Shown: piece after piece, positions 1 through 38,404 of the stretch
How positions within the stretch are numbered: position 1 is the stretch's first letter
Layout: the number at the start of each line of letters is the position of its first letter
Assembly: GCA_964558705.1 (NCBI GenBank)
Contig: CAZLFC010000004.1
Location: 1 to 38,404, forward strand
Direction: 5' to 3'
Source of the DNA: an uncultured Dehalococcoidales bacterium
GTDB lineage: Bacteria > Chloroflexota > Dehalococcoidia > Dehalococcoidales > GCA-2688105
Length of the DNA stretch: 38,404 bases
Made by a program: the position numbers and the translations under genes
The notes under the pieces: model-generated
What the model was told of the DNA's origin: nothing
The model's input: only the letters and a program-made list of their open reading frames with translations
Database searches by the model: none

Positions 1-444
1 CTCATAAGTCATTGCCGGACCCCGGGCTATATTCTGCGTGCCCGCAGCAACTTTCCTGGACAACAGCTGAGAATGAGGTTTCAACTCAGTGGCTACCCCC
101 ATATCCACCACGACAACCCGGGCACCTGTCTGACGGGCAATGACATTTATGCCCGCCCCACCACCAAGGAAATTAGCGACCATCTGGGCGGTTACATCCT
201 GGGGCCAGTTACCTATCTTCTCCGCCACCACCCCGTGGTCGGCAGCCATGGTAATAATAGCCCTGTGCTTGATTTGAGGCACAGGCCTGCCCTGAATGCC
301 CGCCAGTTGCACAGACAACTCCTCCAGCCTGCCCAGGCTACCCGGGGGCTTGGTCAGTAAATCCTGCCTAGCTTGAGCTACCGCTATTGCCTCCTTATCC
401 AGGGGCTTTATCATTTCAATTATTTTAGATAGTAATGCTGACAT
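1..444 (-). CDS. cobT: Nicotinate-nucleotide--dimethylbenzimidazole phosphoribosyltransferase (CobT). Only the N-terminal 148 codons are present; the gene runs off the left edge.
   Basis: Absent from the ORF track because no stop lies inside the window. Manual minus-strand translation from ATG 444..442 gives MSALLSKIIEMIKPLDKEAIAVAQARQDLLTKPPGSLGRLEELSVQLAGIQGRPVPQIKHRAIITMAADHGVVAEKIGNWPQDVTAQMVANFLGGGAGINVIARQTGARVVVVDMGV... This is CobT-like (LTKPxGSLGxLE, AADHGV, QMVxNFLxGGA). The ATG lies 2 nt after the cobD stop. Confidence 0.8.
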   Translation of the reverse strand, partial: MSALLSKIIEMIKPLDKEAIAVAQARQDLLTKPPGSLGRLEELSVQLAGIQGRPVPQIKHRAIITMAADHGVVAEKIGNWPQDVTAQMVANFLGGGAGINVIARQTGARVVVVDMGVATELKPHSQLLSRKVAAGTQNIARGPAMTYE

Positions 445-446
445 CT

Positions 447-1565
447 CTAACCCCGTTCCAAACCAGTATCCAGTTTTCCGCTATCCCTTAATTCCTGGAC
501 AGCCGTAATCAATTTTTGGCATTCGGGCATGGTACGCGGGGCAATACGGACATACTCCGGCAAACCAAAGGAAGCGCAATCGCGCACCAGGATTCCCTTT
601 CTGAGCAGAGCCGAGCGAAACGCTTTGCCATCACCTACCCTGACCAGGAAAAAATTCGTGCTTGACGGAACCACGTTAAAGCCTAATTGACCAAACTCGT
701 CTACCAGAAAGTGCTTCGCCTGCTTAATCTTCGACTTGCATTGCTCAAGGTAGCCACCATCCTTTAATGCCGCAATTCCCGCTTTCTGGGCAGCCGCATT
801 CACATTCCACGGCGGGCGTACCTTACGCAAATTATCAATTATCTCCCGACTGGCTACCGCGTAACCGAGACGCAGACCGGCCAGGGCATAGTCCTTGGTC
901 ATAGAGCGCACGATAATCAGGTTACCCCGGTTAAGCAGGTCCAGAGGCGACCAGACCTCATCGGTGAAAGCGATATAAGCCTCGTCCAGCACGACCAGTC
1001 TATTTGCCCCGGCCATCAGGACAGATTCAATCTCTTCCCGCGACAGATATTGACCGGTGGGATTATTGGGATGGCAGATAAAAATCGCCCTGGGCAGACT
1101 CTGGCGGATGAGGACAACCGTTTCTTCTATCTGCATCTTAAAGCCATGCTGCGGATGACTCCACTGCTTGATAACCTGTACACCCATCATCTGACAGGCT
1201 ACTTCATATTCACCATAGGCAGGGGTCAGGATTAGCGCGGAGTCGCCGCGACGGAAATAAGCCAGGGCGATGAAACGGATAAGCTCGGTAGACCCGCTTC
1301 CAGCCAGAATGTTCTCCACCGCTACCCCCAACTTCTCAGAGAGGCACTGCCGGAACTCGGTCGACTCGGAATCGGGATAACGCCCGATTGTTGCCCTGCT
1401 CAAAGCCTTTTTTACCGCCGGTGGAGGCGGAAAGGGATTGGTGCAGACACTGAAGTCGAGAACATCCTCCGGATTCAAGCCCATAGACTGCAACTCAGCC
1501 CAATCCGGTCCGCCGTGAGCACAGATTTTCAGGTTTTCTAATTCAGGTCTAGGCGGTACAGACAA
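447..1565 (-). CDS. cobD: L-threonine-O-3-phosphate decarboxylase (CobD), aminotransferase class I/II fold
   Basis: 372-aa ORF with a histidinol-phosphate-aminotransferase-like sequence. It has the N-terminal HGG motif (ICAHGGPDW) and a PLP-lysine region (SMTKDYALAGLRLGY). It sits between cbiB and cobT in a B12-riboswitch operon and overlaps the cbiB end by 17 nt. Confidence 0.75.
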   Translation of the reverse strand: MSVPPRPELENLKICAHGGPDWAELQSMGLNPEDVLDFSVCTNPFPPPPAVKKALSRATIGRYPDSESTEFRQCLSEKLGVAVENILAGSGSTELIRFIALAYFRRGDSALILTPAYGEYEVACQMMGVQVIKQWSHPQHGFKMQIEETVVLIRQSLPRAIFICHPNNPTGQYLSREEIESVLMAGANRLVVLDEAYIAFTDEVWSPLDLLNRGNLIIVRSMTKDYALAGLRLGYAVASREIIDNLRKVRPPWNVNAAAQKAGIAALKDGGYLEQCKSKIKQAKHFLVDEFGQLGFNVVPSSTNFFLVRVGDGKAFRSALLRKGILVRDCASFGLPEYVRIAPRTMPECQKLITAVQELRDSGKLDTGLERG

Positions 1566-2481
1566 AATAAACCACCCCCACGATAAAACATATTATAGCC
1601 CAGCTCAGTGCAGCTGCCTGCATAATCTTTAACGAAGCATCAATAGTCGACGGTACTAGAATATCACCTTGCCTGCCTAATTTATAGTGCCCCTTCTTTT
1701 CCAGTTGAACATTAAGCGCCCCTGCCATGGCAGCCATCGGCCAGCCGGCGTTAGGGCTCTCGGTTTGGGAATGGCTGTTAACTGCCGATTGCCATGAACT
1801 CCGAGCACCCCGTCGCGACAGGAAAGCGGCTAAAATCAAAAGCAGCGCTGATAGCCTGGCCGGTATAAAATTAAGCACATCATCCAGCCTGGCCACAAAC
1901 TTCCCCAGGTATTCACACCTGCCATGATAGCCTATCATAGCATCTAGGGTATTGACGACGCGATAGGCAATGGCGCCGGGGACGCCAAACAGCAAAAAAT
2001 AGAACAGGGGCGCCACAAAGCTATCGCAGGTGCCCTCCGCCACTGACTCCACCGTAGCCGACACCAGCAGCGGCCCGGGTAAATCCTGAGTGTCACGACT
2101 GACCAGTGAGCGCAGCTCAAAACGCGCCGCATCTATCTCTTCCTTCAGTAGCAAATTCTTTATCTTTAATGCCGCCCGCCGCAGCTCCCTCAGGGAAAAG
2201 GTCGACTTCAGCAACAGCGCCCCCACCACCACATATGTCACTAGATTCAGTTCGTCCAGGCACTGCATAACAAAATAGGCAGGCACCGCGAAAAGTCCGA
2301 CAACGAACAGGGTTATCACCACCCCGTAAGTAAACTGAGCCACAGGACGCTGACCAACCTTTCTTGTCTCAAGGAAAGAAGCGACCTTCCCCATCCACAC
2401 CACCGGGTGGACGATGAGGGGTGGTTCCCCCAGGACTATATCAATACCCAGGGCAATCGCCAAAATCAGTATAATGTCCAC
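1549..2481 (-). CDS. cbiB: Adenosylcobinamide-phosphate synthase (CbiB)
   Basis: 310-aa polytopic membrane ORF with a GTG start. CbiB-like motifs are present (HPVVWMGK, SPNAGWPMAAMAGALNVQLEK). Confidence 0.85.
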   Translation of the reverse strand: MDIILILAIALGIDIVLGEPPLIVHPVVWMGKVASFLETRKVGQRPVAQFTYGVVITLFVVGLFAVPAYFVMQCLDELNLVTYVVVGALLLKSTFSLRELRRAALKIKNLLLKEEIDAARFELRSLVSRDTQDLPGPLLVSATVESVAEGTCDSFVAPLFYFLLFGVPGAIAYRVVNTLDAMIGYHGRCEYLGKFVARLDDVLNFIPARLSALLLILAAFLSRRGARSSWQSAVNSHSQTESPNAGWPMAAMAGALNVQLEKKGHYKLGRQGDILVPSTIDASLKIMQAAALSWAIICFIVGVVYFVCTA

Positions 2482-2485
2482 GCTG

Positions 2486-3313
2486 TCAGCCCGCTTCCTT
2501 CTCTATCCCATCTCTAGTGTGACCGGATTGGTTGTTACCCGCCTTAATTAAGACAGTGGGCAGGCCGTTTATGGGATGGGTATAGACACAGTGCTCCGCC
2601 CCGTAGACATCTTTTATATTCCGTGGAGTGATGACTTCCGCCGGTGTTCCCTCGGCATGAACCCGCCCGCTATTTACCAGGACTAATCGGTCGCAGTACT
2701 GCGCGGCCAGGTTCAGGTCGTGCAGCGCCGCCAGAACCGTCAGATTATTTTCCAGACACAGTCTCTTAATGAGGTCAAGGATTTCAACCTGGCGTCCAAT
2801 ATCCAGATTCGCCGTCGGCTCGTCCAGAAGAATCGCCTTGGTCTCCTGAACCAGGGCACGCGCGATGACCAAACACTGTATCTCCCCACCGGAAAGCTCA
2901 ATCACTCTTCGCTCGGCCAGGGTTTGAGTTGACGTCCTCTCCATAGCCTGCCAGACGATAGCCATTTCCTCCGCACCTTCATACTGAAAAAGACCGAGGT
3001 GGGGATTCCGGCCCATGAGCACTATCTCAAAGGCAGTAAAGGCACTGGGCAAAAGCGAAAGCTGAGGAACTACTCCGACCAGACGGGCTAAATCTTTCCG
3101 TGATATTTGAGATAAATCCTGCCCGTCCAGGAATATCTTCCCGGACTGCGGAGAGATAACACGACTCAACGCCCGGATAATGGTCGACTTGCCACAGCCA
3201 TTGGGCCCGATGAGCCCTACCACTTCTCCGGGCGACACCTGTAAGTTTATATCCTGCAGTACCACCTTGCGGCCATAGCCCAGACAGACATTCCGCATTT
3301 CTATCTTAATCAT
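2486..3313 (-). CDS. btuD: ABC transporter ATP-binding protein, FepC/BtuD type (probable corrinoid import)
   Basis: Walker A GPNGCGKST, signature LSGGE and Walker B ILLDEP. Operon context is a FecCD permease, a BtuF-like binding protein and a B12 riboswitch. Confidence 0.8.
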   Translation of the reverse strand: MIKIEMRNVCLGYGRKVVLQDINLQVSPGEVVGLIGPNGCGKSTIIRALSRVISPQSGKIFLDGQDLSQISRKDLARLVGVVPQLSLLPSAFTAFEIVLMGRNPHLGLFQYEGAEEMAIVWQAMERTSTQTLAERRVIELSGGEIQCLVIARALVQETKAILLDEPTANLDIGRQVEILDLIKRLCLENNLTVLAALHDLNLAAQYCDRLVLVNSGRVHAEGTPAEVITPRNIKDVYGAEHCVYTHPINGLPTVLIKAGNNQSGHTRDGIEKEAG

Positions 3314-3321
3314 GCCAAACC

Positions 3322-4410
3322 TCAGAAAATTACTCTCTTTCTACGCCGCAGTAAGTAAAGGAAAAAGGGAGCACCGACGATGGCGGTGATAACCCCTATC
3401 GGCACCTCAGCGGGTGCCAGAACGGTGCGCGCAATAATATCAGCCAGAATCAGGAAAATAGCGCCGGAAAGAATCGACAACGGCAGCAGGAAACGATGGT
3501 CCGGCCCCCAAACCAGACGCACGGCATGGGGGACGATGATGCCCACAAAGCCGATGGTACCGACGAAAGCAACCGCCGCCGCCGTAATCAGCGTGGCCGC
3601 GCCGAGAAGCACCAGTTTGAGACTTTCTACATTGACGCCCAGCTGCTGCGCCTGCTCCTCGTCAAGCTGCATCACATTGAGCGGGCGGGCGTAAAGCAGG
3701 ATAACAACTACCCCCACCAATACATAGGGCAGCACCACCCTTACCTCCGACCACTGGCTCAAGGAAAAACTGCCCATCAGCCAGAATATAATGCCGTGCA
3801 CCTTTTCCTCGCTGGAAATAATAAGATAGGAAACAACCGACCCCAGCAGCGCTCCCAGAGCCACGCCTGCCAGGATAAGCGTAGTGGTGGGCAGGGTTCT
3901 GCCCACCCGAGCCAAAGCATAGACAATAGCGGCACTAATCAGCGCTCCGCAGAAAGCCAGCAGTGGAATAACCCCGAAACCCATAGCCTGCCAGGTGGTC
4001 GGAAATAAAAAGCCAACCACGGCTCCCAGCGCCGCCCCCTGAGCCACCCCGATAAGATAGGGGTCGGCTAAAGGATTCCGGAACAGCCCCTGGTAGGTCG
4101 CTCCGGCTAAAGCCAGGGCACCCCCCGTCAGCCCGGCCAGAATGACCCTGGGCAAGCGTATGTCCAGAATTATGGTCTCCAGGGTAGACGGCCAGTTAGG
4201 CACTATCTGAATCAGAGGCAGTCTGGACAGCAGCACTTTACCGGTGGTCAAGAGCGGAATCTGCACACTGCCAACCGCCGTGGCCAATGCCACTACTATG
4301 CCCAAGACAATTAAAAGCCCCACAATAGCATAGATGCGACCACGCCAGTGGGGATAACGTATTGGCGGAGCTTGCTTAGTCAAGACTTGTTTAGGTTGCT
4401 GCCCAGACAT
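3322..4410 (-). CDS. btuC: FecCD/BtuC-family ABC permease
   Basis: 362-aa highly hydrophobic ORF with typical FecCD-family sequence (GAALAL..GA.YQGLFRNPLADPYLIG). Confidence 0.8.
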   Translation of the reverse strand: MSGQQPKQVLTKQAPPIRYPHWRGRIYAIVGLLIVLGIVVALATAVGSVQIPLLTTGKVLLSRLPLIQIVPNWPSTLETIILDIRLPRVILAGLTGGALALAGATYQGLFRNPLADPYLIGVAQGAALGAVVGFLFPTTWQAMGFGVIPLLAFCGALISAAIVYALARVGRTLPTTTLILAGVALGALLGSVVSYLIISSEEKVHGIIFWLMGSFSLSQWSEVRVVLPYVLVGVVVILLYARPLNVMQLDEEQAQQLGVNVESLKLVLLGAATLITAAAVAFVGTIGFVGIIVPHAVRLVWGPDHRFLLPLSILSGAIFLILADIIARTVLAPAEVPIGVITAIVGAPFFLYLLRRRKRVIF

Positions 4411-4428
4411 ATCAATAAACCTTCAAAT

Positions 4429-5346
4429 TTACGGAAACAGCTCCGGATGAATAAGCCCGGCGAATACTTCCAGAGCTTCAACCAGGCGAGGGCTGGGGCG
4501 ACTGACCAGGTCAGCGTCCATCTGATACACCCGGTTGTTCTGGCGGGCATCAGTGTCTCTTAATGTCGGCTCGTCCTGCAGAAACCTGAAGGGCAAGTCA
4601 TCGCCGCTGCCATGACCGACACCGGTAATCATCACCTCGGGATTGGCTTCAATAACCGCCTCCAAACTGATATCCACATAACCGTCAAGGTCCCGGGCAA
4701 CATTATGGCCGCCCGCCTTCTGTATCAGGTCTTCAAAATGGGTCCCCGAGCCAGCCGTCATCAGGGGGTCGTGCCAGACTGTATAGAAAACCCTCGGTCT
4801 TTGCTCCGCTGGCAAACCATCTGTCTTATCAGTTACGGCTTTTACCCGGTTCTCCAGACTGGCAATGAGGCTGGCGGCTTCCTTGTCATTGCCAGTGATT
4901 TTCCCGACCAAACTGAGGTCACTCAACACCTCATCAATAGTTACCGGTGCCAGCGCCACGACCGTTAAGCCAAGAGCTTCCAATGCTGGAATTACCTTGG
5001 CCTCATGAATGTCATCGGCTAATATCAGGTCGGGCTCAAGAGCCACAATCCTCTCCACATCAACAGTTCTGAAACCGCCCACCTGAGACTTAGTTTGAGC
5101 CTCAGGGGGATAATTACAGTATTCGGTGACCCCCACCACCCTATCCCCCAACCCCAAGGCAAAGAGAATCTCGGTATTACTCGGGGCAAGGGAAATAATT
5201 CTCTGCGGGATATAATCTATATTTATCTCTCTACCCAGGTCATCGGTAAAGGCTCCCGTCCGGGACTGAGGCTGACAGCCAGCCACCAGGCCAATTAACA
5301 GGCTTAATAATAGAAGAATAAGAATACTAAATTTCACCAATTTCAT
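4429..5346 (-). CDS. btuF: Periplasmic-binding lipoprotein, BtuF/FepB class (cluster A type)
   Basis: Signal peptide with lipobox (LVAGC). It is the first gene after the cobalamin riboswitch. An RBS (ggagg) lies upstream of ATG 5346. Confidence 0.75.
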   Translation of the reverse strand: MKLVKFSILILLLLSLLIGLVAGCQPQSRTGAFTDDLGREINIDYIPQRIISLAPSNTEILFALGLGDRVVGVTEYCNYPPEAQTKSQVGGFRTVDVERIVALEPDLILADDIHEAKVIPALEALGLTVVALAPVTIDEVLSDLSLVGKITGNDKEAASLIASLENRVKAVTDKTDGLPAEQRPRVFYTVWHDPLMTAGSGTHFEDLIQKAGGHNVARDLDGYVDISLEAVIEANPEVMITGVGHGSGDDLPFRFLQDEPTLRDTDARQNNRVYQMDADLVSRPSPRLVEALEVFAGLIHPELFP

Positions 5347-5380
5347 AGCTTGCCATCCTCCAGATTAGAATCAATCGGAC

Positions 5381-5414
5381 AAAATAAAATCCCCTTGCCG
5401 CTAAAGACAAGGGG
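5381..5414 (-). terminator. Intrinsic terminator hairpin forming the expression platform of the B12 riboswitch
   Basis: The minus strand reads ccccttg-tctttagcgg-caagggg followed by attttatttt. It lies between the aptamer and the btuF RBS. Confidence 0.6.
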
Positions 5415-5600
5415 ACACTCATGTTCGGTAAACATGCTCCCACCCCTTTTCCCCGCGGGGTTACGGGATACCCAGAGGTGCGGCGTTCTGGCTTCCGGTT
5501 AAGCTACCGGTTACAGTAGGCGGTACTGCGTCGGATTCGCACCGACTTGCTCTCCGTTCGTGCCCGAATTAACTTCGGGTGCCTCCGGGTTTCCTATTCA
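5415..5600 (-). promoter_or_regulatory. Cobalamin (AdoCbl-type) riboswitch aptamer
   Basis: The minus strand contains ggtgcgaatccgacgcagtaccgcctactgtaaccgg (the conserved GGUGNNAAUCC...GCCACUGU core, 5511..5543). It also has a B12-box-like ggaagccagaacgccgc (5479..5497). It lies directly upstream of btuFCD-cbiB-cobD-cobT. Confidence 0.8.
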
Positions 5601-5766
5601 ATTTTCATAAAAGAATACAACAAGCCGCCATAAAATGCAAACTTATTCTTCTTCAATATACATATATAATATACCGTGACCATCGACACGCCGGATGTTA
5701 AAAGTGATTCCGGACTTGATATTTAAGGTCAAATCAATTAGCATTGGGAATCGTTACTAACGTAAA

Positions 5767-6453
5767 ATGGAAAATGTACCGCTGTTAGTCGCCTTCAGTG
5801 CCGGATTACTATCCTTCCTGTCACCCTGCGTGCTGCCGCTGGTGCCGGTATACCTCGCCAGTTTATACGGGCCGGAAATATTTGAGACCAAAACTAAAAG
5901 ATTCCGTATGCCTGTATTCCTGCATGCTCTCACCTTTGTAATCGGTTTCTCGGTGGTCTTCACGCTCTTTGGCGCCGGGGCTGGACTGGTCGGGTTTGCC
6001 CTCAGTGCTTACATAACAGTAATTCGCCAGATAGCTGGTATTTTATTGATAGTCTTTGGGGCATTCCTGCTGGCATCTCTAAAGGTGCCGTGGCTGAATT
6101 TTGAAAAACGCTTAGCCCCCTCCCAGGGCACCACTATCGGCTACCTGCGCTCTTTCTTCACCGGGGGCATTTTTTCCCTGGCCTGGACGCCCTGCATTGG
6201 TCCTATACTGGCTGGTATCCTCACCCTTGCCATGGGGTCGGAAACAGCCGGGCAGGGTGCTTACCTGCTCGCCATCTACTCCCTGGGACTGGGGCTCCCC
6301 TTCCTGGTGGTAGGTGCCGCCTTTGATTCTATTACCCCGTTGTTAAGACGTATCCACCGCTACTCCGTCATAATCTACATCGTCAGCGGGGTGCTGCTCA
6401 TAATCGTGGGTATACTCATTCTGGCTAATAAGATGATTTGGTTTTCAACCTAA
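5767..6453 (+). CDS. ccdA: CcdA/DsbD-family thiol:disulfide electron-transfer membrane protein
   Basis: 228-aa polytopic ORF with the two conserved Cys motifs (LSPCVLPLVP and WTPCIGPIL). Confidence 0.8.
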   Translation: MENVPLLVAFSAGLLSFLSPCVLPLVPVYLASLYGPEIFETKTKRFRMPVFLHALTFVIGFSVVFTLFGAGAGLVGFALSAYITVIRQIAGILLIVFGAFLLASLKVPWLNFEKRLAPSQGTTIGYLRSFFTGGIFSLAWTPCIGPILAGILTLAMGSETAGQGAYLLAIYSLGLGLPFLVVGAAFDSITPLLRRIHRYSVIIYIVSGVLLIIVGILILANKMIWFST

Positions 6454-6485
6454 TTTGGAGGTAAAATTATATTCGAGGTTTGATT

Positions 6486-7001
6486 ATGAGTAAACTACTA
6501 AGAGTCACACTATCCCTGATAATACTGACCCTGGGGCTGGTAATAACCAGCTGTGCCTCCGGGTCGGAACCAACTGAAGCCGTGGTAGGTCAGCCGGCAC
6601 CCAACTTCAAACTTCAGAGTCTGGATGGACAATCCGTATCTCTGAAGGACCTCAAGGGCAAGCCGGTGCTGATTAACTTCTGGGCAACCCGGTGCGGTCC
6701 TTGCGTCTACGAAATGCCCTTTCTGCAAGAAATACATGACGAATGGTCAAGTAAGGGAGTTGTCTTGCTGGCTATTAACAATGGTGAGAGTTTAGCCAGA
6801 ATAAGCCAGTTCATGCAATACTATAACCTCTCCCTCACCATATTACTGGACCCCAAGGCAGAGGTAGCCCAGAAATATAGAGTCCTTGGTATTCCCATGA
6901 CCTTCTTCATTGACAAGGACGGCATAATTCAAGAGAAGGTGATTGGTGCCTTCCCCAACAAGGCAGAAATAGAAGCAAGACTTAATAAGATTGTGGAATA
7001 A
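6486..7001 (+). CDS. TlpA/ResA-like thioredoxin-fold thiol-disulfide oxidoreductase, lipoprotein
   Basis: Lipobox ITSC and active site WATRCGPC. The AhpC/TSA-thioredoxin fold pattern is present. The track starts at TTG 6480; the ATG at 6486 is preferred. Confidence 0.8.
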   Translation: MSKLLRVTLSLIILTLGLVITSCASGSEPTEAVVGQPAPNFKLQSLDGQSVSLKDLKGKPVLINFWATRCGPCVYEMPFLQEIHDEWSSKGVVLLAINNGESLARISQFMQYYNLSLTILLDPKAEVAQKYRVLGIPMTFFIDKDGIIQEKVIGAFPNKAEIEARLNKIVE

Positions 7002-7012
7002 GGAGATTAGAC

Positions 7013-7333
7013 ATGGGTGATGTTCTGGATGAGGCTTATGCGGTAATGCAGTGCAAGGAATGTCCGTGGTATAAAGCCTGCGTAACGCCGATGAAGTTCA
7101 CTGCCGAGGATATACGCAGACAATTAGAGACATCGGCACCGGGTATGAATATCTCACAACCGACTGACCTCAGTATGCAGAATCTTCTGTCAAGCATGGC
7201 AACCGCCGCCCAGAATTCGCTGCTGGAAAGCTGCCCCATCTTTATTCAGCGCTTGCGCGCCAATCCTAAACTGGCTCAGCGCTTAAAAGAAATAATGCTG
7301 AGCTGGGGCGAAGAAGAGGCAGCAGGGAGATAG
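7013..7333 (+). CDS. Hypothetical small Cys-containing protein (106 aa)
   Basis: Good RBS (aaggag, 8 nt upstream). It lies 11 nt after the tlpA-like stop. It contains CKEC...C...C. I recognise no family. Confidence 0.5.
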   Translation: MGDVLDEAYAVMQCKECPWYKACVTPMKFTAEDIRRQLETSAPGMNISQPTDLSMQNLLSSMATAAQNSLLESCPIFIQRLRANPKLAQRLKEIMLSWGEEEAAGR

Positions 7334-7357
7334 CTGTCTACCAGAGTCCAGTGTGGC

Positions 7358-8173
7358 TCAGCTATTCTTCTCAACAACCACGAGGAGGTTCTCATCAAAC
7401 CATCGTACCTCATCCGGGTTAGAGAAATGCTCCTTGATGTTTTGCTTAAAACCGTCCAGTGCTCTGGCAAACTCGCTTTCAGAATAAAAATAGAATGTAG
7501 AATAATGACGGCTCTCAGCCCTTTCTATAAGATGTTCTAGAGAAGCAACTCTCTCATATTTAAATTCTTTCGCCGTGCGTAGCTTTAAGACAGGCACCGC
7601 ACTCACCGCCTGCTCGAGCTCATCCCGATAATAAAGGTTAGTTTCCTTCCGGCAGAACTGAGGGAAGTACCTGCCCCAGATATTCCGACTGTTTTGCTCC
7701 GGCGTTCTAGTATAAATGAAGAGCAAACTCCTGTCCTTGAGAACCCTGGCCGCTTCAGCTAGAAAATCCTTTAACTTAAAGTGATGAACCGCATTAAACG
7801 TCATTATACAATTAAAAGAGCCGTCACCAAAAGGTAAATTCTCCGCATCAGATTTCACTCTCACAAATTTACTTACGCCATTTGCATTGAAATGAGTTAC
7901 CAGTGTTTCCAGCATGCTGTCATTATTATCAATACATCTAAGGCGAACCTTCCCATCCAAACACTTAGCAAAGAGTAGACTATACCGACCATCCCCACAA
8001 CCAATGTCCGCAACATCAATATGCGGTAAGTCTAATATAGAATCAAGCTCACGCACGATGTAAATAATCGGCTCCAGATCAGTTGTTCTCAGGTCGCCAT
8101 AACGCTTCGCTAACTGCGAAAAATGAGGAGAAATGTCTTTCGATTTCCTCCCTGTTTGAGAGCTAGAATACAT
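7358..8173 (-). CDS. Class I SAM-dependent methyltransferase
   Basis: Motif I VADIGCGDGRYS and a post-I acidic residue (CIDNN). 271 aa. Confidence 0.75.
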   Translation of the reverse strand: MYSSSQTGRKSKDISPHFSQLAKRYGDLRTTDLEPIIYIVRELDSILDLPHIDVADIGCGDGRYSLLFAKCLDGKVRLRCIDNNDSMLETLVTHFNANGVSKFVRVKSDAENLPFGDGSFNCIMTFNAVHHFKLKDFLAEAARVLKDRSLLFIYTRTPEQNSRNIWGRYFPQFCRKETNLYYRDELEQAVSAVPVLKLRTAKEFKYERVASLEHLIERAESRHYSTFYFYSESEFARALDGFKQNIKEHFSNPDEVRWFDENLLVVVEKNS

Positions 8174-8663
8174 GTATCTTCTCCATTAATAATCCCTTCA
8201 ACACACCAGAATTCAGTGAATCCAAAGACTTAACTAAAAAACTCCGATAAGCCCGCCATATAAAGGGACGGCACTTAAATCAAGGGCGCGGCAGGAAACT
8301 ACTTACTGTTTAAGCGCGCTCTGTAACTATTGTTTCCAACCCCTAATTTCCAACGCTACAGCCTATCAAATGCAACCTCCACAGTCAATGCCGAAAATAC
8401 AGGCTAATAGCCCTTGAGAGATGTATAAACCGCTAATCTAATTAATATAAATGTCAGAATCTCCTGTCTCTGACTTTGTTAAATGGCATATAGTCTCAAA
8501 TCCTAGTGTGTTTATACTATTTCAAGCCACTGTTTGTCAAAGCGATTATGGCAGAGAAGTTTCCCTGTTTAGTGCTTATAAAAATGGTAAATAACGACAC
8601 CTGATGGTATCATATTTAATAGAAGCAAACATTCAAACACCCACGACAGGGGAGGCAGAAAAA

Positions 8664-8939
8664 ATGTATACCCGATGCCCCGGTCAGGATAGTCGGAATC
8701 TACGAGCGGCAATATACAGGTGCCCCAAATGTGGCGCCGAGGTTGAGATATTCTCTGACGAAATCAGAGTGAAGTGCAAGAAATGTGGCAAGCAGGTCTA
8801 CCCGGAGAAACTACCCTCATGTATCGAGTGGTGCGCTGCCGCCCGTAAATGTTTGGGCGAAGAAAAATGGAAGCAGGTGATGGAGGCAATCGCAGAACAT
8901 CCTGAAATCGAAAGACAGGACAGGACCGAAGAGGAGTGA
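8664..8939 (+). CDS. Small zinc-ribbon protein (about 91 aa)
   Basis: The ATG at 8664 is preceded by gggagg with 8-nt spacing. CPxxxx...CPKCG...CKKCG forms a 4-Cys ribbon, and a further CIEWC...C follows. The track start at 8604 lacks an RBS. Confidence 0.55.
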   Translation: MYTRCPGQDSRNLRAAIYRCPKCGAEVEIFSDEIRVKCKKCGKQVYPEKLPSCIEWCAAARKCLGEEKWKQVMEAIAEHPEIERQDRTEEE

Positions 8940-9128
8940 TTAATTTCACCGCTTAGATAGCCCTGGCCAAGCACCACACCCCCACCAGTAAAAAACTGCA
9001 ATTTTGATAGCAACCATTACTTACTACTTCAAAAAGATAGAACATTTATACCCTGGCAGAGCCTAGAGACATTTGTTGCCATTTTGGTATAAAATAGGTG
9101 AGGTATATCAAGCACGGAAAGGACAGCA

Positions 9129-10109
9129 ATGAAAAAGCGGGTATTCTCTGGCATCCAGCCAACAGGCGACATCCATATTGGTAACTATCTGGCGGCAATC
9201 AAGCACTGGGTAGCGTCACAAGCCGAATACGACAGTGTATTTTGTGTGGTTGACCTGCACGCTATCACTGTCCCCCAGGAACCAAATATTCTAAAGGCAA
9301 AGACACGTGAGGTAGCCGGTCTGCTGCTCGCCGCCGGCATAGACCAAAAACAATCCATACTTTTTGTTCAATCTCATGTCAGCGAGCATACTGAACTGAC
9401 CTGGATACTCAACTGTTACGCTCTTATGGGATGGATGCAGCGGATGACCCAGTTTAAACAGAAAAAGAAAGAACAGGAGCAAATCAGTGTTGGCCTGTTT
9501 GATTACCCGGCACTTATGGCGGCCGATATACTGCTCTATAATACCGACCTCGTGCCGGTAGGCGAGGACCAGAAACAACATGTGGAATTCACCCGGGATG
9601 TCGCCCAGCGATTCAACTCAATATATGGAGAAACTTTTACGATACCGAAGCCGCTCATTCCGGAGACAGGCGCCCGCATTATGGGGCTTGACGACCCCAC
9701 CGGTAAAATGAGCAAGAGTGAAGAAGGTTCAGGTCATGCCATCAACCTGCTGGACTCACCGGACGACATCCGAGCCAAGGTTATGCGCGCCACCACCGAC
9801 TCACTGCGCGAGATTCGTTTTGATGAGAACCGGCCCGGCATCAATAACCTCCTGGTGATTTATGAACTCTTCACCGGGCTCAGCAGGCCTGATATAGAAG
9901 CCAGGTTTGAGGGGAAGGGATATGCCGTTCTCAAGAAAGAGCTGGCCGAGGTAATAGTTGACAACCTCGCTCCCCTGCAGTCCCGTTACCGGGAAATTAC
10001 CGCCGACCCGGCATATCTTGACTCTTTGCTGGCCGAGGGAGCCTCTAAAGCCCGACCAATAGCCGAGAAAACACTATCCACCGTTAAGGAAAAAATCGGA
10101 CTCGGGTGA
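9129..10109 (+). CDS. trpS: Tryptophan--tRNA ligase
   Basis: Class I motifs are GIQPTGDIHIGNY (HIGH) and KMSKS. The 326-aa length is typical. Confidence 0.92.
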   Translation: MKKRVFSGIQPTGDIHIGNYLAAIKHWVASQAEYDSVFCVVDLHAITVPQEPNILKAKTREVAGLLLAAGIDQKQSILFVQSHVSEHTELTWILNCYALMGWMQRMTQFKQKKKEQEQISVGLFDYPALMAADILLYNTDLVPVGEDQKQHVEFTRDVAQRFNSIYGETFTIPKPLIPETGARIMGLDDPTGKMSKSEEGSGHAINLLDSPDDIRAKVMRATTDSLREIRFDENRPGINNLLVIYELFTGLSRPDIEARFEGKGYAVLKKELAEVIVDNLAPLQSRYREITADPAYLDSLLAEGASKARPIAEKTLSTVKEKIGLG

Positions 10110-10115
10110 ACACAA

Positions 10116-10526
10116 ATGAAGCGGTTTCAACTAATAGAACACACCGCCGATACCGGTCTGGTAGCCTATGGCGGTAGCCTCGCTGAGGCGTTCGCTAATG
10201 CTGCTTACGGTCTCTTCTCAATAATCACCGAAGTTAACAAAGTAAGAGAGGTCGAATCGCTTTCAGTAACGGTAAACGCTGAAGATACTGAGAGCCTGCT
10301 GTTTAACTGGCTTAACCACCTCATTTATATCTTTGATGTAGAGCATCTTCTACTTAAAAGATTTGATATCACCGACATTACGGAGCAAAACCTGAAGGCT
10401 GTCTGCCGGGGAGAAAAGTATGACCCCACCCGCCACCAGCTGAAGACGGGAGTAAAATCAGCCACTTATCATATGCTCAAAGTGGATAGCGACAAAAACG
10501 AGGTGCAGGTCATTTTTGACGTCTAG
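10116..10526 (+). CDS. Archease (RtcB activator)
   Basis: 136 aa with the N-terminal EHTADxG motif (LIEHTADTGL). It ends SATYHMLKV...FDV. It lies immediately upstream of rtcB. Confidence 0.85.
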   Translation: MKRFQLIEHTADTGLVAYGGSLAEAFANAAYGLFSIITEVNKVREVESLSVTVNAEDTESLLFNWLNHLIYIFDVEHLLLKRFDITDITEQNLKAVCRGEKYDPTRHQLKTGVKSATYHMLKVDSDKNEVQVIFDV

Positions 10527-10529
10527 GGG

Positions 10530-11996
10530 GTGAAGCGTTTGAGTCCGTGGACAGGTTCTTTAGAGAAAGTAGACGACTACCGCTGGCGAATACCTAAAAG
10601 CTATAAGCCCGGGATGCGGGTTGACGGATTGATATTTGCCAGCGAGGCGATGGTCAAAGAACTACTGGAAGAACAGGCGGCGGAGCAGGTAGCTAACGTT
10701 GCCTTCCTGCCCGGTATCGTTGGGCACTCTCTGGCCATGCCCGATATTCACTGGGGCTACGGGTTCCCCATCGGCGGCGTGGCGGCAATGAGAATGAAGG
10801 ACGGCGTGGTGTCACCGGGGGGCGTCGGCTTCGATATTAACTGCGGCGTCAGACTGCTACGGACAAACCTCACAGAAGACGAAGTCCGCCCCAGGATAAA
10901 GGAACTGGTGGAAGCCCTCTATAAAAATGTTCCCTCAGGACTTGGCTCAGAGGGGAGAATCAAGCTGCGGGGCAAGGAAATCGACGAGGTACTGGTCCAA
11001 GGTTCACGCTGGGCGGTGGAAAGGGGGTACGGTCGCGCCGAAGACCTGGAGAGCACTGAAGAGAGTGGTGAGATGTCCGGTGCCGACTCTGCCTGCGTCA
11101 GCCGGAAGGCTAAAGAGCGCGGCGCACCCCAGCTGGGCACCCTGGGTTCGGGCAATCACTTTCTGGAAGTAGCCGTCGTCGACCAGATACAGGATGAGGC
11201 TATCGCCAAAGACATGGGGATAGACCGTATCGGCCAGGTTATGCTGCTGGTACATTGCGGTTCCCGGGGGCTGGGACACCAGACTGCCGACGACTACATC
11301 GGGCAGATGGTGGCAGCCATGAAGAAGTATGACATTGAAGTACCCGACCGCCAACTTGCCTGTGCGCCGCTTAACTCCAGGGAAGGACAGGACTATCTGG
11401 CAGCAATGAGATGTGCCGCCAATTATGCCTGGGCTAACCGCCAGTGCATCGCCCACTGGGTACGGGAGTCATTCTGCAAGGTGATGGGGAAGAGCGAAAA
11501 GGACGCCGGACTGGAGCTTGTCTATGATGTCACCCACAATATCGCCAAGATAGAAGAACACGAGGTCAACGGTAAGAAGGAAAAACTTTGTGTTCATCGT
11601 AAAGGGGCTACCCGGGCTTTCCCTGCCGGACACTCCGATATTCCCCATAAATATGCCCGCGTCGGCCAGCCGGTATTCATCCCGGGGGATATGGGGCGAT
11701 TCTCCTACATCCTAGTGGGCACCGAGCGGGCAATGAAAGAGACCTTCGGTTCCACCTGCCACGGCGCCGGCAGAGTCAAGAGTCGTGCTGCTGCCAAGCG
11801 TTTGCTAAGAGGTGAAGATGTTCGCAGAGACCTTGAATCCCGTGGCATAAGCATCAGAGCGGGCAGTCTAAAAAGCCTCGCCGAGGAAGCATCACAGGCT
11901 TACAAGGATGTGAGTGCAGTGGTCAAGGTAACGCACAACGCCGGCATCTCGCGAATCGTTGCCCGCACCAAACCTATTGGCGTGATAAAAGGTTAA
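10530..11996 (+). CDS. rtcB: RNA-splicing ligase RtcB
   Basis: 488 aa with a GTG start. RtcB motifs are present (MPDxHxGYG, GVGFDINCG, GSGNHF, GSRGLGHQ, HNxA, CHGAGR). Confidence 0.92.
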   Translation: MKRLSPWTGSLEKVDDYRWRIPKSYKPGMRVDGLIFASEAMVKELLEEQAAEQVANVAFLPGIVGHSLAMPDIHWGYGFPIGGVAAMRMKDGVVSPGGVGFDINCGVRLLRTNLTEDEVRPRIKELVEALYKNVPSGLGSEGRIKLRGKEIDEVLVQGSRWAVERGYGRAEDLESTEESGEMSGADSACVSRKAKERGAPQLGTLGSGNHFLEVAVVDQIQDEAIAKDMGIDRIGQVMLLVHCGSRGLGHQTADDYIGQMVAAMKKYDIEVPDRQLACAPLNSREGQDYLAAMRCAANYAWANRQCIAHWVRESFCKVMGKSEKDAGLELVYDVTHNIAKIEEHEVNGKKEKLCVHRKGATRAFPAGHSDIPHKYARVGQPVFIPGDMGRFSYILVGTERAMKETFGSTCHGAGRVKSRAAAKRLLRGEDVRRDLESRGISIRAGSLKSLAEEASQAYKDVSAVVKVTHNAGISRIVARTKPIGVIKG

Positions 11997-12018
11997 GGTG
12001 ATTTTAACTCCAGCATGC

Positions 12019-13971
12019 TCATCCGGGCATTCTTAAGGTTATGGTAGTACCCACTCCCGCTACTGATTGCACGACCATGGTGCCACCGACCAAGCGAGCC
12101 CTTTCCCGCATCCCTATTATACCCAGCCTACCGGATAGAACCAAATCGCTTGTGCGCGACGGCATATCAAACCCTTTGCCATTATCGTTTATGACTAGAG
12201 TCAGCGCGTCATCGCTGAAATCTATCGTCATTTCAACTAACAACGCCTCGGAGTGTCTTTTTACATTGCTCAGCGATTCCTGAGCGATACGGAAAACAGC
12301 CAGCTCTTTTTCCTGTGAAAGACGGCGTTGACCACCGGTAATACCGACCTCTGTCACTATGTTATCCCGCTCCTCAAGGTCGGCGGCAAGCCACTCCAAA
12401 GCTGGCACCAAGCCCAGGTCGTCCAGTATCGACGGTCTGAGGTCCTGGCTAAAGCGACGCACCCCTTCCAAAGCGGAGTCAGCCATACCATGTAGCTTCT
12501 CCAGTTGCTCTGTTACCGGCTTCGATATCTTCCTCTTACCTGATACAATGGTGTCAAGGCCACGGGACAGACCGGCTAAAATCTGGGCGGTGTCATCGTG
12601 AAGCTCCTGGGAGATGCGCAAGCGCTCGTCCTCCTGGGCTCTGGTTATCTGTGTCACATAATAATCCATATTATGTCGCAGCCGCCTTTCCTCAGACACA
12701 TCCCGGACGATAACCTGTAGTCCAATTATTTGAGCACCCCTTAACAAAGGACTGACTTTAAGCTCAATAAATGCTTCCGTTCCATCCTTTCTAACCAAAC
12801 GAAGCTCCTCGGTCTCTCCAACCGTTACTCTCTCCAGTCCCTCTGAAAACAATCGTTTAACCATCTCCAGGCTTATTCCAGAGAAAAGCTCATAGATAGT
12901 AGTAGTAGACGATAGCTCCTCTCTAGTATAGCCGGTAAGTCGTTCACAGGCTCTATTAACTGAGATGATTCTCCCGGCAGTAGAGCAGACAAGAATCGCC
13001 TCACCCGCATTCTCAAACAGCCCTCGATAACGCTCCTCAGAGAGTCGAAGCCGCTGCGTGATAACCCTTTCATTAAGATGAAGTCGCGCATGCCCGATAG
13101 TAATCCCGATCTGGTTGCCCAGAGCAGTAAGCATCTCCAGCTTCCCCCTAGGGTCATGCCGGTTATCCCCTGCTATACCTAATGACCCCTGAGCACCTGC
13201 CCTGGTGCGCAATGGTACCACTAGTAAGGATCCTATATTTTCCCTCCCCACCATCCTTAAACCAACCTCCCGTAAGCCCTCTGTCATTACAATTGGCTTC
13301 CCGGTCTGAACCACACGACCGTCAGGATTCTCTCCCAACTTGACTCGCCGGGCATCGATGACAAACTGTGAGGATAGACCGTGATGAGCGCTAAGGACAA
13401 GGTTATCAGCTTCCTCGTCCCTGAGATATATCCACCCTACCTCAGCCCCGGTAGCTTCCAGGACTTTATCCAAGGCGTTATTTACAATCTGATTCAAATT
13501 TAAACTTTGATAAACCATAGTGGCAATAGCATGAAGTGAAGTCAGCTGCTGCTGCTGGTTCTTAATAGTTTGCAGTGAATCAATAAGCTCCTGCTGGGTA
13601 TCATCCAGTCGATAAGCAACCTGCCTTTCTTTATCAATCAACCAGCTTACCAGTAACCCGATGAACAGGAAAGCAGTAGTCTCCGCTATTGCCTCCGGCC
13701 TCTGAAAAGAAACTATCAAAGCCCGAGGGAAAAGAGCCAGGCTGATAAAAATAGCAGTGATAACTCCCCCGCGAAACCGGAAAATGAAAGCAGCATAAGC
13801 TACCGGAATGATAGACAGGATACGATGTGTTGAATAGCGAGCAAACACAATCGGTGACTGAGTCGCCATGTCCCGAAGCATGGGAATCTGGTCAGCGTAA
13901 TAGACGATGGCGCCACAGGTCATGATGGCTAAAATAATCCAGAGGTGACGATTCCTAAGCACTTGTCCCAC
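12019..13971 (-). CDS. Sensor histidine kinase: membrane domain, GAF, PAS, HisKA_3 and HATPase
   Basis: The N-terminus has 4 hydrophobic helices. GAF-like and PAS-like regions follow. The H-box is ELHDDTAQ (HisKA_3), and the C-terminal ATPase has (NDNGKGF, GLIGMRERA). Confidence 0.85.
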   Translation of the reverse strand: MGQVLRNRHLWIILAIMTCGAIVYYADQIPMLRDMATQSPIVFARYSTHRILSIIPVAYAAFIFRFRGGVITAIFISLALFPRALIVSFQRPEAIAETTAFLFIGLLVSWLIDKERQVAYRLDDTQQELIDSLQTIKNQQQQLTSLHAIATMVYQSLNLNQIVNNALDKVLEATGAEVGWIYLRDEEADNLVLSAHHGLSSQFVIDARRVKLGENPDGRVVQTGKPIVMTEGLREVGLRMVGRENIGSLLVVPLRTRAGAQGSLGIAGDNRHDPRGKLEMLTALGNQIGITIGHARLHLNERVITQRLRLSEERYRGLFENAGEAILVCSTAGRIISVNRACERLTGYTREELSSTTTIYELFSGISLEMVKRLFSEGLERVTVGETEELRLVRKDGTEAFIELKVSPLLRGAQIIGLQVIVRDVSEERRLRHNMDYYVTQITRAQEDERLRISQELHDDTAQILAGLSRGLDTIVSGKRKISKPVTEQLEKLHGMADSALEGVRRFSQDLRPSILDDLGLVPALEWLAADLEERDNIVTEVGITGGQRRLSQEKELAVFRIAQESLSNVKRHSEALLVEMTIDFSDDALTLVINDNGKGFDMPSRTSDLVLSGRLGIIGMRERARLVGGTMVVQSVAGVGTTITLRMPG

Positions 13972-13995
13972 CAGAGGCCTCCTCTCAGCTACATC

Positions 13996-14661
13996 CTAGG
14001 CAATATCATCCAACGTAAGCCAGCCCCTTCTTAGCGCCTCCAATATGGCTTCAGTTCTCGAGCCCACATCTATTTTGCGGAAAATATTAGCCAGGTGAGC
14101 CTGCACGGTGCGCCTGCTCAGGAATAGTTTGTCAGCGATATCCTGGTTACTCATACCCCTCCCCGCCAATTTGAGTATCTCCATCTCCCGCTCGCTGAGG
14201 TCCTGAGCTTGCACTGACTCGCCTGACTCCTGCCCAGCACCAGCGAAACGATTGAAAACCTTGCGGGCGATGACCGGATGGAGTACCGACTCGCCGGCAT
14301 ATACGGCATGAATGGCATTGACCAACTCCTTGCCGCTAACATTCTTCAGCAGGTAACCGGCCGCCCCTGCCTCTAAGAGAGCCCAGATATACTGGTCGTT
14401 GTCATAGGCAGTAAGGATTAAAACGGCTGTAGCCGGGTAGTGTGCTTTAATCTGCCTTGTAGCCTCAATACCATTGACCTTGGGCATAGCGATATCTATT
14501 AAAGCAACGTGAGGGTGAAGCCTGGTTACCAGCTCAACAGCTTCTTCCCCGTCACTAGCTTCCCCAACAACCTCTATGTCCCGCTCCCGTTTGATGAGAT
14601 TGCAGGTACCTTCACGGAACAGGACATGATCATCAGCGAGAATAACCTTAATCTTGTTCAT
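13996..14661 (-). CDS. NarL/LuxR-family response regulator
   Basis: REC domain (ILADDH...IDIAMP...KP-like) plus a C-terminal LuxR HTH (LSEREMEILKLAGRGMSNQDIADKLFLSRRTVQAH). Confidence 0.9.
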   Translation of the reverse strand: MNKIKVILADDHVLFREGTCNLIKRERDIEVVGEASDGEEAVELVTRLHPHVALIDIAMPKVNGIEATRQIKAHYPATAVLILTAYDNDQYIWALLEAGAAGYLLKNVSGKELVNAIHAVYAGESVLHPVIARKVFNRFAGAGQESGESVQAQDLSEREMEILKLAGRGMSNQDIADKLFLSRRTVQAHLANIFRKIDVGSRTEAILEALRRGWLTLDDIA

Positions 14662-14791
14662 CTAATCGCTACCAGCATTGGCTGAGAACGTTATCTCCAA
14701 TCCCAATTATAGCCCCTGCTAACAAATAGTTCAAAGGAAATAATTCCCCCCGGGCAGGGTAAAGCAAAACTTAACAAAATACCTAGCCGAA

Positions 14792-14824
14792 ATGCACAAA
14801 TTGCCTAGTCGGAAAATAAGCCAA
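14792..14824. promoter_or_regulatory. Direct repeat cctagNcgRaaa x2 in the divergent intergenic region (candidate operator)
   Basis: cctagccgaaat (14792..14803) and cctagtcggaaa (14813..14824) match at 9/12 with 21-bp spacing. They lie about 100 nt upstream of the fdh-operon start. Confidence 0.2.
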
Positions 14825-14911
14825 GAGCGCAAACTAAATTAGGTCAGGGGACGGATGAAGCAACAACCATTGAGTGTTAAGCTGAGGATGTAAGGAGAAA
14901 AACAACAGGGG

Positions 14912-15274
14912 GTGATAGAAATGCAGAAACCAATCGCTTCAGAAACACAAGGTAAAGGTTATCTCGAAGTCACAACAATGATTGAGGAGTTAGAGAAGGA
15001 TTTACCGGAAAAACCGGCTCCAGTAGTAGAAAGAAAAGCACCGGCCGGTAAAGAGGCTATTCTGGAAATTCTGGGTAAAGCCGCTGATGACCCCAAGTTC
15101 CTCGCCCGCTTAGCCGAGAACCCAATCAAGGTACTCGAAGAGTACCATTTAACCGTAGAGGAAAAGGCGGCTCTGGCTACAGGCGACCTGCGCCGCATAG
15201 AAAAATGGGTCGGCAAACTGGACGAGCGGCTGAGCACCTGGATATGGTGCCGTCTCCAGCAGGAGAAATGGTAA
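14912..15274 (+). CDS. Small protein whose C-terminal roughly 60 aa are paralogous to the FdhA C-terminal extension
   Basis: GTG 14912 or ATG 14921 (aggag upstream). The C-terminus is FLARLAENP..LT.EEKAALATGDLRRIEKWVGKLDERL...QEKW. By my manual alignment, about 40/62 residues are identical to the last 62 aa of the 17190..20138 ORF. Confidence 0.6.
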   Translation: MIEMQKPIASETQGKGYLEVTTMIEELEKDLPEKPAPVVERKAPAGKEAILEILGKAADDPKFLARLAENPIKVLEEYHLTVEEKAALATGDLRRIEKWVGKLDERLSTWIWCRLQQEKW

Positions 15275-15319
15275 TCGCCACCGCAATTTGCCACCGCGAA
15301 TACCAAAAGGAGAAACAAA

Positions 15320-15877
15320 ATGGCTGGTAAAAACGGAGGACGGCTAACCAGAGCAGAGGCAGAGGGGGTATCCTACAAACTTCCCGATGGTGAACAGAGT
15401 AAGGTTTTTGAAGAAGGCTTCCGCCCCCTCCGCGATGAGCCCGGTGCGTTACTGGAAATGCTGTACCTGGCACAGGAGAGCTTCGGTTGCCTCCCCAAAG
15501 CAGTCCTGGGCTGGATAGCCCAGGAGGCCAAGATACCCCGCAGTGAGGTCTTCTCAACAGCAACCTTTTATTCCCTCTTCTCCCTGAAGCCGGAAGCCAA
15601 GTATATCATCAGAGCCTGTGATTGCCTGTCCTGCTATCTTAACGGAGGTAAAGTGGCATTAGCCGCTATTCGTGATGCGGCAGGCATACCGGAAGGAAAA
15701 ACGGCAAGTGAGGACAGTCTTTTTTCACTTGAGACTGTCTCCTGCCTCGGCCTTTGCGACCAATCACCGGCAATAATGATTAACCAGGATAGATACGGGC
15801 TACTTGATGCTGACAAAGCTCGCCACATTATTGCCAGTCTGCGAAGCAAAGAATCCATTAAGGAAGGCAACCAATGA
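15320..15877 (+). CDS. nuoE: NuoE/HndA-like [2Fe-2S] subunit (FdsG-like) of a NAD-linked formate dehydrogenase
   Basis: Thioredoxin-like 2Fe-2S Cys pattern (CDCLSC ... CLGLCDQSP). An aggag RBS is present. The stop overlaps the next ATG (ATGA). Confidence 0.8.
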   Translation: MAGKNGGRLTRAEAEGVSYKLPDGEQSKVFEEGFRPLRDEPGALLEMLYLAQESFGCLPKAVLGWIAQEAKIPRSEVFSTATFYSLFSLKPEAKYIIRACDCLSCYLNGGKVALAAIRDAAGIPEGKTASEDSLFSLETVSCLGLCDQSPAIMINQDRYGLLDADKARHIIASLRSKESIKEGNQ

Positions 15878-17193
15878 ACGAGAAAGTAGCTTACAAAAAC
15901 ATTGGCAAACTGGATTCGGAAACCCTTCAAGGCTACCTGGGCAGTGGTGGCTACAAAGTGCTGCGGAAACTGGTGAAGGAGAAAACTCCGTCTCAAGTAA
16001 TTGAGGAAATTAAGCAGAGCGGTCTCCGCGGCTGTGGCGGCGCCGGTTTTCCCACCGGGGTTAAATGGGAATTCGTGGCGCAGACCACCGCGACACCGAA
16101 ATATGTAGTCTGCAACGCCGATGAAGGGGAACCGGGCACATTTAAAGATAGAGCCATCTTAGAACAGGACCCCCATCTGCTCATTGAAGGAATGGCTACC
16201 GCCGGCTTTGCCGTTGGTGCCGAGACCGGCTATATCTATGTAAGAGGAGAATATACCCTGGCCTGGAAGCACTTAAGGCAGGCTATCGACGAAGCCTATG
16301 AGAATAATATCCTGGGCGACGGTATATTCGGCAGCCGGGTGAATTTCCATATAAAGTTGCGCCGCGGTGCCGGCAGTTACATCTGCGGCGAGGAAACCGC
16401 GTTAATCGAGTCGCTGGAAGGCAAGAGAGGCATACCCCGCCTCAGACCCCCCTACCCCACCACCCACGGTTTATGGGGACAGCCCACTCTGGTCAACAAT
16501 GTGGAGACACTGGCGCGGGTCCCCGTCATTATGGAAAAAGGAGCCGGGTGGTACCAGGACCTGGGCAGAGGCGAGACTGCCGGAACCAAATTGTACTGTA
16601 TCAGCGGCCACATCCTTAAACCCGGTGTCTATGAGCTGCCTATGGGAGTAACCGCCCGCGAACTGATTTACGAGCATGGCGGCGGCATCAAGAATAATAA
16701 AAAGTTGAAGGCATTCAGCCCCGGCGGTATATCCAGCGGCATATTACCAGCCGAAATGGTTGACATCTCCCTGGACTACGCCCCCCTGGCTGAGGCCGGT
16801 TCTATGCTTGGCTCCGGGGCAATGATAGTAATGGATGAAACAACCTGTATGGTAGATATGGTATTACGTGCCTCACACTTCTTCGTTCACGAGTGCTGCG
16901 GCGAGTGCACCCCGTGTCGCGTCGGCAACATCAGAATAGAGCGACTCCTGACCAACATCGCCAACGGACAAGGCTCCTGGGACGATGTTCAGCTACTGCA
17001 AGAACTCGGTGAGCGCATGCGCATCGACTCTCGCTGCGGTCTGGGACAATCGGCAGCTCTTCCCTTCTTGAGCTCCCTGACTCACTTTGAAGAGGAATTC
17101 CGCGCTCATGTAGAGGCGAAGAAATGCCCCGCCGGAGTTTGCTCAATCGCACCTGTGGCTGCCCCGTATCAGCCGGAGGAGGTGACCATATGA
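15874..17193 (+). CDS. nuoF: NuoF-like NAD(H)/FMN/[4Fe-4S] subunit (FdsB-like)
   Basis: GLRGCGGAGFPTGVKW, an FMN/NADH site (NADEGEPGTFKDR) and a 4Fe-4S motif (ECCGECTPCR). An ATGA overlap occurs at both ends. Confidence 0.88.
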   Translation: MNEKVAYKNIGKLDSETLQGYLGSGGYKVLRKLVKEKTPSQVIEEIKQSGLRGCGGAGFPTGVKWEFVAQTTATPKYVVCNADEGEPGTFKDRAILEQDPHLLIEGMATAGFAVGAETGYIYVRGEYTLAWKHLRQAIDEAYENNILGDGIFGSRVNFHIKLRRGAGSYICGEETALIESLEGKRGIPRLRPPYPTTHGLWGQPTLVNNVETLARVPVIMEKGAGWYQDLGRGETAGTKLYCISGHILKPGVYELPMGVTARELIYEHGGGIKNNKKLKAFSPGGISSGILPAEMVDISLDYAPLAEAGSMLGSGAMIVMDETTCMVDMVLRASHFFVHECCGECTPCRVGNIRIERLLTNIANGQGSWDDVQLLQELGERMRIDSRCGLGQSAALPFLSSLTHFEEEFRAHVEAKKCPAGVCSIAPVAAPYQPEEVTI

Positions 17194-20138
17194 CAATGGC
17201 AACTCAAGAGAAAACCATAACCATCAGTATCGACAATCAGCCGGTAAAGGCGGCACCGGGAGCCAGTATCCTGGAAGCCGCCCAGGCAGCGGGAATCCAT
17301 ATTCCTACCCTGTGTCACCACCCCAAACTCTCAGTGGTAGGTTCCTGCCGGGTCTGTATGGTAGCCGTGGAAGGGATGAAAGGGGTGGTACCATCCTGCG
17401 CCACTCCCATCCGCGAGAGGATGGTAATCAAAACCGATACTCCGGAAGTCCTGGCCGCCAGGAAGATGGCGGTAGAACTGTTATTGTCGACTCACCCCTT
17501 GAATTGTAATGAATGCGATTCCAGCGGGAAGTGCGAGCTTCAGGCACTGGCTACCGAACTGGGCATTGAAACTCCCAGATTCTCCCGCGATGAAGAACGA
17601 CAGCCCATAGACGACAGGCATCCCTTCATTCTCTACGACCCCAATAAGTGCATCCTGTGCAGTCGTTGTGTCCGTGCCTGCCGTGAGATAGCCGTCAATG
17701 ATGTCTTGGGCATCAGCAACAGAGGCGGCGGGTCAATCATCTCCACCTTTTTCGAGGAGTCAATGGTCAGCGTCGGCTGTCTGTCCTGCGGCGAATGCGT
17801 CAGTGTTTGTCCTACCGCCGCCCTGACCGAAAAGCCGGGCTTCTCCATTGAGCCATCCACCGAGGCTAAAATAACCAAGACCACCTGCCCCTGGTGCGGG
17901 GTCGGCTGCACCATCGAACTTCACACCGAAGGCAACAAGGTGGTCAAGGTTACCTCACCACCCGACGCCCCCACCAATAAAGGCAGCCTCTGCGTCAAAG
18001 GTCGCTACGGCTACGAGTTTATCAATCACCCCAGCCGGCTCACCAAGCCGCTGATTAGAGTGAAACCTAAAGATGGCGGGGCGTACCACGAAGAAACCTG
18101 GCAGACCGATTTCCGCGAAGCCAGCTGGGATGAGGCGCTGGAACTGGTAGCCAAACGACTGTCCGAAATCAAGGACAAGTTTGGCAGCGAAAGCCTGGCC
18201 GGAATCAGCTCCGCCAAGTGCACCAATGAAGACAACTATCTGATGCAGAGATTCGTGCGGGAAATAATGGGCAATAACAATATTGACCATTGTGCCCGAC
18301 TTTGCCACGCTTCCACCGTGGTAGGCGCCATCGCCGCCTTTGGCAGCGGCGCCATGAGCAACTCCATTGATGATATTGCTATGGCTGATTCTCTCCTGAT
18401 AATCGGTTCCAATACAACCGAGTGCCATCCGGTTATCGGCAGCGTTGTTAAGCAGTCCGTCAGGTTCAGGGGAACGAAACTTATCGTGGCTGACCCCCGC
18501 CACATCCAGCTCACCGACCACGCCGCCATACACCTGCGTCACAAACCGGGGACCGATGTCGCCCTGCTCAACGGACTGATGCATGTCATCATCAAAGAGG
18601 GTCTGGCCAACGAAACCTTTATTAAAGAGCGCACCGAAGGCTTTGACGAACTAAACCAGGTAGTTGAAAACTACACGCCGGAGGTCGTGGAGAAAATAAG
18701 CGGCGTTGCCCAGGAAGACCTTATCAAAGCCGCCCGCGTATTCGGTCAAGCCGAAAAAGCATGCATTATTTACAGCATGGGCATAACGCAGCATACTACC
18801 GGCACCGACAATGTTAAAAGCGTGGCCAACCTCCTGCTTCTCACCGGCAACATCGGCCGGGAAGGTACCGGCTTCAGCCCGCTACGCGGACAGAATAATG
18901 TCCAGGGGGCTTGCGACCTGGGAGCATTACCGAATGTCCTCCCCGGCTACCAGGCGGTTAACAATCCGGAAAGCAGAGGAAAATTTGAAGCAGCCTGGCA
19001 CTGCCAGCTCGGTGATACTCCGGGAATCACCATGACGGAGATGCTTCCGGCCGCCCACGAAGGCAAGATAAAGGCAATGTACATCGTGGGGGAGAACCCT
19101 CTGCTCAGTGAACCTAACACCGAGCACGCCAGAGAATCGTTGAAAAGGCTGAATTTCCTGGTAGTCCAGGATATCTTCCCCTCGGAAACGGTCTGGCTGG
19201 CTGACGTTGTCCTGCCGGCGGCATGCTTTGCCGAGAAAGAAGGCACCTTCACCAGCACCGACCGGCGCGTCCAGAGAGTGCGGCAAGCGGTCACACCGCC
19301 GGGCGAAGCCCGCGATGACTGGGAGATAACCTGCCAGCTGGCGGAAAAGATGGGACACGACTTCAGCTACACCAGTGCCGAACAGATAATGGATGAAATC
19401 GCTGCTCTGACACCTATCTACGGCGGTGTCCACTATAACCGCCTGGACGGTACCGGCTTGCAGTGGCCCTGCCTTGACGATAACCACCCGGGCACTCCCT
19501 TCCTGCACAAGGACAAGTTCAGCCGTGGACTGGGCAAGTTCCACGCTTTAGAGTACATCCCTCCCGATGAGTCGATTTCTAAAGAGTTTCCCATGGTACT
19601 TACCACCGGACGAGTCCTGGAGCACTGGCACACCGGAACAATGAGTCGGCGCGCCGCTCCATTGCAGGAACTCTACCCGAAAGGTTTAGCCGAAATCCAT
19701 CCCAAGGATGCTGAGCGACTGGGCGTCTGGGAAGGTGAGATGATAACCATCACCTCAGACAGGGGCAAGATAGAAGCCAAGGCTCACATCACGGAAAAAT
19801 CAGCCCCCGGTCTTGTTTTCATGTCCTTCCACTGGCATGAAGCGCCCGCCAATATCCTCACCAACCCGGCGGTTGACCCGGTGGCCAAGATTCCCGAATA
19901 CAAGGTGTGTGCCGTCAAACCGGTGCTCGCGGTGCTTGACAGAGCGATACAGGATAATGCCTTCCTGGCCCAGTTAGCCGAGAACCCCGCGGAGGCGCTC
20001 AAGAGCTATGACCTCACCGCCGAAGAGAAGGCGGCCCTGGCTACCGGTGACATCCGCAGAATAAAGTCATGGGTCGGCGAACTCGACGAGAGAGTGGAGT
20101 CCTGGCTTATTGCCCGGCTGGCACAAGAAAAATGGTAA
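17190..20138 (+). CDS. fdhF: Formate dehydrogenase alpha subunit with a NuoG-like FeS N-terminus, a Mo/W-bisPGD catalytic domain (Cys type) and a roughly 70-aa C-terminal extension
   Basis: The start is set at ATG 17190 (ggaggaggtg RBS, ATGA overlap with the nuoF stop). There is an N-terminal 2Fe-2S plus 4Fe-4S Cys clusters. The active-site region HCARLCHASTV has a TGC Cys codon at 18303..18305 where selenoproteins have TGA. RGQNNVQGACDLG is also present. The extra C-terminal domain spans 19924..20138. Confidence 0.88.
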   Translation: MTMATQEKTITISIDNQPVKAAPGASILEAAQAAGIHIPTLCHHPKLSVVGSCRVCMVAVEGMKGVVPSCATPIRERMVIKTDTPEVLAARKMAVELLLSTHPLNCNECDSSGKCELQALATELGIETPRFSRDEERQPIDDRHPFILYDPNKCILCSRCVRACREIAVNDVLGISNRGGGSIISTFFEESMVSVGCLSCGECVSVCPTAALTEKPGFSIEPSTEAKITKTTCPWCGVGCTIELHTEGNKVVKVTSPPDAPTNKGSLCVKGRYGYEFINHPSRLTKPLIRVKPKDGGAYHEETWQTDFREASWDEALELVAKRLSEIKDKFGSESLAGISSAKCTNEDNYLMQRFVREIMGNNNIDHCARLCHASTVVGAIAAFGSGAMSNSIDDIAMADSLLIIGSNTTECHPVIGSVVKQSVRFRGTKLIVADPRHIQLTDHAAIHLRHKPGTDVALLNGLMHVIIKEGLANETFIKERTEGFDELNQVVENYTPEVVEKISGVAQEDLIKAARVFGQAEKACIIYSMGITQHTTGTDNVKSVANLLLLTGNIGREGTGFSPLRGQNNVQGACDLGALPNVLPGYQAVNNPESRGKFEAAWHCQLGDTPGITMTEMLPAAHEGKIKAMYIVGENPLLSEPNTEHARESLKRLNFLVVQDIFPSETVWLADVVLPAACFAEKEGTFTSTDRRVQRVRQAVTPPGEARDDWEITCQLAEKMGHDFSYTSAEQIMDEIAALTPIYGGVHYNRLDGTGLQWPCLDDNHPGTPFLHKDKFSRGLGKFHALEYIPPDESISKEFPMVLTTGRVLEHWHTGTMSRRAAPLQELYPKGLAEIHPKDAERLGVWEGEMITITSDRGKIEAKAHITEKSAPGLVFMSFHWHEAPANILTNPAVDPVAKIPEYKVCAVKPVLAVLDRAIQDNAFLAQLAENPAEALKSYDLTAEEKAALATGDIRRIKSWVGELDERVESWLIARLAQEKW

Positions 20139-20183
20139 TCAAACTCCAGGACATAAGATAAATCGGAAAACCAGACACGAGGT

Positions 20184-20220
20184 AGCACGCACCGGGTTAT
20201 TCAGCGGTGCGTGCTATTTT
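20184..20220 (+). terminator. Intrinsic terminator of the fdh operon
   Basis: An 11-bp perfect stem (agcacgcaccg / cggtgcgtgct) has a 10-nt loop and is followed by atttt. Confidence 0.7.
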
Positions 20221-20250
20221 GTGATAGGCAGGCGATAAAACCCTGTGGCA

Positions 20251-20292
20251 AATTTAGTGTAAAATTATTTGACAATTTAGTGTAAAGTTATT
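20251..20292 (+). promoter_or_regulatory. Two 19-bp direct repeats bracketing a TTGACA box upstream of the rpoN-like gene
   Basis: aatttagtgtaaaattatt (20251..20269) and aatttagtgtaaagttatt (20274..20292) match at 18/19. TTGACA at 20269..20274 lies between them. No convincing -10 was found at 17-bp spacing. Confidence 0.3.
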
Positions 20293-20310
20293 ACTCTAGT
20301 TAGTGATACG

Positions 20311-21432
20311 ATGTTAGACAGAGTACCCTCATTGAAGATGAACCAGACCCAGTCCATGCAAATGCGGCAGGAGCAAAGACAAATCCTCCGCATGGAACAA
20401 GCCAACCTGCTGGAAATGCCCGAGGACGACTTTCACAAGCTTATCAGCGAGATAGAGCGTGAGCCCCTTTTTCAGAAGTTATACGGTAAGGAAAAACTAA
20501 TCCGCTACCAGAGACTGCCCAGAACCGATATGTCCTCCAGTTTCTACGCAATCAAAGAAGAGGTGGTAGCCGATAAAGGTTCGCTGGATGTTGAATCCCT
20601 TCTGCAGAATAAGGAGCACATTGTCCGGCTAATACAGCAGCTGGGCATGGAGACATTCAATAAGTATTTTTTGTTCCCGGAATCAGGGATGACTCCTGAA
20701 GAAATCGCTAGAGAATGCGACCTGGACATACCGGAGGTCCAGAAGATAAATAGCCTTATTGATGATTTCTCGGTCAGGAGTGAATTCTATCATCCGTCGA
20801 ATATTACCTCAGACAGCATCCGCTACTCCAAAATCGCCTCGGTAGATAAAGATGACAAGGGATTTATTATCGGCTATTTTTCAGCGCCTCTCGCCCGGGG
20901 TCGTTATGCCATTGATTATGAAAAATTTGAAGAGTTAAAGACGGCTGGTAAACTCGCTGACACTGAAATCAAGGAAGCCAGGCAGCTATTCAAAAAACTG
21001 GAACTGATTAATAGCCGCAAGGACACCATAACTCAAATCCTGCAAAATATCATTGACAAGCAGGCACTATACCTAGAGTCCGGCAACTCTAAGTCACTCT
21101 TACCTCTCAGCCAAAAGGAACTGGCTAAAAATATCGAGGTCGCTCCCAGTTCAATAAGTCGTGCTATTAGAGGCAAAAGTATCGAAACTCCCTGGGGTAA
21201 AGAAGTCCCTCTGAAAAACTTCTTCCCTAGGCCCAAGCGATTTAGAATGGAACTGCTCAGGCAACTGCTGGAAACCGACCAAGAGCTTTCCTCAGACGAG
21301 GCAATCCGCAACAAACTCCAGGAAAAATTTGGCGTAGCAATCTCACGTCGTTCGGTAGCCAACCTGAGAAAAGAGCTTAAATTCCCGGCGGTTCATAGAA
21401 GCCACCGTACCGCTGGAGGTAAATTAAAATGA
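20311..21432 (+). CDS. rpoN: Short, divergent sigma-54 (RpoN)-like factor
   Basis: Gln/Leu-rich region-I-like N-terminus (MNQTQSMQMRQEQRQILRMEQANLLEM). C-terminal HTH (QKELAKNIEVAPSSISRAIRGKSIETPWGKEVPLKNFF) and RpoN-box-like ISRRSVANLRKELKFP. The start is ATG 20311 or 20338. The stop overlaps the next ATG (ATGA). Confidence 0.7.
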   Translation: MLDRVPSLKMNQTQSMQMRQEQRQILRMEQANLLEMPEDDFHKLISEIEREPLFQKLYGKEKLIRYQRLPRTDMSSSFYAIKEEVVADKGSLDVESLLQNKEHIVRLIQQLGMETFNKYFLFPESGMTPEEIARECDLDIPEVQKINSLIDDFSVRSEFYHPSNITSDSIRYSKIASVDKDDKGFIIGYFSAPLARGRYAIDYEKFEELKTAGKLADTEIKEARQLFKKLELINSRKDTITQILQNIIDKQALYLESGNSKSLLPLSQKELAKNIEVAPSSISRAIRGKSIETPWGKEVPLKNFFPRPKRFRMELLRQLLETDQELSSDEAIRNKLQEKFGVAISRRSVANLRKELKFPAVHRSHRTAGGKLK

Positions 21433-23384
21433 GCATTGTCTACACCGAGAGAGAAAAATGTACCGGGTGCCTTGCCTGTGTTCGTAACTGCCCAGCCAAG
21501 GCAATCAGAATAAGAGAGGGCAAGGCTGAGGTAATAAAGGAGCGCTGTATTGACTGCGGCAACTGTGTTCAGATATGCATGGCTAAAGCGAAACACCTAG
21601 AGAGCGACATTGGATTGGTCTGGCAGCTATTGGGACAGCAGCAGCCGATAATCGCGATGCTATCCGCCCCCTTCCCCGCCGCTTTCCCTGAAATTCGACC
21701 GGGGCAGCTGGTAGCCGCTTTGAAAAAACTGGGTTTTAGCGAGATTATGGAGGATTCCTTCGGGGCTGAACTGATCTGCGGTGAATATGCCCGTCTTTTT
21801 AAGGAAAAAGCTGATAAAAATATTATCTCATCTACCTGCCCGGCGGTAGTGTCATACATTGAGAGATTTCACCCCCAGCTACTCAATAATCTAGCACCCA
21901 TTGTCTCACCTATGATAGCCATGGGTAGAGTGATTAAGCATCGTTATAATCCACAGGCTAAGGTAGTCTTCATTAGCCCTTGCGTAGCCAAGATAGCCGA
22001 GGCTAAAGATGAGAAGGTTGCCGGCATAGTGGATGCAGTACTGACCTTTGCCGAAATTAAAGAAATGTTAGCGGCTAAAGAGATTGCCCTTGCATCTCAG
22101 GACGAAGAGCAACTCACGGGTCCCAAACCAAACCTGGGGCGTCTGGTCGCCATATCGGGTGGCTTACTCAAGGCAGCCAATCTCTCCGACGATATTCTAG
22201 CCAATGAAATTATAAATGCCTGCGGTCATGAATACACACCTCATATCCTTCGCGAGTTTTCCGAAGGCAACATCACTGCCAAACTCATCACCATGTGTTT
22301 TTGTGAAGGTTGTATTGATGGTCCGGTTATTGATAACAACCTGAGCGTCTTTAAACGAAGAGAGATAATCAGCAATTACACCTTGAGCCAGGCAGACCCT
22401 GTTCAAACCGAGAAGGACGTTCAGGTATATGCTGACATTGACCTCAGCCGTAAATTTACCAATAGAAGTGTCGACCTACCTACTCCCAGCGAAGAAGATA
22501 TTCAAAGGATTTTAGAGGAGATTGGCAAGGTAGACCCCAGCTTCCATATGAACTGCGGCGCCTGCGGCTACGGCGGCTGCCGAGAACTGGCTATTGCCGT
22601 CTGCCAGGGTCTGGCTGAGGTTAATATGTGCTGGCCATATGTACTAAATAAGTTAAGAGCCACCCAAGAAGAACTAATCCAGGCTGAGAAGCTGACCTCG
22701 CTGGGTCAACTGGCCGCCTCCATCGCCCACGAGGTCAATAACCCCCTGGCCGGCGTCCTTATCTATACCCAGTTGATGGCTAAAAAAATAAACGACGATA
22801 AGCTCGCCAAAGAGGTCGCCCTCGACTACCTGTCCAAGATGGACTCCGAACTTACCCGCAGCACCAGACTAATCCGTAACCTCCTCGACTTCGCCCGGCA
22901 GTCTACGCCTACCCTCAGAGAAGTGAATGTCAACGAGGTCATCACCCGAGCTATAGAACTGGCCGCCCACTCGGCTGAACTGGGTAACGTCCAGATGATA
23001 AAGGAGCTCGACCCTGCCCTGCCCAGGCTTATGGCCGACTTCGACCAGCTCCAGCAGGTCTGCACCAACCTCATACTGAACGCCATCCAGGCAATGCCGG
23101 AAGGAGGTATATTGACCCTCCGCACCTCAACCCCACCCGATAATGACAGCCAGCTCAAGATTGAGGTACAGGATACCGGCCTCGGCATCTCCCCGGAGAA
23201 CATGCGCCGGCTGTTCACTCCCTTCTTTACTACCAAGAAGAAAGGCAAGGGCGTAGGCCTCGGTCTGGCAGTGGCCTATGGAATTGTCCAGCGCCACAAA
23301 GGTAGAATAGAAGTTCAGAGCAGGGAAGGAGAGGGTACCACCTTCATCATCTATTTGCCGCTGCGTTATGAAGAAAAAAGATAA
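21429..23384 (+). CDS. Sensor histidine kinase with 2x[4Fe-4S] ferredoxin, an [FeFe]-hydrogenase-like H-domain, a Cx2Cx4Cx16C FeS motif, then HisKA and HATPase
   Basis: Ferredoxin motifs are CTGCLACVRNCP and CIDCGNCVQIC. The Fe_hyd_lg_C-like core is (SAPFPAAF...LGFSEIMEDSFGAEL...SSTCPAVVSYIERFHPQLL...ISPCVAKIAEA...VDAVLTFAEI...MCFCEGCIDGP). NCGACGYGGCRELAIAVCQGLAEVNMC lies at 22554..22631. The H-box is AASIAHEVNNPL, and the ATPase has G-boxes. Confidence 0.8.
   Translation: MSIVYTEREKCTGCLACVRNCPAKAIRIREGKAEVIKERCIDCGNCVQICMAKAKHLESDIGLVWQLLGQQQPIIAMLSAPFPAAFPEIRPGQLVAALKKLGFSEIMEDSFGAELICGEYARLFKEKADKNIISSTCPAVVSYIERFHPQLLNNLAPIVSPMIAMGRVIKHRYNPQAKVVFISPCVAKIAEAKDEKVAGIVDAVLTFAEIKEMLAAKEIALASQDEEQLTGPKPNLGRLVAISGGLLKAANLSDDILANEIINACGHEYTPHILREFSEGNITAKLITMCFCEGCIDGPVIDNNLSVFKRREIISNYTLSQADPVQTEKDVQVYADIDLSRKFTNRSVDLPTPSEEDIQRILEEIGKVDPSFHMNCGACGYGGCRELAIAVCQGLAEVNMCWPYVLNKLRATQEELIQAEKLTSLGQLAASIAHEVNNPLAGVLIYTQLMAKKINDDKLAKEVALDYLSKMDSELTRSTRLIRNLLDFARQSTPTLREVNVNEVITRAIELAAHSAELGNVQMIKELDPALPRLMADFDQLQQVCTNLILNAIQAMPEGGILTLRTSTPPDNDSQLKIEVQDTGLGISPENMRRLFTPFFTTKKKGKGVGLGLAVAYGIVQRHKGRIEVQSREGEGTTFIIYLPLRYEEKR
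22674..23311. repeat. Copy A of a 638-bp perfect direct repeat (DHp plus most of the CA domain of the hydrogenase-like HK)
   Basis: Line-by-line comparison shows 22674..23311 is identical to 23960..24597 (offset 1286 bp). Similarity continues with mismatches to about 23370/24656. Confidence 0.9.
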
Positions 23385-23416
23385 GACGACAATCAGCTAA
23401 TTAAGCTAAGGTGTTA

Positions 23417-24679
23417 ATGGAACAGTCTATAACAATTAAACCAACCCTAAAAAACACCCTGCAACGCTGGAAAGAAATTGTGGTAGCCAAAGCTAACGAA
23501 TGGGCACAGCGAAGCGACACCAGAGGCATACGAAGCCCTCATTTCTGGATAATCACGGTTTTAATAGCCTTCGGCGCGCTGAATTACTATCTGGACCAGA
23601 CTCCCCTGATTAACCTGCCACTGTTTAACCACAGCTTTTTCACCAGTGTCCACGACGTACATCGGACATTATTCTTCATTCCCATAATCTACGCTGCTCT
23701 GGTATTCAGGGTACGGGGAAGCCTGATTGCTTCACTCGCCTTCCTCTGCGTGGTGCTACCACGCGCTTTGCTATTTTCCCCTTACCCCGACCCGTTACTT
23801 AGACCTATTCTATTTGTCATCTTTGCCGCCATTATCAGTACACTTATGGCGTCACACCTTAATCAAGTCGAAAAGGAAAGAAGCGATCGTGTCAAGCTGA
23901 GCGAAGCTTACCAGAAACTTAGCGAATATCACCAGCGCCTGAAAGAAAGCCAGGAACAGCTAATCCAGGCTGAGAAGCTGACCTCGCTGGGTCAACTGGC
24001 CGCCTCCATCGCCCACGAGGTCAATAACCCCCTGGCCGGCGTCCTTATCTATACCCAGTTGATGGCTAAAAAAATAAACGACGATAAGCTCGCCAAAGAG
24101 GTCGCCCTCGACTACCTGTCCAAGATGGACTCCGAACTTACCCGCAGCACCAGACTAATCCGTAACCTCCTCGACTTCGCCCGGCAGTCTACGCCTACCC
24201 TCAGAGAAGTGAATGTCAACGAGGTCATCACCCGAGCTATAGAACTGGCCGCCCACTCGGCTGAACTGGGTAACGTCCAGATGATAAAGGAGCTCGACCC
24301 TGCCCTGCCCAGGCTTATGGCCGACTTCGACCAGCTCCAGCAGGTCTGCACCAACCTCATACTGAACGCCATCCAGGCAATGCCGGAAGGAGGTATATTG
24401 ACCCTCCGCACCTCAACCCCACCCGATAATGACAGCCAGCTCAAGATTGAGGTACAGGATACCGGCCTCGGCATCTCCCCGGAGAACATGCGCCGGCTGT
24501 TCACTCCCTTCTTTACTACCAAGAAGAAAGGCAAGGGCGTAGGCCTCGGTCTGGCAGTGGCCTATGGAATTGTCCAGCGCCACAAAGGTAGAATAGAGGT
24601 ACAAAGCAGGGAAGGAGAGGGTACCACCTTCATTATCTATTTGCCGCTGCGTTATGAAAAACATGAAGAAAAAGATTAA
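23417..24679 (+). CDS. Membrane sensor histidine kinase (DUF4118-like 4-TM sensor, HisKA, HATPase)
   Basis: ATG 23417 (taaggtg RBS); the track start is GTG 23411. The hydrophobic N-terminus is homologous to the N-terminus of the 12019..13971 kinase. The transmitter is identical to that of the preceding kinase. Confidence 0.8.
   Translation: MEQSITIKPTLKNTLQRWKEIVVAKANEWAQRSDTRGIRSPHFWIITVLIAFGALNYYLDQTPLINLPLFNHSFFTSVHDVHRTLFFIPIIYAALVFRVRGSLIASLAFLCVVLPRALLFSPYPDPLLRPILFVIFAAIISTLMASHLNQVEKERSDRVKLSEAYQKLSEYHQRLKESQEQLIQAEKLTSLGQLAASIAHEVNNPLAGVLIYTQLMAKKINDDKLAKEVALDYLSKMDSELTRSTRLIRNLLDFARQSTPTLREVNVNEVITRAIELAAHSAELGNVQMIKELDPALPRLMADFDQLQQVCTNLILNAIQAMPEGGILTLRTSTPPDNDSQLKIEVQDTGLGISPENMRRLFTPFFTTKKKGKGVGLGLAVAYGIVQRHKGRIEVQSREGEGTTFIIYLPLRYEKHEEKD
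23960..24597. repeat. Copy B of the 638-bp perfect direct repeat
   Basis: See copy A. The antisense track ORFs 22826..23248 and 24112..24534 translate identically, which is consistent. Confidence 0.9.
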
Positions 24680-26006
24680 AATTCTTGTCGTTGATGATGA
24701 AGCCATCATCCGCGAGTCACTCCGTGACTGGCTAAGCGACACCGGATACGAAGTCCTTGTCGCCGAGAACGGCCTCCAGGGTCTGGGAATTATTGAGAAG
24801 GAGAGGCCGGGTATTGCCATTGTTGATCTGGTAATGCCTGGAATGGACGGGATTGAATTACTGAAGAGAGCCAAGGAAATTTCTCCTAACACCGACATAA
24901 TCATCATCACTGCCTACGCCAGTATCCCCACAGCTATTGCCGCCATAAGGTCCGGCGCCTATGACTACATTGAGAAGCCCTTCTGCCCGGAAAAGGTAGA
25001 GCTATTAATTGAGAAACTGATGGAGCATCAACAACTCATCGAGGAGAATATTTCCCTGCACCAGAAACTGGAGGAGCGTTACCGGTTCGAAAATATCATT
25101 GCCAAGAGTCCCAGGATGCAGCAGATAATCGAGGTGATTAAAGTCGTCGCCAAGAGTAATGCCACGGTGTTGATTACCGGCGAAAGCGGCACCGGGAAGG
25201 AACTGGTCGCACGAGCCGTCCACTCCCAGAGCTACCGCAAGGATAAGACATTTGTTGCCGTTAGTTGTGCTGCCCTGCCCGAAACCCTCCTCGAAAGCGA
25301 GCTGTTCGGGCATGAGAGAGGCTCTTTTACCGGTGCTCACGTCCAACGGAAAGGAAAATTTGAAGCTGCCAACCGGGGCAGTCTCTTCCTGGATGAGGTT
25401 GGCGAGATGAGTGCCAATATTCAGGTTCACCTGCTCAGGGTACTGGAAGAAAAAGAGTTCACCAGGGTTGGCGGGAATGAGCTAATCAAGGTCGATGTCA
25501 GAGTCATCTCAGCGACCAATAAAGATATGAAACAGGCGATAGCCAACGGGCAATTCCGTGAAGACCTTTACTACCGACTTAATGTGGTTACTATCGAATT
25601 GCCTCCCTTGAGAGAGCGAAAAGAAGACATTCCTCTCTTAGCCGAGCATTTCCTGAAAAAGTTCGCCGTGGAAAATCAAAAAGAGATTACCGGCTTTTCT
25701 CCTAAGGCTAATGATTTTCTGCTGAACTATGATTGGCCGGGTAACGTCCGGGAACTGGAAAATGCTATTGAAAGGGCAGTTATCCTGGCCAAAGATAATT
25801 ATATTGAGGTTGCCGACCTGCCCCAGGAAAGCCTGACAAAGACTCACTCGTCTGTACCCGGTGAAAGCCTTGAAAAGATTGAGAAAAATCACATCCAGAA
25901 CACACTCAAAGAAACCGACGGCAACTTAAGTAAAGCCGCCAAAATCCTGGGGATTTCCCGGGTAACTCTTTACAATAAAATTAAATTATATGATTTGAGC
26001 AAATAG
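24654..26006 (+). CDS. NtrC-family sigma-54-dependent response regulator (REC, AAA+ and Fis-type HTH)
   Basis: REC (ILVVDDE..VDLVMPGMDG..KPF), Walker A GESGTGKE and a GAFTGA-type loop (GSFTGA). Also ESELFGHE, R-finger and sensor II regions, and a C-terminal HTH (AAKILGISRVTLYNKI). It overlaps the HK stop. An alternative ATG lies at 24663. Confidence 0.9.
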   Translation: MKNMKKKIKILVVDDEAIIRESLRDWLSDTGYEVLVAENGLQGLGIIEKERPGIAIVDLVMPGMDGIELLKRAKEISPNTDIIIITAYASIPTAIAAIRSGAYDYIEKPFCPEKVELLIEKLMEHQQLIEENISLHQKLEERYRFENIIAKSPRMQQIIEVIKVVAKSNATVLITGESGTGKELVARAVHSQSYRKDKTFVAVSCAALPETLLESELFGHERGSFTGAHVQRKGKFEAANRGSLFLDEVGEMSANIQVHLLRVLEEKEFTRVGGNELIKVDVRVISATNKDMKQAIANGQFREDLYYRLNVVTIELPPLRERKEDIPLLAEHFLKKFAVENQKEITGFSPKANDFLLNYDWPGNVRELENAIERAVILAKDNYIEVADLPQESLTKTHSSVPGESLEKIEKNHIQNTLKETDGNLSKAAKILGISRVTLYNKIKLYDLSK

Positions 26007-26016
26007 ATAAGATGAT

Positions 26017-26040
26017 AACTGATTAAATCTTTTACAATCA
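26017..26040 (+). promoter_or_regulatory. Candidate upstream activator site (imperfect dyad TGATT-N11-AATCA), copy 1
   Basis: aactgattaaatcttttacaatca starts 83 nt upstream of the -24 GG. It matches 28358..28381 at 21/24, and that element sits at 82 nt from its own -24 GG. Confidence 0.35.
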
Positions 26041-26063
26041 AGTCTCCATTAAAGCAGAAACTC

Positions 26064-26098
26064 AGGCTATCCTGGCAATTCAGGATAGCCTTCTCTTT
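26064..26098 (+). terminator. Hairpin plus T-tract after the ntrC-like gene, abutting the sigma-54 promoter
   Basis: aggctatcctg-gcaatt-caggatagcct is an 11-bp perfect stem followed by tctctttt. Its arms are conserved in the paralogous hairpin at 28403..28432. Confidence 0.55.
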
Positions 26099-26114
26099 TG
26101 GCAAGATAATTGCT
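26099..26114 (+). promoter_or_regulatory. Sigma-54 (-24/-12) promoter P1
   Basis: TGGCAAGATAATTGCT has GG at 26100-26101 and GC at 26112-26113 (exact GG-N10-GC, TGGCA-N6-TTGC). It lies 26 nt upstream of ATG 26139, with ggaggtg between them. Confidence 0.75.
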
Positions 26115-26138
26115 CTCAAACAGCGCGGAGGTGATAAG

Positions 26139-28334
26139 ATGAAACCTATATTGATAGTAGAAGATGAGGATATCATGAGAGAGTCCCTGCAGGACTGGCT
26201 GACTGACGTCGGCTATAAAGTGGAGACCGCCGAGGAGGGAGAGAAAGCCCTGGAAGCCATCGATGAGAAGGACTTCGGCATTGTTATCCTCGACCTGAAG
26301 TTACCGGGTAAAGACGGCCTCGAGGTGCTTAGAGAAGCTAAGGCGAAAAGACCCCAGCTTAAGGGTATCATTATTACCGCTTACCCTTCAGTCCAAACAG
26401 CTATAGACGCCATGAAGGAGGGAGCCGTAGATTACCTGCCCAAGCCCTTCGACCTCAATGAACTGGAAAAATTGGTCCGGGAGACCCTGGGGCCAATCCA
26501 GGTGGAGATAAAACCAAAGAAGGCTGCCGGAAAAGCCAAGGCTGAACCTGCCGAAATCGAGGAAGTTATCGATGAGGTAACCGGGAAGGTACACCTGCCT
26601 CCCTGTCAGATAGCCTGTCCCATCGGAGAGCCGATTCAGCGCACCAATGCGATGATTTCACACCTGCCCCTTGACACCGAGAAGGCTATCCCTCAGATAA
26701 CAAAAATAGGCGATATAATTTATGAGAAGAATCCTCTATTCACAATATGCAGCTATATCTGCGGGCTTTGTGAAAAAGAATGCAACTACAAAGACCACAC
26801 GGGAGCGATAAGAAGAAAGATGCTTAAACGGTTCCTCACCGATTACTACCTGCCCCATCTGGAAACCAAGCCCCCCTTCCCCCTCCCTACCAGGGAAAAA
26901 GTTGCCGTAATTGGCGGTGGCCCCGCGGGGTTAATGTCCGCCTATATGTTAAGTAAAGACGGCTACCGGGTGACTATCCTGGAAAAAAGTCTCGAATTAG
27001 GCGGAGCCCTGAGATACATTCCTCAATACCGCCTTCCGAAGGATATTGTCGATTCCACTTTAAACAACCTGGTAAGAATTGCCCATATTGATGTCAGATT
27101 CGGAGTAAGCATGGGCAGTGGCGAGAAAACCCTGGATGACCTCAGGAATGAAGGTTGCCAAGCCGTATTCATCGCCACCGGCACTCCAGCTCCCCGACCG
27201 CTCACCTTTGAAGGCAAACCGGTACCGGGAGCCGACCTGGAAGGAGTTGCGTTCGGGTTATATCTTCTCATCGACGTAAACCAGAGCAAGGTCTCCCATC
27301 AGCTATTACGCCGGCTTTTCGGTGATAAGAGAGTAATCGTGGTAGGCGGCGGCAATGTAGCCTTCGATGCCGCCAGAACCGCCCGGCGGCTTGGCGGAGA
27401 TGTTACTCTTGTCTGCCTCGAAAATGAGAATAAGTCCTCCAAGGATGGAATTCCTGCCGATGTTGAGGAGATAAAAGGTGCCCGTGAAGAAGGCATCAAA
27501 ATATGCTACAGCCGGGGTGTAGAAGAGATAATCGGCAAGGATGGCAAGTTCACCAAAATAAAATGTCCCCGCTGCACCTCAGTTTTCGACGAAAAAGGAT
27601 TCAATCCTAAATTTGACCGAAGTGATTTTATATACCTTGAGGGCGACGTGTTATTGACAACCATAGGACAGGGTCCGGAGCATTCGTTCTTCCAGCAGGA
27701 AGGCTTACTTAATGAGCGAGGCAGATCTGATACCGACCCGCTTACCCTTATGAGCAATCGCCAAGAAGGAGTCTTCATCGGTGGTGATGTGAGGCGACTG
27801 GGCTTTGCTGCCGAAGCGATGAGAGACGGCATAGTAGCCGCCGAGTCTATAGACCGTTACCTGAAGGGTGAGGAACTCAAGGAAGGCCGGGAAAAGCAGT
27901 TTGAAAGCGCGGCTATCCCCACGCTCATGGAGTACAAGCCTCAACCTGAAGCAGAATGGGTACTGCTGGAAGAGAGGCTTAACTTTGAACTGTTTGAAAA
28001 AGGCTTCACCCTGGAGGAAGCAATAGAAGAAGCGACAAGATGCCTGTATTGCGGCCCGTGCAAGAGCTGCAAAGCATGCGTCGTCCTCGAGCTGCAACCT
28101 GAGATACCCAAAATTGAAGTCAATCAGGATATATGCAGTGGCTGTGGCATCTGTGTAGGCTTATGCAGCTATGATGCCATCCAGCTAAGGGCAGATAACG
28201 GCAAGGCAGTAGCCACCATAGACGATATTAAATGCAAGCGATGCGGAGTATGCAGTGCCGCCTGCCCGTCTAACGCCATCGGCATTGGGCACGCCACTTC
28301 TGAGAACATCATAACTGAAATCCCCGACTGGTAA
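26139..28334 (+). CDS. Receiver domain fused to a GltD/NfnB/SfrB-like FeS-flavoprotein oxidoreductase with a C-terminal 2x[4Fe-4S] ferredoxin domain
   Basis: REC spans aa 1-120 (VEDE..LDLKLPGKDG..ITAY..KPF). An FeS N-domain follows (PPCQIACP, CSYICGLCEKEC). There are two Rossmann motifs (VAVIGGGPAGL, VIVVGGGNVAFDAA). The C-terminus has CLYCGPCKSCKAC, CSGCGICVGLC and CKRCGVCSAACP. Confidence 0.8.
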   Translation: MKPILIVEDEDIMRESLQDWLTDVGYKVETAEEGEKALEAIDEKDFGIVILDLKLPGKDGLEVLREAKAKRPQLKGIIITAYPSVQTAIDAMKEGAVDYLPKPFDLNELEKLVRETLGPIQVEIKPKKAAGKAKAEPAEIEEVIDEVTGKVHLPPCQIACPIGEPIQRTNAMISHLPLDTEKAIPQITKIGDIIYEKNPLFTICSYICGLCEKECNYKDHTGAIRRKMLKRFLTDYYLPHLETKPPFPLPTREKVAVIGGGPAGLMSAYMLSKDGYRVTILEKSLELGGALRYIPQYRLPKDIVDSTLNNLVRIAHIDVRFGVSMGSGEKTLDDLRNEGCQAVFIATGTPAPRPLTFEGKPVPGADLEGVAFGLYLLIDVNQSKVSHQLLRRLFGDKRVIVVGGGNVAFDAARTARRLGGDVTLVCLENENKSSKDGIPADVEEIKGAREEGIKICYSRGVEEIIGKDGKFTKIKCPRCTSVFDEKGFNPKFDRSDFIYLEGDVLLTTIGQGPEHSFFQQEGLLNERGRSDTDPLTLMSNRQEGVFIGGDVRRLGFAAEAMRDGIVAAESIDRYLKGEELKEGREKQFESAAIPTLMEYKPQPEAEWVLLEERLNFELFEKGFTLEEAIEEATRCLYCGPCKSCKACVVLELQPEIPKIEVNQDICSGCGICVGLCSYDAIQLRADNGKAVATIDDIKCKRCGVCSAACPSNAIGIGHATSENIITEIPDW
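26142..26580. repeat. Copy A of a 439-bp near-identical direct repeat (REC domain plus linker)
   Basis: 26142..26531 is identical to 28534..28923 (390 bp, offset 2392). There are 2 mismatches (26532 and 26557) before divergence at 26581. Confidence 0.9.
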
Positions 28335-28357
28335 AAAATGTAAAGAATATAAACAGC

Positions 28358-28381
28358 AACTGATTAAATAGTTTACAACCA
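28358..28381 (+). promoter_or_regulatory. Candidate upstream activator site, copy 2
   Basis: aactgattaaatagtttacaacca lies 82 nt upstream of the -24 GG of P2. Confidence 0.35.
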
Positions 28382-28402
28382 GGCTACTTTAAACCAAAGA
28401 CC

Positions 28403-28438
28403 AAGGCTATCCTGAATCGTCAGGATAGCCTTTTCTTA
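28403..28438 (+). terminator. Hairpin plus T-tract after the REC-GltD gene, abutting sigma-54 promoter P2
   Basis: aaggctatcctga-atcg-tcaggatagcctt is a 13-bp stem followed by ttctta. Confidence 0.55.
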
Positions 28439-28454
28439 TGGCAAGAAAATTGCC
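28439..28454 (+). promoter_or_regulatory. Sigma-54 (-24/-12) promoter P2
   Basis: TGGCAAGAAAATTGCC has GG at 28440-28441 and GC at 28452-28453. It lies 27 nt upstream of ATG 28480, the same geometry as P1. Confidence 0.75.
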
Positions 28455-28479
28455 TTTAAACAGTGTGGAGGTGATAAAA

Positions 28480-29571
28480 ATGGAAAAGCTAGCAGTCTTA
28501 AAGGAAGATAAAGTAAAAGGAGGTGAAAAAGTGAAACCTATATTGATAGTAGAAGATGAGGATATCATGAGAGAGTCCCTGCAGGACTGGCTGACTGACG
28601 TCGGCTATAAAGTGGAGACCGCCGAGGAGGGAGAGAAAGCCCTGGAAGCCATCGATGAGAAGGACTTCGGCATTGTTATCCTCGACCTGAAGTTACCGGG
28701 TAAAGACGGCCTCGAGGTGCTTAGAGAAGCTAAGGCGAAAAGACCCCAGCTTAAGGGTATCATTATTACCGCTTACCCTTCAGTCCAAACAGCTATAGAC
28801 GCCATGAAGGAGGGAGCCGTAGATTACCTGCCCAAGCCCTTCGACCTCAATGAACTGGAAAAATTGGTCCGGGAGACCCTGGGGCCAATCCAGGTGGAGA
28901 TAAAACCAAAGAAGGCTGCCGGAGAAGCCAAGGCTGAACCTGCCGAAACCGAGGAAGTTATCGATGAGGTAAAGGTTGAAGAGATTATAGCTATAGCTCC
29001 CGAGGAAGTCCCGGACCATCTGGCGCAGGGCAAGACCCAATGTGACGCCGGCCAATATCTGAAAGCTCTAAAGGAGTTTGAGGCTGTCCTCAACGCTGCC
29101 CCGGGTAGCATCGAAGCCCGAGTCTGGATACGAAAGGCAAAAGAAGCCCTAGCCAAGCCAGAGGCTGAAGCCGTAGCTGAAGGAGAGGAAGCCGCCGCAG
29201 AAGGCAAAATCAAGGAGTGCGTTTGGATGAAGATGGGTATGGTAGCCTACCGCATCTGCACCAACGACTATGACTGCACCACCTGCGATTTCGACCAGAT
29301 GATGCAGGAGAAGATGGCCAGTGGTGATGCCCCGGAACTTGAAGCTGCGCTGGAGAAATTCAAGGCGCTACCCGGTAACCAGAGGCTTTGCCGCTATGCC
29401 CTTAAGGGTGATGTATCACACCGAATTTGCAGCCGCCTGTTCCAGTGCAACGCCTGCGAATTTGGTCAAATGATGGAGGATGCTCTCCAAAGAAAGCTGG
29501 ATAAGCTGGAAGCACGCCGAGCTGCTCTGCTCAAAAAAGAGCAAAAACAAAAAGCTGAAACCGAAGCATAA
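28480..29571 (+). CDS. Response regulator: REC, TPR-like linker, twin C-x12-C-x5-C-x2-C modules and a coiled-coil tail
   Basis: The start is set at ATG 28480 (ggaggtg RBS, matching P1 geometry). An alternative GTG lies at 28531 (aaggaggtg RBS). The track ATG 28438 lies inside the -24 element. The REC is identical to that of the 26139 ORF. The C-terminus has CVWMKMGMVAYRICTNDYDCTTCDFDQMMQE and CRYALKGDVSHRICSRLFQCNACEFGQMMED. Confidence 0.75.
   Translation: MEKLAVLKEDKVKGGEKVKPILIVEDEDIMRESLQDWLTDVGYKVETAEEGEKALEAIDEKDFGIVILDLKLPGKDGLEVLREAKAKRPQLKGIIITAYPSVQTAIDAMKEGAVDYLPKPFDLNELEKLVRETLGPIQVEIKPKKAAGEAKAEPAETEEVIDEVKVEEIIAIAPEEVPDHLAQGKTQCDAGQYLKALKEFEAVLNAAPGSIEARVWIRKAKEALAKPEAEAVAEGEEAAAEGKIKECVWMKMGMVAYRICTNDYDCTTCDFDQMMQEKMASGDAPELEAALEKFKALPGNQRLCRYALKGDVSHRICSRLFQCNACEFGQMMEDALQRKLDKLEARRAALLKKEQKQKAETEA
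28534..28972. repeat. Copy B of the 439-bp REC repeat
   Basis: See copy A. Confidence 0.9.
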
Positions 29572-29601
29572 TTAAAGTACCTTGAGACTGCTGAAATATA
29601 G

Positions 29602-29644
29602 TTAGAGGGTACGCCTGACAACCGTAAAAAAGCGTACCCTCTAA
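29602..29644 (+). terminator. 13-bp perfect hairpin after the REC-Cys gene (no clear T-tract)
   Basis: ttagagggtacgc-N17-gcgtaccctctaa. Confidence 0.4.
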
Positions 29645-29704
29645 TTAGAAAGGCTGAAAAAGGTAACCAAGGTAGATTTTCCAGAGATGCACTAGGAGGA
29701 AAAA

Positions 29705-30202
29705 ATGGACACCCAAAAAAGGAGGATTCTGCTGGTAGAAGATGAAACCGTGATGCGCGAAGGCATGCGTGACTGGCTCATGGAGAATGGTTACGATGTC
29801 GAGAGCGCTGAGACCGGAGAAGAAGCCTTACAGAGAATCAGGAAGGAAGACTTTGGCATTATCGTCCTTGATTTAAAGTTACTGGGCATTGATGGACTGC
29901 AAGTATTCGAAAAAGCCAGAGAGCTTAAATCTGAAGCCAAAGGGATAATCATTACCGCCCATCCTTCGCCAGAAACGCAGGAAAAGGCACAAAAGCTGGG
30001 AGTCCTCGACTACCTGGTAAAACCTTTCAAGATTGAAAATCTGGAAAAGATAATCAGAGAGGTGCTGGGAGAACCAGAGAGAAAACTAACGGGCAAAGAA
30101 TATCTCTGGCTGGAACTTAATAACTCTTCTTATCGACTCTGCACCAAAAACTATAAATATGACTCATATGCTTTCACGCAGGGGACCTATAAGATAGATT
30201 AA
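29705..30202 (+). CDS. Stand-alone receiver protein with a short Cys-depleted remnant of the C-x12-C-x5-C-x2-C module
   Basis: aggagg RBS. The REC is paralogous to the two upstream RECs (MREGMRDWLMENGY, LDLKL, ITAH, KPF). The tail KEYLWLELNNSSYRLCTKNYKYDSYAFTQ aligns to KECVWMKMGMVAYRICTNDYDCTTCDFDQ, with 3 of 4 Cys replaced by Tyr. Confidence 0.75.
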   Translation: MDTQKRRILLVEDETVMREGMRDWLMENGYDVESAETGEEALQRIRKEDFGIIVLDLKLLGIDGLQVFEKARELKSEAKGIIITAHPSPETQEKAQKLGVLDYLVKPFKIENLEKIIREVLGEPERKLTGKEYLWLELNNSSYRLCTKNYKYDSYAFTQGTYKID

Positions 30203-30458
30203 GAACGCTAAAATATAGCTGAAACGTGCCCAACCTATAGTTAACACGTCCTCATCCACATAGAGCTCCACATTTATCCCCCTGTCTTAAAATCTTTCAG
30301 ACTTCCCCACAGACAACACTCAACTATTCCCAACAACACGTGGTAGAATGTCATCAGCCAGATGTAACCAGCAAGTTGTTTTTGAACGGACTTTTATGCT
30401 AAAAATCTAGATAGCCCGGGCATTAAAAGCCTTTACCCCTGGAGTCAGGAGAGATGAT

Positions 30459-32204
30459 TTGTTACTTGAATTAAGAGTCAAAGACATCGGTATCATCGAG
30501 GAGATAAACTGGCGTTTGAGTGGCGGCTTAAATGTCATCACCGGCGAGACCGGGGCCGGGAAATCTCTGGTAATTGATGCCGTGGAGGCATTGTTAGCCG
30601 GGAAAGTGGACGAAGAGGTTATCCGTCACAGTGCTACCGAAGCCCATATTGAAGGGGTTTTTGCCCTCCCTCAAAATGCGGATATCCACCAACTCAGCGA
30701 ATTCCTGGCAGAGAATGGCCTCAAAAACGATGAGGATACCCTAGTAGTAAACTGCGACCTGCGCAAGCAGGGTCGCAGTGTTATCCGGGTGAACGGGCAG
30801 TCGGTAACTAAAGGACTTCTGCAGCAAATCGGGCGTTTTTTAATTGACATTCACGGTCAAAGTGAACATTTATCTCTCCTTGACCGGAAATATCACCTCG
30901 ATTTCCTGGATGCCTACGCCCATACCACGAACCTGCGACACAGTTTCAGTGATAAAGCTACCAGACTGTTTAAGGCGGAACAGGAACTGAAAGCGCTGGC
31001 TGAAGAGGCAAAAGACCTGACTCGCCAAGAGGAATTCCTGCGCTTCCAGCTAGACGAGATAAGCCGAGCTAAACTACGAGAAGGGGAGGAAGAGGAGCTG
31101 GAGAAGGAACGAAATGTCCTTGCCTCCTGCGAGAAGCTAAAATCGCTTTCCTACGAAGTTTATCAGGCTCTGGCCACGGAAGATACCTCATTTTCTTCAG
31201 TTTTAGTTAAGTTGAATAAGGCTGTCCAGACAATGAAAAAGCTGGTGGAGATAGACCTCTCTCTCAAACAGCAGCTGGACTTCCTGGAGGAGACTTCATT
31301 CGGGCTTGAGGAAACAGCACGAGACATTCGCGCCTATAGTGACCGGTTAGAATACGACCCGCAACGACTCGAAGAAGTAGAGTCGCGCTTAGAACTCGTT
31401 AGAAATCTAAAAAGGAAATACGGGCCAACCGTTACCGAGATTTTAGATTACCTGAAAAAGGCAGAAAGCGGACTGGCAGGACTGTCCCGTTCTTCCGAAA
31501 GGCGTGCCGAGCTTGAGCAAATATGTTCCGCTCTCAAAAAGGAGATGGGACAAACAGGCATTGAGCTTTCCCGGGCACGTTCCCAGGCAGTCAAGAGGCT
31601 GGTAGCTGAAGTGAAGCAAGAACTGCAGGAACTAAACATGCCCCAGGTTGAATTTGAAGTAGCTGTAACCCGGCTCCAAGCTGAGGACGGAATCCCGGCT
31701 CCTGACGGAGCAACCTATGCCTTCAACAACGAGGGTATCGATAATGTAGAGTTTATGGCTGCCACGAATCCCGGGGAACCTATCAAACCCCTGACTAAAA
31801 TTGCCTCCACCGGCGAGATTTCCCGTTTCATGCTAGCCTTAAAAGGAGCCCTTTCTCAAGCCGATAGCATCCCGGTACTCGTGTTCGATGAAATTGACAT
31901 CGGGGTGGGCGGCAGGAGCGGCGAAATAATCGGTAAAAAACTCTGGCTTTTAGCCCGGAACCGCCAAGTGATTTGCGTCACCCACCTGCCTCAAATCGCG
32001 ACTTTCGGTGACGCCCATTACAGCGTGCACAAGGAGGTCTCCGGCACTCGAACCCTGAGCGTGCTGGAGACCCTTCAAGATGAGTCGCGACTCAAGGAAC
32101 TCGGCGCCATGCTGGGCGGTCCCCAGTATACCGCAACATCCCTGGATAACGCTCGTGAGCTTATACAGAAAGCGGAAGCCTGGAAAGATACCTACCGCTC
32201 ATGA
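30459..32204 (+). CDS. recN: DNA repair protein RecN
   Basis: TTG start (MLLELRVKDIGIIEE) and Walker A GETGAGKS. A long coiled-coil middle is present. The C-terminal signature and Walker B are (SGGEISR-like TGEISRFMLALK, VLVFDEIDIGVGG). Confidence 0.9.
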   Translation: MLLELRVKDIGIIEEINWRLSGGLNVITGETGAGKSLVIDAVEALLAGKVDEEVIRHSATEAHIEGVFALPQNADIHQLSEFLAENGLKNDEDTLVVNCDLRKQGRSVIRVNGQSVTKGLLQQIGRFLIDIHGQSEHLSLLDRKYHLDFLDAYAHTTNLRHSFSDKATRLFKAEQELKALAEEAKDLTRQEEFLRFQLDEISRAKLREGEEEELEKERNVLASCEKLKSLSYEVYQALATEDTSFSSVLVKLNKAVQTMKKLVEIDLSLKQQLDFLEETSFGLEETARDIRAYSDRLEYDPQRLEEVESRLELVRNLKRKYGPTVTEILDYLKKAESGLAGLSRSSERRAELEQICSALKKEMGQTGIELSRARSQAVKRLVAEVKQELQELNMPQVEFEVAVTRLQAEDGIPAPDGATYAFNNEGIDNVEFMAATNPGEPIKPLTKIASTGEISRFMLALKGALSQADSIPVLVFDEIDIGVGGRSGEIIGKKLWLLARNRQVICVTHLPQIATFGDAHYSVHKEVSGTRTLSVLETLQDESRLKELGAMLGGPQYTATSLDNARELIQKAEAWKDTYRS

Positions 32205-32252
32205 AGAAAAGCAAACTAGCTATCACTGATAATAAACAAGCACCCAACACAT

Positions 32253-32762
32253 TCACCCCAAAAAAGCGGTAATTACCCCTGCCTGAAATACTTCAGGCAG
32301 CATTGCCTTAACAAAACCCAGGCTCGTAACCAGCCAGGTAAGAACGCCGGAACCCGTCACGGCCTGCTCCAGCCAACCGGCAATGGGATAAGCTATAACC
32401 AAAAGGGTAAAAACCGCCATACCTAGCGCCGAATTAAAAAGATTAAGGATGCCTCCAGTTAGCCTGAAAATAAGCCCTTTGCTCCAGATTTTTTGAATAA
32501 TTTTTCTCGGCAGTAAGAAGATTAATTGAAATATGGCACTTATTATGGCCAGTGTAATAAAAAACCCGACAAAATTCTCCCAGTCCTCTCCGGGCAAAAA
32601 GGAGAGGGCGGTAGCCAGCAGGCGATAGGAGATGCCGGCGAGGGGAATGGCAATGATGAGCGCTATCAGGGAAAAGAAGCTCTTAACCGCCCCGTCTTTA
32701 ACCCCACCGCCAAAGCTGAGAAAAAGCACCAGAACTGCCAGAATACTAACCCATACCATCAT
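32253..32762 (-). CDS. cvpA: CvpA-family membrane protein
   Basis: 169 aa with 4 hydrophobic helices and a CvpA-like N-terminus (GGGVKDGAVKSFFSLIALIIAIPLAG). Confidence 0.65.
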   Translation of the reverse strand: MMVWVSILAVLVLFLSFGGGVKDGAVKSFFSLIALIIAIPLAGISYRLLATALSFLPGEDWENFVGFFITLAIISAIFQLIFLLPRKIIQKIWSKGLIFRLTGGILNLFNSALGMAVFTLLVIAYPIAGWLEQAVTGSGVLTWLVTSLGFVKAMLPEVFQAGVITAFLG

Positions 32763-32777
32763 AACCCCCGGGTGAAC

Positions 32778-33197
32778 CTAGTACCGTCTAACAGCCTTGT
32801 AAAATTCTTCGGGAGATTTACCAAGGGACAACTTCTCCATAGGACAGATGTCATTGCCAAGATTGTTCAAGATGCGAGTAACAACCCTGGAAAAATGATA
32901 CTTTATGCCGAAACTATCTAAACTCTGAATGGCCAGCTGACTGCCTAAAAAGCTGTAAACCTCAGCACAAAGGGCTTCTCTCAAGAGTAAAGCCGCCGCG
33001 TTACCCACTACACGGTCGAAAACAACCGCGCCCTTTATCTGAGGCACAAAATTATAGATGTAATCGAGCAGGGGAATCAGCCCTTTCTTCCTGGACTGGA
33101 AAATGAGCTTATCCCGGTCGTATACCCAAAGGGTATCCTCACTGCCCATGAACCGGTCAAGTAAGTGATTGTATGTCAGTCGTTTCCTTAACGCCAC
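32778..33197 (-). CDS. DUF1893 (TM1506-like) domain protein
   Basis: 139 aa. The pattern FDRVVGNAAALLL...EVYS...S..A...L...GIKY......ILN..G...CPMEKL matches my recollection of the DUF1893 family. Confidence 0.6.
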   Translation of the reverse strand: MALRKRLTYNHLLDRFMGSEDTLWVYDRDKLIFQSRKKGLIPLLDYIYNFVPQIKGAVVFDRVVGNAAALLLREALCAEVYSFLGSQLAIQSLDSFGIKYHFSRVVTRILNNLGNDICPMEKLSLGKSPEEFYKAVRRY

Positions 33198-33369
33198 TCT
33201 ATATAACCAATCTAAATAACCATGTGTTTGAATACCTTACTATTTTCTGGAAAAGCTTTCAAGTCCCCTGGTTAATCGGCTGCCCCATCCAGATTTTCGA
33301 CGAGGCTTGGTAAGACGCCAGGGACCACGACAACAGCGCGTGGTACTTCGACCGGTTCTTGAGTCGGTA

Positions 33370-33759
33370 TCACCTCTTTGGGTTGAGAACACGAACAACA
33401 GCTTCTCTCAGGCTGGTCACGCTCAGGGGTTTAATCAGGTAATCGACAGCACCCATCCCGAGAGCTCTGTCCCGCTGTGGCACTCCGGCTGAGGCAGTGA
33501 ATACAATTACGGGAATTGCTGATAGCTCCAGCTCACTTTTCATCGCCCGCAGGACGCTCCAACCATCACGCCCGGGTAACCGCAAATCCAGCAGCATCAG
33601 AGCAATATGATGTTCCCTGGCTAATCTCAAGCCAGTATCACCATCGCTGGCCTGAAGAACCCGGTAACCCTCCAGCTCAAGTACCCGGGAGACAAAAGTC
33701 AGGACTTCAGCCTCATCTTCTATAGTAAGGATCGTCTTTACGCCACACGACCTTGCCAT
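33370..33759 (-). CDS. Single-domain response regulator (CheY-like)
   Basis: ILTIEDE, LLDLRLPGRDG, VFTAS and KPL; 129 aa. Confidence 0.85.
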   Translation of the reverse strand: MARSCGVKTILTIEDEAEVLTFVSRVLELEGYRVLQASDGDTGLRLAREHHIALMLLDLRLPGRDGWSVLRAMKSELELSAIPVIVFTASAGVPQRDRALGMGAVDYLIKPLSVTSLREAVVRVLNPKR

Positions 33760-34093
33760 AACTCCAGCCTTCCTTATTTATAACGGCAATCCATCGAACT
33801 GGCTGAACCGACCCGCTTACGAGTTAGCCTTTTGTCACATTAATGGCTCTCGCACTCCTTCTTCCGACGTTAATATGCCCGGCCCAACCATAATATAGCC
33901 TGCACACCCTATATACTTTTACCATTAAAGTTGTCATTTGTCAATATATATGCCTAGAGACACACTAACAACCCGGTTTTAAACAATTCGCTTTTGCCAT
34001 CCTGTCCATTATTGACTAAACTGTAAGTCAGATGTATTCTTATACAAACTTTTGACATACAGAGCGTCAGACACCAAGTAAGGTCAACCTTAA

Positions 34094-34591
34094 ATGCTAA
34101 AGAGTGTTATAACCGTAGTTATGGTGTTATCTCTGGCAGCCACCATCGGATGTTCAGAGATAGCAGAGCTGACCGGCACATCATCTTCAGCAGGCCCTGA
34201 GATAGTCAGGCAAGCCGAGCTTGGTTCAGAGTGGCAAATGAATCAGATGAAACTGGAGGTAGACGTCGGCGAAGAGCTATCAATACTCCTGAAATTAGCC
34301 GATGGGGACAAGGTAGATGGCTACTTCTACCTTGAAAAAGGTGGGGACATAGCTTTTAACGTAACTGGCAACTCTCTAATCTATAAGTCTGAAGACGAGA
34401 CAGCCACAGCCTCCGGAGGGACGGATTCAGACCGTTTTTCTTTTGTCGCCGACCAGGCTGAAGGAACTACTTATACACTAACCTTCGACAATAGAAATGG
34501 TAGCGCCGCTACGCCAGCGAAGGTAACCGTTTTCCTGGAGGTCATTTACCCCGCCACCGGCTCCATATTCGTGCCGGTGGGGACAAAATAG
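34094..34591 (+). CDS. Hypothetical lipoprotein
   Basis: Signal peptide with lipobox LAATIGC. I recognise no family. Confidence 0.5.
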   Translation: MLKSVITVVMVLSLAATIGCSEIAELTGTSSSAGPEIVRQAELGSEWQMNQMKLEVDVGEELSILLKLADGDKVDGYFYLEKGGDIAFNVTGNSLIYKSEDETATASGGTDSDRFSFVADQAEGTTYTLTFDNRNGSAATPAKVTVFLEVIYPATGSIFVPVGTK

Positions 34592-34621
34592 CCTGTTCTG
34601 GCGGCACAGACATCCGAGAAG

Positions 34622-36451
34622 CTAGTCTTCAAACTTCTTTTCTATCCCCGCCGGGGGGATACCGTTCTCATCCCAGCCACGCTTCCGATAGTATAAAGAG
34701 AGCAGCCTCTGAAAGTCTTCCCGGTCGACCACCTTACCCGCATTCGGGCCAGTGAGCAGCGGATTGGCATATACTTTGTAAGGAAGCGAGTCATCCTGGC
34801 GACTGGTGCCCAAACGGGTATTAATCAGGCGCGTCAGGCCATAGATGTCATTCGAGAGCTCCAGAAGCTGTTCGAGTGACAAATCATTGCCGGTCACATG
34901 CTTATAGAAGTATTCATAGTGCCTTTCGTTCAGCCCCAGTTCAATCCAGGGCAGACGGCAAACGCCAAGCATATCAAAGAGCGGGCGTAATGTCTGATGA
35001 TATATGACCGTGTCCACCTTGTCTTCGTCCGACCAATTCTGGCCCTCTTCCATTTCCTTGGCGATAGTCCATGCCCGCGTGTGATGTGCCCCGATGTCCG
35101 AAGTAGCATAAGCCAGCGCCATCGAACTGCCGGCGTGGCTGTCGTAGGCGGACTGCTCAAGGCCTTTGACCTGGAGGATTAATTTATCCATCTCCGGCCA
35201 TTTTTCAATAATGCGCCGGGACCCGTCAGCGATAATATCACCGATACCTTCCCGGTTAGCGATTTTTCGTAACAGCTCTAAAATCGCCTCCTCATCTCCC
35301 CAGGTGATATTTCCGCCGTCCAGGTCAGCCAGGGACAAAATCCCCTTCTCGTAGCCCTCTATTACCGCACCCACCAGGTTGCCCACGGAAATCGTATCCA
35401 TGCCCATTTCGTCGCACAATCGGGTTGCCGAAAGTATCGCCGCGAAGTTGTCTATCCCCAGGTTGGAACCCAGCATGGCACACGATTCATATTCCGGACC
35501 CTCCACCACCACGCCCGAATATTTCCCATCCTTAACGAGGCAAACATTGCCGCAACACATTGAGCACGAAAAACAGGCGCTGTCACCTATTTTATAGTTC
35601 GCCAGCATAGTCTCACCGTTGATAAGGTCACTCCGGGCAAAAACACTGTCCTTGAAGTTATACGCCGGCAGAATCCCCTTCTCGTTGGCGTAGTCAATGA
35701 CATTCATCAGCCCTTCCTGCTGCCACATTTTGAAATATTTGTGTTCTGCCAGGTACTGGTAAGCCTTATCAGCCTCGGCCATAAGTCCGTTCAAATCATA
35801 GATGGGCAGGTCCCGATGCCCGTTCACCACAATCGCCTTGAGGTTCTTTGAGCCCAAAACTGCCCCCATTCCGGTCCTCCCCGCGTTACGGCCCCAATCG
35901 GCGTTGATACAGGCAAACTTCACCATATTCTCGCCCGCCTTACCAATAACGGCAACTCGAGCCACATGGGTGTCCAGCCGTTCTTTTATAATTCCCTCGG
36001 CTTCCAGACAGCTTTTGCCTGTCAACTCAGGCATGGGAAGAATCGTCGTTTCACCGTTGTCTACGAAAAGGACAGACAGTTCCGGTGCTCTGCCGGTAAT
36101 AGAGAGAACATCGACTCCGGTCTGTCTGAGTTCAACACCGAAGTTACCGCCTATGGAGGAATCACCGTAGAGGCCGGTCGCCGGTGAGATAGCGACAAAG
36201 GAGTTCTTCCCCGATGAAGGCAGGTAAGCCCCGGTTAAAGGCCCCGGAGCAATAACCAGTAGATTCTCCGGGCCCAGGGGGTCTATCTTGAAATTATGTT
36301 TCTTCAAATTGTCCCAGACCAATTTCGCGCCAAAACCGCGCCCGCCAACATATTTCTCGATAAAAGCGTCCGAAATGTCCCGGCGCTCGATAGAACCACT
36401 GGTAAGGTCTACGTGTAGATGTTTCTTAAAATATCCACTTTTTATACTCAT
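34622..36451 (-). CDS. aor: Aldehyde:ferredoxin oxidoreductase family (tungstopterin) enzyme
   Basis: 609 aa. The AOR N-terminal signature is (VDLTSGSI...YVGGRGFGAKL). The Cys cluster region is CFSCSMCC, and C-terminal AOR domains are present. An ATGA overlap links it to the upstream ferredoxin gene. Confidence 0.9.
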   Translation of the reverse strand: MSIKSGYFKKHLHVDLTSGSIERRDISDAFIEKYVGGRGFGAKLVWDNLKKHNFKIDPLGPENLLVIAPGPLTGAYLPSSGKNSFVAISPATGLYGDSSIGGNFGVELRQTGVDVLSITGRAPELSVLFVDNGETTILPMPELTGKSCLEAEGIIKERLDTHVARVAVIGKAGENMVKFACINADWGRNAGRTGMGAVLGSKNLKAIVVNGHRDLPIYDLNGLMAEADKAYQYLAEHKYFKMWQQEGLMNVIDYANEKGILPAYNFKDSVFARSDLINGETMLANYKIGDSACFSCSMCCGNVCLVKDGKYSGVVVEGPEYESCAMLGSNLGIDNFAAILSATRLCDEMGMDTISVGNLVGAVIEGYEKGILSLADLDGGNITWGDEEAILELLRKIANREGIGDIIADGSRRIIEKWPEMDKLILQVKGLEQSAYDSHAGSSMALAYATSDIGAHHTRAWTIAKEMEEGQNWSDEDKVDTVIYHQTLRPLFDMLGVCRLPWIELGLNERHYEYFYKHVTGNDLSLEQLLELSNDIYGLTRLINTRLGTSRQDDSLPYKVYANPLLTGPNAGKVVDREDFQRLLSLYYRKRGWDENGIPPAGIEKKFED

Positions 36452-36981
36452 AGCTCTTCCTTTCCTATCTCGGCGTAATGGATAACCTTCTTTTCACCCT
36501 TTTCATAATATTCAATTTCTTTCATTTGAGTATAGCTCAAGACATTATTCAGGCGTTTGGACTCGCCAAGAGCATCCTCCGGAATAAGCCTGAGCGCACC
36601 CTTAGGACATTTCTTGACGCATTCAGGGTCGCCACCGCACATATCGCACTTAATAGGCAGGTCACATTCTTCATGAGCGTATATCGCCCCGAAAGGACAC
36701 GCTTCCACGCATTTATAACAGGATATGCATTCCGACTCGTCCAGTTGTACGACACCGTTGACCCTTTTCAGAGCATCCGTGGGACATACCTGGGCACAAG
36801 TGGGCACTTTACACTGGCTGCATACGATAGGCATTCTCATAACCGGATGCGGGTATGTATTTATTACTCTTATGGCCGCTTTCTTCGGATTGACCACTCC
36901 GAAATGTTTAATTGCACATACAATTTCACATATCCGGCAACCGGAACACTGCTCTGGAATTACGGTCAACTTTTTCGACAT
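36448..36981 (-). CDS. 4Fe-4S polyferredoxin-like protein (AOR electron-transfer partner)
   Basis: Four CxxCxxCxxxCP-type motifs are present (CSGCRICEIVC, CSQCKVPTCAQVCP, CISCYKCVEACP, CDMCGGDPECVKKCP). The RBS is gaaggag. Confidence 0.85.
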   Translation of the reverse strand: MSKKLTVIPEQCSGCRICEIVCAIKHFGVVNPKKAAIRVINTYPHPVMRMPIVCSQCKVPTCAQVCPTDALKRVNGVVQLDESECISCYKCVEACPFGAIYAHEECDLPIKCDMCGGDPECVKKCPKGALRLIPEDALGESKRLNNVLSYTQMKEIEYYEKGEKKVIHYAEIGKEEL

Positions 36982-37011
36982 CAGACACTCCTTCGAAAGA
37001 CTTGTTAAGGC

Positions 37012-37020
37012 ATTATATCA
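37012..37020 (-). promoter_or_regulatory. Extended -10 (TGaTATAAT) candidate promoter of the ferredoxin-aor operon
   Basis: The minus strand reads tgatataat about 31 nt upstream of ATG 36981. No strong -35 was found. Confidence 0.35.
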
Positions 37021-37117
37021 CGGTTCGCTCTTTTTGACTCTAATGCCGGCTATTATGTTGTCAGGACATGCGGCGACCCGCGAGTACTCAGCGGAGACCG
37101 GCTACCCGGTGACAGGC

Positions 37118-37897
37118 TCAGCATTTATGATAGCTCAGATACATGCAGATGGCACCGCAAGCGGCTACATTTAGTGATTCTGCTTTGCCCCGGATAGTAG
37201 GCACCCTCAACCTGTAATCGGACGCGTCCAGTATCGAGCTCGAAAGGCCGGACGCCTCGTTACCCAGTGCCAGCAGCAACTTATTCTGGTCTTGAAGAAC
37301 CGACGGGTCTGCCACGCCGCCAAGGTCCGCGGCTAACAGGGAGTAGCCGCTATGTTTCAGTGCCTTTACCAGCTCCAGATAACGGGGAGTCCTTCTAATC
37401 CATAAAGATAACACCGTGCCGGCAGTTGATTGGACACATTTTGGAGACAGGGGGTCGGCGCATTTTTCCGTCAGGATAATCCCGGAAAAATCAAAGGCTG
37501 CGGCCGTGCGGATGAGAGTGCCCACGTTCCCCGGGTCTTGAACATCCTCAAGCAGCAGGATTTTGGCACCGCTGTTGTCCGGCAGCTGGCCGGAGTATAT
37601 ATCCCGGGGTAGACGAACGACCGCCATAGTCCCCTGAGGTGTCTTGGTGGATGATATCGAGTGTAACTGGCTATCAGTAACCAGGCGTTCAGGGTATTTG
37701 TGGTAATAGGGAGATAGCTCCTCTGTGGATACAATTTCAATTATTTCATCCGGATTACTGCTGATTATCTGCCTGATAGCCCGGTCCCCTTCAACAAGGA
37801 ACGCTTCGGCCTCAAGTCGCCCCTTTCTCGTGGCAAGGTTCTTGTACCATTTGATAGGCTTCAGCGCATTGGTTCTGTCATCGGGCATTAGTAACAC
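37118..37897 (-). CDS. TrmH/SpoU-family RNA 2'-O-methyltransferase
   Basis: 259 aa. SpoU motifs are present (LLEDVQDPGNVGTLIRTAAAF, LALGNEASGLS, ESLNVAACGAI). Confidence 0.8.
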   Translation of the reverse strand: MLLMPDDRTNALKPIKWYKNLATRKGRLEAEAFLVEGDRAIRQIISSNPDEIIEIVSTEELSPYYHKYPERLVTDSQLHSISSTKTPQGTMAVVRLPRDIYSGQLPDNSGAKILLLEDVQDPGNVGTLIRTAAAFDFSGIILTEKCADPLSPKCVQSTAGTVLSLWIRRTPRYLELVKALKHSGYSLLAADLGGVADPSVLQDQNKLLLALGNEASGLSSSILDASDYRLRVPTIRGKAESLNVAACGAICMYLSYHKC

Positions 37898-38172
37898 CGT
37901 ATCTTCACCCTCTGTCTACAGCAGTGTTGCCGTCAGTCATTGAAATTCTCTCCAATAATAGCACGGTATCTCCATTTTAGTGAACTCCATGAACCCGGCA
38001 CTGACTACTCTCCGCAACAACAATCCGTAGTTTTAGCAAACAGCCTTCTTAATTCCTCACGGTCGGATTATCTGAAACTGAGCTTAGCCTGTGATTCTTT
38101 TGTAAGGTTTTGAGGTCTGTTTGTGACGTGCGTGTAAGCTGGCTCCATTAAAGTGAAACTACAAAAGCGAAA

Positions 38173-38188
38173 TGGCATCCAGGTTGCC
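38173..38188 (+). promoter_or_regulatory. Sigma-54 (-24/-12) promoter P3
   Basis: TGGCATCCAGGTTGCC has GG at 38174-38175 and GC at 38186-38187 (exact GG-N10-GC). It lies 37 nt upstream of GTG 38224. Confidence 0.55.
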
Positions 38189-38223
38189 TGAAAGCTGAAA
38201 GCACCAAGAACCGGGGGCTATAA

Positions 38224-38404
38224 GTGAGAACCAAGAAAGCCAGAATAATCTCCTTCTTCGTAGCAATCACACTCTTACTGCCGTGGTCAGTGACCTACGC
38301 CAGTGATGCCGGTGACGGTGTGGTCGGTTATGTGGCTGATGCCCCCACAATTGTTTCCAATGATACGTATTTTGATAAACAGTGGGCACTGACTAAAATT
38401 CAGG
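38224..38404 (+). CDS. Secreted subtilisin-like (S8) peptidase, N-terminal fragment; continues past the right edge
   Basis: Manual translation gives VRTKKARIISFFVAITLLLPWSVTYASDAGDGVVGYVADAPTIVSNDTYFDKQWALTKIQ. It has a signal peptide plus the NDxYFxxQWxLxKI motif typical of the start of S8 catalytic domains. Confidence 0.5.
   Translation, partial: MRTKKARIISFFVAITLLLPWSVTYASDAGDGVVGYVADAPTIVSNDTYFDKQWALTKIQ

Follow-up and report, generated by a model that had tools for sequence, protein, structure and literature searches.

A conserved gene cluster of uncultured Dehalococcoidia combining a hydrogenase-like sensor kinase, a compact sigma-54-like factor, an activator and -24/-12 promoters

A kinase with a hydrogenase-like sensor, a compact sigma-54, an activator and sigma-54 promoters belong to a genuine gene cluster that is conserved among uncultured members of the Dehalococcoidia and whose job is probably to switch on redox proteins carrying phospho-receiver (REC) domains. 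It lies in a window of 38,404 nt, which is the whole stretch of DNA analysed. We consider the cluster best explained, with reasonable though not strong confidence, as a Dehalococcoidia-specific two-component regulon with its own compact sigma-54. Its gene content and conservation, the domain identities, and the footprints of promoters, terminators and palindromes are established here. The features are as follows.

20251-20296, + strand: promoter region of the regulatory operon, with TTGACA at 20269-20274 and a 23-bp tandem repeat
20311-21432, + strand: compact, divergent sigma-54-like factor, 373 aa (Sigma54_DBD, 81.6 bits)
21429-23384, + strand: HK1, histidine kinase with HydS-type [FeFe]-hydrogenase-like sensor (Pfam/NCBIfam)
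23411-24679, + strand: HK2, multi-pass membrane histidine kinase (HisKA and HATPase_c after a hydrophobic N-terminus)
24654-26006, + strand: NtrC-type enhancer-binding protein, EBP (Response_reg, Sigma54_activat at 248 bits, HTH_8)
26000-26036, no strand: candidate enhancer (UAS) 1, right half kept (CTTTTACA), left half degenerate
26064-26098, + strand: intrinsic terminator 1, 12-bp stem (hairpin 26064-26091) and T-run, abutting the -24 element
26099-26113, + strand: sigma-54 promoter P1, TGGCAAGATAATTGC (TGGCA-N6-TTGC)
26139-28334, + strand: REC-GltD, a receiver with a GltD/NfnB/StnA-like flavoprotein and C-terminal 2x[4Fe-4S] domain (Response_reg, Fer4_20, Pyr_redox_2, Fer4)
28340-28376, no strand: candidate enhancer (UAS) 2, 37-bp palindrome GTAAAGAA...TAGTTTAC
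28403-28438, + strand: intrinsic terminator 2, 13-bp stem (hairpin 28403-28432) and T-run
28439-28453, + strand: sigma-54 promoter P2, TGGCAAGAAAATTGC (TGGCA-N6-TTGC), fitting the family consensus
28480-29571, + strand: REC-Cys, a REC-TPR-twin-4Cys protein (Response_reg and an unannotated Cys-rich tail)
29705-30202, + strand: RR3, receiver plus what is left of a Cys domain, truncated and poor in Cys (Response_reg)

The first-pass annotation had proposed a sigma-54 signalling island at 20311-30202, and Pfam and NCBIfam place the domains in the claimed gene order. The rpoN-like gene, HK1, HK2 and EBP stand in one row, with an ATGA overlap at 21429-21432 between the sigma-54-like gene and HK1 and an HK2/EBP overlap at 24654-24679; Response_reg was matched in both REC-first output genes and in the third REC gene downstream. 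Related loci were collected through the sigma-54-like gene itself, and comparison of their neighbourhoods bore out conservation, the order sigma-54-like factor, kinase, activator, REC-Cys protein recurring in 53 Dehalococcoidia species genomes and, beyond these, in metagenome loci L001-L004. The redox enzymes that recur around the island are of Fdh-NuoEF, Hdr/GltD-like and NuoEF-like types. The REC-twin-4Cys protein is the universal target, while REC-GltD and the membrane kinase HK2 are lineage-specific add-ons. In our literature searches we met no account of such a system, in agreement with the earlier statement that no characterised system of this composition was known.

The genes 5′ of the island, named earlier as a NuoEF-type formate dehydrogenase operon, do encode NuoE, NuoF and Fdh-alpha (TIGR01591: 853 bits, cut-off 666); this neighbour is not conserved and thus does not define what the island does. 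Between this set and the island lie a hairpin and a distinct promoter region. In most related loci TTGACA-N17/18-TAAAAT precedes the start codon by about 12 nt; in the window the exact operon promoter is uncertain because the duplication disturbs the spacing.

The label 'RpoN-like' holds for family membership, Sigma54_DBD scoring far above its cut-off of 22.8 bits, but not for a canonical factor: TIGR02395, the rpoN equivalog model, gave 88.6 bits, far under its cut-off of 277, and sequence-based domain searches gave no match to the core-binding domain (CBD). Matches to the AID, or Region I, were weak. A PDB profile search aligned sigma-54 chains over residues ~166-362, its sole other match (8tac, E 0.3) being weak and unrelated, and the best 24 Foldseek matches in PDB were all sigma-54. 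The missing CBD match, the weak Region I and a mediocre AF2 model (pLDDT 63) count against the explanation that we favour. The factor has 661 homologues, with lengths of ~365 aa. Specialised sigma-54 paralogues adjoin their activators in RpoN1-4 of Rhodobacter sphaeroides and rpoN2 of rhizobia and Xanthomonas. Like them, this gene sits inside the cluster it would serve, beside a dedicated enhancer-binding protein; unlike those full-length, canonical RpoN proteins, its 373-aa product has neither region II nor a CBD recognisable by sequence.

In HK1, Pfam finds two Fer4, Fe_hyd_lg_C (162 bits), FeS (PF04060), HisKA and HATPase_c. Two [4Fe-4S] motifs and the H-domain are followed by a Cx2Cx4Cx16C motif that runs directly into DHp and CA. 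Cysteines 137, 185, 292 and 295 are invariant, as are 376/379/384/401, and 39-41 of 41 HK1 homologues keep the eight N-terminal cysteines, the H-cluster cysteines, PCxxKxxE and Cx2Cx4Cx16C. The proton-relay cysteine is replaced by T or N. TmHydS and TamHydS likewise lack it, and HK1 further resembles HydS proteins in its N-terminal 2x[4Fe-4S], its C-terminal Cx2Cx4Cx16C and the change of Met353 to Ser or Gly (PMC8163306). It differs from them in having no PAS domain before HisKA and HATPase_c and in the spacing of the last H-cluster Cys pair, which is CxxC rather than CxxxC. HydS proteins have no demonstrated signalling partner or output (PMC13104023), whereas the entire path downstream of HK1 can be read from the locus. 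With this cluster the notion of 'sensory' [FeFe] hydrogenases, so far unproven, can be put to a direct test. A 2026 TamHydS study casts doubt on signalling via the C-terminal cluster (PMC13104023), and we count this, with the CxxC spacing, against our preferred explanation.

The activator had been called NtrC-type, and it is indeed an AAA+ protein with an intact GSFTGA loop; the EBPs have GSFTGA or GAFTGA and a Walker A motif. AtoS/AtoC, ZraS/ZraR and NtrB/NtrC are the best NCBIfam matches for transmitters and activator, and the build of REC, AAA+ and Fis-type HTH is that of AtoC, ZraR and NtrC. The scores nevertheless all fall under the equivalog cut-offs (EBP to AtoC, 512 bits against 714; HK1 and HK2 transmitters to AtoS, 227-230 against 646), and sensor domains and targets are unrelated. 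HK2-type sensors stand in for HK1 in nine related loci. This frees the module from any fixed link to H2, a further point against the favoured explanation; both kinases coexist in L011.

Segments 22664-23384 and 23950-24670 are identical at 708 of 721 nt (98%), which gives HK1 and HK2 a common transmitter. Likewise 26127-26589 matches 28519-28981 at 452 of 463 positions, with a 392-nt core at 100%, and the REC-GltD and REC-Cys receivers are 100% identical as domains. L011 repeats this within-genome pattern (transmitters 95%, receivers 91%; between species 72-76%), and its recurrence in a second genome points to gene conversion.

All four receivers form one related group by sequence, with 40-54% identity inside the group; unrelated receivers reach 25-36%. 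The signature [MI]RE[SG][LM][QR]DWLxxxGY in alpha-1 that the first-pass annotation assigned to them is present in EBP, REC-GltD and RR3, hence also in the identical REC-Cys receiver, and absent from the window's two unrelated receivers. The ORF start of REC-Cys at 28438 is not real, as it overlaps P2; the gene likely starts at ATG 28480 or GTG 28531. Its twin-4Cys domain is an unnamed family, the eight tail cysteines being at least 90% conserved across 75 diverse proteins. In other lineages the domain is fused to GcvH-like domains, and its genes follow EBP genes and -24/-12 elements, beside Hdr-, NuoEF/NuoF- or GltD-type genes. REC-GltD has orthologues in L011, L032, L033 and L038. Its flavoprotein part is most like the GltD-like modules of StnABC (8oh5), NfnABC-type (9n5u, 9bov) and NfnAB (5jca), all Bfu-family NAD(P)H/ferredoxin enzymes. 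As in the Bfu-family setting, NuoE-/NuoF-like genes are found alongside the cluster, both in the window and at related loci. None of the known Bfu-family enzymes has an N-terminal receiver, which is here joined to the GltD-like module and in other loci also to a NuoG-N-terminal-like one.

The window holds four TGGCA-N6-TTGC matches against 0.43 expected, a count reached in 0 of 100 shuffles. The -24/-12 promoters proposed earlier are real by phylogenetic footprint, since in about 45 loci the element precedes the first REC gene by 43-150 nt; most of the 59 matches in 753 kb are at that place. Two hairpin-plus-promoter cassettes are present as described, both sites directly 3′ of 12-13-bp hairpins with a T-run. 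A hairpin and T-run occupy the same position in 37 of 45 loci; in 31 of the 37 that fold, the stem runs unbroken for 9 bp or more, and the stems vary between clades by compensatory changes on both sides. In 32 of 45 loci (34 of 45 by a looser search pattern) the palindrome of UAS 2, with its fixed length of 36-37 bp, lies where the EBP gene stops, although part of this conservation may be coding constraint because the left half overlaps coding sequence.

From this we infer a path from signal through phosphotransfer and enhancer binding to the outputs. A housekeeping-type promoter would drive the operon of sigma-54-like factor, HK1, HK2 and EBP, with the terminator blocking read-through into the targets. 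HK1 would sense H2, or the reduction state of its own iron-sulfur chain, through the HydS-type module, whose last [4Fe-4S] motif continues straight into the DHp helix; HK2 would contribute a membrane-derived input, and since the transmitters are virtually identical we propose that both feed the same receivers. The motifs make H2 a tentative choice of signal for HK1, and another redox cue is put forward just as tentatively. The phosphorylated activator would bind the palindrome, which lies some 60-100 nt before the -24 element, and spend ATP to open sigma-54 holoenzyme at TGGCA-N6-TTGC. The product would be the REC-TPR-twin-4Cys protein, joined in this genome by the REC-GltD/NfnB-like flavoprotein. 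As the output receivers have the activator's alpha-1 docking signature, the same kinases probably phosphorylate them, and transcription and activity would be gated together in a feed-forward-like way. The twin-4Cys domain probably binds metal and serves as an adaptor to flavin/iron-sulfur complexes of NuoEF, Hdr or GltD type, in which case the system would regulate the flow of reductant.

Several parts of this path can be read differently. The HK1 module may lack the [2Fe] subcluster and work in the manner of Nar1, as an iron-sulfur sensor that responds to O2, CO, NO or the redox poise of ferredoxin or NAD(P)H rather than to H2, the rest of the pathway being unchanged; we hold this credible but doubtful. 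The CxxC pair fits it, as do the ~44 residues by which HK1 is shorter than CpI between the conserved Cys motifs (48 + 107 against 55 + 144), the lack of maturase genes in any 20-kb neighbourhood listed by Pfam, the exchange of the sensor for a membrane domain, and targets that are NAD(P)H/ferredoxin-type modules with no hydrogenases among them. However, [FeFe] hydrogenases exist in the class, e.g. Hym of Dehalococcoides. The four H-cluster cysteine positions, PCxxKxxE, the proton-relay Cys loss and Cx2Cx4Cx16C also match characterised, H-cluster-binding HydS (PMC8163306). We think it unlikely that the sigma-54-like factor is the lineage's general sigma-54, with other activators and promoters elsewhere and a linkage that is positional rather than a private regulon. 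A fourth intergenic TGGCA-N6-TTGC at 38173, ~45 nt before a secreted protease-like ORF, would suit such a role, homologous HK/EBP/Cys-domain modules of other lineages operate without a linked sigma gene, and we count on the same side a comparative survey that found sigma-54 and activators in only some Chloroflexi (Francke et al. 2011, PMC3162934). Yet the sigma gene overlaps HK1 by ATGA and lies directly 5′ of the kinase in nearly all loci with neighbouring sequence (loci found through the sigma gene), and in 746 kb of flanks the motif matches outside REC promoters are no more than chance would give (~12 against ~8 expected).

The REC-fused proteins, instead of being activated effectors, might compete for phosphate or act as sinks for it. 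Once induced they would drain the kinases, and the result would be negative feedback (adaptation) rather than coherent feed-forward. No enzymatic or DNA-binding output can be recognised in REC-TPR-Cys, RR3 keeps an intact receiver beside a degenerate tail, and some loci (L038) have up to four near-identical receivers, as sinks would predict; but the conserved tail cysteines oppose this, and the joining of receivers to large, conserved GltD-like and NuoG-like redox modules implies function; we judge sinks rather unlikely. Finally, runs of 100% identity of 392 and 640 nt in one locus are unusual for an assembly, and the near-identical transmitters and receivers could be chimeras that make the two-kinase, two-cassette layout an artefact. 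This is most improbable: each copy is flanked by unique sequence with reading frames intact, and the independent genome L011 has the HK1-HK2 tandem and REC-GltD with copies that have diverged yet remain closer than orthologues.

Among H2-sensing relatives, HoxBC-HoxJ-HoxA of Cupriavidus necator and HupUV-HupT-HupR of Rhodobacter capsulatus consist of a regulatory [NiFe] hydrogenase, a kinase and an NtrC-family regulator (HydDB group 2b). The plan of a hydrogenase-derived sensor, a histidine kinase and an NtrC-family regulator of reductant-metabolism genes is shared with the cluster in the window. HoxA works at sigma-54 promoters. The sensor here differs in being [FeFe]-like and in forming one polypeptide with the kinase, the operon includes the gene for the sigma factor, and the targets are receiver-tagged flavin/iron-sulfur proteins instead of hydrogenase structural genes.

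The island (20311-30202) is real, far beyond chance, and conserved. It holds seven genes on the + strand. Their domain content in Pfam and NCBIfam searches agrees with that proposed in the first-pass annotation, and the ATGA overlap and the HK2/EBP overlap described there are both present.

20311-21432, + strand: sigma-54-like protein, Sigma54_DBD 81.6 bits
21429-23384, + strand: HK1, kinase with hydrogenase-like sensor; two ferredoxin-type 4Fe-4S motifs, Fe_hyd_lg_C 162 bits, PF04060 FeS, HisKA, HATPase_c
23411-24679, + strand: HK2, membrane kinase; multi-pass hydrophobic N-terminus, then HisKA, HATPase_c
24654-26006, + strand: NtrC-type activator (EBP); receiver (REC), Sigma54_activat 248 bits, HTH_8, motifs GESGTGKE and GSFTGA
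26139-28334, + strand: REC-GltD; receiver, GltD-like flavoprotein and C-terminal ferredoxin domain
28438-29571 (listed ORF), + strand: REC-Cys; REC-TPR-Cys-rich protein
29705-30202, + strand: RR3; receiver and short tail

The EBP scores 103 bits for PF00072, 248 bits for PF00158 and 60 bits for PF02954, and has Walker A (GESGTGKE) and GSFTGA in its sequence. With every defining domain and motif present, we assign it as an NtrC-type bacterial enhancer-binding protein. The listed start of REC-Cys, 28438, falls within a promoter; orthologue comparison makes ATG 28480 or GTG 28531 the likely start, and a GGAGGTG ribosome-binding site precedes each of them.

The formate dehydrogenase-NuoEF operon said to adjoin the island is in place, with NuoE, NuoF and bona fide Fdh-alpha genes, but it is not kept upstream in related loci, which have HdrBC-like genes and a 1110-aa GltD/HdrA-like gene there, not Fdh. 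The rest of the window consists of ordinary chromosomal genes (TrpRS, RtcB, RecN, cobalamin transport), and Rfam found no known RNAs in it. A small ORF ahead of nuoE (14912-15274, +) shares 61% identity over 71 aa with the Fdh alpha C-terminal tail (19923-20135, +), and PF14407 matches both weakly. A GAF/PAS HisKA_3 kinase with a LuxR-type response regulator (12019-14661, -) is kept upstream of the island in three related loci (L001, L003, L019). The HK2 membrane domain is 28-36% identical to the N-terminus of this kinase family, suggesting that domains have been shuffled between the two systems.

For the sigma-54-like protein 661 homologues were found, nearly all of ~365 aa; the best 120 are 68-78% identical, and the named sequences derive from Dehalococcoidales, Dehalococcoidia or subsurface metagenomes. 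With one genome scanned per species, the gene was found in 53 loci (L-numbers denote loci throughout), nearly all labelled Dehalococcoidia; the two with other labels are probably due to binning. Mapping of all loci by tblastn showed a constant core, in the order sigma-54-like gene, kinase, NtrC-type activator, REC-Cys gene. The kinase sensor is hydrogenase-like in most loci and membrane-type in nine (L006, L013, L020, L025, L027, L031, L033, L042, L053); L011 has both, as does the window. REC-GltD-like genes occur in L011, L032, L033 and L038, and six loci have a short REC plus half-Cys protein of the RR3 type. In another eight-locus set the REC-Cys gene is followed, with no gap, by NuoE-like, NuoF-like and REC-NuoG-N-terminal-like genes, an arrangement that Pfam searches confirmed in L021, which lies on a complete chromosome. 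Two systems are decayed: L032 (2457-2770) is missing the kinase and has the activator in fragments, and L045 (1154-1429) has a small ferredoxin-like ORF in the kinase's place.

The first gene had been called rpoN-like, and this holds in part. PF04552 (C-terminal DNA-binding region, HTH, RpoN box) matches at 81.6 bits (cut-off 22.8), but Sigma54_CBD matches neither the whole protein nor residues 60-258 at up to E 10, and the rpoN equivalog TIGR02395 scores 88.6 bits, below its cut-off of 277.35. An RpoN-box-like SRRSVANLR, the motif PSSISRAIRGKS and the Gln/Leu-rich N-terminus QSLQMRQELRQILRMEQANLLEM are nearly invariant in 24 homologues. PF00309 (Region I/AID), run on the N-termini of three family members, gave 10.5-16.9 bits (E 0.0056-0.58), below the 23.8 cut-off. 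A profile of the family aligns to the A. aeolicus and E. coli sigma-54 structures (PDB sequences, E 1.6e-12), and with E. coli RpoN hhalign matches residues 214-365 alone, the C-terminal third. By Pfam, this profile search and hhalign, the C-terminal 150-200 residues (extra-long helix, HTH, RpoN box) are clearly assignable to sigma-54.

An AF2 model of the protein is of moderate quality (pLDDT 63), and its secondary-structure elements come in what we take to be the sigma-54 order. The best 24 PDB matches in Foldseek are all sigma-54 chains (E down to 4.5e-8), aligned over ~420 columns at low TM (0.2-0.28). Alignments of this length leave room in the model for a CBD-like fold despite the absent CBD sequence match. 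We place the protein within the sigma-54 family as compact and divergent, without region II and with putative core binding. A GG-N10-GC-type promoter is conserved in ~45 loci, and the adjoining EBP has GSFTGA or GAFTGA; this constant pairing with a GAFTGA-type activator and GG-N10-GC promoter argues that the protein would work as a sigma-54. L006 also encodes a 449-aa protein (1053-2402, -) with Sigma54_DBD at 36 bits and an unannotated C-terminal extension, its gene adjoining the sigma-54-like gene and divergently oriented; it is a second, still more aberrant sigma-54-DBD protein.

The -24/-12 pattern TGGCA-N6-TTGC occurs four times in the window (0.43 expected). The sites at 26099 and 28439 lie directly 3' of the region's two strongest terminator-like hairpins, whose T-runs occupy 26092-26098 and 28433-28438. 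These are the paired hairpin-promoter cassettes recognized at first pass; both exist, they are 78-88% identical, and their footprint is kept in ~45 related loci. In 753 kb of locus DNA there are 59 exact matches, ~45 of which precede, by 43-150 nt, the first REC gene that follows the activator (consensus TGGCAAGAAAATTGC); the others are about the number expected by chance. In the four loci that lack an exact match, a variant differing by one base stands at that position (TGGCGAGAAAATTGC, TGGCCAATGAATTGC). Two tandem elements, 58-123 nt apart, precede the first REC gene in L007, L033, L038 and L046. In L028, L037, L041 and L047 the copy beside the hairpin is degenerate and a second copy downstream is intact.

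A hairpin with a T-run lies immediately upstream of the -24/-12 element in 37 of the 45 loci, and further upstream in the others; 31 of the 37 have at least 9 bp of unbroken stem. These counts come from per-sequence folds and stem tabulation, used in place of an RNAalifold consensus on a MAFFT alignment, which gave a meaningless structure because loop indels shift the 3' arms out of register. Stems vary between clades yet stay complementary (GGCTATCCTG/CAGGATAGCC, GGCCATCC/GGATGGCC, GGCTGTCCAGG/CCTGGACAGCC, GCTACCCGG/TCGGGTAGC, GGGTCATCCCAA/TTGGGATGACC). Since complementarity is kept while the stems differ, the hairpin appears to be a structural element, a predicted terminator that would insulate the regulatory operon from its targets. 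It has the hallmarks of a Rho-independent terminator, as judged from a GC-rich stem-loop, a T-run, and structure kept over sequence.

Upstream of the hairpin, a palindrome of fixed length (36-37 bp) overlaps the activator stop codon in 32 of the 45 loci, or 34 with a looser search pattern. It has the form GTAAAGAAAnTAGACA-N5-TGAnTAAnTTCTTTAC, can also be written GTAAAGAAA-N19-TTTCTTTAC, and is nearly perfect in L050. The window has an intact copy at 28340-28376 and a half-degenerate one before the promoter at 26099. We regard it as a candidate activator binding site.

In most loci TTGACA-N17/18-TAAAAT stands ~12 nt before the start codon of the sigma gene, and the regulatory operon would therefore presumably be read by the housekeeping sigma factor. 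The pair is visible only across loci: a consensus sigma-70 scan upstream of the window's sigma gene gave nothing convincing. This promoter region has in the window a 23-bp tandem duplication at 20251-20296 (AATTTAGTGTAAAATTATTTGAC / AATTTAGTGTAAAGTTATTACTC), where other loci have a single TTGACA-N17/18-TAAAAT. In five loci a recurrent TGGCAWAGCCTTTGC lies ~4.5 kb ahead of the sigma gene. It was rejected as a promoter: the sequence around it is conserved, no gene start follows it, and it was judged to be coding conservation.

The predicted wiring, from sigma-70-type promoter to regulatory operon, terminator, enhancer, -24/-12 element and receiver-tagged targets, has good support from the comparative footprints. 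The sigma factor may serve this regulon only. The fourth TGGCA-N6-TTGC site (38173-38187, +; TGGCATCCAGGTTGC) is intergenic. About 45 nt downstream comes the GTG of an ORF that has a signal peptide and a subtilase-like N-terminus and extends past the window end. The site may mark a further sigma-54 target, beyond the island, and, standing before a secreted protease-like ORF, it hints that the sigma factor may serve more than the island regulon.

The island has two near-perfect long duplications, both overlooked in the first-pass annotation. Positions 22664-23384 and 23950-24670 are identical at 708 of 721 positions, so HK1 and HK2 have the same DHp/CA transmitter (238/246 residues). Likewise, 26127-26589 and 28519-28981 share 452 of 463 positions and have a fully identical core of 392 nt, so both outputs, REC-GltD and REC-Cys, have the same receiver. 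The identical transmitters imply that the two kinases would address the same partners. The four island receivers are 40-54% identical to each other and 25-36% to the two other receivers of the window (13996-14661, 33370-33759). The alpha-1 signature ascribed to the four is indeed common to them, and it is absent from the other two. Alpha-1 is reportedly (Skerker 2008, Capra 2010) the main docking surface in kinase-regulator specificity.

Output receivers match better within a genome (window 100%, L011 91%, L038 85-90%, L033 83%, L032 81%) than between loci (median 72%). For the HK1/HK2 transmitters, identity within the window is 98% and within L011 95%; from one genome to the other it is 76%. 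This excess of within-genome over between-species identity points to gene conversion, or repeated recent duplication, as keeping the signalling domains matched. The pattern supports, and does not prove, a shared phospho-network of the four receivers. Phosphotransfer to the outputs would be part of it, and might act as feed-forward or as a phosphate sink.

Against solved [FeFe] hydrogenases, C137 and C185 of HK1 align to C300 and C355 of CpI (the reference for residue numbering), PCxxKxxE is kept, and the proton-relay C299 is Thr or Asn throughout the HK1 family; all these features are essentially invariant (39-41 of 41 orthologues). Eight N-terminal ferredoxin cysteines and Cys 376/379/384/401 are kept in 40-41 of 41 homologues, the latter forming the last motif, C376-x2-C379-x4-C384-x16-C401 (Cx2Cx4Cx16C). 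The C292/C295 pair, left unaligned by HMMER, is invariant in the family, spaced CxxC where CpI has CxxxC (C499/C503), and Met353 is replaced by Ser or Gly. Cx2Cx4Cx16C, the missing C299 and the Met353 replacement are features defining the putative sensory hydrogenases TmHydS and TamHydS (PMC8163306). HK1 has these and the N-terminal two [4Fe-4S] in common with the two HydS proteins, and differs from them by CxxC in place of CxxxC. Group C (M2f) HydS proteins have a PAS domain after the C-terminal cluster, whereas HK1 gave no PAS match, HisKA beginning ~24 residues past the last Cys. Among the HydDB classes is 'C1, histidine kinase-linked (putative)' (PMC5037454); database names of HK1 orthologues are generic. 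At 48-49 bits for HisKA and 98-99 bits for HATPase_c, HK1 and HK2 are both predicted HisKA-type sensor histidine kinases. The signal would presumably be H2 or a general redox cue. Antisense inside the HK1 coding region lies TGGCAGTGATGTTGC (22267-22281, -), kept in L011 (11956, -); it probably reflects conserved coding sequence rather than a promoter.

Each component type is already known, and the combination is a variant, with [NiFe]-based H2-sensing two-component systems as a close functional precedent. Literature searches found no description of a system of such composition, in line with the first-pass remark that no characterized one was known. Sensory [FeFe] hydrogenases have been proposed for more than a decade. 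Their signalling role was as of 2026 "proposed, but not tested" (PMC13104023). Here a HydS-type module is fused to a kinase, and the activator, sigma factor, enhancer, promoter and targets can all be read from the locus, so that H2- or redox-dependent autophosphorylation and transcription are testable with purified parts. A sigma-54 as minimal and lineage-specific as this one, from a subsurface class that is mostly uncultured, would help to show which sigma-54 parts are essential. The fusion of receivers to NAD(P)H/ferredoxin modules suggests that electron-bifurcation-type enzymes are controlled post-translationally by two-component signalling, a kind of control of which we know no characterized example.

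A wider reading, which we think improbable, is that the compact sigma-54-like protein is a private sigma factor, a sigma-54 counterpart of an ECF module that has evolved together with a single activator and a single promoter class. Its regulon would be receiver-tagged parts of flavin-based electron-bifurcating enzymes (REC-GltD-like, REC-NuoG-like, a REC-twin-4Cys adaptor), whose assembly or activity would be phospho-switched by the hydrogenase-like redox kinase. If true, energy-metabolism enzymes would be direct two-component substrates, matched to their kinases by receiver/transmitter gene conversion.

Of the outputs, REC-GltD has Fer4_20 and Pyr_redox_2 with two nucleotide-binding folds. 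Its flavoprotein part is closest in PDB to the GltD-like modules NfnA (9n5u, E 3e-53), 9bov_A, StnA (8oh5) and NfnB (5jca), which are NAD(P)H/ferredoxin enzymes partnering NuoEF-like subunits. NF009410 scores 326, below its cut-off of 516, so the protein is classed by homology as a GltD/NfnB-type NAD(P)H flavoprotein without a subfamily.

The C-terminus of REC-Cys consists of two C-x12-C-x5-C-x2-C repeats that also carry conserved Trp, Gly, Arg and Gln; this twin-4Cys domain is matched by no Pfam or NCBIfam model. Its AF2 model (pLDDT 47) was too poor for a fold search. A word-indexed search with the 111-aa domain gave only fragments, and an exhaustive profile search was used, which found 564 representative clusters. 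Among 75 full-length proteins from this search, each of the eight cysteines shows at least 90% conservation, a GcvH-like domain follows the Cys domain in 40 and a receiver precedes it in 15; the set also has a single TPR-Cys-histidine kinase and a single NuoG-N-terminal-Cys-GcvH fusion. Cys-domain loci outside the Dehalococcoidia family have the following contexts, those of L059, L061, L063 and L064 being limited by short contigs.

L059: CheX + receiver gene, then Cys-GcvH
L060: hydrogenase-like kinase (sensor 44% identical), peptidase M54, EBP, then Cys-GcvH
L062: divergent PAS-kinase/EBP pair beside Cys-GcvH, HdrC-like, HdrB-like and 1487-aa GltD/HdrA-like genes
L063: NuoF-like gene adjoining the NuoG-Cys-GcvH fusion
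L064: EBP, hairpin, TGGCATGGAAGTTGC, then Cys-GcvH gene

A -24/-12 element stands just upstream of the Cys-domain gene in L059, L060, L062 (GTGC variant at -12) and L064, and no sigma gene was found near it in these four. The twin-4Cys protein is therefore a recurrent first gene of sigma-54/EBP-controlled redox operons, and its unnamed domain turns up repeatedly, in several lineages, as a sigma-54 target. Specific to Dehalococcoidia are the receiver fusions and the compact sigma gene linked to the system. The domain may bind metal and dock onto flavin/iron-sulfur complexes. A peptidase M54 (archaemetzincin-like) gene lies between or beside the kinase and activator genes in L060 (4720-5268) and L062 (2254-2856). 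Directly after the sigma-54-dependent operon, L021 (19210-21068) and L018 (19218-21112) have a LuxR-type regulator and a kinase whose sensor is TPR + twin-4Cys; the domain would thus also serve as a kinase input. In the window's RR3 the tail (EYLWLELNNSSYRLCTKNYKYDSYAFTQ...) is what remains of the Cys domain, truncated and Cys-poor, and the ~204-aa RR3 orthologues in six other loci keep C-x5-C-x2-C.

Follow-up and report, generated by a model that had tools for sequence, protein, structure and literature searches.

A histidine kinase with a putative sensory-type [FeFe]-hydrogenase input module in a predicted sigma-54 signaling cassette of Dehalococcoidia

A 38,404-nucleotide stretch of contig CAZLFC010000004.1 from an uncultured Dehalococcoidales bacterium (assembly GCA_964558705.1), referred to here as the window, contains a run of signaling genes on the forward strand, the strand of all features described below. 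The run begins with a gene for a compact, RpoN-like sigma-54 factor of 373 aa (20311..21432), whose stop overlaps the start of an uninterrupted open reading frame of 651 aa (21429..23384; overlap ATGA). The sigma-54 protein has a Pfam Sigma54_DBD domain at residues 218-363 (E 7e-23), aligns over residues 53-361 with Aquifex RpoN (5ui5; phmmer), and scores 88.6 bits against NCBIfam rpoN, under the cut-off. The 651-aa frame, preceded by a ribosome-binding site (GGAGG) 11 nt 5' of its ATG, encodes the hydrogenase-like sensor histidine kinase that is the subject of this analysis. Downstream lie genes for a second, membrane-type histidine kinase of 422 aa (23411..24679) and for an NtrC-type sigma-54-dependent response regulator (24654..26006) with REC, AAA+ and Fis-type HTH domains (Pfam) and a GSFTGA loop at residue 223. 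These are followed by a REC domain-GltD-like NAD(P)H/FAD oxidoreductase with 4Fe-4S domains (26139..28334; Pfam, and PRK12771-like in NCBIfam), by a protein designated REC363 that combines a REC domain, one TPR-like motif and two conserved 4-Cys repeats (28480..29571, with its true start at 28480 rather than 28438), and by a stand-alone REC protein of 165 aa (29705..30202; Pfam). The last belongs to the same REC paralogue group: it shares 56% identity with REC363's REC domain, 41% with that of the NtrC-type regulator and 24-31% with the window's unrelated REC domains. As a set, the cassette's REC domains share 41-56% identity among themselves, compared with 24-36% to the unrelated ones.

Two intergenic regions of this run share an arrangement. 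A terminator-like hairpin 5' of the oxidoreductase gene (26064-26091) precedes a sigma-54 promoter-like site, TGGCAAGATAATTGCT (26099-26114), and a second hairpin 5' of REC363 (28403-28432) is directly followed by the conserved site TGGCAAGAAAATTGCC (28439-28454). The exact core TGGCAN6TTGC occurs four times in the window against an expectation of 0.43. The two intergenic sites presumably act as sigma-54 promoters. The oxidoreductase, which has an orthologue of 79% identity at one homologous locus (L003), is a candidate sigma-54 target in the window.

The kinase comprises, in order, two [4Fe-4S] motifs, an Fe_hyd_lg_C domain, a Cx2Cx4Cx16C FeS domain, HisKA and HATPase_c. Pfam places the Fer4 dicluster at residues 4-54 (21438..21590; Fer4_10 and Fer4_7), the H-domain Fe_hyd_lg_C (PF02906) at residues 75-299 (21651..22325; E 1.9e-47), the C-terminal FeS domain PF04060 at residues 374-402 (22548..22634; E 2.6e-8), HisKA at residues 425-491 and the catalytic ATP-binding domain HATPase_c at residues 537-646 (23037..23366; E 4.9e-28). 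The Fe_hyd_lg_C match, on which the hydrogenase assignment of the first-pass annotation depended, covers the entire profile (4-245 of 245), and the direct fusion to a kinase transmitter described there is borne out over the full 651 aa. The kinase boxes are complete: HEVNNP, the H-box with the phospho-accepting His434 (22728-22730), NLILNAIQ (N), DTGLGI (G1), FTPFFTTK (F) and GVGLGL (G2). No PAS domain was matched by Pfam in the 651-aa protein, in agreement with the earlier description of the FeS motif passing straight into DHp and CA domains. In the AlphaFold2 model (mean pLDDT 94.1), DSSP assigns one unbroken helix, residues 402-453, that joins C401 to the DHp domain (22632..22901). Foldseek matched the model to DdH, CbA5H, HydABC and CpI with probability 1.00 and 20-24% identity, with target-normalised TM scores of 0.5-0.68 for DdH, CbA5H and HydABC; the transmitter matched the cytoplasmic domain of ZraS (9jfj) at 36% identity and a target-normalised TM of 0.79. 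The Pfam E-values together with the AlphaFold2/Foldseek result rule out chance, and the sensor input is a complete but non-catalytic-type domain of the [FeFe]-hydrogenase fold.

Conservation within the cluster-binding motifs was judged on an alignment of 24 homologues and wider frequencies on 130 representatives of 50%-identity clusters, and equivalences to CpI were taken from alignments to the solved hydrogenases 7p5h, 8a6t, 7qv7, 7q4v and 8bj7. All 16 cluster cysteines, including all eight of the Fer4 dicluster, are invariant in the 24 homologues. The first-pass annotation gave both ferredoxin motifs as CxxCxxCxxxCP; the first does end in CP, and the second is CxxCxxCxxxCM. In place of the canonical signatures TSCCP, MPCxxK and ExMxCxxGC (CxxxC), the H-domain carries SSTCP, SPCVAK and T-M-C-F-C-E-G-C. 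The degenerate L1, SSTCP (residues 134-138, 21828-21842), and L2, SPCVAKIAEA (residues 183-192, 21975-22004), are as first read, with the TGC codons of C137 and C185 at 21837 and 21981. By alignment, T136 and C137 correspond to CpI C299 and C300, and S183, C185, K188 and E191 to M353, C355, K358 and E361. The proton-relay Cys is replaced by T136, at a position that is T, N, S or H across the 24 homologues, and the M353 equivalent, S183 here, is Gly in 22 of them. For L3, MCFCEGC (residues 289-295, 22293-22313), inspection upholds the atypical sequence first reported and shifts its reading: C290, C292 and C295 correspond to M497, C499 and C503, the first Cys is variable (C, H, Y or L), and the conserved pair is C292/C295. 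This pair is spaced CxxC, a one-residue deletion relative to the CxxxC of catalytic enzymes, so that no hydrogenase of known structure in the alignment has an L3 as short, each being longer by one residue. C137, C185, C292 and C295, the four H-cluster cysteines, do not vary among the 24 homologues, nor do K188 and E191, and the four cysteines are present in at least 129 of the 130 representatives. P161 (CpI P324) is likewise kept and invariant in the family, and an SGG motif is kept at the TGG of CpI.

Two departures set this Dehalococcoidia subfamily apart. The APS motif (CpI A230-P231-S232) has become S-[A/S]-[P/S], solely in this subfamily, and the acidic residue ahead of L3 (CpI E495) is N, S or T; both are otherwise conserved, in catalytic enzymes as well as across the wider sensory clade, where the P of the APS motif is present in 118/130 representatives. 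As judged from the alignments, this subfamily-specific loss appears to be new. The C-terminal motif (C376, C379, C384 and C401; 22554-22631) was located as first annotated and occurs in 113/130 representatives; it encloses a fifth Cys, C392, that hardly ever varies within the close family. In group C and D enzymes, Cx2Cx4Cx16C has been ascribed to a [4Fe-4S] cluster (PMC8163306, PMC13104023).

The genomic setting of the kinase was compared across 11 loci, consisting of the window and ten homologous loci with 8-10 kb flanks. The core of kinase, NtrC-type regulator and REC363 is present in ten of these at 55-83% protein identity, with the sigma-54 gene ahead of it in nine. This gene lies directly 5' of the kinase in 9/11 loci and is missing at L006 and at L007, whose contig begins just 718 bases upstream of the kinase; the NtrC-type regulator is downstream of the kinase gene or genes in 10/11 loci, with none at L006. 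At all ten loci that carry REC363, the TGGCAN6TTGC core of a predicted sigma-54 promoter stands directly after a covarying terminator hairpin upstream of this gene, and REC363 is predicted to be a conserved sigma-54-driven target. The comparison shows that compact sigma-54, kinase, NtrC-type regulator, terminator, sigma-54 promoter and REC/Cys-rich protein form a conserved cassette that is new. In the window, the transmitter of the membrane kinase (23950-24661) and the stretch 22664-23376 of the hydrogenase-like kinase share 98.9% DNA identity, and the same kinase pairing is seen again in other genomes. This pattern points to concerted evolution of the two neighboring transmitters, also a new feature.

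The kinase belongs to a class of putative H2/redox sensors that had been predicted before and is still uncharacterised. In HydDB, [FeFe] group C1 carries the label 'Histidine kinase-linked (putative)' (PMC5037454), consistent with the first-pass view that such variants were predicted from genomes and uncharacterised. C1 proteins bearing HATPase_c with degenerate motifs have been reported in Hydrogenedentota (PMC11406978) and FeFe group C in Chloroflexi (bioRxiv 10.1101/2021.08.23.457424). More than 100 full-length Dehalococcoidia homologues share the architecture at 68-95% identity and come from many samples and sources, and eight species-level MAGs carry the kinase. The same sensor module fused to a histidine kinase, a sigma-54 activator or GGDEF fills many 50%-identity clusters. 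It is common to the nearest 130 cluster representatives (27-47% identity over alignments to the full-length query), whose outputs are mainly PAS, HK, EBP or GGDEF, and one-component sigma-54-activator fusions account for 14-16 of these clusters. The fused architecture is not rare; databases contain it in large numbers, and HATPase_c-bearing C1 proteins had already been described, so that its rarity was at first overstated. By its domain features and kinase linkage, the protein probably belongs to HydDB group C and most resembles subgroup C1.

The two N-terminal [4Fe-4S] motifs and the C-terminal Cx2Cx4Cx16C agree with the definition of groups C and D (PMC8163306), and in its features the kinase fits the published descriptions of both TmHydS and TamHydS. 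TmHydS of Thermotoga maritima (group C, subclass M2f), compared through such descriptions, has the same FeS motifs and H-domain, lacks the proton-relay Cys (A131 vs T136 here), has a small residue at M353 (G177 vs S183 here, G in most of the family) and a non-Met at M497, and has an H-domain shorter than that of CpI. The missing Cys, the small residue and the C-terminal motif are hallmarks of the putative sensory groups (PMC8163306, PMC13104023), and the first and last of these were already named at first pass; the residues at T136 and S183 are also consistent with frequencies reported for HydDB sensory sequences (PMC10055695). TmHydS differs in ending in a PAS domain without a kinase, as is usual of subclass M2f, whereas here the FeS domain runs into DHp and CA. 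In addition, L3 is CxxxC in 47/51 representatives of about 500-599 aa, taken as the PAS-bearing HydS type, and CxxC in the kinase. TamHydS of Thermoanaerobacter mathranii (group D, subclass M2e) resembles the kinase in lacking PAS, in the C-terminal motif and in the Ser that this particular kinase has at the M353 position, but stands alone at ~420 aa. In the C-terminal motif of group D, Asp residues stand just ahead of the first and the last Cys (D378, D403; PMC13104023); the kinase has N375 and M400 there, and the Ser/Thr that group D shows at M353 gives way to a Gly consensus in the present family.

Other systems share parts of this design. HydDB C1 proteins, including those of Hydrogenedentota, are likewise predicted H2 sensors with a histidine kinase link, HATPase_c in the same polypeptide and degenerate H-cluster motifs; the Hydrogenedentota proteins come from another phylum, and a sigma-54 cassette context is undescribed for them. 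Clostridiales sigma-54 enhancer-binding proteins have the same Fer4/Fe_hyd_lg_C/FeS sensor and the same sigma-54 output logic, but join the sensor straight to the AAA+ activator, whereas here a kinase and receiver are interposed in what amounts to a two-component version. The transmitter is most similar to those of ZraS and AtoS, which also partner sigma-54-dependent NtrC-family regulators (ZraR, AtoC) and differ in their periplasmic or PAS inputs; NCBIfam scores are well under the equivalog cut-offs (227 vs 646 for AtoS, 194 vs 479 for ZraS). HoxBC-HoxJ-HoxA of Cupriavidus necator, a group 2b [NiFe] system ('Histidine kinase-linked' in HydDB; PMC5037454), offers a functional analogy only. It too leads from an H2-sensing hydrogenase through a histidine kinase to an NtrC-family regulator, but its metal center and fold are unrelated, its sensor and kinase are separate and complexed via a PAS domain, and it is proven experimentally, the present system being predicted.

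The best explanation of the locus as a whole is that a sensory-type hydrogenase module signals through the kinase to the NtrC/sigma-54 cassette, the product being a cytoplasmic sensor histidine kinase with a 'sensory-type' [FeFe]-hydrogenase input module; taken jointly, we rate this a little above an even chance. The earlier proposal of an H2 or redox sensor wired to a two-component system is supported by the hydrogenase fold, the full kinase boxes and the NtrC-type regulator in the operon, with H2 or redox state as the presumed signal. The subfamily loss of the APS and E495 equivalents and the short L3 count against H2. These features, with the variable C299 and M497 positions, favor instead an FeS-only redox sensor that keeps four [4Fe-4S] clusters, including [4Fe-4S]H, without [2Fe]H, a serious possibility that falls short of being probable. 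Such a module would presumably resemble eukaryotic Nar1/NARFL, and the kinase would pass information on O2/NO damage, or on how reduced the ferredoxin or NAD(P)H pool is, to a sigma-54 cascade tuning redox enzymes such as the GltD-like oxidoreductases. GltD-like FeS flavoproteins adjoin the cassette in 7/11 loci, the one here having a sigma-54 promoter-like site directly ahead. No hydrogenase or hydE/F/G gene is found in the 38 kb window, and neither turned up in the flanks of the ten homologous loci, where L001 and L003 were Pfam-annotated and the other eight compared solely with the cassette proteins of the window. The authors of the Hydrogenedentota study also doubted H-cluster binding by their C1 proteins (PMC11406978). 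A Nar1/NARFL-type protein would have lost the second-sphere residues for [2Fe]H; here, the loss is partial: APS, E495, C299, M353 and M497 are gone and K358 and E361 are kept. In CpI, K358 is paired with one CN ligand of [2Fe]H. Several CN contacts are made by backbone amides rather than side chains, so that the missing APS side chains do not decide the matter. K188 and E191, which do not vary within the family, would have no obvious role without [2Fe]H. Furthermore, TmHydS, with substitutions comparable to those seen here, and TamHydS incorporate [2Fe]H when matured artificially, although both lack C299, M353 and M497 (PMC10055695, PMC8163306).

A catalytically relevant hydrogenase, with the kinase domain incidental or regulating its own activity, is very improbable. 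With its cluster ligands complete and its accessory clusters in place, the protein could support electron transfer, but the proton-relay position is occupied by T, N, S or H, and characterised relatives lacking this Cys show low turnover (PMC8163306, PMC10055695). The 11-locus comparison also revealed no conserved electron-transfer partner genes nearby, the sole conserved partners being signaling proteins. The two 98.9% identical internal duplications of the window could hint at assembly problems, but an artefact of assembly or gene calling, or a pseudogene in decay, is effectively refuted by the number of independent homologues, the eight MAGs, the uninterrupted frame with its catalytic and ligand residues all conserved, and the recurrence elsewhere of a pairing whose copies here are ~1% apart.

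In the preferred reading of a sensory-type module coupled to the kinase, and given H-cluster maturation, slow H2 binding and heterolysis at an H-cluster without a proton-relay Cys, as in TmHydS and TamHydS, would alter the module in its redox state or its conformation. C401, the last cluster ligand, opens the long helix running into the DHp helix that bears His434, so a change in the FeS domain could reach the kinase core mechanically without a PAS adaptor. We infer H2 as the ligand, and likewise the direction of the kinase response and its phosphotransfer partners; the step from module to kinase is speculative, and a redox relay through the module's cluster is unlikely. Autophosphorylation of His434 would be followed by transfer of the phosphoryl group to the NtrC-type regulator encoded downstream, which with the cassette sigma-54 would activate the conserved TGGCA-N6-TTGC promoter. 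The targets would be the REC/Cys-rich protein and, in this genome, also the REC-GltD-like oxidoreductase, and the membrane kinase with its near-identical transmitter probably brings a second signal to the same NtrC-type regulator.

The open reading frame at 21429-23384 on the forward strand encodes an uninterrupted protein of 651 aa, with a GGAGG ribosome-binding site 11 nt upstream and a start codon overlapping the stop codon of the preceding gene. Pfam assigns to it a dicluster ferredoxin domain (residues 4-54), Fe_hyd_lg_C (residues 75-299, E 1.9e-47, with the entire profile covered), the FeS domain PF04060 (residues 374-402), HisKA (residues 425-491) and HATPase_c (residues 537-646). The Fe_hyd_lg_C match, on which the first-pass annotation had made its hydrogenase assignment depend, is thus present over the full profile. 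The motifs and coordinates described there were correct on recheck, with some amendments. The first of two proposed CxxCxxCxxxCP ferredoxin motifs holds, while the second ends in CM rather than CP; the atypical L3 sequence MCFCEGC was read correctly, and its first Cys, C290, is not conserved among homologues; and the C-terminal Cx2Cx4Cx16C motif is present with a fifth Cys (C392) inside it.

To examine the fold of this protein, an AlphaFold2 model was generated from an alignment of 68 diverse relatives (mean pLDDT 94.1). Foldseek matched residues 1 to ~430 of the model with the [FeFe]-hydrogenases DdH, CbA5H, the HydA of HydABC, and CpI at 20-24% identity, and the C-terminal third with the ZraS kinase core (36% identity, target-normalised TM 0.79). 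In the model C401, the last FeS ligand, is immediately followed by a continuous helix (residues 402-453) that bears the phospho-accepting His434. This single helix confirms that the FeS domain and the kinase core are joined without an adaptor domain, and Pfam found no PAS domain in the 651 aa; both results agree with the direct fusion to the DHp and CA domains that had been claimed from the sequence.

To our knowledge, neither H2 sensing nor signal transmission has so far been demonstrated for any putative sensory [FeFe]-hydrogenase. TmHydS and TamHydS, the two that we know to be characterised, both lack an assayable enzymatic output, and we know of no characterised member that bears a kinase. 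The original finding is real and its interpretation correct, and the kinase belongs to a class that was predicted and noted beforehand. This class is already known from bioinformatics because [FeFe] group C1 is listed in HydDB as 'Histidine kinase-linked (putative)' (PMC5037454), C1 proteins of Hydrogenedentota carry HATPase_c with barely recognisable P1-P3 motifs (PMC11406978), Clostridiales sigma-54 activators with Fer4-Fe_hyd_lg_C-FeS sensor domains are catalogued (PMC6615313), and FeFe group C is reported in Chloroflexi (bioRxiv 10.1101/2021.08.23.457424). Groups C and D have two N-terminal clusters and the Cx2Cx4Cx16C cluster, lack C299 and are altered at M353 and M497 (PMC8163306, PMC10055695). 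The leading idea for signalling, in which the C-terminal cluster changes its redox state, was recently questioned (PMC13104023), and the authors of the Hydrogenedentota study doubted H2 sensing by their C1 proteins (PMC11406978).

Kinase residues were equated to CpI numbering by aligning the protein to solved structures with phmmer and with profiles. In these alignments T136 replaces the proton relay C299, the H-cluster cysteines C300, C355, C499 and C503 correspond to C137, C185, C292 and C295, and M353, K358, E361 and M497 correspond to S183, K188, E191 and C290; L3 carries a one-residue deletion relative to solved hydrogenases (FC-E-GC versus AC-PG-GC). In an alignment of 24 full-length homologues, K188, E191 and all 16 cluster cysteines show no variation. 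T, N, S or H occupies the C299 position and C, Y, H or L the M497 position, and G predominates at the M353 position. TmHydS and TamHydS possess a slow, non-catalytic H-cluster site, and the same is proposed for the kinase module. The comparison rests on published descriptions of these two enzymes, as no cluster representative of either was matched by published residue numbers among 130 retrieved sequences.

On this evidence we somewhat favour a reading in which the H-cluster site of the module is slow and non-catalytic, and its H2-dependent state sets phosphorylation of the NtrC-type regulator and sigma-54-dependent output. The main rival, which we regard as possible but not probable, is that the hydrogenase scaffold serves as an FeS-only redox sensor. 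In favour of this rival, the APS motif is uniquely lost in the Dehalococcoidia subfamily of the kinase, where it reads S-[A/S]-[P/S], and its Pro is kept in 118 of 130 relatives; the subfamily has also lost the acidic residue before L3, which is N, S or T there and E or D in 125 of the 130. The kinase also lacks a hydrogenase context, with no hydrogenase or maturase genes elsewhere in the 38 kb window, and H-cluster binding by C1 proteins has already been doubted in print (PMC11406978). Set against these points, holding [2Fe]H is the only known role of the invariant K188 and E191, and TmHydS takes the cofactor despite similar substitutions. A more specific proposal, which we consider doubtful, is that the subfamily dropped [2Fe]H and that the scaffold with its four [4Fe-4S] clusters became a pure redox or ferredoxin-pool sensor driving its own dedicated sigma-54 regulon; if true, such a [2Fe]H-free kinase would be a counterpart, in bacterial signalling, to eukaryotic Nar1/NARFL. 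A literature search on maturases in Dehalococcoidia returned nothing usable. Membership of group D, raised by Ser183 and the absent PAS domain, was rejected, because Gly is the consensus residue of the family at that position and the Asp signatures of group D are missing.

The distribution of this architecture was evaluated with a word-indexed search, which gave >6000 matches. The best 120 of these are full length (68-95% identity) with identical architecture throughout, and the organism, stated in 7 of the 120 source names, is in each case a Dehalococcoidia or Dehalococcoidales MAG. A scan of genome contigs located the gene in eight species-representative Dehalococcoidia MAGs. Carriers of the gene include the assembly GCA_964499445.1 and MAGs with the contig prefixes CAZQZA01, CAYWDP01, CAZTRR01, JAUWQY01 and JADHWY01. 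When only the sensor module was used as the query, an exhaustive search yielded 904 clusters (50% identity, E <1e-30), and among the best 130 of these are about 33-42 kinase fusions, 14-16 fusions straight to a sigma-54 activator AAA+ domain, 3-5 GGDEF fusions and about 50 proteins of ~500-599 aa. PAS was detected in ~30 of the 130, which fits the HydS type for the last group. In an alignment of the 130 representatives one sensor module thus serves three kinds of output with a shortened CxxC L3 (kinase 32/33, activator 13/14, GGDEF 5/5; 50/52 together), whereas CxxxC occurs in 47 of 51 proteins of ~500-599 aa, taken as the PAS-bearing HydS type. Since L3 spacing follows the output domain, the atypical L3 appears to mark a whole output-fused subclade and not an oddity of one gene, and the alignment suggests that sensory-type H-domains form two subclades by L3 spacing.

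The genetic context in the window was compared with that at ten homologous loci. The cassette order is a sigma-54 gene, the kinase, an optional membrane kinase (23411-24679 in the window), an NtrC-type regulator (24654-26006) with a GSFTGA loop, and a REC-domain protein of ~340-430 aa. Ten of the 11 loci have the kinase-regulator-REC-protein core, and in nine it is preceded by the sigma-54 gene. The compact sigma-54 (20311-21432) has 373 aa, of which residues 53-361 align with Aquifex RpoN; its N-terminus is Gln-rich and region I-like, and Pfam detects Sigma54_DBD only, with no match to the activator-interacting and core-binding domains.

Between the regulator and REC genes lies a covarying terminator hairpin with a T-run and compensatory stem changes, present in all ten loci with a REC gene. 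Directly 3' of it are TTGGCAAGAAAATTGCA, a sigma-54 -24/-12 element, and then a GGAGG ribosome-binding site (10/10 loci). This unit occupies 28403-28480 in the window, with a second copy at 26064-26139, and in the homologous loci is located at L001 13374, L003 14656, L004 11371, L005 13652, L007 4092, L008 8047, L009 11445, L010 4782 and L029 9796. The promoter argument is based on the conserved position of the exact core TGGCAN6TTGC, which occurs at four sites in the window versus 0.43 expected; a loose consensus (16-mer, 2 mismatches) is not enriched, with 19 sites versus 18.7 expected. Because of where the hairpin and promoter lie, the called start of the REC/Cys-rich protein REC363 at 28438 is wrong, and translation instead begins at the ATG at 28480, past the GGAGG.

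The second promoter copy precedes a REC-GltD-like oxidoreductase (26139-28334), and GltD-like FeS flavoproteins adjoin the cassette in 7 of the 11 loci. The REC domains of this protein (26127-26580) and REC363 (28519-28972) share 98.9% DNA identity over 454 bp, and the promoter regions 5' of the two genes (26017-26137 and 28358-28477) are 80% identical; the promoter and REC module seem to have been copied onto the oxidoreductase gene. The four cassette REC domains share 41-56% identity among themselves, compared with 24-36% when paired with the unrelated REC domains of the window, and therefore may share the kinases. The transmitters of the hydrogenase-like kinase (22664-23376) and the membrane kinase (23950-24661) likewise share 98.9% DNA identity over 713 bp, with all differences silent over the shared 237 residues (LIQAEK to PLRYE). 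In L003 and L005 the corresponding transmitter pairs share 97.8% and 87.5% identity, respectively, and orthologues across genomes share only about 79-82% protein identity. As pairs within a genome are closer than orthologues between genomes, the comparison points to gene conversion or concerted evolution, by which two sensors would be kept tuned to one regulator.

Residues ~150-363 of REC363 (28480-29571) contain a single TPR-like motif and two copies of the invariant repeat C-x12-C-x5-C-x2-C-[DE]-F-x-Q-x-M. Pfam and PDB searches assigned its C-terminal half to no family, returning only the TPR-like motif and a sub-threshold zf-CHY match. A possible role for REC363 is that of an output protein that binds a metal or an FeS cluster. 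The homologue in L007 (4132-5436) has an extra ferredoxin domain with two [4Fe-4S] motifs.

Directly upstream of the cassette is an operon (15320-20138) for NuoE-like and NuoF-like proteins and FdhA, a formate dehydrogenase of the molybdopterin type whose N-terminus is NuoG-like. The FdhA reading frame overlaps nuoF by 70 nt and so probably starts at an internal Met instead. The final ~60 residues of FdhA match the leader-peptide-like PF14407 below threshold (E 9.8e-5; 23 bits, cut-off 48). Formate dehydrogenase was rejected as a general regulated target, because NuoE/NuoF/FdhA adjoin the cassette only in the window and in 0/10 homologous loci. A GAF-PAS HisKA_3 kinase and LuxR-type regulator pair (12019-14661, reverse strand) also lies upstream, and the same pair adjoins the cassette in L001 and L002. 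The remainder of the window (447-5346, 9129-11996 and 34622-36981) encodes housekeeping or anaerobe metabolism, including cobalamin salvage (CobD, an aminotransferase, a BtuCDF-like ABC transporter), a TrpRS/TyrRS-class synthetase, archease, RtcB, and an aldehyde:ferredoxin oxidoreductase with a polyferredoxin.

In the favoured H2-responsive reading, the state of the module would be passed to the DHp domain through the C401-anchored helix and would set the phosphorylation level of the NtrC-type regulator, and thereby sigma-54-dependent expression of REC363 and, in the window, of the REC-GltD oxidoreductase; a second input to the same regulator would come from the membrane kinase. With one helix joining the sensor to a standard histidine kinase, autophosphorylation with and without H2 offers a direct read-out, and the cassette supplies the regulator, sigma factor and target promoter for a reconstituted or reporter assay. 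As all of these are found in one cassette, the main value of the kinase is as a tractable experimental model of [FeFe]-hydrogenase-based signalling. The cassette occurs widely among uncultured Dehalococcoidia of anoxic sediments and groundwater, environments in which metabolism is governed by H2 and redox balance.

Follow-up and report, generated by a model that had tools for sequence, protein, structure and literature searches.

Two adjacent sensor histidine kinases, HK1 and HK2, of an uncultured Dehalococcoidales bacterium carry transmitter segments that are identical base for base over 638 bp (Table 1). Their genes lie in the window, the whole stretch of 38,404 nucleotides analysed here. 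We consider it probable that the segments are real paralogous transmitters of two neighbouring kinases in one pathway, which were duplicated long ago and homogenised by gene conversion. The process, concerted evolution, is a known one, and the locus is a clean example of it in a new setting.

Table 1. Kinase cassette, repeats and downstream genes, with positions in the window.
Feature	Position	Strand	Description
Short sigma54-like protein	20311..21432	+	373 aa; first gene of conserved cassette; Pfam Sigma54_DBD E = 7e-23
HK1	21429..23384	+	651 aa; HydS-like [FeFe]-hydrogenase sensor fused to HisKA-HATPase_c transmitter
Transmitter repeat copy 1	22674..23311	+	exact 638-bp tract, DHp + CA; identical to 23960-24597
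HK1 transmitter 3' tail	23312..23376	+	seven differences, including 1 gap, in 65 bp
HK2	23417..24679	+	420 aa; membrane-anchored sensor fused to same transmitter as HK1
Transmitter repeat copy 2	23960..24597	+	identical to 22674-23311
NtrC/AtoC-type sigma54-dependent response regulator	24654..26006	+	start overlaps HK2 tail
Terminator-like hairpin, then -24/-12 sigma54-type motif	26064..26114	+	hairpin 26064-26091; motif TGGCAAGATAATTGCT at 26099-26114
Receiver repeat copy 1 (RBS + REC domain)	26127..26580	+	98.9% identical to 28519-28972 over 454 bp
Response regulator with oxidoreductase	26139..28334	+	731 aa; receiver + GltD-like NAD(P)/FAD oxidoreductase with Fe-S domains
Terminator-like hairpin, then sigma54-type motif	28404..28454	+	hairpin 28404-28431; motif TGGCAAGAAAATTGCC at 28439-28454
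Response regulator with Cys-rich domain	28480..29571	+	363 aa from ATG 28480; receiver + Cys-rich C-terminal domain
Receiver repeat copy 2	28519..28972	+	self-BLAST against 26127-26580
Stand-alone receiver protein	29705..30202	+	165 aa; Pfam Response_reg; related alpha-1 helix (alignment)

The exact run (offset 1286) could be extended at neither end. Self-BLAST aligned 22664-23376 with 23950-24661 at 98.9% identity over 713 bp, with 7 mismatches and 1 gap. An earlier note on this DNA had described base-for-base equality without a synonymous difference in 212 codons, a decaying 3' flank and different C-termini, and all of these were recovered. None of the 212 codons inside the tract differs, compared with 3 of the next 13 (Fisher P = 1.5e-4; one further differing codon, which straddles the tract boundary, was omitted from the count). 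The substitutions 3' of the tract, at 23312, 23315, 23318 and 23348, are synonymous in 4/4 cases and lie at third codon positions, and past the tract the proteins end in YEEKR* (HK1) and YEKHEEKD* (HK2). The HK1 tail, diverged yet homologous to the HK2 tail, appears to lie outside the latest conversion tract. A permutation test of the identical-run length on polymorphic sites gave P = 2e-4 for the window pair; chance is excluded as the source of the 638-bp run. Upstream of the 5' edge the sequences are unrelated save for a loosely similar linker, and the boundary is as sharp as the note had stated. The same codon marks the 5' limit of similarity in all three two-kinase lineages, and this edge is best read as the limit of homology at the sensor/DHp fusion, not as the end of a conversion tract. 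The 100% identity of the tract may be slightly inflated and really be about 99%, because De Bruijn assemblers pop bubbles or reuse one repeat node.

Both proteins are putative two-component sensor histidine kinases of the HisKA class with an AtoS/ZraS/NtrB-like transmitter. The HisKA matches have E-values of 6.7e-13 (HK1) and 1.2e-12 (HK2), both exceeding the Pfam gathering score, and the Pfam HATPase_c matches in the two kinases have E-values of 4.9e-28 and 2.1e-28. The H-box SIAHEVNNPL is present in both translations, and the best NCBIfam matches, AtoS and ZraS, fall under the equivalog cutoffs. In HK1, Pfam detected Fer4, Fe_hyd_lg_C (1.9e-47) and FeS (PF04060) in addition to HisKA and HATPase_c. 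The Fer4 matches span aa 4-54, the H-cluster motifs STCP, PCVAK and MCFCEGC are found at aa 135, 184 and 289, respectively, and a Cx2Cx4Cx16C motif is found at aa 376. The proton-relay cysteine (C299 of CpI) is missing, HK1 reading SSTCP, not TSCCP. Similar to the putative sensory [FeFe]-hydrogenases HydS (groups C/D, subclasses M2f/M2e; Land et al. 2020, PMC8163306), HK1 has an N-terminal 2x[4Fe-4S] region, an H-domain, a C-terminal Cx2Cx4Cx16C and STCP instead of TSCCP. However, Pfam detected no PAS domain, which is a feature of group C (M2f), and the hydrogenase-like module is fused straight to HisKA/HATPase_c. Some enzymes of group C1 are described as having a HATPase_c domain (PMC11406978). 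The window showed no hydE/F/G maturase genes. The HK2 sensor shows 3-4 hydrophobic segments in the hydropathy profile and matches no Pfam domain, HisKA and HATPase_c being the only Pfam matches of this protein. Its start is most likely the ATG at 23417, which is preceded by AAGGTG and agrees with the 420-aa call P0001 in the protein collection; the GTG at 23411 (422-aa form) was set aside in favour of this start. Exact-protein look-ups of HK1 (651 aa), the 422-aa GTG form of HK2 and the sigma54-like protein gave no matches, and the 420-aa HK2 call was present only on the window contig. From their domains, HK1 is predicted to receive an H2/redox input and HK2 a membrane input.

The order of sigma54-like gene, HK1, HK2 and NtrC-type gene was also found in the related locus L105, and in L002, L159 and L160 with one extra receiver gene between the kinases, making three Dehalococcoidales lineages with the two-kinase layout, the window's included. 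The two transmitters are 99% identical within the window, 95.2% within L105 and 88.1% within L002/L159/L160, whereas those of the window are 76-78% identical to those of the two other lineages. In a codon neighbour-joining tree the paralogs clustered by genome, with support of 1.0 for the window, 1.0 for L105 and 0.585 for L002, defined as the share of 200 resamplings in which both copies were mutual nearest neighbours; the L002 pair thus appears weakly clustered. Paralog dS was about 0 in the window tract, 0.18 in L105 and 0.48 in L002, and the ortholog dS between the window and the other lineages was 1.27-1.78. The value for the whole alignment of the window pair, 0.053, takes in non-homologous linker codons and the diverged tail. 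The L002 paralog dS of 0.48 equals the ortholog dS between L105 and L002 (0.42-0.53). By run-length permutation the mismatch pattern is mosaic in L002 (P = 5e-4), and no significant mosaic was found in L105 alone (P = 0.14). The flanking sensors and neighbour genes are 77-82% identical between the window and L105. An alignment of the HK1-HK2 spacer with those of L105 and L002 could not prove that the junction arose once, the spacer being too short and too diverged. Concerted evolution is recognised by greater identity within than between genomes with a duplication older than the split, and by a bounded tract at whose edge synonymous divergence rises in one step, and the loci appear to show both. 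The earlier note had favoured recent gene conversion or concerted evolution and had proposed a comparison of orthologous loci; clustering by genome in three lineages, the within-genome identities set against those between the window and the others, and the older synonymous divergence 3' of the tract all speak for its view.

A second near-identical pair at the locus, absent from the note, lies in the receiver domains of two regulators further downstream, and these domains appear to be homogenised like the transmitters. Their repeat has an exact core of 392 bp at 26140-26531, and the receiver pairs group by genome in the window, in L105, where the copies are 8 kb apart, and in L002. In addition, the alpha-1 signature (I/V)(I/M)RE(S/G)(L/M)xDWL is common to 4/4 receivers of the locus and is absent from an unrelated LuxR-type regulator in the window.

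An assembly artefact, in which one collapsed node was traversed twice or HK1-only and HK2-only strain variants were joined and no single genome has two identical transmitters, is unlikely. It would fit the one-kinase relatives that are common at this position, with HK1 only in L001, L004-L007 and L026 and HK2 only in L008 and L086. It would also fit the behaviour of four independent near-identical contigs (99.6-99.9%), which start, end or collapse at transmitter or receiver repeats; every independent contig of the population does so, and the note had marked the repeats as a trouble spot for assembly. L115, L153 and L155 stop at or inside repeat edges, as is expected if the assembly graph branches there, and this also counts in favour of two real copies. 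L154, at 99.6-99.8% identity, carries the HK1 sensor, transmitter and NtrC-type gene without the HK2 sensor. The note had predicted that recombination between the repeats would leave such an HK1-sensor hybrid, and this exact sequence exists, as a contig that may be either a real deletion or an assembly collapse; some populations may, in part or whole, carry one kinase only. Going by contig names, the related ENA assemblies have a coverage of about 6x only. A protein search of other assemblies with the HK2 sensor alone gave nothing above 77% identity, and no independent contig spanning this population's junction of HK1 tail and HK2 sensor was found among them. However, the junction in the window runs from a distinct HK1-type tail, set apart from the HK2 tail by 7 differences, through a short spacer into the start of HK2, and it cannot stem from a repeat-mediated mis-join, because it shares no sequence with the rest of the locus. 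A sigma54-like gene lies upstream of the kinase in L001, L002, L004-L008, L026, L086 and L105, and the joining of two strains would put this gene ahead of the HK2 sensor instead. The tandem layout recurs in separate assemblies, the copies diverging by 5% in L105 and by 12% in L002/L159/L160, and with copies 95.2% and 88.1% identical no repeat collapse is possible there. L153 starts right at the repeat's 5' edge, which implies that its sample, too, has two alternative upstream sequences.

It is very unlikely that the tract arose from a tandem duplication of recent date, or that the HK2 sensor acquired a new transmitter copy by de novo fusion. A young duplicate would show zero differences over 638 bp, and histidine kinases commonly expand by lineage with sensor shuffling (PMC1630713), but in a fresh duplicate the identity would extend through the homologous 3' tail, which here is diverged by about 10%. 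L105 and L002 share the HK2 sensor and the HK1-HK2 order, at a divergence matching that of the flanking genes, and all three lineages have the fusion point at the identical codon. Replacement of a resident transmitter by the neighbour's copy would in effect be gene conversion. Purifying selection alone, without DNA exchange, could account for transmitter motifs conserved at the protein level, but it is ruled out by the synonymous sites, with 0 differences in 212 codons while ortholog dS exceeds 1.2.

The kinase pair sits between the sigma54-like gene and the NtrC-type regulator, and three further receiver genes follow. Sigma54_DBD is the sole region detected in the sigma54-like protein; NCBIfam rpoN models match its C-terminal part only, and it scores 88.6 bits against the rpoN equivalog (cutoff 277). 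The NtrC-type regulator matches Response_reg, Sigma54_activat (5.9e-74), AAA_lid_14 and HTH_8 in Pfam, with a GSFTGA motif at aa 223. Two features of a sigma54-dependent regulatory cassette, a bEBP with a Sigma54_activat AAA+ domain and GAFTGA-type loop and -24 GG/-12 GC motifs, are present. The 731-aa regulator matches Response_reg, Pyr_redox_2, Fer4_20 and Fer4 in Pfam and is PRK12771-like in NCBIfam. The 363-aa regulator matches Response_reg only, and its orthologs come after the NtrC-type gene in nearly all related loci. The sigma54-type motif ahead of this gene is kept, as TGGCAAGAAAATTGCA, upstream of the ortholog in 13 related loci, where the coding DNA is just 65-80% identical. Across the window, sigma54 motifs are not in excess (19 matches against 18.7 expected from shuffles), and their weight is only that of the two intergenic sites and the conservation of these in other loci. 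The window has an ordinary chromosomal context of cobalamin salvage, ABC transporter, tRNA synthetase, RtcB, FDH and AFOR genes, and a mobile element or phage origin is unsupported. The cassette adjoins formate dehydrogenase and hydrogenase genes.

Based on these loci, we propose a model for conversion between the kinases. The sigma54-like protein, HK1 as a HydS-type H2/redox sensor, HK2 as a membrane sensor and the NtrC-type activator would form one cassette, and sigma54-type promoters after the NtrC-type gene would drive the two receiver-effector proteins. The transmitter duplication would predate the split of the three two-kinase lineages, and the copies, 1.3 kb apart, would have been homogenised repeatedly by RecA-type intrachromosomal gene conversion. 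The latest conversion tract in the window would cover at least 638 bp, from the sensor/DHp fusion point to 23311, with the last ~65 bp of homology keeping older divergence, and deletion between the direct repeats would be an expected side reaction. Because the DHp surface is the same in HK1 and HK2, both would be expected to phosphorylate the same partners (many-to-one wiring), and HK1:HK2 heterodimers could form. The sequence identity, the domain content, the grouping of paralogs by genome and the behaviour of the independent contigs are observed, and the conversion mechanism, the shared partner specificity and the sensor inputs are what we infer; that both kinases would address the same response regulators is reasonable under established specificity rules.

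The tufA/tufB pair is an example of concerted evolution of bacterial paralogs. Long-lasting cases arising by intrachromosomal gene conversion have been surveyed (PMC6053082). Similar to these, the paralogs here are closer within a genome than orthologs are between genomes, the pattern recurs in several lineages, and an identity tract is bounded by an abrupt change in synonymous divergence. In contrast to them, homogenisation here affects a single module of a multidomain signalling protein, next to N-terminal sensors that are unrelated, and the same locus has a second homogenised module, the receiver domain, which interacts with the first. Literature searches on gene conversion and histidine kinases gave no description of such a case. 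Many-to-one wiring is known from KinA-E to Spo0F and from LuxN/LuxQ/CqsS to LuxU. Here, too, two unlike sensors adjoin one NtrC-type regulator and the same DHp surface implies the same partners, whereas the predicted shared specificity would be enforced by DNA homogenisation, not by a few retained interface residues. Lineage-specific expansion of histidine kinases with sensor-domain shuffling has been described (Alm et al. 2006, PMC1630713), and likewise one kinase core, common to soluble and membrane versions, is joined here to sensors of at least three kinds (HydS-like, membrane and PAS/GAF). That model ends in divergence and new roles, whereas the cores here stay or become identical and the genes are adjacent in one cassette.

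Duplicated two-component systems are textbook paralogs that diverge at a few interface residues and so avoid crosstalk. In contrast to the insulation reported for paralogous systems after duplication (Nocedal & Laub 2022, PMC9208753), the outcome here would be the opposite one: in at least three lineages, DNA exchange appears to keep the interface modules of two kinases and two receivers alike, and the sensor and effector parts remain unrelated. It is possible, though rather doubtful, that homogenisation is selected because it keeps both sides of the phosphotransfer interface (two transmitters, two receivers) uniform, so that the kinases act as one pool, possibly as heterodimers. If so, H2/redox and membrane sensors would jointly drive a fan of receiver-effector proteins, and a DNA-level mechanism would prevent the insulation that paralogous two-component systems normally evolve. 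Repeats of this kind fragment or collapse metagenome assemblies made from short reads, giving contigs that miss one kinase or regulator, and gene content at the locus should not rest on a single MAG. The locus offers a natural case in which to test when it suits cells to have kinases share partners, and it points to a cassette of sigma54-like protein, HydS-type kinase and NtrC-type activator in uncultured Dehalococcoidales.

The two adjacent histidine kinases of the window, HK1 with a HydS-like sensor and HK2 with a membrane sensor, share a perfect direct repeat whose run is maximal at an offset of 1286. The base-for-base identity reported in the earlier note is therefore borne out over its full length, and self-BLAST places it within a slightly wider unit of homology. 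The shared tract corresponds to the complete DHp and CA transmitter, with AtoS and ZraS as the best NCBIfam matches. Upstream of the tract, the HK1 and HK2 sequences are unrelated except for a loosely similar coiled-coil linker. Immediately downstream there are four synonymous third-position differences (23312, 23315, 23318 and 23348), after which the kinase C-termini part (YEEKR and YEKHEEKD, each followed by a stop). None of the 212 codons in the tract differ, against 3 of the next 13 (Fisher P = 1.5e-4; one further differing codon straddling the tract edge is left out of the count). A GENECONV-style permutation of identical runs, over the sites variable among 20 related transmitters, gave P = 2e-4 for the window pair, and chance is thus excluded. 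The sharpness of the 5' boundary, also claimed before, is real; however, similarity stops at one and the same codon, where the DHp sequence AEKLTSLGQ begins, in the window and in the related loci L105 and L002, indicating the edge of homology rather than the end of a tract.

The window is an entire contig (38.4 kb) from an uncultured Dehalococcoidales bacterium; its best genome matches are all Dehalococcoidales or Dehalococcoidia MAGs, and the setting is that of an ordinary chromosome. HK1 residues 1-405 match a published build of putative sensory [FeFe]-hydrogenases. The HK1 sensor resembles the HydS-like sensory hydrogenases, whose architecture was defined previously (PMC8163306), in its two N-terminal [4Fe-4S] motifs, its H-domain (Fe_hyd_lg_C, 1.9e-47) and its closing C-terminal Cx2Cx4Cx16C motif. 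The H-domain motifs STCP, PCVAK and MCFCEGC indicate that the proton-relay cysteine is replaced. A HATPase_c domain has been noted in some group C1 [FeFe]-hydrogenases (PMC11406978). The N-terminal ~180 residues of HK2 contain three to four hydrophobic segments, and a Pfam search found no domain in this region. Kinases with PAS/GAF sensors bear the same type of transmitter at 72-75% amino-acid identity. Elsewhere in the window, the C-terminal half of a 117-aa ORF closely resembles the FdhA tail (…LAENP…EEKAALATGD(L/I)RRI…W…RL(Q/A)QEKW), and the region of the direct repeat ATTTAGTGTAAA and TTGACA may be an operator or promoter.

Coordinates of features in the window and in related loci or contigs from other assemblies (L-numbers)
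Feature	Sequence	Coordinates	Content
117-aa ORF	window	14921-15274 (+)	upstream of the formate dehydrogenase operon
NuoE-like, NuoF-like, fused NuoG/FdhA formate dehydrogenase	window	15320-20138	FdhA equivalog, 853 bits against a cutoff of 666
FdhA tail	window	19950-20138	weak PF14407 match
GC-rich hairpin and T-run	window	region 20182-20300	3' of FdhA
Direct repeat ATTTAGTGTAAA	window	20252; 20275	either side of TTGACA, shortly before the sigma54-like gene
Short sigma54-like protein	window	20311-21432	Sigma54_DBD only
HK1	window	21429-23384	HydS-like sensor, transmitter
Transmitter repeat, exact run	window	22674-23311; 23960-24597	638 bp, no mismatch
Transmitter repeat, wider homology	window	22664-23376; 23950-24661	713 bp, 98.9%, 7 mismatches and 1 gap
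HK2	window	23417-24679	hydrophobic sensor region, transmitter
NtrC/AtoC-type sigma54 activator	window	24654-26006	GSFTGA loop
Hairpin and sigma54-type motif	window	26064-26114; 28404-28454	upstream of each receiver copy
Receiver repeat	window	26127-26580; 28519-28972	98.9% over 454 bp
Receiver repeat, exact core	window	26140-26531	392 bp
Receiver fused to GltD-like flavin/Fe-S oxidoreductase	window	26139-28334	
Receiver fused to Cys-rich domain	window	28480-29571	
Two Shine-Dalgarno and start pairs	window	28468-28530	ATG 28480 and GTG 28528, 48 nt apart
Single receiver	window	29705-30202	
Substitution cluster	window	35504-35518	aldehyde:ferredoxin oxidoreductase gene
L154 alignment	window	13368-23376, then 23950-26194	
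Hybrid kinase	L154	8062-10026	654 aa
Hybrid receiver/Cys-rich protein	L153	2180-3220	346 aa
Transmitter-tail relics	L157; L002; L159	7041-7173; 12608-12811; 7723-7926	between cassette genes
HK2 ortholog	L082	6389-7108	in-frame stop in transmitter
Tandem receiver pairs	L083; L084; L001; L003	2078-2813; 5372-6107; 14265-15009; 15176-15919	

One kinase between the sigma54-like and NtrC-type genes is the commonest state of the related loci, being of HK1 type in L001, L004-L007 and L026 and of HK2 type in L008 and L086. Both kinases are found in three lineages: the window, L105 (including the partial contig L156 from another sample) and L002 (including L159 and L160 from other assemblies, at 99.9% identity). 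The transmitter pair is 99% identical over the homology unit and 100% over 638 bp in the window (paralog dS about 0 in the tract), 95.2% in L105 (32 mismatches in 671 bp; dS 0.18) and 88.1% in L002 (dS 0.48). Window transmitters share 76-78% identity with those of L105 and L002 (dS 1.27-1.78), a level equal to that of the flanking sensors, sigma54-like and NtrC-type genes between lineages (68-82%). In a codon NJ tree the paralogous transmitters pair by genome, not by sensor type, with bootstrap-type support (the fraction of 200 resamplings that make each copy the other's nearest neighbour) of 1.0 for the window, 1.0 for L105 and 0.585 for L002. The identical-run mosaic is significant in L002 (P = 5e-4), but not in L105 (P = 0.14). 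Transmitter-tail relics in L157 (133 nt, 3' of the sigma54-like gene, with 91% identity to the HK2 tail of the locus itself) and in L002/L159 indicate that kinase modules have been repeatedly gained and lost in the cassette. The HK2 ortholog of L082, upstream of a fragmented NtrC-type gene, is a pseudogene or poor sequence.

A second direct repeat, which went unnoticed in the earlier note, spans the RBS and receiver domain in two response regulators whose effector parts are unrelated. Identity is only 80% in the 120 bp preceding each copy, and there a terminator-like hairpin is followed by a -24/-12 sigma54-type motif. This motif, TGGCAAGAAAATTGCA, is conserved ahead of the receiver ortholog of 13 related loci (L001, L002, L004-L009, L026, L105, L156 and L157 among them), where coding DNA is only 65-80% identical, and the two receiver-effector genes are for this reason probably targets of the NtrC-type activator. 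Receiver pairs cluster by genome in the window, L105 and L002, with the L105 copies 8 kb apart. Tandem single-domain receiver genes, 79-85% alike within each locus, also lie downstream of related kinases, and concerted evolution may be general among the receiver paralogs of this clade. The two start pairs of the Cys-rich receiver gene would give a ~16-codon leader or an N-terminal extension, conserved in related loci.

By-genome pairing, tract edges, receiver pairs and relics together point to an old transmitter duplication whose copies have stayed alike through recurrent gene conversion; in the window genome, the most recent such event would span 638 bp or more. Judged from these alignments, gene conversion acting on real tandem paralogs probably explains the identity, and paralog pairing by genome in three lineages supports the earlier reading of gene conversion or concerted evolution. 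That the window carries an assembly artefact, with no two identical transmitters on one genome, is unlikely. Three more contigs encode the identical NtrC-type protein and a fourth was matched by DNA, all 99.6-99.9% identical to the window, and every one of them starts, ends or collapses at a repeat, as expected of the assembly trouble spot foreseen from the sequence. L115 begins within transmitter copy 2, 57 nt short of its 3' end, and breaks off 175 nt into receiver copy 1. In L155 the first base lies 39 nt into the transmitter repeat; this contig is colinear with the window across both receiver copies, which confirms their order. The start of L153 falls exactly on 23960, the 5' limit of the transmitter repeat, and the contig lacks the GltD-like body because receiver copy 1 runs on into copy 2. 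L154 joins the HK1 sensor, a single transmitter, an HK2-type tail and the NtrC-type gene, without the HK2 sensor. Breaks exactly at repeat edges imply that the assembly graphs branch there, and hence that in those samples, too, the repeat has two different flanking sequences. Moreover, the window junction (the HK1-type tail with seven differences of its own, a short spacer and the HK2 start) has no sequence in common with the rest of the locus, so a repeat-mediated mis-join could not create it, and a tandem arrangement is real on independent grounds in L105 and L002/L159, whose copies have diverged too far to be collapsed. A recent duplication in place of conversion is very unlikely.

Strains differ from one another at 3-5 sites of the repeat, and identity in the window may be exactly 100%, or slightly less with a repeat node used twice. 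In both receiver copies L155 has the same T>C, at homologous sites equivalent to window 26204 and 28596, which may reflect very recent co-conversion or node reuse by the assembler. The hybrid kinase with the HK1 sensor predicted in the earlier note was found as an exact sequence in L154, and L153 encodes a hybrid receiver/Cys-rich protein; both are 99.6-99.8% identical to the window. Deletion variants are expected from recombination between perfect direct repeats of 392-638 bp, and L153 and L154 may be true variants of this kind, or assemblies that collapsed at a coverage of about 6x. One 15-bp stretch of the aldehyde:ferredoxin oxidoreductase gene has seven substitutions relative to L153, the strains being otherwise 99.8% identical. 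Overall, what was first observed is confirmed, and its interpretation by gene conversion is supported.

Gene conversion between bacterial paralogs is known, and so are HydS-like sensory hydrogenases and the shuffling of sensor domains on a conserved kinase core (PMC1630713). Literature searches found no account of concerted evolution that is restricted to modules and affects both the transmitter and receiver sides of one two-component cassette. Related cassettes adjoin genes for formate dehydrogenase, group-3-type NiFe hydrogenase and Hdr/Mvh-like proteins, and that of the window adjoins an NAD-linked formate dehydrogenase; these neighbours suggest that the cassette controls H2/formate/redox metabolism. 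In L157, L161 and L159, the recurrent neighbours of the sigma54-like, kinase and NtrC-type cassette are FdhA/FrhB, MvhD/FlpD, NiFe hydrogenase small and large subunits, HycI protease or HdrA-like genes.

Partner choice sits in the DHp helices and the receiver alpha-1 helix, where paralogs usually diverge, insulating pathways (PMC9208753). Given the shared DHp and these established rules, HK1 and HK2 should have equal partner preference. The DHp is also the dimer interface, and HK1 and HK2 may therefore heterodimerise. An alpha-1 signature is common to the four receivers of the locus and absent from the window's LuxR-type regulator, which is unrelated; this is consistent with a single pool of kinases that serves several receivers. 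The long-term tolerance of homogenisation is evidence of no selection to split the outputs of the two kinases.

Follow-up and report, generated by a model that had tools for sequence, protein, structure and literature searches.

Probable gene conversion between the receiver domains of two output genes in a Dehalococcoidales two-component island

In the window, the whole 38,404-nucleotide stretch of uncultured Dehalococcoidales DNA analysed here (contig CAZLFC010000004.1), two genes with unrelated outputs carry an almost identical receiver (REC) domain at the DNA level. We interpret this pattern as concerted evolution by gene conversion, with a probability of about three in four: the two RECs would be old paralogues attached to different outputs, one of which was recently overwritten by intrachromosomal conversion. 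All features described below lie on the forward strand.

The similar block is 454 bp long with 5 mismatches. Copy A (26127–26580) and copy B (28519–28972) each run from the ribosome binding site and start codon through the receiver domain and the linker to the fusion junction. At the core is a 392 bp exact match (26140–26531 = 28532–28923), within which falls the 390 bp match from 26142 reported in the initial annotation. Three of the mismatches lie at the 5′ end (26127–26139, ribosome binding site and start codon); the other two are 3′ substitutions, 26532 A/G and 26557 T/C, both already listed in that annotation. The divergence point it had placed at 26581 (28973 in copy B) was also borne out, as a sharp boundary at which identity drops from 100% to about 25%. 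The copies are direct repeats 2.4 kb apart, and the whole genome (0.70 Mb, 41 contigs) contains these two only. Judged against the sister species, whose orthologous RECs are only 78–79% identical, chance is excluded as the source of the identity. Both copies pass the PF00072 gathering score (103.1 and 104.1 bits; cut-off 30.2). Both contain D9/E10, D52 (ILDLKLPG), T80 (IIITAY) and K102 (PKPF), which are invariant in 25 REC-X orthologues and which we take to be the acidic pair, the phospho-acceptor Asp, the conserved Thr/Ser and the conserved Lys, respectively.

The repeats belong to a sigma-54/NtrC-type two-component island. The first of its genes described here encodes a short RpoN-like sigma-54 factor of 373 aa (20311–21432; PF04552 Sigma54_DBD, 81.6 bits; TIGR02395 partial and under cut-off). 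Two histidine kinases follow. HK1 (21429–23384; PF02906, PF04060, PF00512, PF02518) joins a [FeFe]-hydrogenase-like sensor and an Fe-S domain to a HisKA/HATPase_c transmitter, and a look-up of the exact protein returned no record; HK2 (23411–24679; PF00512, PF02518) joins a membrane sensor to an HK1-type transmitter. Next is an NtrC/AtoC-type sigma-54 activator with REC-AAA+-HTH_8 architecture (24654–26006; PF00072, PF00158, PF02954; NF008469 AtoC, E = 1.4e-153, under cut-off). REC copy A opens REC-GltD (26139–28334; PF00072 103 bits, PF07992, PF14691, PF12838; NF009410, E = 5e-97), in which the receiver is fused to a GltD/NfnB-like FAD/NAD(P)H Fe-S oxidoreductase with a C-terminal 2x[4Fe-4S] region. 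Copy B opens REC-X (28531–29571; PF00072 104 bits), in which it is fused to TPR-like helices and two Cys-rich repeats of uncharacterised output. A third receiver, REC3 (29705–30202), has a decayed tail with a single Cys motif and is 53–55% identical in amino acids to the other two.

Comparison of the window genome (G000) with a congeneric MAG of the sister species (G001) gave orthologue dS values of 0.7–1.6 for every island part. Within genomes, however, dS for the REC pair was 0 in G000 and 0.22 in G001, against 1.3–1.5 between genomes. The G001 pair is 91.7% identical, uncollapsed, and far over the 78% orthologue level. Both genes occur in both genomes with a common junction motif, and REC-GltD is a single orthogroup in which the GltD part is 76–80% identical in amino acids and the junction reads VEEVIDExTGK. 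On the REC tree, the receivers of REC-GltD nevertheless cluster with the REC-X receivers from the same genome or lineage and are never one another's nearest relatives. The window pair has support of 100/100, and an AU test rejects monophyly of the REC-GltD receivers (p = 9e-59).

Across Dehalococcoidales, 15 within-genome REC pairs are spread over a continuum that starts at dS 0 and reaches saturation. One further pair, attached to NuoE-like and NuoG-N-like outputs, has 100% identity across about 427 bp (L057); others are intermediate at 80–92%; and one is a clear mosaic, in which a 203-nt perfect tract is flanked by sequence 76–81% identical (L052; permutation P < 5e-5). The same permutation test was not significant for L023 (P = 0.41) or L053 (P = 0.46), whose pairs seem to have diverged evenly along their length after an older conversion. 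In several other lineages the NtrC–REC-GltD–REC-X order occurs and each of the two genes is preceded by a sigma-54 promoter. In four relatives with this gene order the pair has diverged to dS >1 (L114 75%, L128 73%, L119 76% and L050 67% nucleotide identity). On these comparisons, such a spread is the mark of episodic gene conversion, and it argues for intermittent homogenisation with no conserved design. The 15 pairs would thereby document each step between fresh conversion and complete escape.

The conversion tract would open at the start codon and stop with the linker, the point at which homology is lost, and the exchange would be a RecA-type event between the direct repeats; recA is present in the genome (G000:C19:2061-3023, 538.9 bits, over cut-off). 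Among 28 REC-X orthologues, that of the window is unique in having the GltD-type linker 'EEVIDEV' before its own 'KVEEIIAIAPEE'. This points to transfer from GltD to X, so that the REC-GltD copy was probably the donor in the last event. Pairs that drift too far apart would escape conversion and diverge normally, and the process would recur episodically in other Dehalococcoidales.

The kinase transmitters present a similar picture. Copy 1 (22664–23375) and copy 2 (23950–24661) share a 638 bp exact match (22674–23311 = 23960–24597), so that, as had been noted, transmitter and receiver are both present as near-identical duplicates, with exact runs of 638 and 392 bp. The transmitter copies differ by dS 0.024, against 1.5–1.6 from their G001 orthologues, and the G001 pair itself differs by 0.051. 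Island, mechanism and pattern in the sister species are thus alike for the two repeats, and the same process would even out the transmitter halves of the two kinases. The kinase genes are neighbours, at a distance of 1.3 kb, and genomes with two of them nearly always have them homogenised (the window, G001 and L058, the last with 100% identity across about 750 bp; L052 is mosaic), whereas REC pairs cover a much broader range, from 66% to 100%.

Promoter sequences upstream of the two RECs are less alike. Promoter A (26064–26113) consists of a terminator-like hairpin (26064–26091) and a -24/-12 element, TGGCAAGATAATTGC (26099–26113). Promoter B (28403–28453) has a hairpin (28403–28432) and the element TGGCAAGAAAATTGC (28439–28453), followed by a 57-nt leader found in this second copy only. 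The putative sigma-54 pattern TGGCA-N6-TTGC starts at 26099 and 28439 and occurs at four sites in the window, against 0.43 expected. The -24 GG/-12 GC element is retained upstream of orthologues, and the NtrC-type activator lies in the same locus; both genes would be transcribed from sigma-54 promoters under its control. The initial annotation was right to call the upstream regions paralogous, but its by-eye estimate of 70–75% identity was somewhat low, the gapped identity being 82% (87/106). Its proposal that the REC was homogenised apart from the promoter holds, with dS of 0 in the REC and 18% divergence in the promoter. The difference between 82% and 100% points to conversion layers of differing age.

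In bacteria, concerted evolution by intrachromosomal gene conversion is classically seen in tufA/tufB of Salmonella and E. coli and in rRNA operons, and conversion between bacterial paralogues was reportedly reviewed by Santoyo and Romero in 2005. The island resembles these cases in that paralogues within a genome are far closer than orthologues between species, in its sharp tract ends, and in the probable RecA dependence and balance between conversion and divergence ('escape'). It is unlike them in that homology is confined to a single domain of multi-domain genes, so that a signalling module is homogenised on unrelated sensors and outputs, and in that both partners of the kinase–receiver interface are affected. 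If conversion is the cause, the island would be a clean natural case of domain-level concerted evolution on both partners of a two-component interface.

Exchange of REC modules between effector domains by 'within-gene recombination' has been described (bioRxiv 10.1101/2020.09.30.321588; Pao and Saier 1995, cited there), and likewise the REC module of this island occurs with at least six outputs among Dehalococcoidales relatives. That study concerns ancient swaps followed by diversifying selection toward insulation, whereas the events here would be recent and repeated, with paralogues kept alike. Conversion of a response-regulator gene from a nearby duplicated segment is also described for ntrX of Ehrlichia ruminantium (PMC9937504). 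That case, however, is reported as a single event involving an inverted, pseudogene-like duplicate, with attenuated virulence, while conversion here would be recurrent and between functional genes. In literature searches, neither this cassette nor homogenisation of modules on both sides of a two-component system turned up.

The α1 helix motif (D/E)DExIMRESLxDWL is common to REC-GltD, REC-X, the NtrC-type REC and REC3, and absent from an unrelated regulator on the same contig (33370–33759); the kinase DHp-CA modules are identical. Shared-kinase, branched wiring is therefore plausible, with REC-GltD and REC-X as predicted equivalent substrates of HK1 and HK2. To regard this as the opposite of the usual insulation rule, as the initial annotation did, is an overstatement: branched networks are known, and the recovered part of the genome encodes very few two-component proteins from which insulation would be needed. 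In the Roc system of Pseudomonas aeruginosa, at least two kinases signal to several response regulators with DNA-binding and enzymatic outputs (PMC12051241). The many-to-many layout with no insulation inside the network is alike, though wiring is experimental for Roc and predicted here. The available part of the Roc account does not describe DNA-identical modules kept alike by conversion, and the outputs here are, unlike those of Roc, Fe-S redox proteins and an uncharacterised Cys-rich domain. In marine Dehalococcoidales, many Fe-S redox proteins carry this one receiver module, a hint of phosphorylation control over electron-transfer enzymes downstream of a hydrogenase-like sensor.

Could identity itself be useful? 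One tentative possibility, which we consider unlikely, is that the identical modules act as a plug-and-play recombination scaffold. Identity would be selectively favoured because any sensor or redox output that is added would be connected automatically to one common phospho-interface, and the species would switch between a full two-sensor, two-output form (the window, L101, L104) and a compact one-sensor, one-output form (L103, L102). On the conversion reading, the identical direct repeats would, as a side effect, permit pop-out deletions of one sensor or one output, and the sister-strain contigs L102 and L103 have exactly this recombinant deletion structure, their crossovers falling within the identical cores. 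Each deletion form was found on one contig only by exact-protein look-ups, however, and could be due to assembler loop-skipping. If both forms were true haplotypes, the island would offer a tractable case in which recombination rewires a signalling network inside one species.

Selection might instead actively maintain identity for an un-insulated network of two sensors and N outputs, with conversion as the tool and divergent variants purged, much as the initial annotation had proposed in treating identity as kept by design. Homogenisation of both transmitter and receiver in the same island of two sister species, its reappearance in L057 and L058, and the α1 motif common to all island RECs would fit this. 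Nevertheless, we regard it as distinctly improbable. Relatives with the same layout diverge normally (67–76% nucleotide identity and dS >1 in L114, L128, L119 and L050; 73–76% in the first three), and orthologous 2Fe-2S-type RECs hold a clade of their own on the REC tree, so identity is not required. Moreover, the α1 motif and 66–79% amino-acid identity persist in pairs that lack DNA identity, the motif in all 15 pairs and even in fully diverged ones, which makes DNA identity unnecessary for shared wiring; the wiring would rest on the conserved protein interface at the α1 helix. From one species to another the kinase DHp helix and REC α1 show almost no change, which leaves no moving interface in need of co-homogenisation, and a 'co-evolving interface ratchet', in which conversion spreads compensatory changes, was rejected on the same observation. 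Identity of signalling-module DNA should, with caution, not be taken as evidence of selection for cross-talk.

Copy number and exact repeat identity rest on short-read metagenome assemblies, as every assembly here is of that type. A collapsed or chimeric graph path could then hide appreciable differences between the copies, or the tandem layout could be wrong. No visible REC mismatch is more than about 50 nt from a repeat end, and other contigs break within repeats or skip the loop (the start of L101, the end of L103, and L102). The sole strain SNP in the repeat appears in both copies at the same offset (26204, 28596), which would fit assembler collapse and co-conversion alike. De Bruijn collapse may thus slightly inflate REC identity. 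That it accounts for the pattern is very unlikely, however. The unique flanks (promoter A, the GltD part, promoter B and the X part) leave one linear path, and the adjacencies were borne out independently by two contigs of the same species. L101 (ENA ERZ25073474, 7012 bp) differs from the window by 15 SNPs and has the same NtrC–REC-GltD–REC-X order, repeat and both mismatches; L104 (JGI Ga0114922, 3140 bp) is further evidence that GltD, promoter B, REC and X lie next to one another in this order. Collapse hides sparse differences only, and because one 'double SNP' was seen across two assemblies, hidden differences probably number about two or fewer, with true identity about 99% or more. The G001 pair stays uncollapsed at 91.7%, still far over the orthologue level, and the L052 mosaic cannot be a product of collapse.

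That a promoter and REC were duplicated de novo from REC-X and joined in this lineage to a GltD-like gene that had stood alone is highly improbable: many metagenome contigs do have stand-alone GltD-like orthologues without a REC, and fusions do happen, as the variety of outputs in relatives indicates, but REC-GltD occurs with the same junction motif and post-NtrC position in many lineages (L053/L109, L110, L113, L114, L119, L128, L157, L023, L050), promoters A and B already differ by 18% at a REC dS of 0, and the linker evidence is for GltD-to-X and not X-to-GltD transfer.

In G001, REC-GltD sits upstream of rpoN. The idea that REC-GltD had been relocated next to REC-X in the window genome specifically was dropped because the NtrC–REC-GltD–REC-X order recurs in several lineages. 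The C-terminal X domain of REC-X had no Pfam, NCBIfam or PDB relative apart from weak TPR matches, and an AlphaFold2 model of REC-X, from a 25-sequence alignment, was unusable (pLDDT 44, pTM 0.26). The start codon of REC-X is likely the GTG at 28531; two earlier in-frame ATGs (28438, 28480) coincide with promoter and leader sequence, and REC-X orthologues begin at MKPILIV.

Gene order and domain assignments from Pfam and NCBIfam place the twin receivers in a gene neighbourhood with NuoE/NuoF-like proteins and an FdhA-like molybdoenzyme. These are followed by a short RpoN-like sigma-54 factor (20311-21432), the kinases HK1 ([FeFe]-hydrogenase-like sensor, 21429-23384) and HK2 (membrane sensor, 23411-24679), and an NtrC/AtoC-type activator (NtrC, 24654-26006). 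The two output proteins come next, REC-GltD (26139-28334), with a receiver (REC), a GltD/NfnB-like Fe-S flavoprotein and two [4Fe-4S] clusters, and REC-X (28531-29571), with a receiver, TPR-like helices and two Cys-rich repeats; a third receiver protein, REC3, lies at 29705-30202. The output part of REC-X matched no known family. A hairpin resembling a terminator lies upstream of each twin-REC gene, as does a canonical -24/-12 element, TGGCAAGA(T/A)AATTGC, a pattern found four times in the window (0.43 expected).

The near-identical receiver duplicate reported in the initial annotation was confirmed. Ungapped comparison gave an exact run of 392 bp (26140-26531 and 28532-28923), followed 3′ by the same two substitutions (26532 A/G and 26557 T/C) and an abrupt end of similarity at 26581/28973. 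At the 5′ edge, 13 further bases containing the RBS and start codon are alike apart from three mismatches. The block spans the start codon, complete receiver domain and acidic linker of both ORFs, and has two copies only in the whole MAG (0.70 Mb, 41 contigs, 67% complete), of which the window is all of contig C4. The companion kinase repeat also stood, with an exact core of 638 bp (22674-23311 and 23960-24597).

Three findings speak against a false duplication: unique segments (promoter A, GltD part, promoter B, X part) leave one linear path through the REC repeat; independent contigs of the species carry the arrangement; and twin-REC homogenisation is also present in further species whose assemblies come from different groups. 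Contig L101 (ENA ERZ25073474, 7012 bp, 15 SNPs relative to the window) has the layout NtrC, REC-GltD, REC-X, REC3, with the window's REC repeat and its two mismatches, and L104 (JGI Ga0114922, 3140 bp, 14 SNPs) runs from GltD through promoter B and REC to X. Assembly collapse may nonetheless have masked sparse differences inside the repeat, since De Bruijn assembly can resolve a 50/50 bubble by popping it. No visible mismatch is more than about 50 nt from an end of the repeat, and the lone strain SNP inside the repeat is found in the two copies at equivalent positions (26204 and 28596; window T, L101 C), as would fit either collapse or co-conversion. However, this one 'double SNP' is all that separates the two assemblies inside the repeat, from which we infer that collapse has probably concealed very few differences, with a true identity of about 99% or more.

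The congeneric MAG G001 holds the same island genes (locus L023). Orthologues between the two genomes, covering the RpoN-like gene, both sensors, NtrC, the GltD part and the X part, have dS of 0.7-1.6 and 77-81% nucleotide identity. The initial annotation had proposed comparing dS across the REC with that of flanking segments in orthologous loci. Within one genome, dS of the REC pair was 0 in the window's MAG and 0.22 (91.6% nucleotide identity) in G001. For the kinase transmitter pair, the values were 0.024 and 0.051, respectively. REC-GltD is a single orthogroup (GltD part 76-80% identical at the amino acid level, junction motif VEEVIDExTGK in common), yet its four RECs lie apart in a maximum-likelihood phylogeny built from 42 REC sequences, each grouping with the REC-X found in the same genome or lineage. 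Support for the window pair was 100/100, and monophyly of the REC-GltD RECs was rejected (AU test, p = 9e-59). On these sequence comparisons, the pattern is that of concerted evolution. The MAG contains recA.

A survey of 33 Dehalococcoidales genome loci and 80 metagenome loci yielded 15 REC pairs of this type, each from a single genome. Identity was 100% in the window and, over about 427 bp, in L057 (outputs NuoE-like and 2Fe-2S/NuoG-N-like), 92% in L023, 88% in L052 and L107, 85% in L110 and L113, 80-81% in L108 and L053, 76-77% in L042, L048 and L054, 75% in L114, 73% in L128 and 67% in L050, compared with a between-locus median of 72%. The L052 pair is clearly mosaic: a stretch of 203 nt matches perfectly, and identity on either side of it is 76-81% (permutation P < 5e-5). 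Kinase pairs ranged from 100% over about 750 bp in L058 and 98-100% in G001 to a mosaic of 79-97% in L052. Together these ranges indicate that homogenisation is recurrent but episodic. The initial annotation had read the duplicate identity as fitting selection for a many-to-many wiring; the relatives L114, L128 and L119 do not support this, having the window's exact gene order yet ordinarily diverged RECs (dS above 1). All pairs, diverged ones included, retain the α1 motif (D/E)DExIMRESLxDWL, which in the window also occurs on the NtrC-type REC and REC3, and is absent from the unrelated regulator at 33370-33759.

The donor of the last tract was probably REC-GltD and the recipient REC-X, as a GltD-type linker, EEVIDEV, precedes the normal REC-X linker, KVEEIIAIAPEE, in the window alone among 28 REC-X orthologues; the tract would have ended where homology ends. 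Promoter regions A and B, 5′ of REC-GltD and REC-X, respectively, are paralogous and 82% identical in gapped alignment, hairpin included, whereas the second promoter of L114 and L128 has no hairpin. This suggests two layers in the window lineage, an older, longer event that included promoter and hairpin, and a recent REC-only one. A 57-nt leader is present in promoter B and at REC-X orthologues of relatives, and absent from A. The RBS-plus-start motif GGAGGTGA(T/A)AA(A/G)(A)(A/G)TG occurs twice in B around the leader (28468-28533) and once in A, which appears to have lost its leader by deletion between these short repeats.

Two sister-strain contigs, sharing five SNPs relative to the window (24370, 24396, 24408, 24454 and 26048), are the exact products expected of recombination between the repeats. 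In L103 (ENA ERZ25073496), the HK1 sensor is joined to a transmitter with the HK2 tail, leading directly into NtrC, and the HK2 sensor is gone. In L102 (JGI 3300008516), promoter A and REC are joined to the X domain, with the GltD part and promoter B gone. In both, the diagnostic edge sites are of copy-1 type on one side of the identical core and of copy-2 type on the other. Each form is found on one contig, and may be either a real compact haplotype (one sensor, one output) or assembler loop-skipping. One sensor with one output is the commonest layout among relatives.

Direct observation covers the domain architecture, duplicated modules, concerted-evolution pattern and conserved sigma-54 promoter elements. 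In the signalling scheme that we propose, HK1 and HK2 would both phosphorylate NtrC, which would switch on the REC-GltD and REC-X promoters; the same kinases would phosphorylate the equivalent receivers of REC-GltD, REC-X and probably also REC3, and would in this way modulate the redox enzyme and the Cys-rich effector. Other two-component proteins are almost absent from the recovered genome: the window contig holds every one of the six REC hits and all but one of the three transmitter hits. Insulation pressure should therefore be low, and conversion within the pathway harmless. We take the DNA identity to be largely a neutral by-product of proximity combined with strong constraint at the protein level. 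Its cost is that direct repeats invite deletions. A less likely reading is that the modules are a recombination scaffold toggling sensors and outputs within one species.

Gene conversion between bacterial paralogues is well known from tuf and the rRNA operons, and is probably the mechanism behind the window repeats. Our literature searches turned up neither a system whose transmitter and receiver modules had both been homogenised in parallel nor a description of this Dehalococcoidales cassette. Branched many-to-many two-component networks (Roc; PMC12051241) and REC shuffling through within-gene recombination (bioRxiv 10.1101/2020.09.30.321588) are already known.

In relatives, the same REC-plus-linker module is fused to several other outputs (L057:7152-8006, L057:10001-10987, L042:13546, L048:13441, L054:13548, L052:11056, L059:10001), namely NuoE-like 2Fe-2S and 2Fe-2S/4Fe-4S NuoG-N-terminal-like proteins, a small Cys-rich domain, and a protein with NuoC-like and GltD-like parts; these make up a family of electron-transfer subunits fused to receivers. 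About 60 metagenome contigs (L121-L183) carry stand-alone, receiver-less GltD-like orthologues (query residues about 133-728, 69-76% amino acid identity), which points to the REC as an optional add-on to the enzyme. Short transmitter tail remnants between cassette genes (L030:1348-1452, L052:6888-7085) are scars of older rearrangements at that module.

Nearly every related locus keeps the RpoN-like gene at the head of its cassette. The product has just 373 residues; Pfam scores the DNA-binding domain alone above its cut-off, and no sigma-54 model in Pfam or NCBIfam matched the first 130 residues. REC3 has a C-terminal tail that looks decayed, with a truncated domain and Tyr residues where relatives (e.g. 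L025:2532-3179) have the CxxC of their one Cys-rich motif; 3 of the 15 L101 strain SNPs fall in this small gene. A second two-component pair lies at 12019-14661 on the minus strand, a 650-residue kinase adjoining a 221-residue regulator, and the membrane sensor of this kinase resembles that of HK2 (30% amino acid identity).

Follow-up and report, generated by a model that had tools for sequence, protein, structure and literature searches.

A gene encoding a receiver domain (REC) fused to a GltD/NfnB-type electron-transfer flavoprotein, designated REC-GltD herein, is real and conserved in uncultured Dehalococcoidia. It occupies positions 26139..28334 (+ strand) of the 38,404-nucleotide stretch of DNA analysed (the window) as one uninterrupted ORF of 731 aa. 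Its product is best read as a response regulator with an electron-transfer flavoprotein as the output, namely a kinase-controlled electron-transfer subunit, and we would give this reading an even chance of being correct. No description of a REC-GltD fusion was retrieved by the literature search.

Architecture and authenticity of the fusion

From the N-terminus, the protein consists of an intact REC, a linker of 35 aa, an FeS-FAD-NAD(P) module of the GltD/NfnB type, and a ferredoxin domain with 2x[4Fe-4S]. Pfam models were assigned to residues 4-113 (Response_reg; E 1e-29, 103.1 bits against the curated cut-off of 30.2), 154-237 (Fer4_20), 254-564 (Pyr_redox_2; E 5e-26, 92 bits against a cut-off of 26), and 666-713 (Fer4_7). 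The whole-protein scores fell under the NCBIfam cut-offs of PRK12771 (325.7 vs 516), TIGR01316 (gltA; 178.4 vs 471.75), and PRK12814 (203.9 vs 916). The AF2 model of REC-GltD was poor (pLDDT 62, pTM 0.44) and did not place the REC.

The same architecture (Response_reg plus Pyr_redox_2), for which the initial annotation had recommended a database search, was recovered in >100 protein clusters showing 64-79% identity, drawn from JGI, ENA, NCBI, and Logan assemblies and lying on many independent contigs. The homologues originated from Dehalococcoidia MAGs in every case, including five GTDB species representatives. A sequencing frameshift or mis-join, which the initial annotation had named as a possible origin, was excluded by the single ORF and by the recurrence of the fusion on independent contigs. 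An artefact of this kind, or a non-phosphorylatable REC kept as a structural appendage, could draw support from a repeat: the REC and linker DNA at 26140-26580 recurs 2.4 kb downstream (28532-28972), the two copies differing at 2 of 441 nt (99% identity), and such repeats can confuse assemblers. However, a mis-join across the repeat swaps only two REC-bearing 5' ends and therefore could not create the fusion, and since both copies continue in frame into their CDS, a swapped product would still be REC-GltD. The >100 clusters, the five representatives, and the invariance of all phospho-site residues effectively refuted this explanation, which we consider scarcely credible.

Receiver domain and linker

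The receiver (aa 1-117; 26139..26489, +) possesses a full phospho-acceptor pocket consisting of the acidic pair D9/E10, the acceptor D52 in VILDLKL, T80 in IIITAY, the switch residue Y99, and K102 in KPF, all of which were invariant across 36 homologues. The complete REC recognized in the initial annotation was thus corroborated, and the phospho-pocket and Rossmann motifs, whose loss on proper alignment had been a concern, were retained. In the AF2 model, the domain adopted the (beta-alpha)5 fold, with five E-H units over residues 4-117 (pLDDT ~87), and its nearest solved structures were NtrC1-type receivers.

The linker (aa 118-152; 26490..26594, +), delimited by alignment columns and an AF2 pLDDT of 26-43, is predicted to be a disordered, flexible tether. 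A Lys/Ala/Glu linker of roughly 40 aa had been described earlier; the linker is indeed present, but spans ~35 aa, and only residues 118-137 form a variable, low-complexity Lys/Ala/Pro/Glu stretch. Residues 138-152 (EEVIDEVTGKV) are conserved and shared with REC-less homologues, whose alignment to REC-GltD starts at aa 133-138. So long and flexible a linker argues against tight allosteric coupling.

Circularly permuted flavoprotein core

The core begins with a Fer4_20-like FeS region (26595..26849, +) containing six Cys residues (C156, C160, C204, C208, C211, and C215), which do not complete the ligand set of canonical GltD. It is followed by the FAD- and NAD(P)-binding Rossmann domains (aa 254-564; 26898..27830, +), carrying the FAD motif VIGGGPAG and the NAD(P) motif VVGGGNVAFD, in which GGGPAG (259-264) and GGGNVA (403-408) were both invariant in the homologues, bearing out the two dinucleotide folds noted earlier. 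The N-terminal 'RCxxCG' element, absent from its canonical position, was located behind the flavin domain at residues 610-648 (NFELFEKGFTLEEAIEEATRCLYCGPCKSCKAC; 27966..28082, +). This segment corresponds by homology to the start of canonical NfnB/GltD, aligning with residues 14-52 of Thermotoga maritima NfnB (4ylf_B), and in 9n5u, 9bov, and 8oh5 it aligned with the stretch behind the flavin domain. Because the element follows the flavin domain, the core is, on the evidence of these alignments, a GltD module with the circular permutation of the Stn/Nfn-ABC (StnC-like) type. The permuted element supplies C635, C638, C641, C644, and C647, all invariant, and these five together with the six N-terminal Cys residues are sufficient in number to ligate two GltD-type [4Fe-4S] clusters, the geometry lying beyond the poor AF2 model. 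The GltD-like module with N-terminal FeS motifs proposed in the initial annotation was therefore upheld as a module, whereas its N-terminal ligand set proved partial, with the remainder at 610-648.

The C-terminus forms a 2x[4Fe-4S] ferredoxin domain (aa 657-714; 28107..28280, +; Pfam Fer4_7) with the motifs C666-x2-C669-x2-C672-x3-C676 and C699-x2-C702-x2-C705-x3-C709, in agreement with the added ferredoxin domain noted earlier. It resembled the C-terminal ferredoxin domain of HdrA (9sfi_A 573-644, E 8e-16). Identification of REC-GltD as HdrA was rejected, since the flavin domain is of the GltD type and the similarity to HdrA is limited to residues 655-726.

At the position of the NADPH motif 'YRR', which is kept in NfnB, NfnI-L, StnC, and 9n5u, REC-GltD displays an invariant C426-L427-E428 and a 5-residue insertion. 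As the NADPH Arg pair is missing, the cofactor may be NADH instead of NAD(P)H, and on this motif the pyridine nucleotide is probably NAD(H). The earlier designation as an NAD(P)H oxidoreductase thus holds for the presence of a pyridine-nucleotide motif and is questionable with respect to NADPH.

The best PDB matches to the core were the GltD-like domains of Bfu-family StnC/Nfn-ABC large subunits (9n5u_A, 9bov_A, and 8oh5_C; E 4e-53 to 5e-45), which share with REC-GltD the permuted order CxxxCP ... CxxxCxxxC, then FAD/NAD, then RCxxCG. The StnC/Nfn-ABC module is, however, fused to a HydA/FdhA-like subunit, has NuoE/NuoF-like partners and the NADP 'YRR', and bears no receiver, whereas REC-GltD stands alone as a polypeptide, with a REC at one end and an HdrA-like ferredoxin domain at the other. 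The next matches belonged to the NfnB/SudA/GltD small-subunit family (T. maritima NfnB, 4ylf_B, and Pyrococcus furiosus NfnI-L, 5jca_L), which likewise has the FAD and NAD(P) Rossmann pair and a GltD-type [4Fe-4S] region, and was alignable over ~430 residues (E 1e-41 to 1e-43). REC-GltD differs from this family in its 'RCxxC' element behind the flavin domain, its extra 2x[4Fe-4S] ferredoxin domain, its N-terminal receiver, and the 'CLE' plus insertion where NfnB has 'YRR'. A partner gene for NfnA (PyrK/FNR-like 2Fe-2S flavoprotein) was absent from the window and the related loci examined.

Descent from an Mvh-type hydrogenase subunit

REC-less relatives of ~600 aa proved to be products of Mvh-type [NiFe]-hydrogenase operons in which their gene comes third (NiFe small, NiFe large, GltD, MvhD), and one operon comprising NiFe_S, NiFe_L, the REC-less GltD core, NifU, HycI, and MvhD was found in ~20 species. 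The best match of the NiFe large subunit was MvhA (5odc_F, E 8e-123). This REC-less third subunit of the Dehalococcoidia operons, which was not described in the literature searched, has the same Cys set and 'CLE' motif as REC-GltD, with a core identity of 59-82%. It differs in lacking a receiver and in always occurring with NiFe_S, NiFe_L, HycI, and MvhD, the opposite of the window copy; no NiFe, Mvh, MvhD, or Hdr genes were present in the 38-kb window.

In an NJ tree, the REC-bearing clade, including the window protein, was nested inside the REC-less hydrogenase-operon cores. The GltD slot of the hydrogenase operon is itself held by REC-GltD at five loci (L001-3, L010, and L033), with no kinase within 10 kb at L001, L010, and L033, and at two others (L005 and L007) REC-GltD is directly followed by MvhD, NiFe_S, and NiFe_L. 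GltD-MvhD fusions were also observed (P0125, L022, L024, and L025). Taken from the tree and the gene order, the core was shown to derive from the third, REC-less subunit encoded in Dehalococcoidia Mvh-type [NiFe]-hydrogenase operons, the N-terminal receiver to have been added in one Dehalococcoidia lineage, and the window gene to have been relocated into a signalling cassette under its own sigma-54 promoter.

In six proteins (P0121 and P0271-P0275), a REC was found at the C-terminus of the same subunit, and in a Planctomycetota MAG the genes that come after this variant are those for MvhD, NiFe_S, and NiFe_L, with no kinase nearby; judged from these arrangements, the Planctomycetota lineage fused REC to the opposite end independently. 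At L036, an FeS protein resembling NuoG/HoxU and adjoining NuoEF bears a fused REC of this subtype (77% identity), and P0137 is a 3xREC-HdrA-like protein. Across the relatives, the recurrent partners were MvhD plus an Mvh-type [NiFe] hydrogenase, or HdrCB-HdrL. Given the REC-less hydrogenase-operon orthologues, the opposite-end fusion in Planctomycetota, and the REC-NuoG/HoxU-like fusion at L036, phosphorylation control of a redox subunit is a reasonable reading of the comparative data.

Transcription signals and signalling cassette

As read from its flanking signals, REC-GltD in the window is monocistronic, in the order terminator, sigma-54 promoter, CDS, and second terminator. The terminator-like hairpin closing the preceding ntrC-type gene (26064..26091, +) has a 12-bp stem and a T-run, and its stem sequence changes between loci with compensating substitutions, which indicates a structural element and not a protein-binding site. 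The sigma-54-type -24/-12 promoter (TGGCAAGATAATTGC; 26099..26113, +) is an exact consensus match 26 nt 5' of the ATG, with the RBS GGAGGTG in between, and a further terminator-like hairpin (28403..28432, +) follows the gene. A second sigma-54-type promoter (TGGCAAGAAAATTGC; 28439..28453, +) was assigned to the downstream gene REC-x, and TTGGCAAGAAAATTGCA is kept upstream of REC-GltD or REC-x at L005, L006 (twice), L008, L009, L011, L036, L038, and L041.

REC-GltD lies in a cassette of the order S54DBD, HydS-like HK, (HK2), NtrC, (REC-GltD), and REC-x, which was found in the window, L005-L009, L011, L036, L038, and L041. The first gene encodes a short sigma-54-like protein of 373 aa (20311..21432, +), matched by RpoN models in its DNA-binding half only. 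The next product is an [FeFe]-hydrogenase-like sensor histidine kinase (21429..23384, +) with 2x[4Fe-4S], an H-domain, the FeS motif CGACGYGGC, HisKA, and HATPase, in which Thr replaces the proton-relay Cys of motif L1 and accessory [4Fe-4S] motifs lie on both sides of the H-domain. The following membrane histidine kinase (23411..24679, +; ~4 TM helices) shares a nearly identical transmitter core with the kinase before it: identity between the two was 98% in the window, 94% at L008, and 84% at L006, against 77-86% for comparisons between genomes. An NtrC-type sigma-54 activator (24654..26006, +; REC, AAA+, and HTH_8 domains) precedes REC-GltD. REC-x (28480..29571, +; probable start ATG 28480), present in the cassette at 10 loci, has a receiver and linker 99% identical at the DNA level to those of REC-GltD, a TPR-like stretch, and a Cys motif (C-x12-C-x5-C-x2-C) that occurs twice; its C-terminal part gave no family match in Pfam, NCBIfam, or PDB. 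In other genomes, the receivers of REC-GltD and REC-x group by genome, not by output domain. A single-domain receiver further downstream (29705..30202, +) is 55% identical to the REC of REC-GltD and retains the Cys motif of REC-x in degenerate form. Because the cassette is headed by a hydrogenase-like sensor kinase, REC-GltD is a good candidate for an electron-transfer enzyme controlled directly by a two-component system.

At five loci (the window, L006, L008, L009, and L011), REC-GltD is set among signalling genes and not in an enzyme operon, a placement that would suit a sensory or feedback role equally well. In this main rival, the flavin/FeS module would report the NAD(H) or ferredoxin state, and the receiver would tune the NtrC branch, either by competing for phosphate or by inhibiting the kinase, so that the flavoprotein would be input rather than output. 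A monocistronic, sigma-54-dependent gene inside the cassette would be switched on by the very pathway that phosphorylates its product, which is a typical feedback layout. The receiver is also common to the Cys-rich REC-x and the single-domain REC, apparent accessory signalling proteins, and a competing-receiver role suits the flexible tether. A precedent is FixT of Caulobacter, an Fe-S-binding single-domain receiver that exerts feedback on its kinase by inhibiting FixL in a redox/oxygen-sensing two-component pathway (PMC7078487), although FixT carries one cluster on the REC itself, whereas REC-GltD has a complete 580-aa flavoenzyme module attached. Such a module with four clusters would be a costly sensor. 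Moreover, the close identity of the core to REC-less hydrogenase-operon subunits, the REC-bearing forms at exactly that subunit position (L001-3, L010, L033, L005, and L007), and the independent C-terminal fusion in an Mvh-type operon devoid of a nearby kinase all speak against this rival. The redox-sensing alternative already raised in the initial annotation is thus kept alive by the cassette placement and weakened by the hydrogenase-operon occurrences; we regard it as a serious possibility, albeit an unlikely one.

In another alternative, REC-GltD would be an electron partner of the sensor kinase, draining electrons from H2 oxidation by the sensor to NAD(P)+ or supplying them from NAD(P)H, and thereby resetting or poising it. 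Docking on the kinase DHp domain is general to receivers; it would bring the GltD ferredoxin end beside the FeS chain of the hydrogenase-like sensor and so allow electron exchange. The two proteins occur together in the window and L005-L008, the sensor H-domain is flanked by accessory [4Fe-4S] motifs, and the GltD core pairs with hydrogenases elsewhere. Nevertheless, REC-GltD is accompanied at L011 by the membrane kinase alone and at L001, L010, and L033 by no nearby kinase, while the cassette lacks REC-GltD at L036, L038, and L041. We know of no precedent for such a partner of a sensor kinase, and the proposal appears improbable.

The genes for NuoE-like, NuoF-like, and FdhA proteins of the NAD-linked formate dehydrogenase type (15320..20138, +) constitute the neighbouring redox complex. 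They had been called adjacent and suggested as the electron partner; in fact, four signalling genes (20311-26006) intervene, and no specific support for the partnership was obtained, the partners of the relatives being MvhD with Mvh-type hydrogenase or HdrCB-HdrL. That REC-GltD is a phosphorylation-gated NAD(P)H entry/exit module of this formate dehydrogenase would fit the ~6 kb separation on the same strand, the presence at L009 of an FdhA-like gene that follows HdrL-MvhD in the vicinity of REC-GltD, and the GltD-like modules fused to FdhA/HydA-like subunits in Stn/Nfn-ABC. On the other side, the NADH/FMN site of the formate dehydrogenase is already supplied by NuoF, and the region upstream of nuoE yielded no sigma-54 promoter. 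The complex beside the cassette also varies by genome (formate dehydrogenase in the window, Hdr at L006, NuoEF plus an FeS protein at L036/L038, and no redox complex at L008), whereas the MvhD/NiFe association recurs. We hold this reading to be very unlikely.

Proposed mechanism and implications

In the preferred reading as a kinase-controlled electron-transfer subunit, the core (~aa 140-731) would carry FAD, a pyridine-nucleotide site, paired GltD-type [4Fe-4S] clusters built from the N- and C-terminal Cys elements, and the HdrA-like ferredoxin domain. It may connect a pyridine nucleotide (NAD(P)(H), and probably NAD(H)), via FAD and the chain of FeS clusters, with an MvhD-type cluster belonging to a hydrogenase or Hdr-like complex. 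The inputs would be the two kinases with near-identical transmitters, a cytoplasmic [FeFe]-hydrogenase-like H2/redox sensor and a membrane-bound kinase. Both would phosphorylate the near-identical receivers of REC-GltD and REC-x as well as the NtrC-type activator, which would then activate the sigma-54 promoters of these two genes. The flexible tether would hold the receiver beside the FeS end, the putative site of partner docking, where its phosphorylation state may open or block electron exchange, either state being compatible with the sequence as the active one. Candidate switches are CheB-like occlusion and release, or receiver dimerisation. CheB consists of an N-terminal REC, a flexible linker, and an enzymatic domain, and phosphorylation is modelled to relieve occlusion; its output is a methylesterase and that of REC-GltD a redox protein, in which such a mechanism is hypothetical.

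A broader proposal, which we put forward tentatively as plausible but short of probable, is that two-component phosphorylation directly gates the electron-transfer subunit of Mvh/Hdr-type, potentially electron-bifurcating, complexes, with the H2/redox-sensing [FeFe]-hydrogenase-like kinase and a transmitter-sharing membrane kinase acting on receivers fused to redox subunits. Identical receivers would then be borne by a GltD-like flavoprotein, a NuoG/HoxU-like FeS protein, and HdrA-like proteins. In Cupriavidus, the HoxBC-HoxJ-HoxA system ([NiFe] group 2b) relays a signal from a hydrogenase-like sensor via a histidine kinase to an NtrC-type regulator of hydrogen-metabolism genes. Putative sensory [FeFe] hydrogenases of group C1 have likewise been classified as histidine kinase-linked (HydDB, PMC5037454). 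The known H2-sensing two-component systems have a transcription output only, whereas in the window the H-domain is part of the same polypeptide as HisKA/HATPase, the transmitter is shared with a second kinase, and extra receivers are fused to redox subunits.

To our knowledge, the regulation of hydrogenases and flavin-based electron-bifurcating complexes has so far been transcriptional or thermodynamic; we know of no receiver-domain switch within such complexes, and none was described in the literature searched. If the proposal is true, REC-GltD would be the first response-regulator switch inside a hydrogenase or bifurcation complex, and the cassette would offer a compact model of branched two-component signalling, with two sensors sharing one transmitter, several outputs sharing one receiver, and their matching kept by gene conversion. 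The cell could then redirect electrons among H2, NAD(H), and complexes of the Hdr or FDH kind in a matter of seconds, alongside sigma-54-dependent transcription. The proteins originate from Dehalococcoidia that are abundant in the subsurface and have a poorly understood energy metabolism; if the receiver gates the subunit, anaerobes would thereby be shown to be capable of re-routing low-potential electrons post-translationally in response to H2/redox signals.

Domain architecture and conserved residues of REC-GltD

REC-GltD was found to be encoded by a single unbroken ORF of 731 aa (26139-28334, + strand), in which Pfam searches identified a Response_reg domain (residues 4-113, 103 bits), Fer4_20 (residues 154-237), Pyr_redox_2 (residues 254-564, 92 bits), and a 4Fe-4S dicluster domain (residues 666-713). 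Across 36 aligned homologues, the complete phospho-acceptor set of the receiver (D9/E10, D52, T80, Y99, and K102), the dinucleotide motifs GGGPAG and GGGNVA, and 19 cysteines were all invariant, and the ferredoxin-motif residues C702 and C709 were kept in at least 90% of the sequences. The initial annotation, which had described a receiver joined by a linker to a GltD-like module with two dinucleotide folds and an added ferredoxin domain, was thus correct, and the loss of catalytic residues or cofactor motifs, named there as a possible refutation, was not observed. Its linker of roughly 40 aa does exist, but measures approximately 35 aa and is variable and of low complexity at residues 118-137 only. 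Likewise, the N-terminal FeS Cys motifs that it noted are present but incomplete by themselves; residues 610-648, which align with residues 14-52 of T. maritima NfnB, complete this region. Judging from this alignment, the core of REC-GltD is a circular permutation common to the GltD-like domains of StnC/Nfn-ABC, and these domains were also its best solved-structure matches (9n5u_A, 4e-53; 9bov_A; 8oh5_C). The C-terminal ferredoxin domain resembled that of HdrA (9sfi_A, 8e-16). The AF2 model built from the 36-sequence alignment (pLDDT 62, pTM 0.44) was too poor to place the receiver relative to the FeS end.

Whereas NfnB and StnC carry the NADPH-binding Y-R-R, the REC-GltD family has an invariant C-L-E and a 5-residue insertion instead, and this replacement makes NADH the likelier nucleotide. 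REC-GltD scored below the curated cut-off of every NCBIfam GltD-type family, and membership in NfnAB was rejected because REC-GltD has neither the NADPH Arg pair nor a partner NfnA; the protein is therefore not to be filed as NfnB or GltD proper.

Authenticity and distribution of the fusion

Searches of a large protein database recovered relatives of equal length and 64-79% identity in more than 100 clusters (90% identity level), all with the same Response_reg, Pyr_redox_2, and Fer4 architecture and originating from JGI, ENA, NCBI, and Logan assemblies. Where names were given, these clusters were proteins of Dehalococcoidales or Chloroflexota MAGs, and when one genome for each GTDB species was scanned, the close relatives fell solely in Dehalococcoidia-type MAGs. 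The domain-architecture search proposed earlier, covering taxonomic spread and neighbours, thus showed the fusion to be conserved. A search of 50%-identity representatives found no further lineage of N-terminal REC-GltD proteins beyond this tight Dehalococcoidia family; what came up were variants with a C-terminal receiver, MvhD-fused variants, and 3xREC-HdrA-like variants.

The receiver and linker of REC-GltD are duplicated in the next gene, REC-x (28480-29571, + strand), as a 441-nt direct repeat with two mismatches (26140-26580 and 28532-28972). As both copies run on in frame into coding sequence, a mis-join at the repeat could not have made the fusion. Together with the recurrence of the architecture in many independent assemblies, this ruled out the artefactual fusion by frameshift or mis-join that the initial annotation had considered.

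CheY-like receivers, GltD/NfnB modules, Stn-type permuted modules, and MvhD-linked hydrogenases are all known individually, as are receiver-regulated enzymes such as CheB. Automatic annotation already names the present fusion (for example, [quoted passage not shown]). In the literature searched for REC fusions to GltD/NfnB and for receiver-bearing hydrogenase subunits, the fusion was undescribed, and it may have been listed earlier in Galperin's 2006 response-regulator census.

Hydrogenase ancestry of the core

ORFs of 42 related loci were labelled by BLASTP against reference proteins. A REC-less core of approximately 600 aa, 59-82% identical to that of REC-GltD, was the third gene of an operon in about 20 species, in the order NiFe small, NiFe large, GltD core, NifU, HycI, MvhD, FlpD/Fer4, and MetV-like. 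Since the top match of the NiFe large subunit was MvhA (5odc_F, 8e-123), the operon was assigned to the Mvh-type (group 3c-like) cytoplasmic hydrogenases. The same slot was held by REC-GltD in five loci (L001-3, L010, and L033), and in L005 and L007 the order was (HdrC-HdrB-)HdrL, REC-GltD, MvhD, NiFe small, NiFe large, and HycI, L005 starting at a contig end within the HdrL gene. Furthermore, GltD-MvhD fusion proteins were found (P0125 and in L022, L024, and L025), and when the cores were compared by neighbour joining (a quick distance tree, no support values), all N-terminal-REC proteins formed one clade nested among the REC-less hydrogenase-operon proteins. The operon slot, the GltD-MvhD fusions, and this nesting indicated that the output domain of REC-GltD descended from a hydrogenase subunit, which probably couples NAD(P)(H) via FAD and FeS clusters to MvhD. 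Within the 38-kb window no Mvh, MvhD, or Hdr gene was found, and hence the REC-GltD of the window has no partner candidate of that kind beside it.

The combination of a GltD-like subunit, NifU, MvhD, an FlpD/ferredoxin protein, and a MetV-like (PF12225) protein in the Mvh-type [NiFe]-hydrogenase operons of Dehalococcoidia (L001, L003, L015, L026, L029, L037, and others) may point to a complex of methylene-tetrahydrofolate or Hdr type that is linked to H2 and NAD. Neither the REC-less GltD-like subunit nor such a Dehalococcoidia operon was found described in the literature searched, including that on the subunit composition of Dehalococcoides Vhu.

Independent receiver fusions to redox subunits

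The 50%-representative search and Pfam further revealed a sister group (P0121 and P0271-P0275) having the receiver at the C-terminus; this receiver is 48% identical to that of the window and keeps all catalytic residues. In a Planctomycetota MAG, MvhD, NiFe small, and NiFe large come after the corresponding gene; on another contig it precedes MetV, MetF, HdrC, and an HdrL-like gene. In addition, a receiver of the same subtype (77% identical to the window's) is fused in L036 (9998-11002) to a NuoG/HoxU-like 2Fe-2S/4Fe-4S protein beside NuoE and NuoF, and P0137, a 3xREC-HdrA-like protein of 1217 aa, also has this subtype. That receivers have repeatedly been joined to FeS/flavin subunits of cytoplasmic redox complexes speaks for a functional link and against coincidence. 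The same receiver subtype was also seen in a tandem-REC protein, P0127.

Signalling cassette around REC-GltD

In the window, the NuoE-like, NuoF-like, and FdhA genes (15320-20138; FdhA above the TIGR01591 cut-off) are followed in order by the genes for a sigma-54-like protein, a hydrogenase-like (H-domain) kinase, a membrane kinase, an NtrC-type activator, REC-GltD, REC-x, and a single-domain receiver (29705-30202). The cassette of sigma-54-like protein, hydrogenase-like kinase, optional second kinase, NtrC-type protein, and REC-x recurs in nine other loci (L005-L009, L011, L036, L038, and L041), and REC-GltD lies within or beside it in the window, L005-L009, and L011. The adjoining redox complex differs, being FDH in the window, Hdr in L006, Hdr-Mvh in L005 and L007, and NuoEF with an FeS protein in L036 and L038. 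Coupling of REC-GltD to the adjacent NuoEF-FdhA complex, as the initial annotation had proposed, is thus a lesser alternative: NuoEF-FdhA comes with an NADH site of its own, and its association with REC-GltD is not kept across loci.

The sensor encoded at 21429-23384 (+ strand) consists of an [FeFe]-hydrogenase H-domain fused directly to HisKA/HATPase, with two N-terminal [4Fe-4S] motifs and a CGACGYGGC motif ahead of the kinase part. Of the H-cluster motifs, the sensor has L2 (SPCVAK) and L3 (MCFCEGCIDGP), but in L1 (SSTCPA) Thr replaces the proton-relay Cys, and H-cluster binding is accordingly uncertain. The protein is 60-78% identical across eight Dehalococcoidia cassettes, and identity falls to 46% in L041, which is more distant. 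Hydrogenases of [FeFe] group C1, described as "histidine kinase-linked" and putatively sensory, have been reported (PMC5037454). A role of REC-GltD as electron partner of this sensor kinase was regarded as another lesser alternative. The next gene encodes the membrane histidine kinase (approximately four TM helices), and the NtrC-type gene lies between it and REC-GltD.

The window region is unusually rich in two-component genes, with a GAF-PAS kinase and LuxR-type regulator pair upstream (12019-14661) and a further single-domain receiver downstream (33370-33759, - strand). Genes for an aldehyde:ferredoxin oxidoreductase and a polyferredoxin also lie downstream (34622-36981, - strand). A small ORF upstream of nuoE (14912-15274, + strand) shares 61% identity over its last 71 residues with the C-terminal tail of FdhA (residues 934-1004, 19923-20135), which extends beyond the molybdopterin-binding domain; this module of approximately 70 aa thus occurs both free-standing and fused.

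Sigma-54 promoters of REC-GltD and REC-x

Upstream of REC-GltD, a terminator hairpin (26064-26091) precedes a sigma-54 -24/-12 element, TGGCAAGATAATTGC (26099-26113), and an RBS; the CDS is followed by a terminator (28403-28432) and a second sigma-54 element for REC-x (28439-28453). From this arrangement, REC-GltD is predicted to be a monocistronic unit, and the transcription starts set by the two sigma-54 elements are predicted near 26125 and 28465. In nine other loci, TTGGCAAGAAAATTGCA was kept ahead of either REC-x or REC-GltD, and it was missing where REC-GltD sits within a hydrogenase or Hdr operon. The neighbouring NtrC-type activator probably drives both promoters. The first gene of the cassette always encodes the 373-aa sigma-54-like protein (20311-21432, + strand), which has a Gln-rich, region I-like N-terminus. 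RpoN models match its C-terminal DNA-binding part alone (TIGR02395, 88 bits, cut-off 277; profile positions 192-429). The protein may serve the TTGGCAAGAAAATTGCA promoters as a sigma-54 paralogue, either dedicated to them or truncated. The search found no sigma-54 promoter ahead of either the nuoE/FDH operon or the first cassette gene, and thus there is no evidence for FDH in the same regulon.

The conserved hairpin upstream of the promoters was rejected as an activator-binding site in favour of a terminator, its sequence varying between loci with compensating changes. A TGTAAAG...CTTTACA-like element approximately 100 nt upstream of the sigma-54 promoters (about 26020-26045 and 28360-28385 in the window), kept in most loci, and two direct TTTAGTGTAAA repeats ahead of the cassette's first gene (20245-20290) are candidate activator-binding sites.

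The cassette location and the pathway-dependent promoter of the window copy would also fit a FixT-like role, in which a cofactor-loaded receiver protein senses the redox state and feeds back on the kinases. FixT offers a precedent for such feedback by a cofactor-bearing receiver protein (PMC7078487), and we consider this role the main rival to the gating proposed below, though the less likely of the two.

Matched transmitters and receivers

Of the receiver proteins in the cassette, REC-x is the most constant, occurring in 10 loci; it combines its receiver with a TPR-like stretch and two copies of the motif W/C-x-M-x-x-G-x-x-x-Y-R-I-C-x-x-x-Y/F-x-C-x-x-C-x-F-x-Q-M-M. Its C-terminal Cys-rich domain matched no family in Pfam, NCBIfam, or PDB apart from a weak TPR match. 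The single-domain receiver at 29705-30202 retains a degenerate remnant of this motif whose cysteines are gone, and an intact version with a single copy was found in L007.

In the window, REC-GltD and REC-x have receivers of 99% identity, and the approximately 100 nt upstream of the two genes, comprising terminator hairpin, sigma-54 promoter, and RBS, are 78% identical to each other. Elsewhere, these receivers group by genome and not by output domain; those of L009, for example, share 83% identity within the genome versus 68% with the window. The transmitter cores of the two window kinases, spanning aa 408-651 of the hydrogenase-like kinase and aa 176-422 of the membrane kinase, are likewise identical at 236 of 242 aa and form a 699-nt direct repeat with four mismatches (22674-23372 and 23960-24658), and the transmitter pair is 94% identical within L008 and 84% within L006, versus 77-86% between genomes. 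The transmitter pattern suggests that gene conversion keeps the two sensor kinases on one output specificity. Concerted evolution of transmitters and receivers is what would be expected if both kinases must talk to both receivers.

Proposed role of REC-GltD

The intact receiver of REC-GltD is carried on a flexible tether at the protein end bearing the FeS wire. In the C-terminal fusions, the receiver directly follows the ferredoxin domain. Since the N- and C-terminal FeS parts are held together by the permuted element, this attachment point is expected in the same region of the protein. The REC-GltD gene is, moreover, tied to a kinase cassette whose transmitters and receivers are matched. On this entirely computational basis, we propose, giving it about an even chance, that phosphorylation of D52 by the cassette kinases would alter how readily the FeS end can be reached by a partner (an MvhD-type cluster, an Hdr-like complex, or ferredoxin), either through CheB-like occlusion and release or through receiver dimerisation. 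Electron flow between NAD(H)/FAD and the partner would thereby be gated in parallel with sigma-54-dependent induction. REC-GltD offers a way to test for direct two-component control of hydrogen and bifurcation metabolism.
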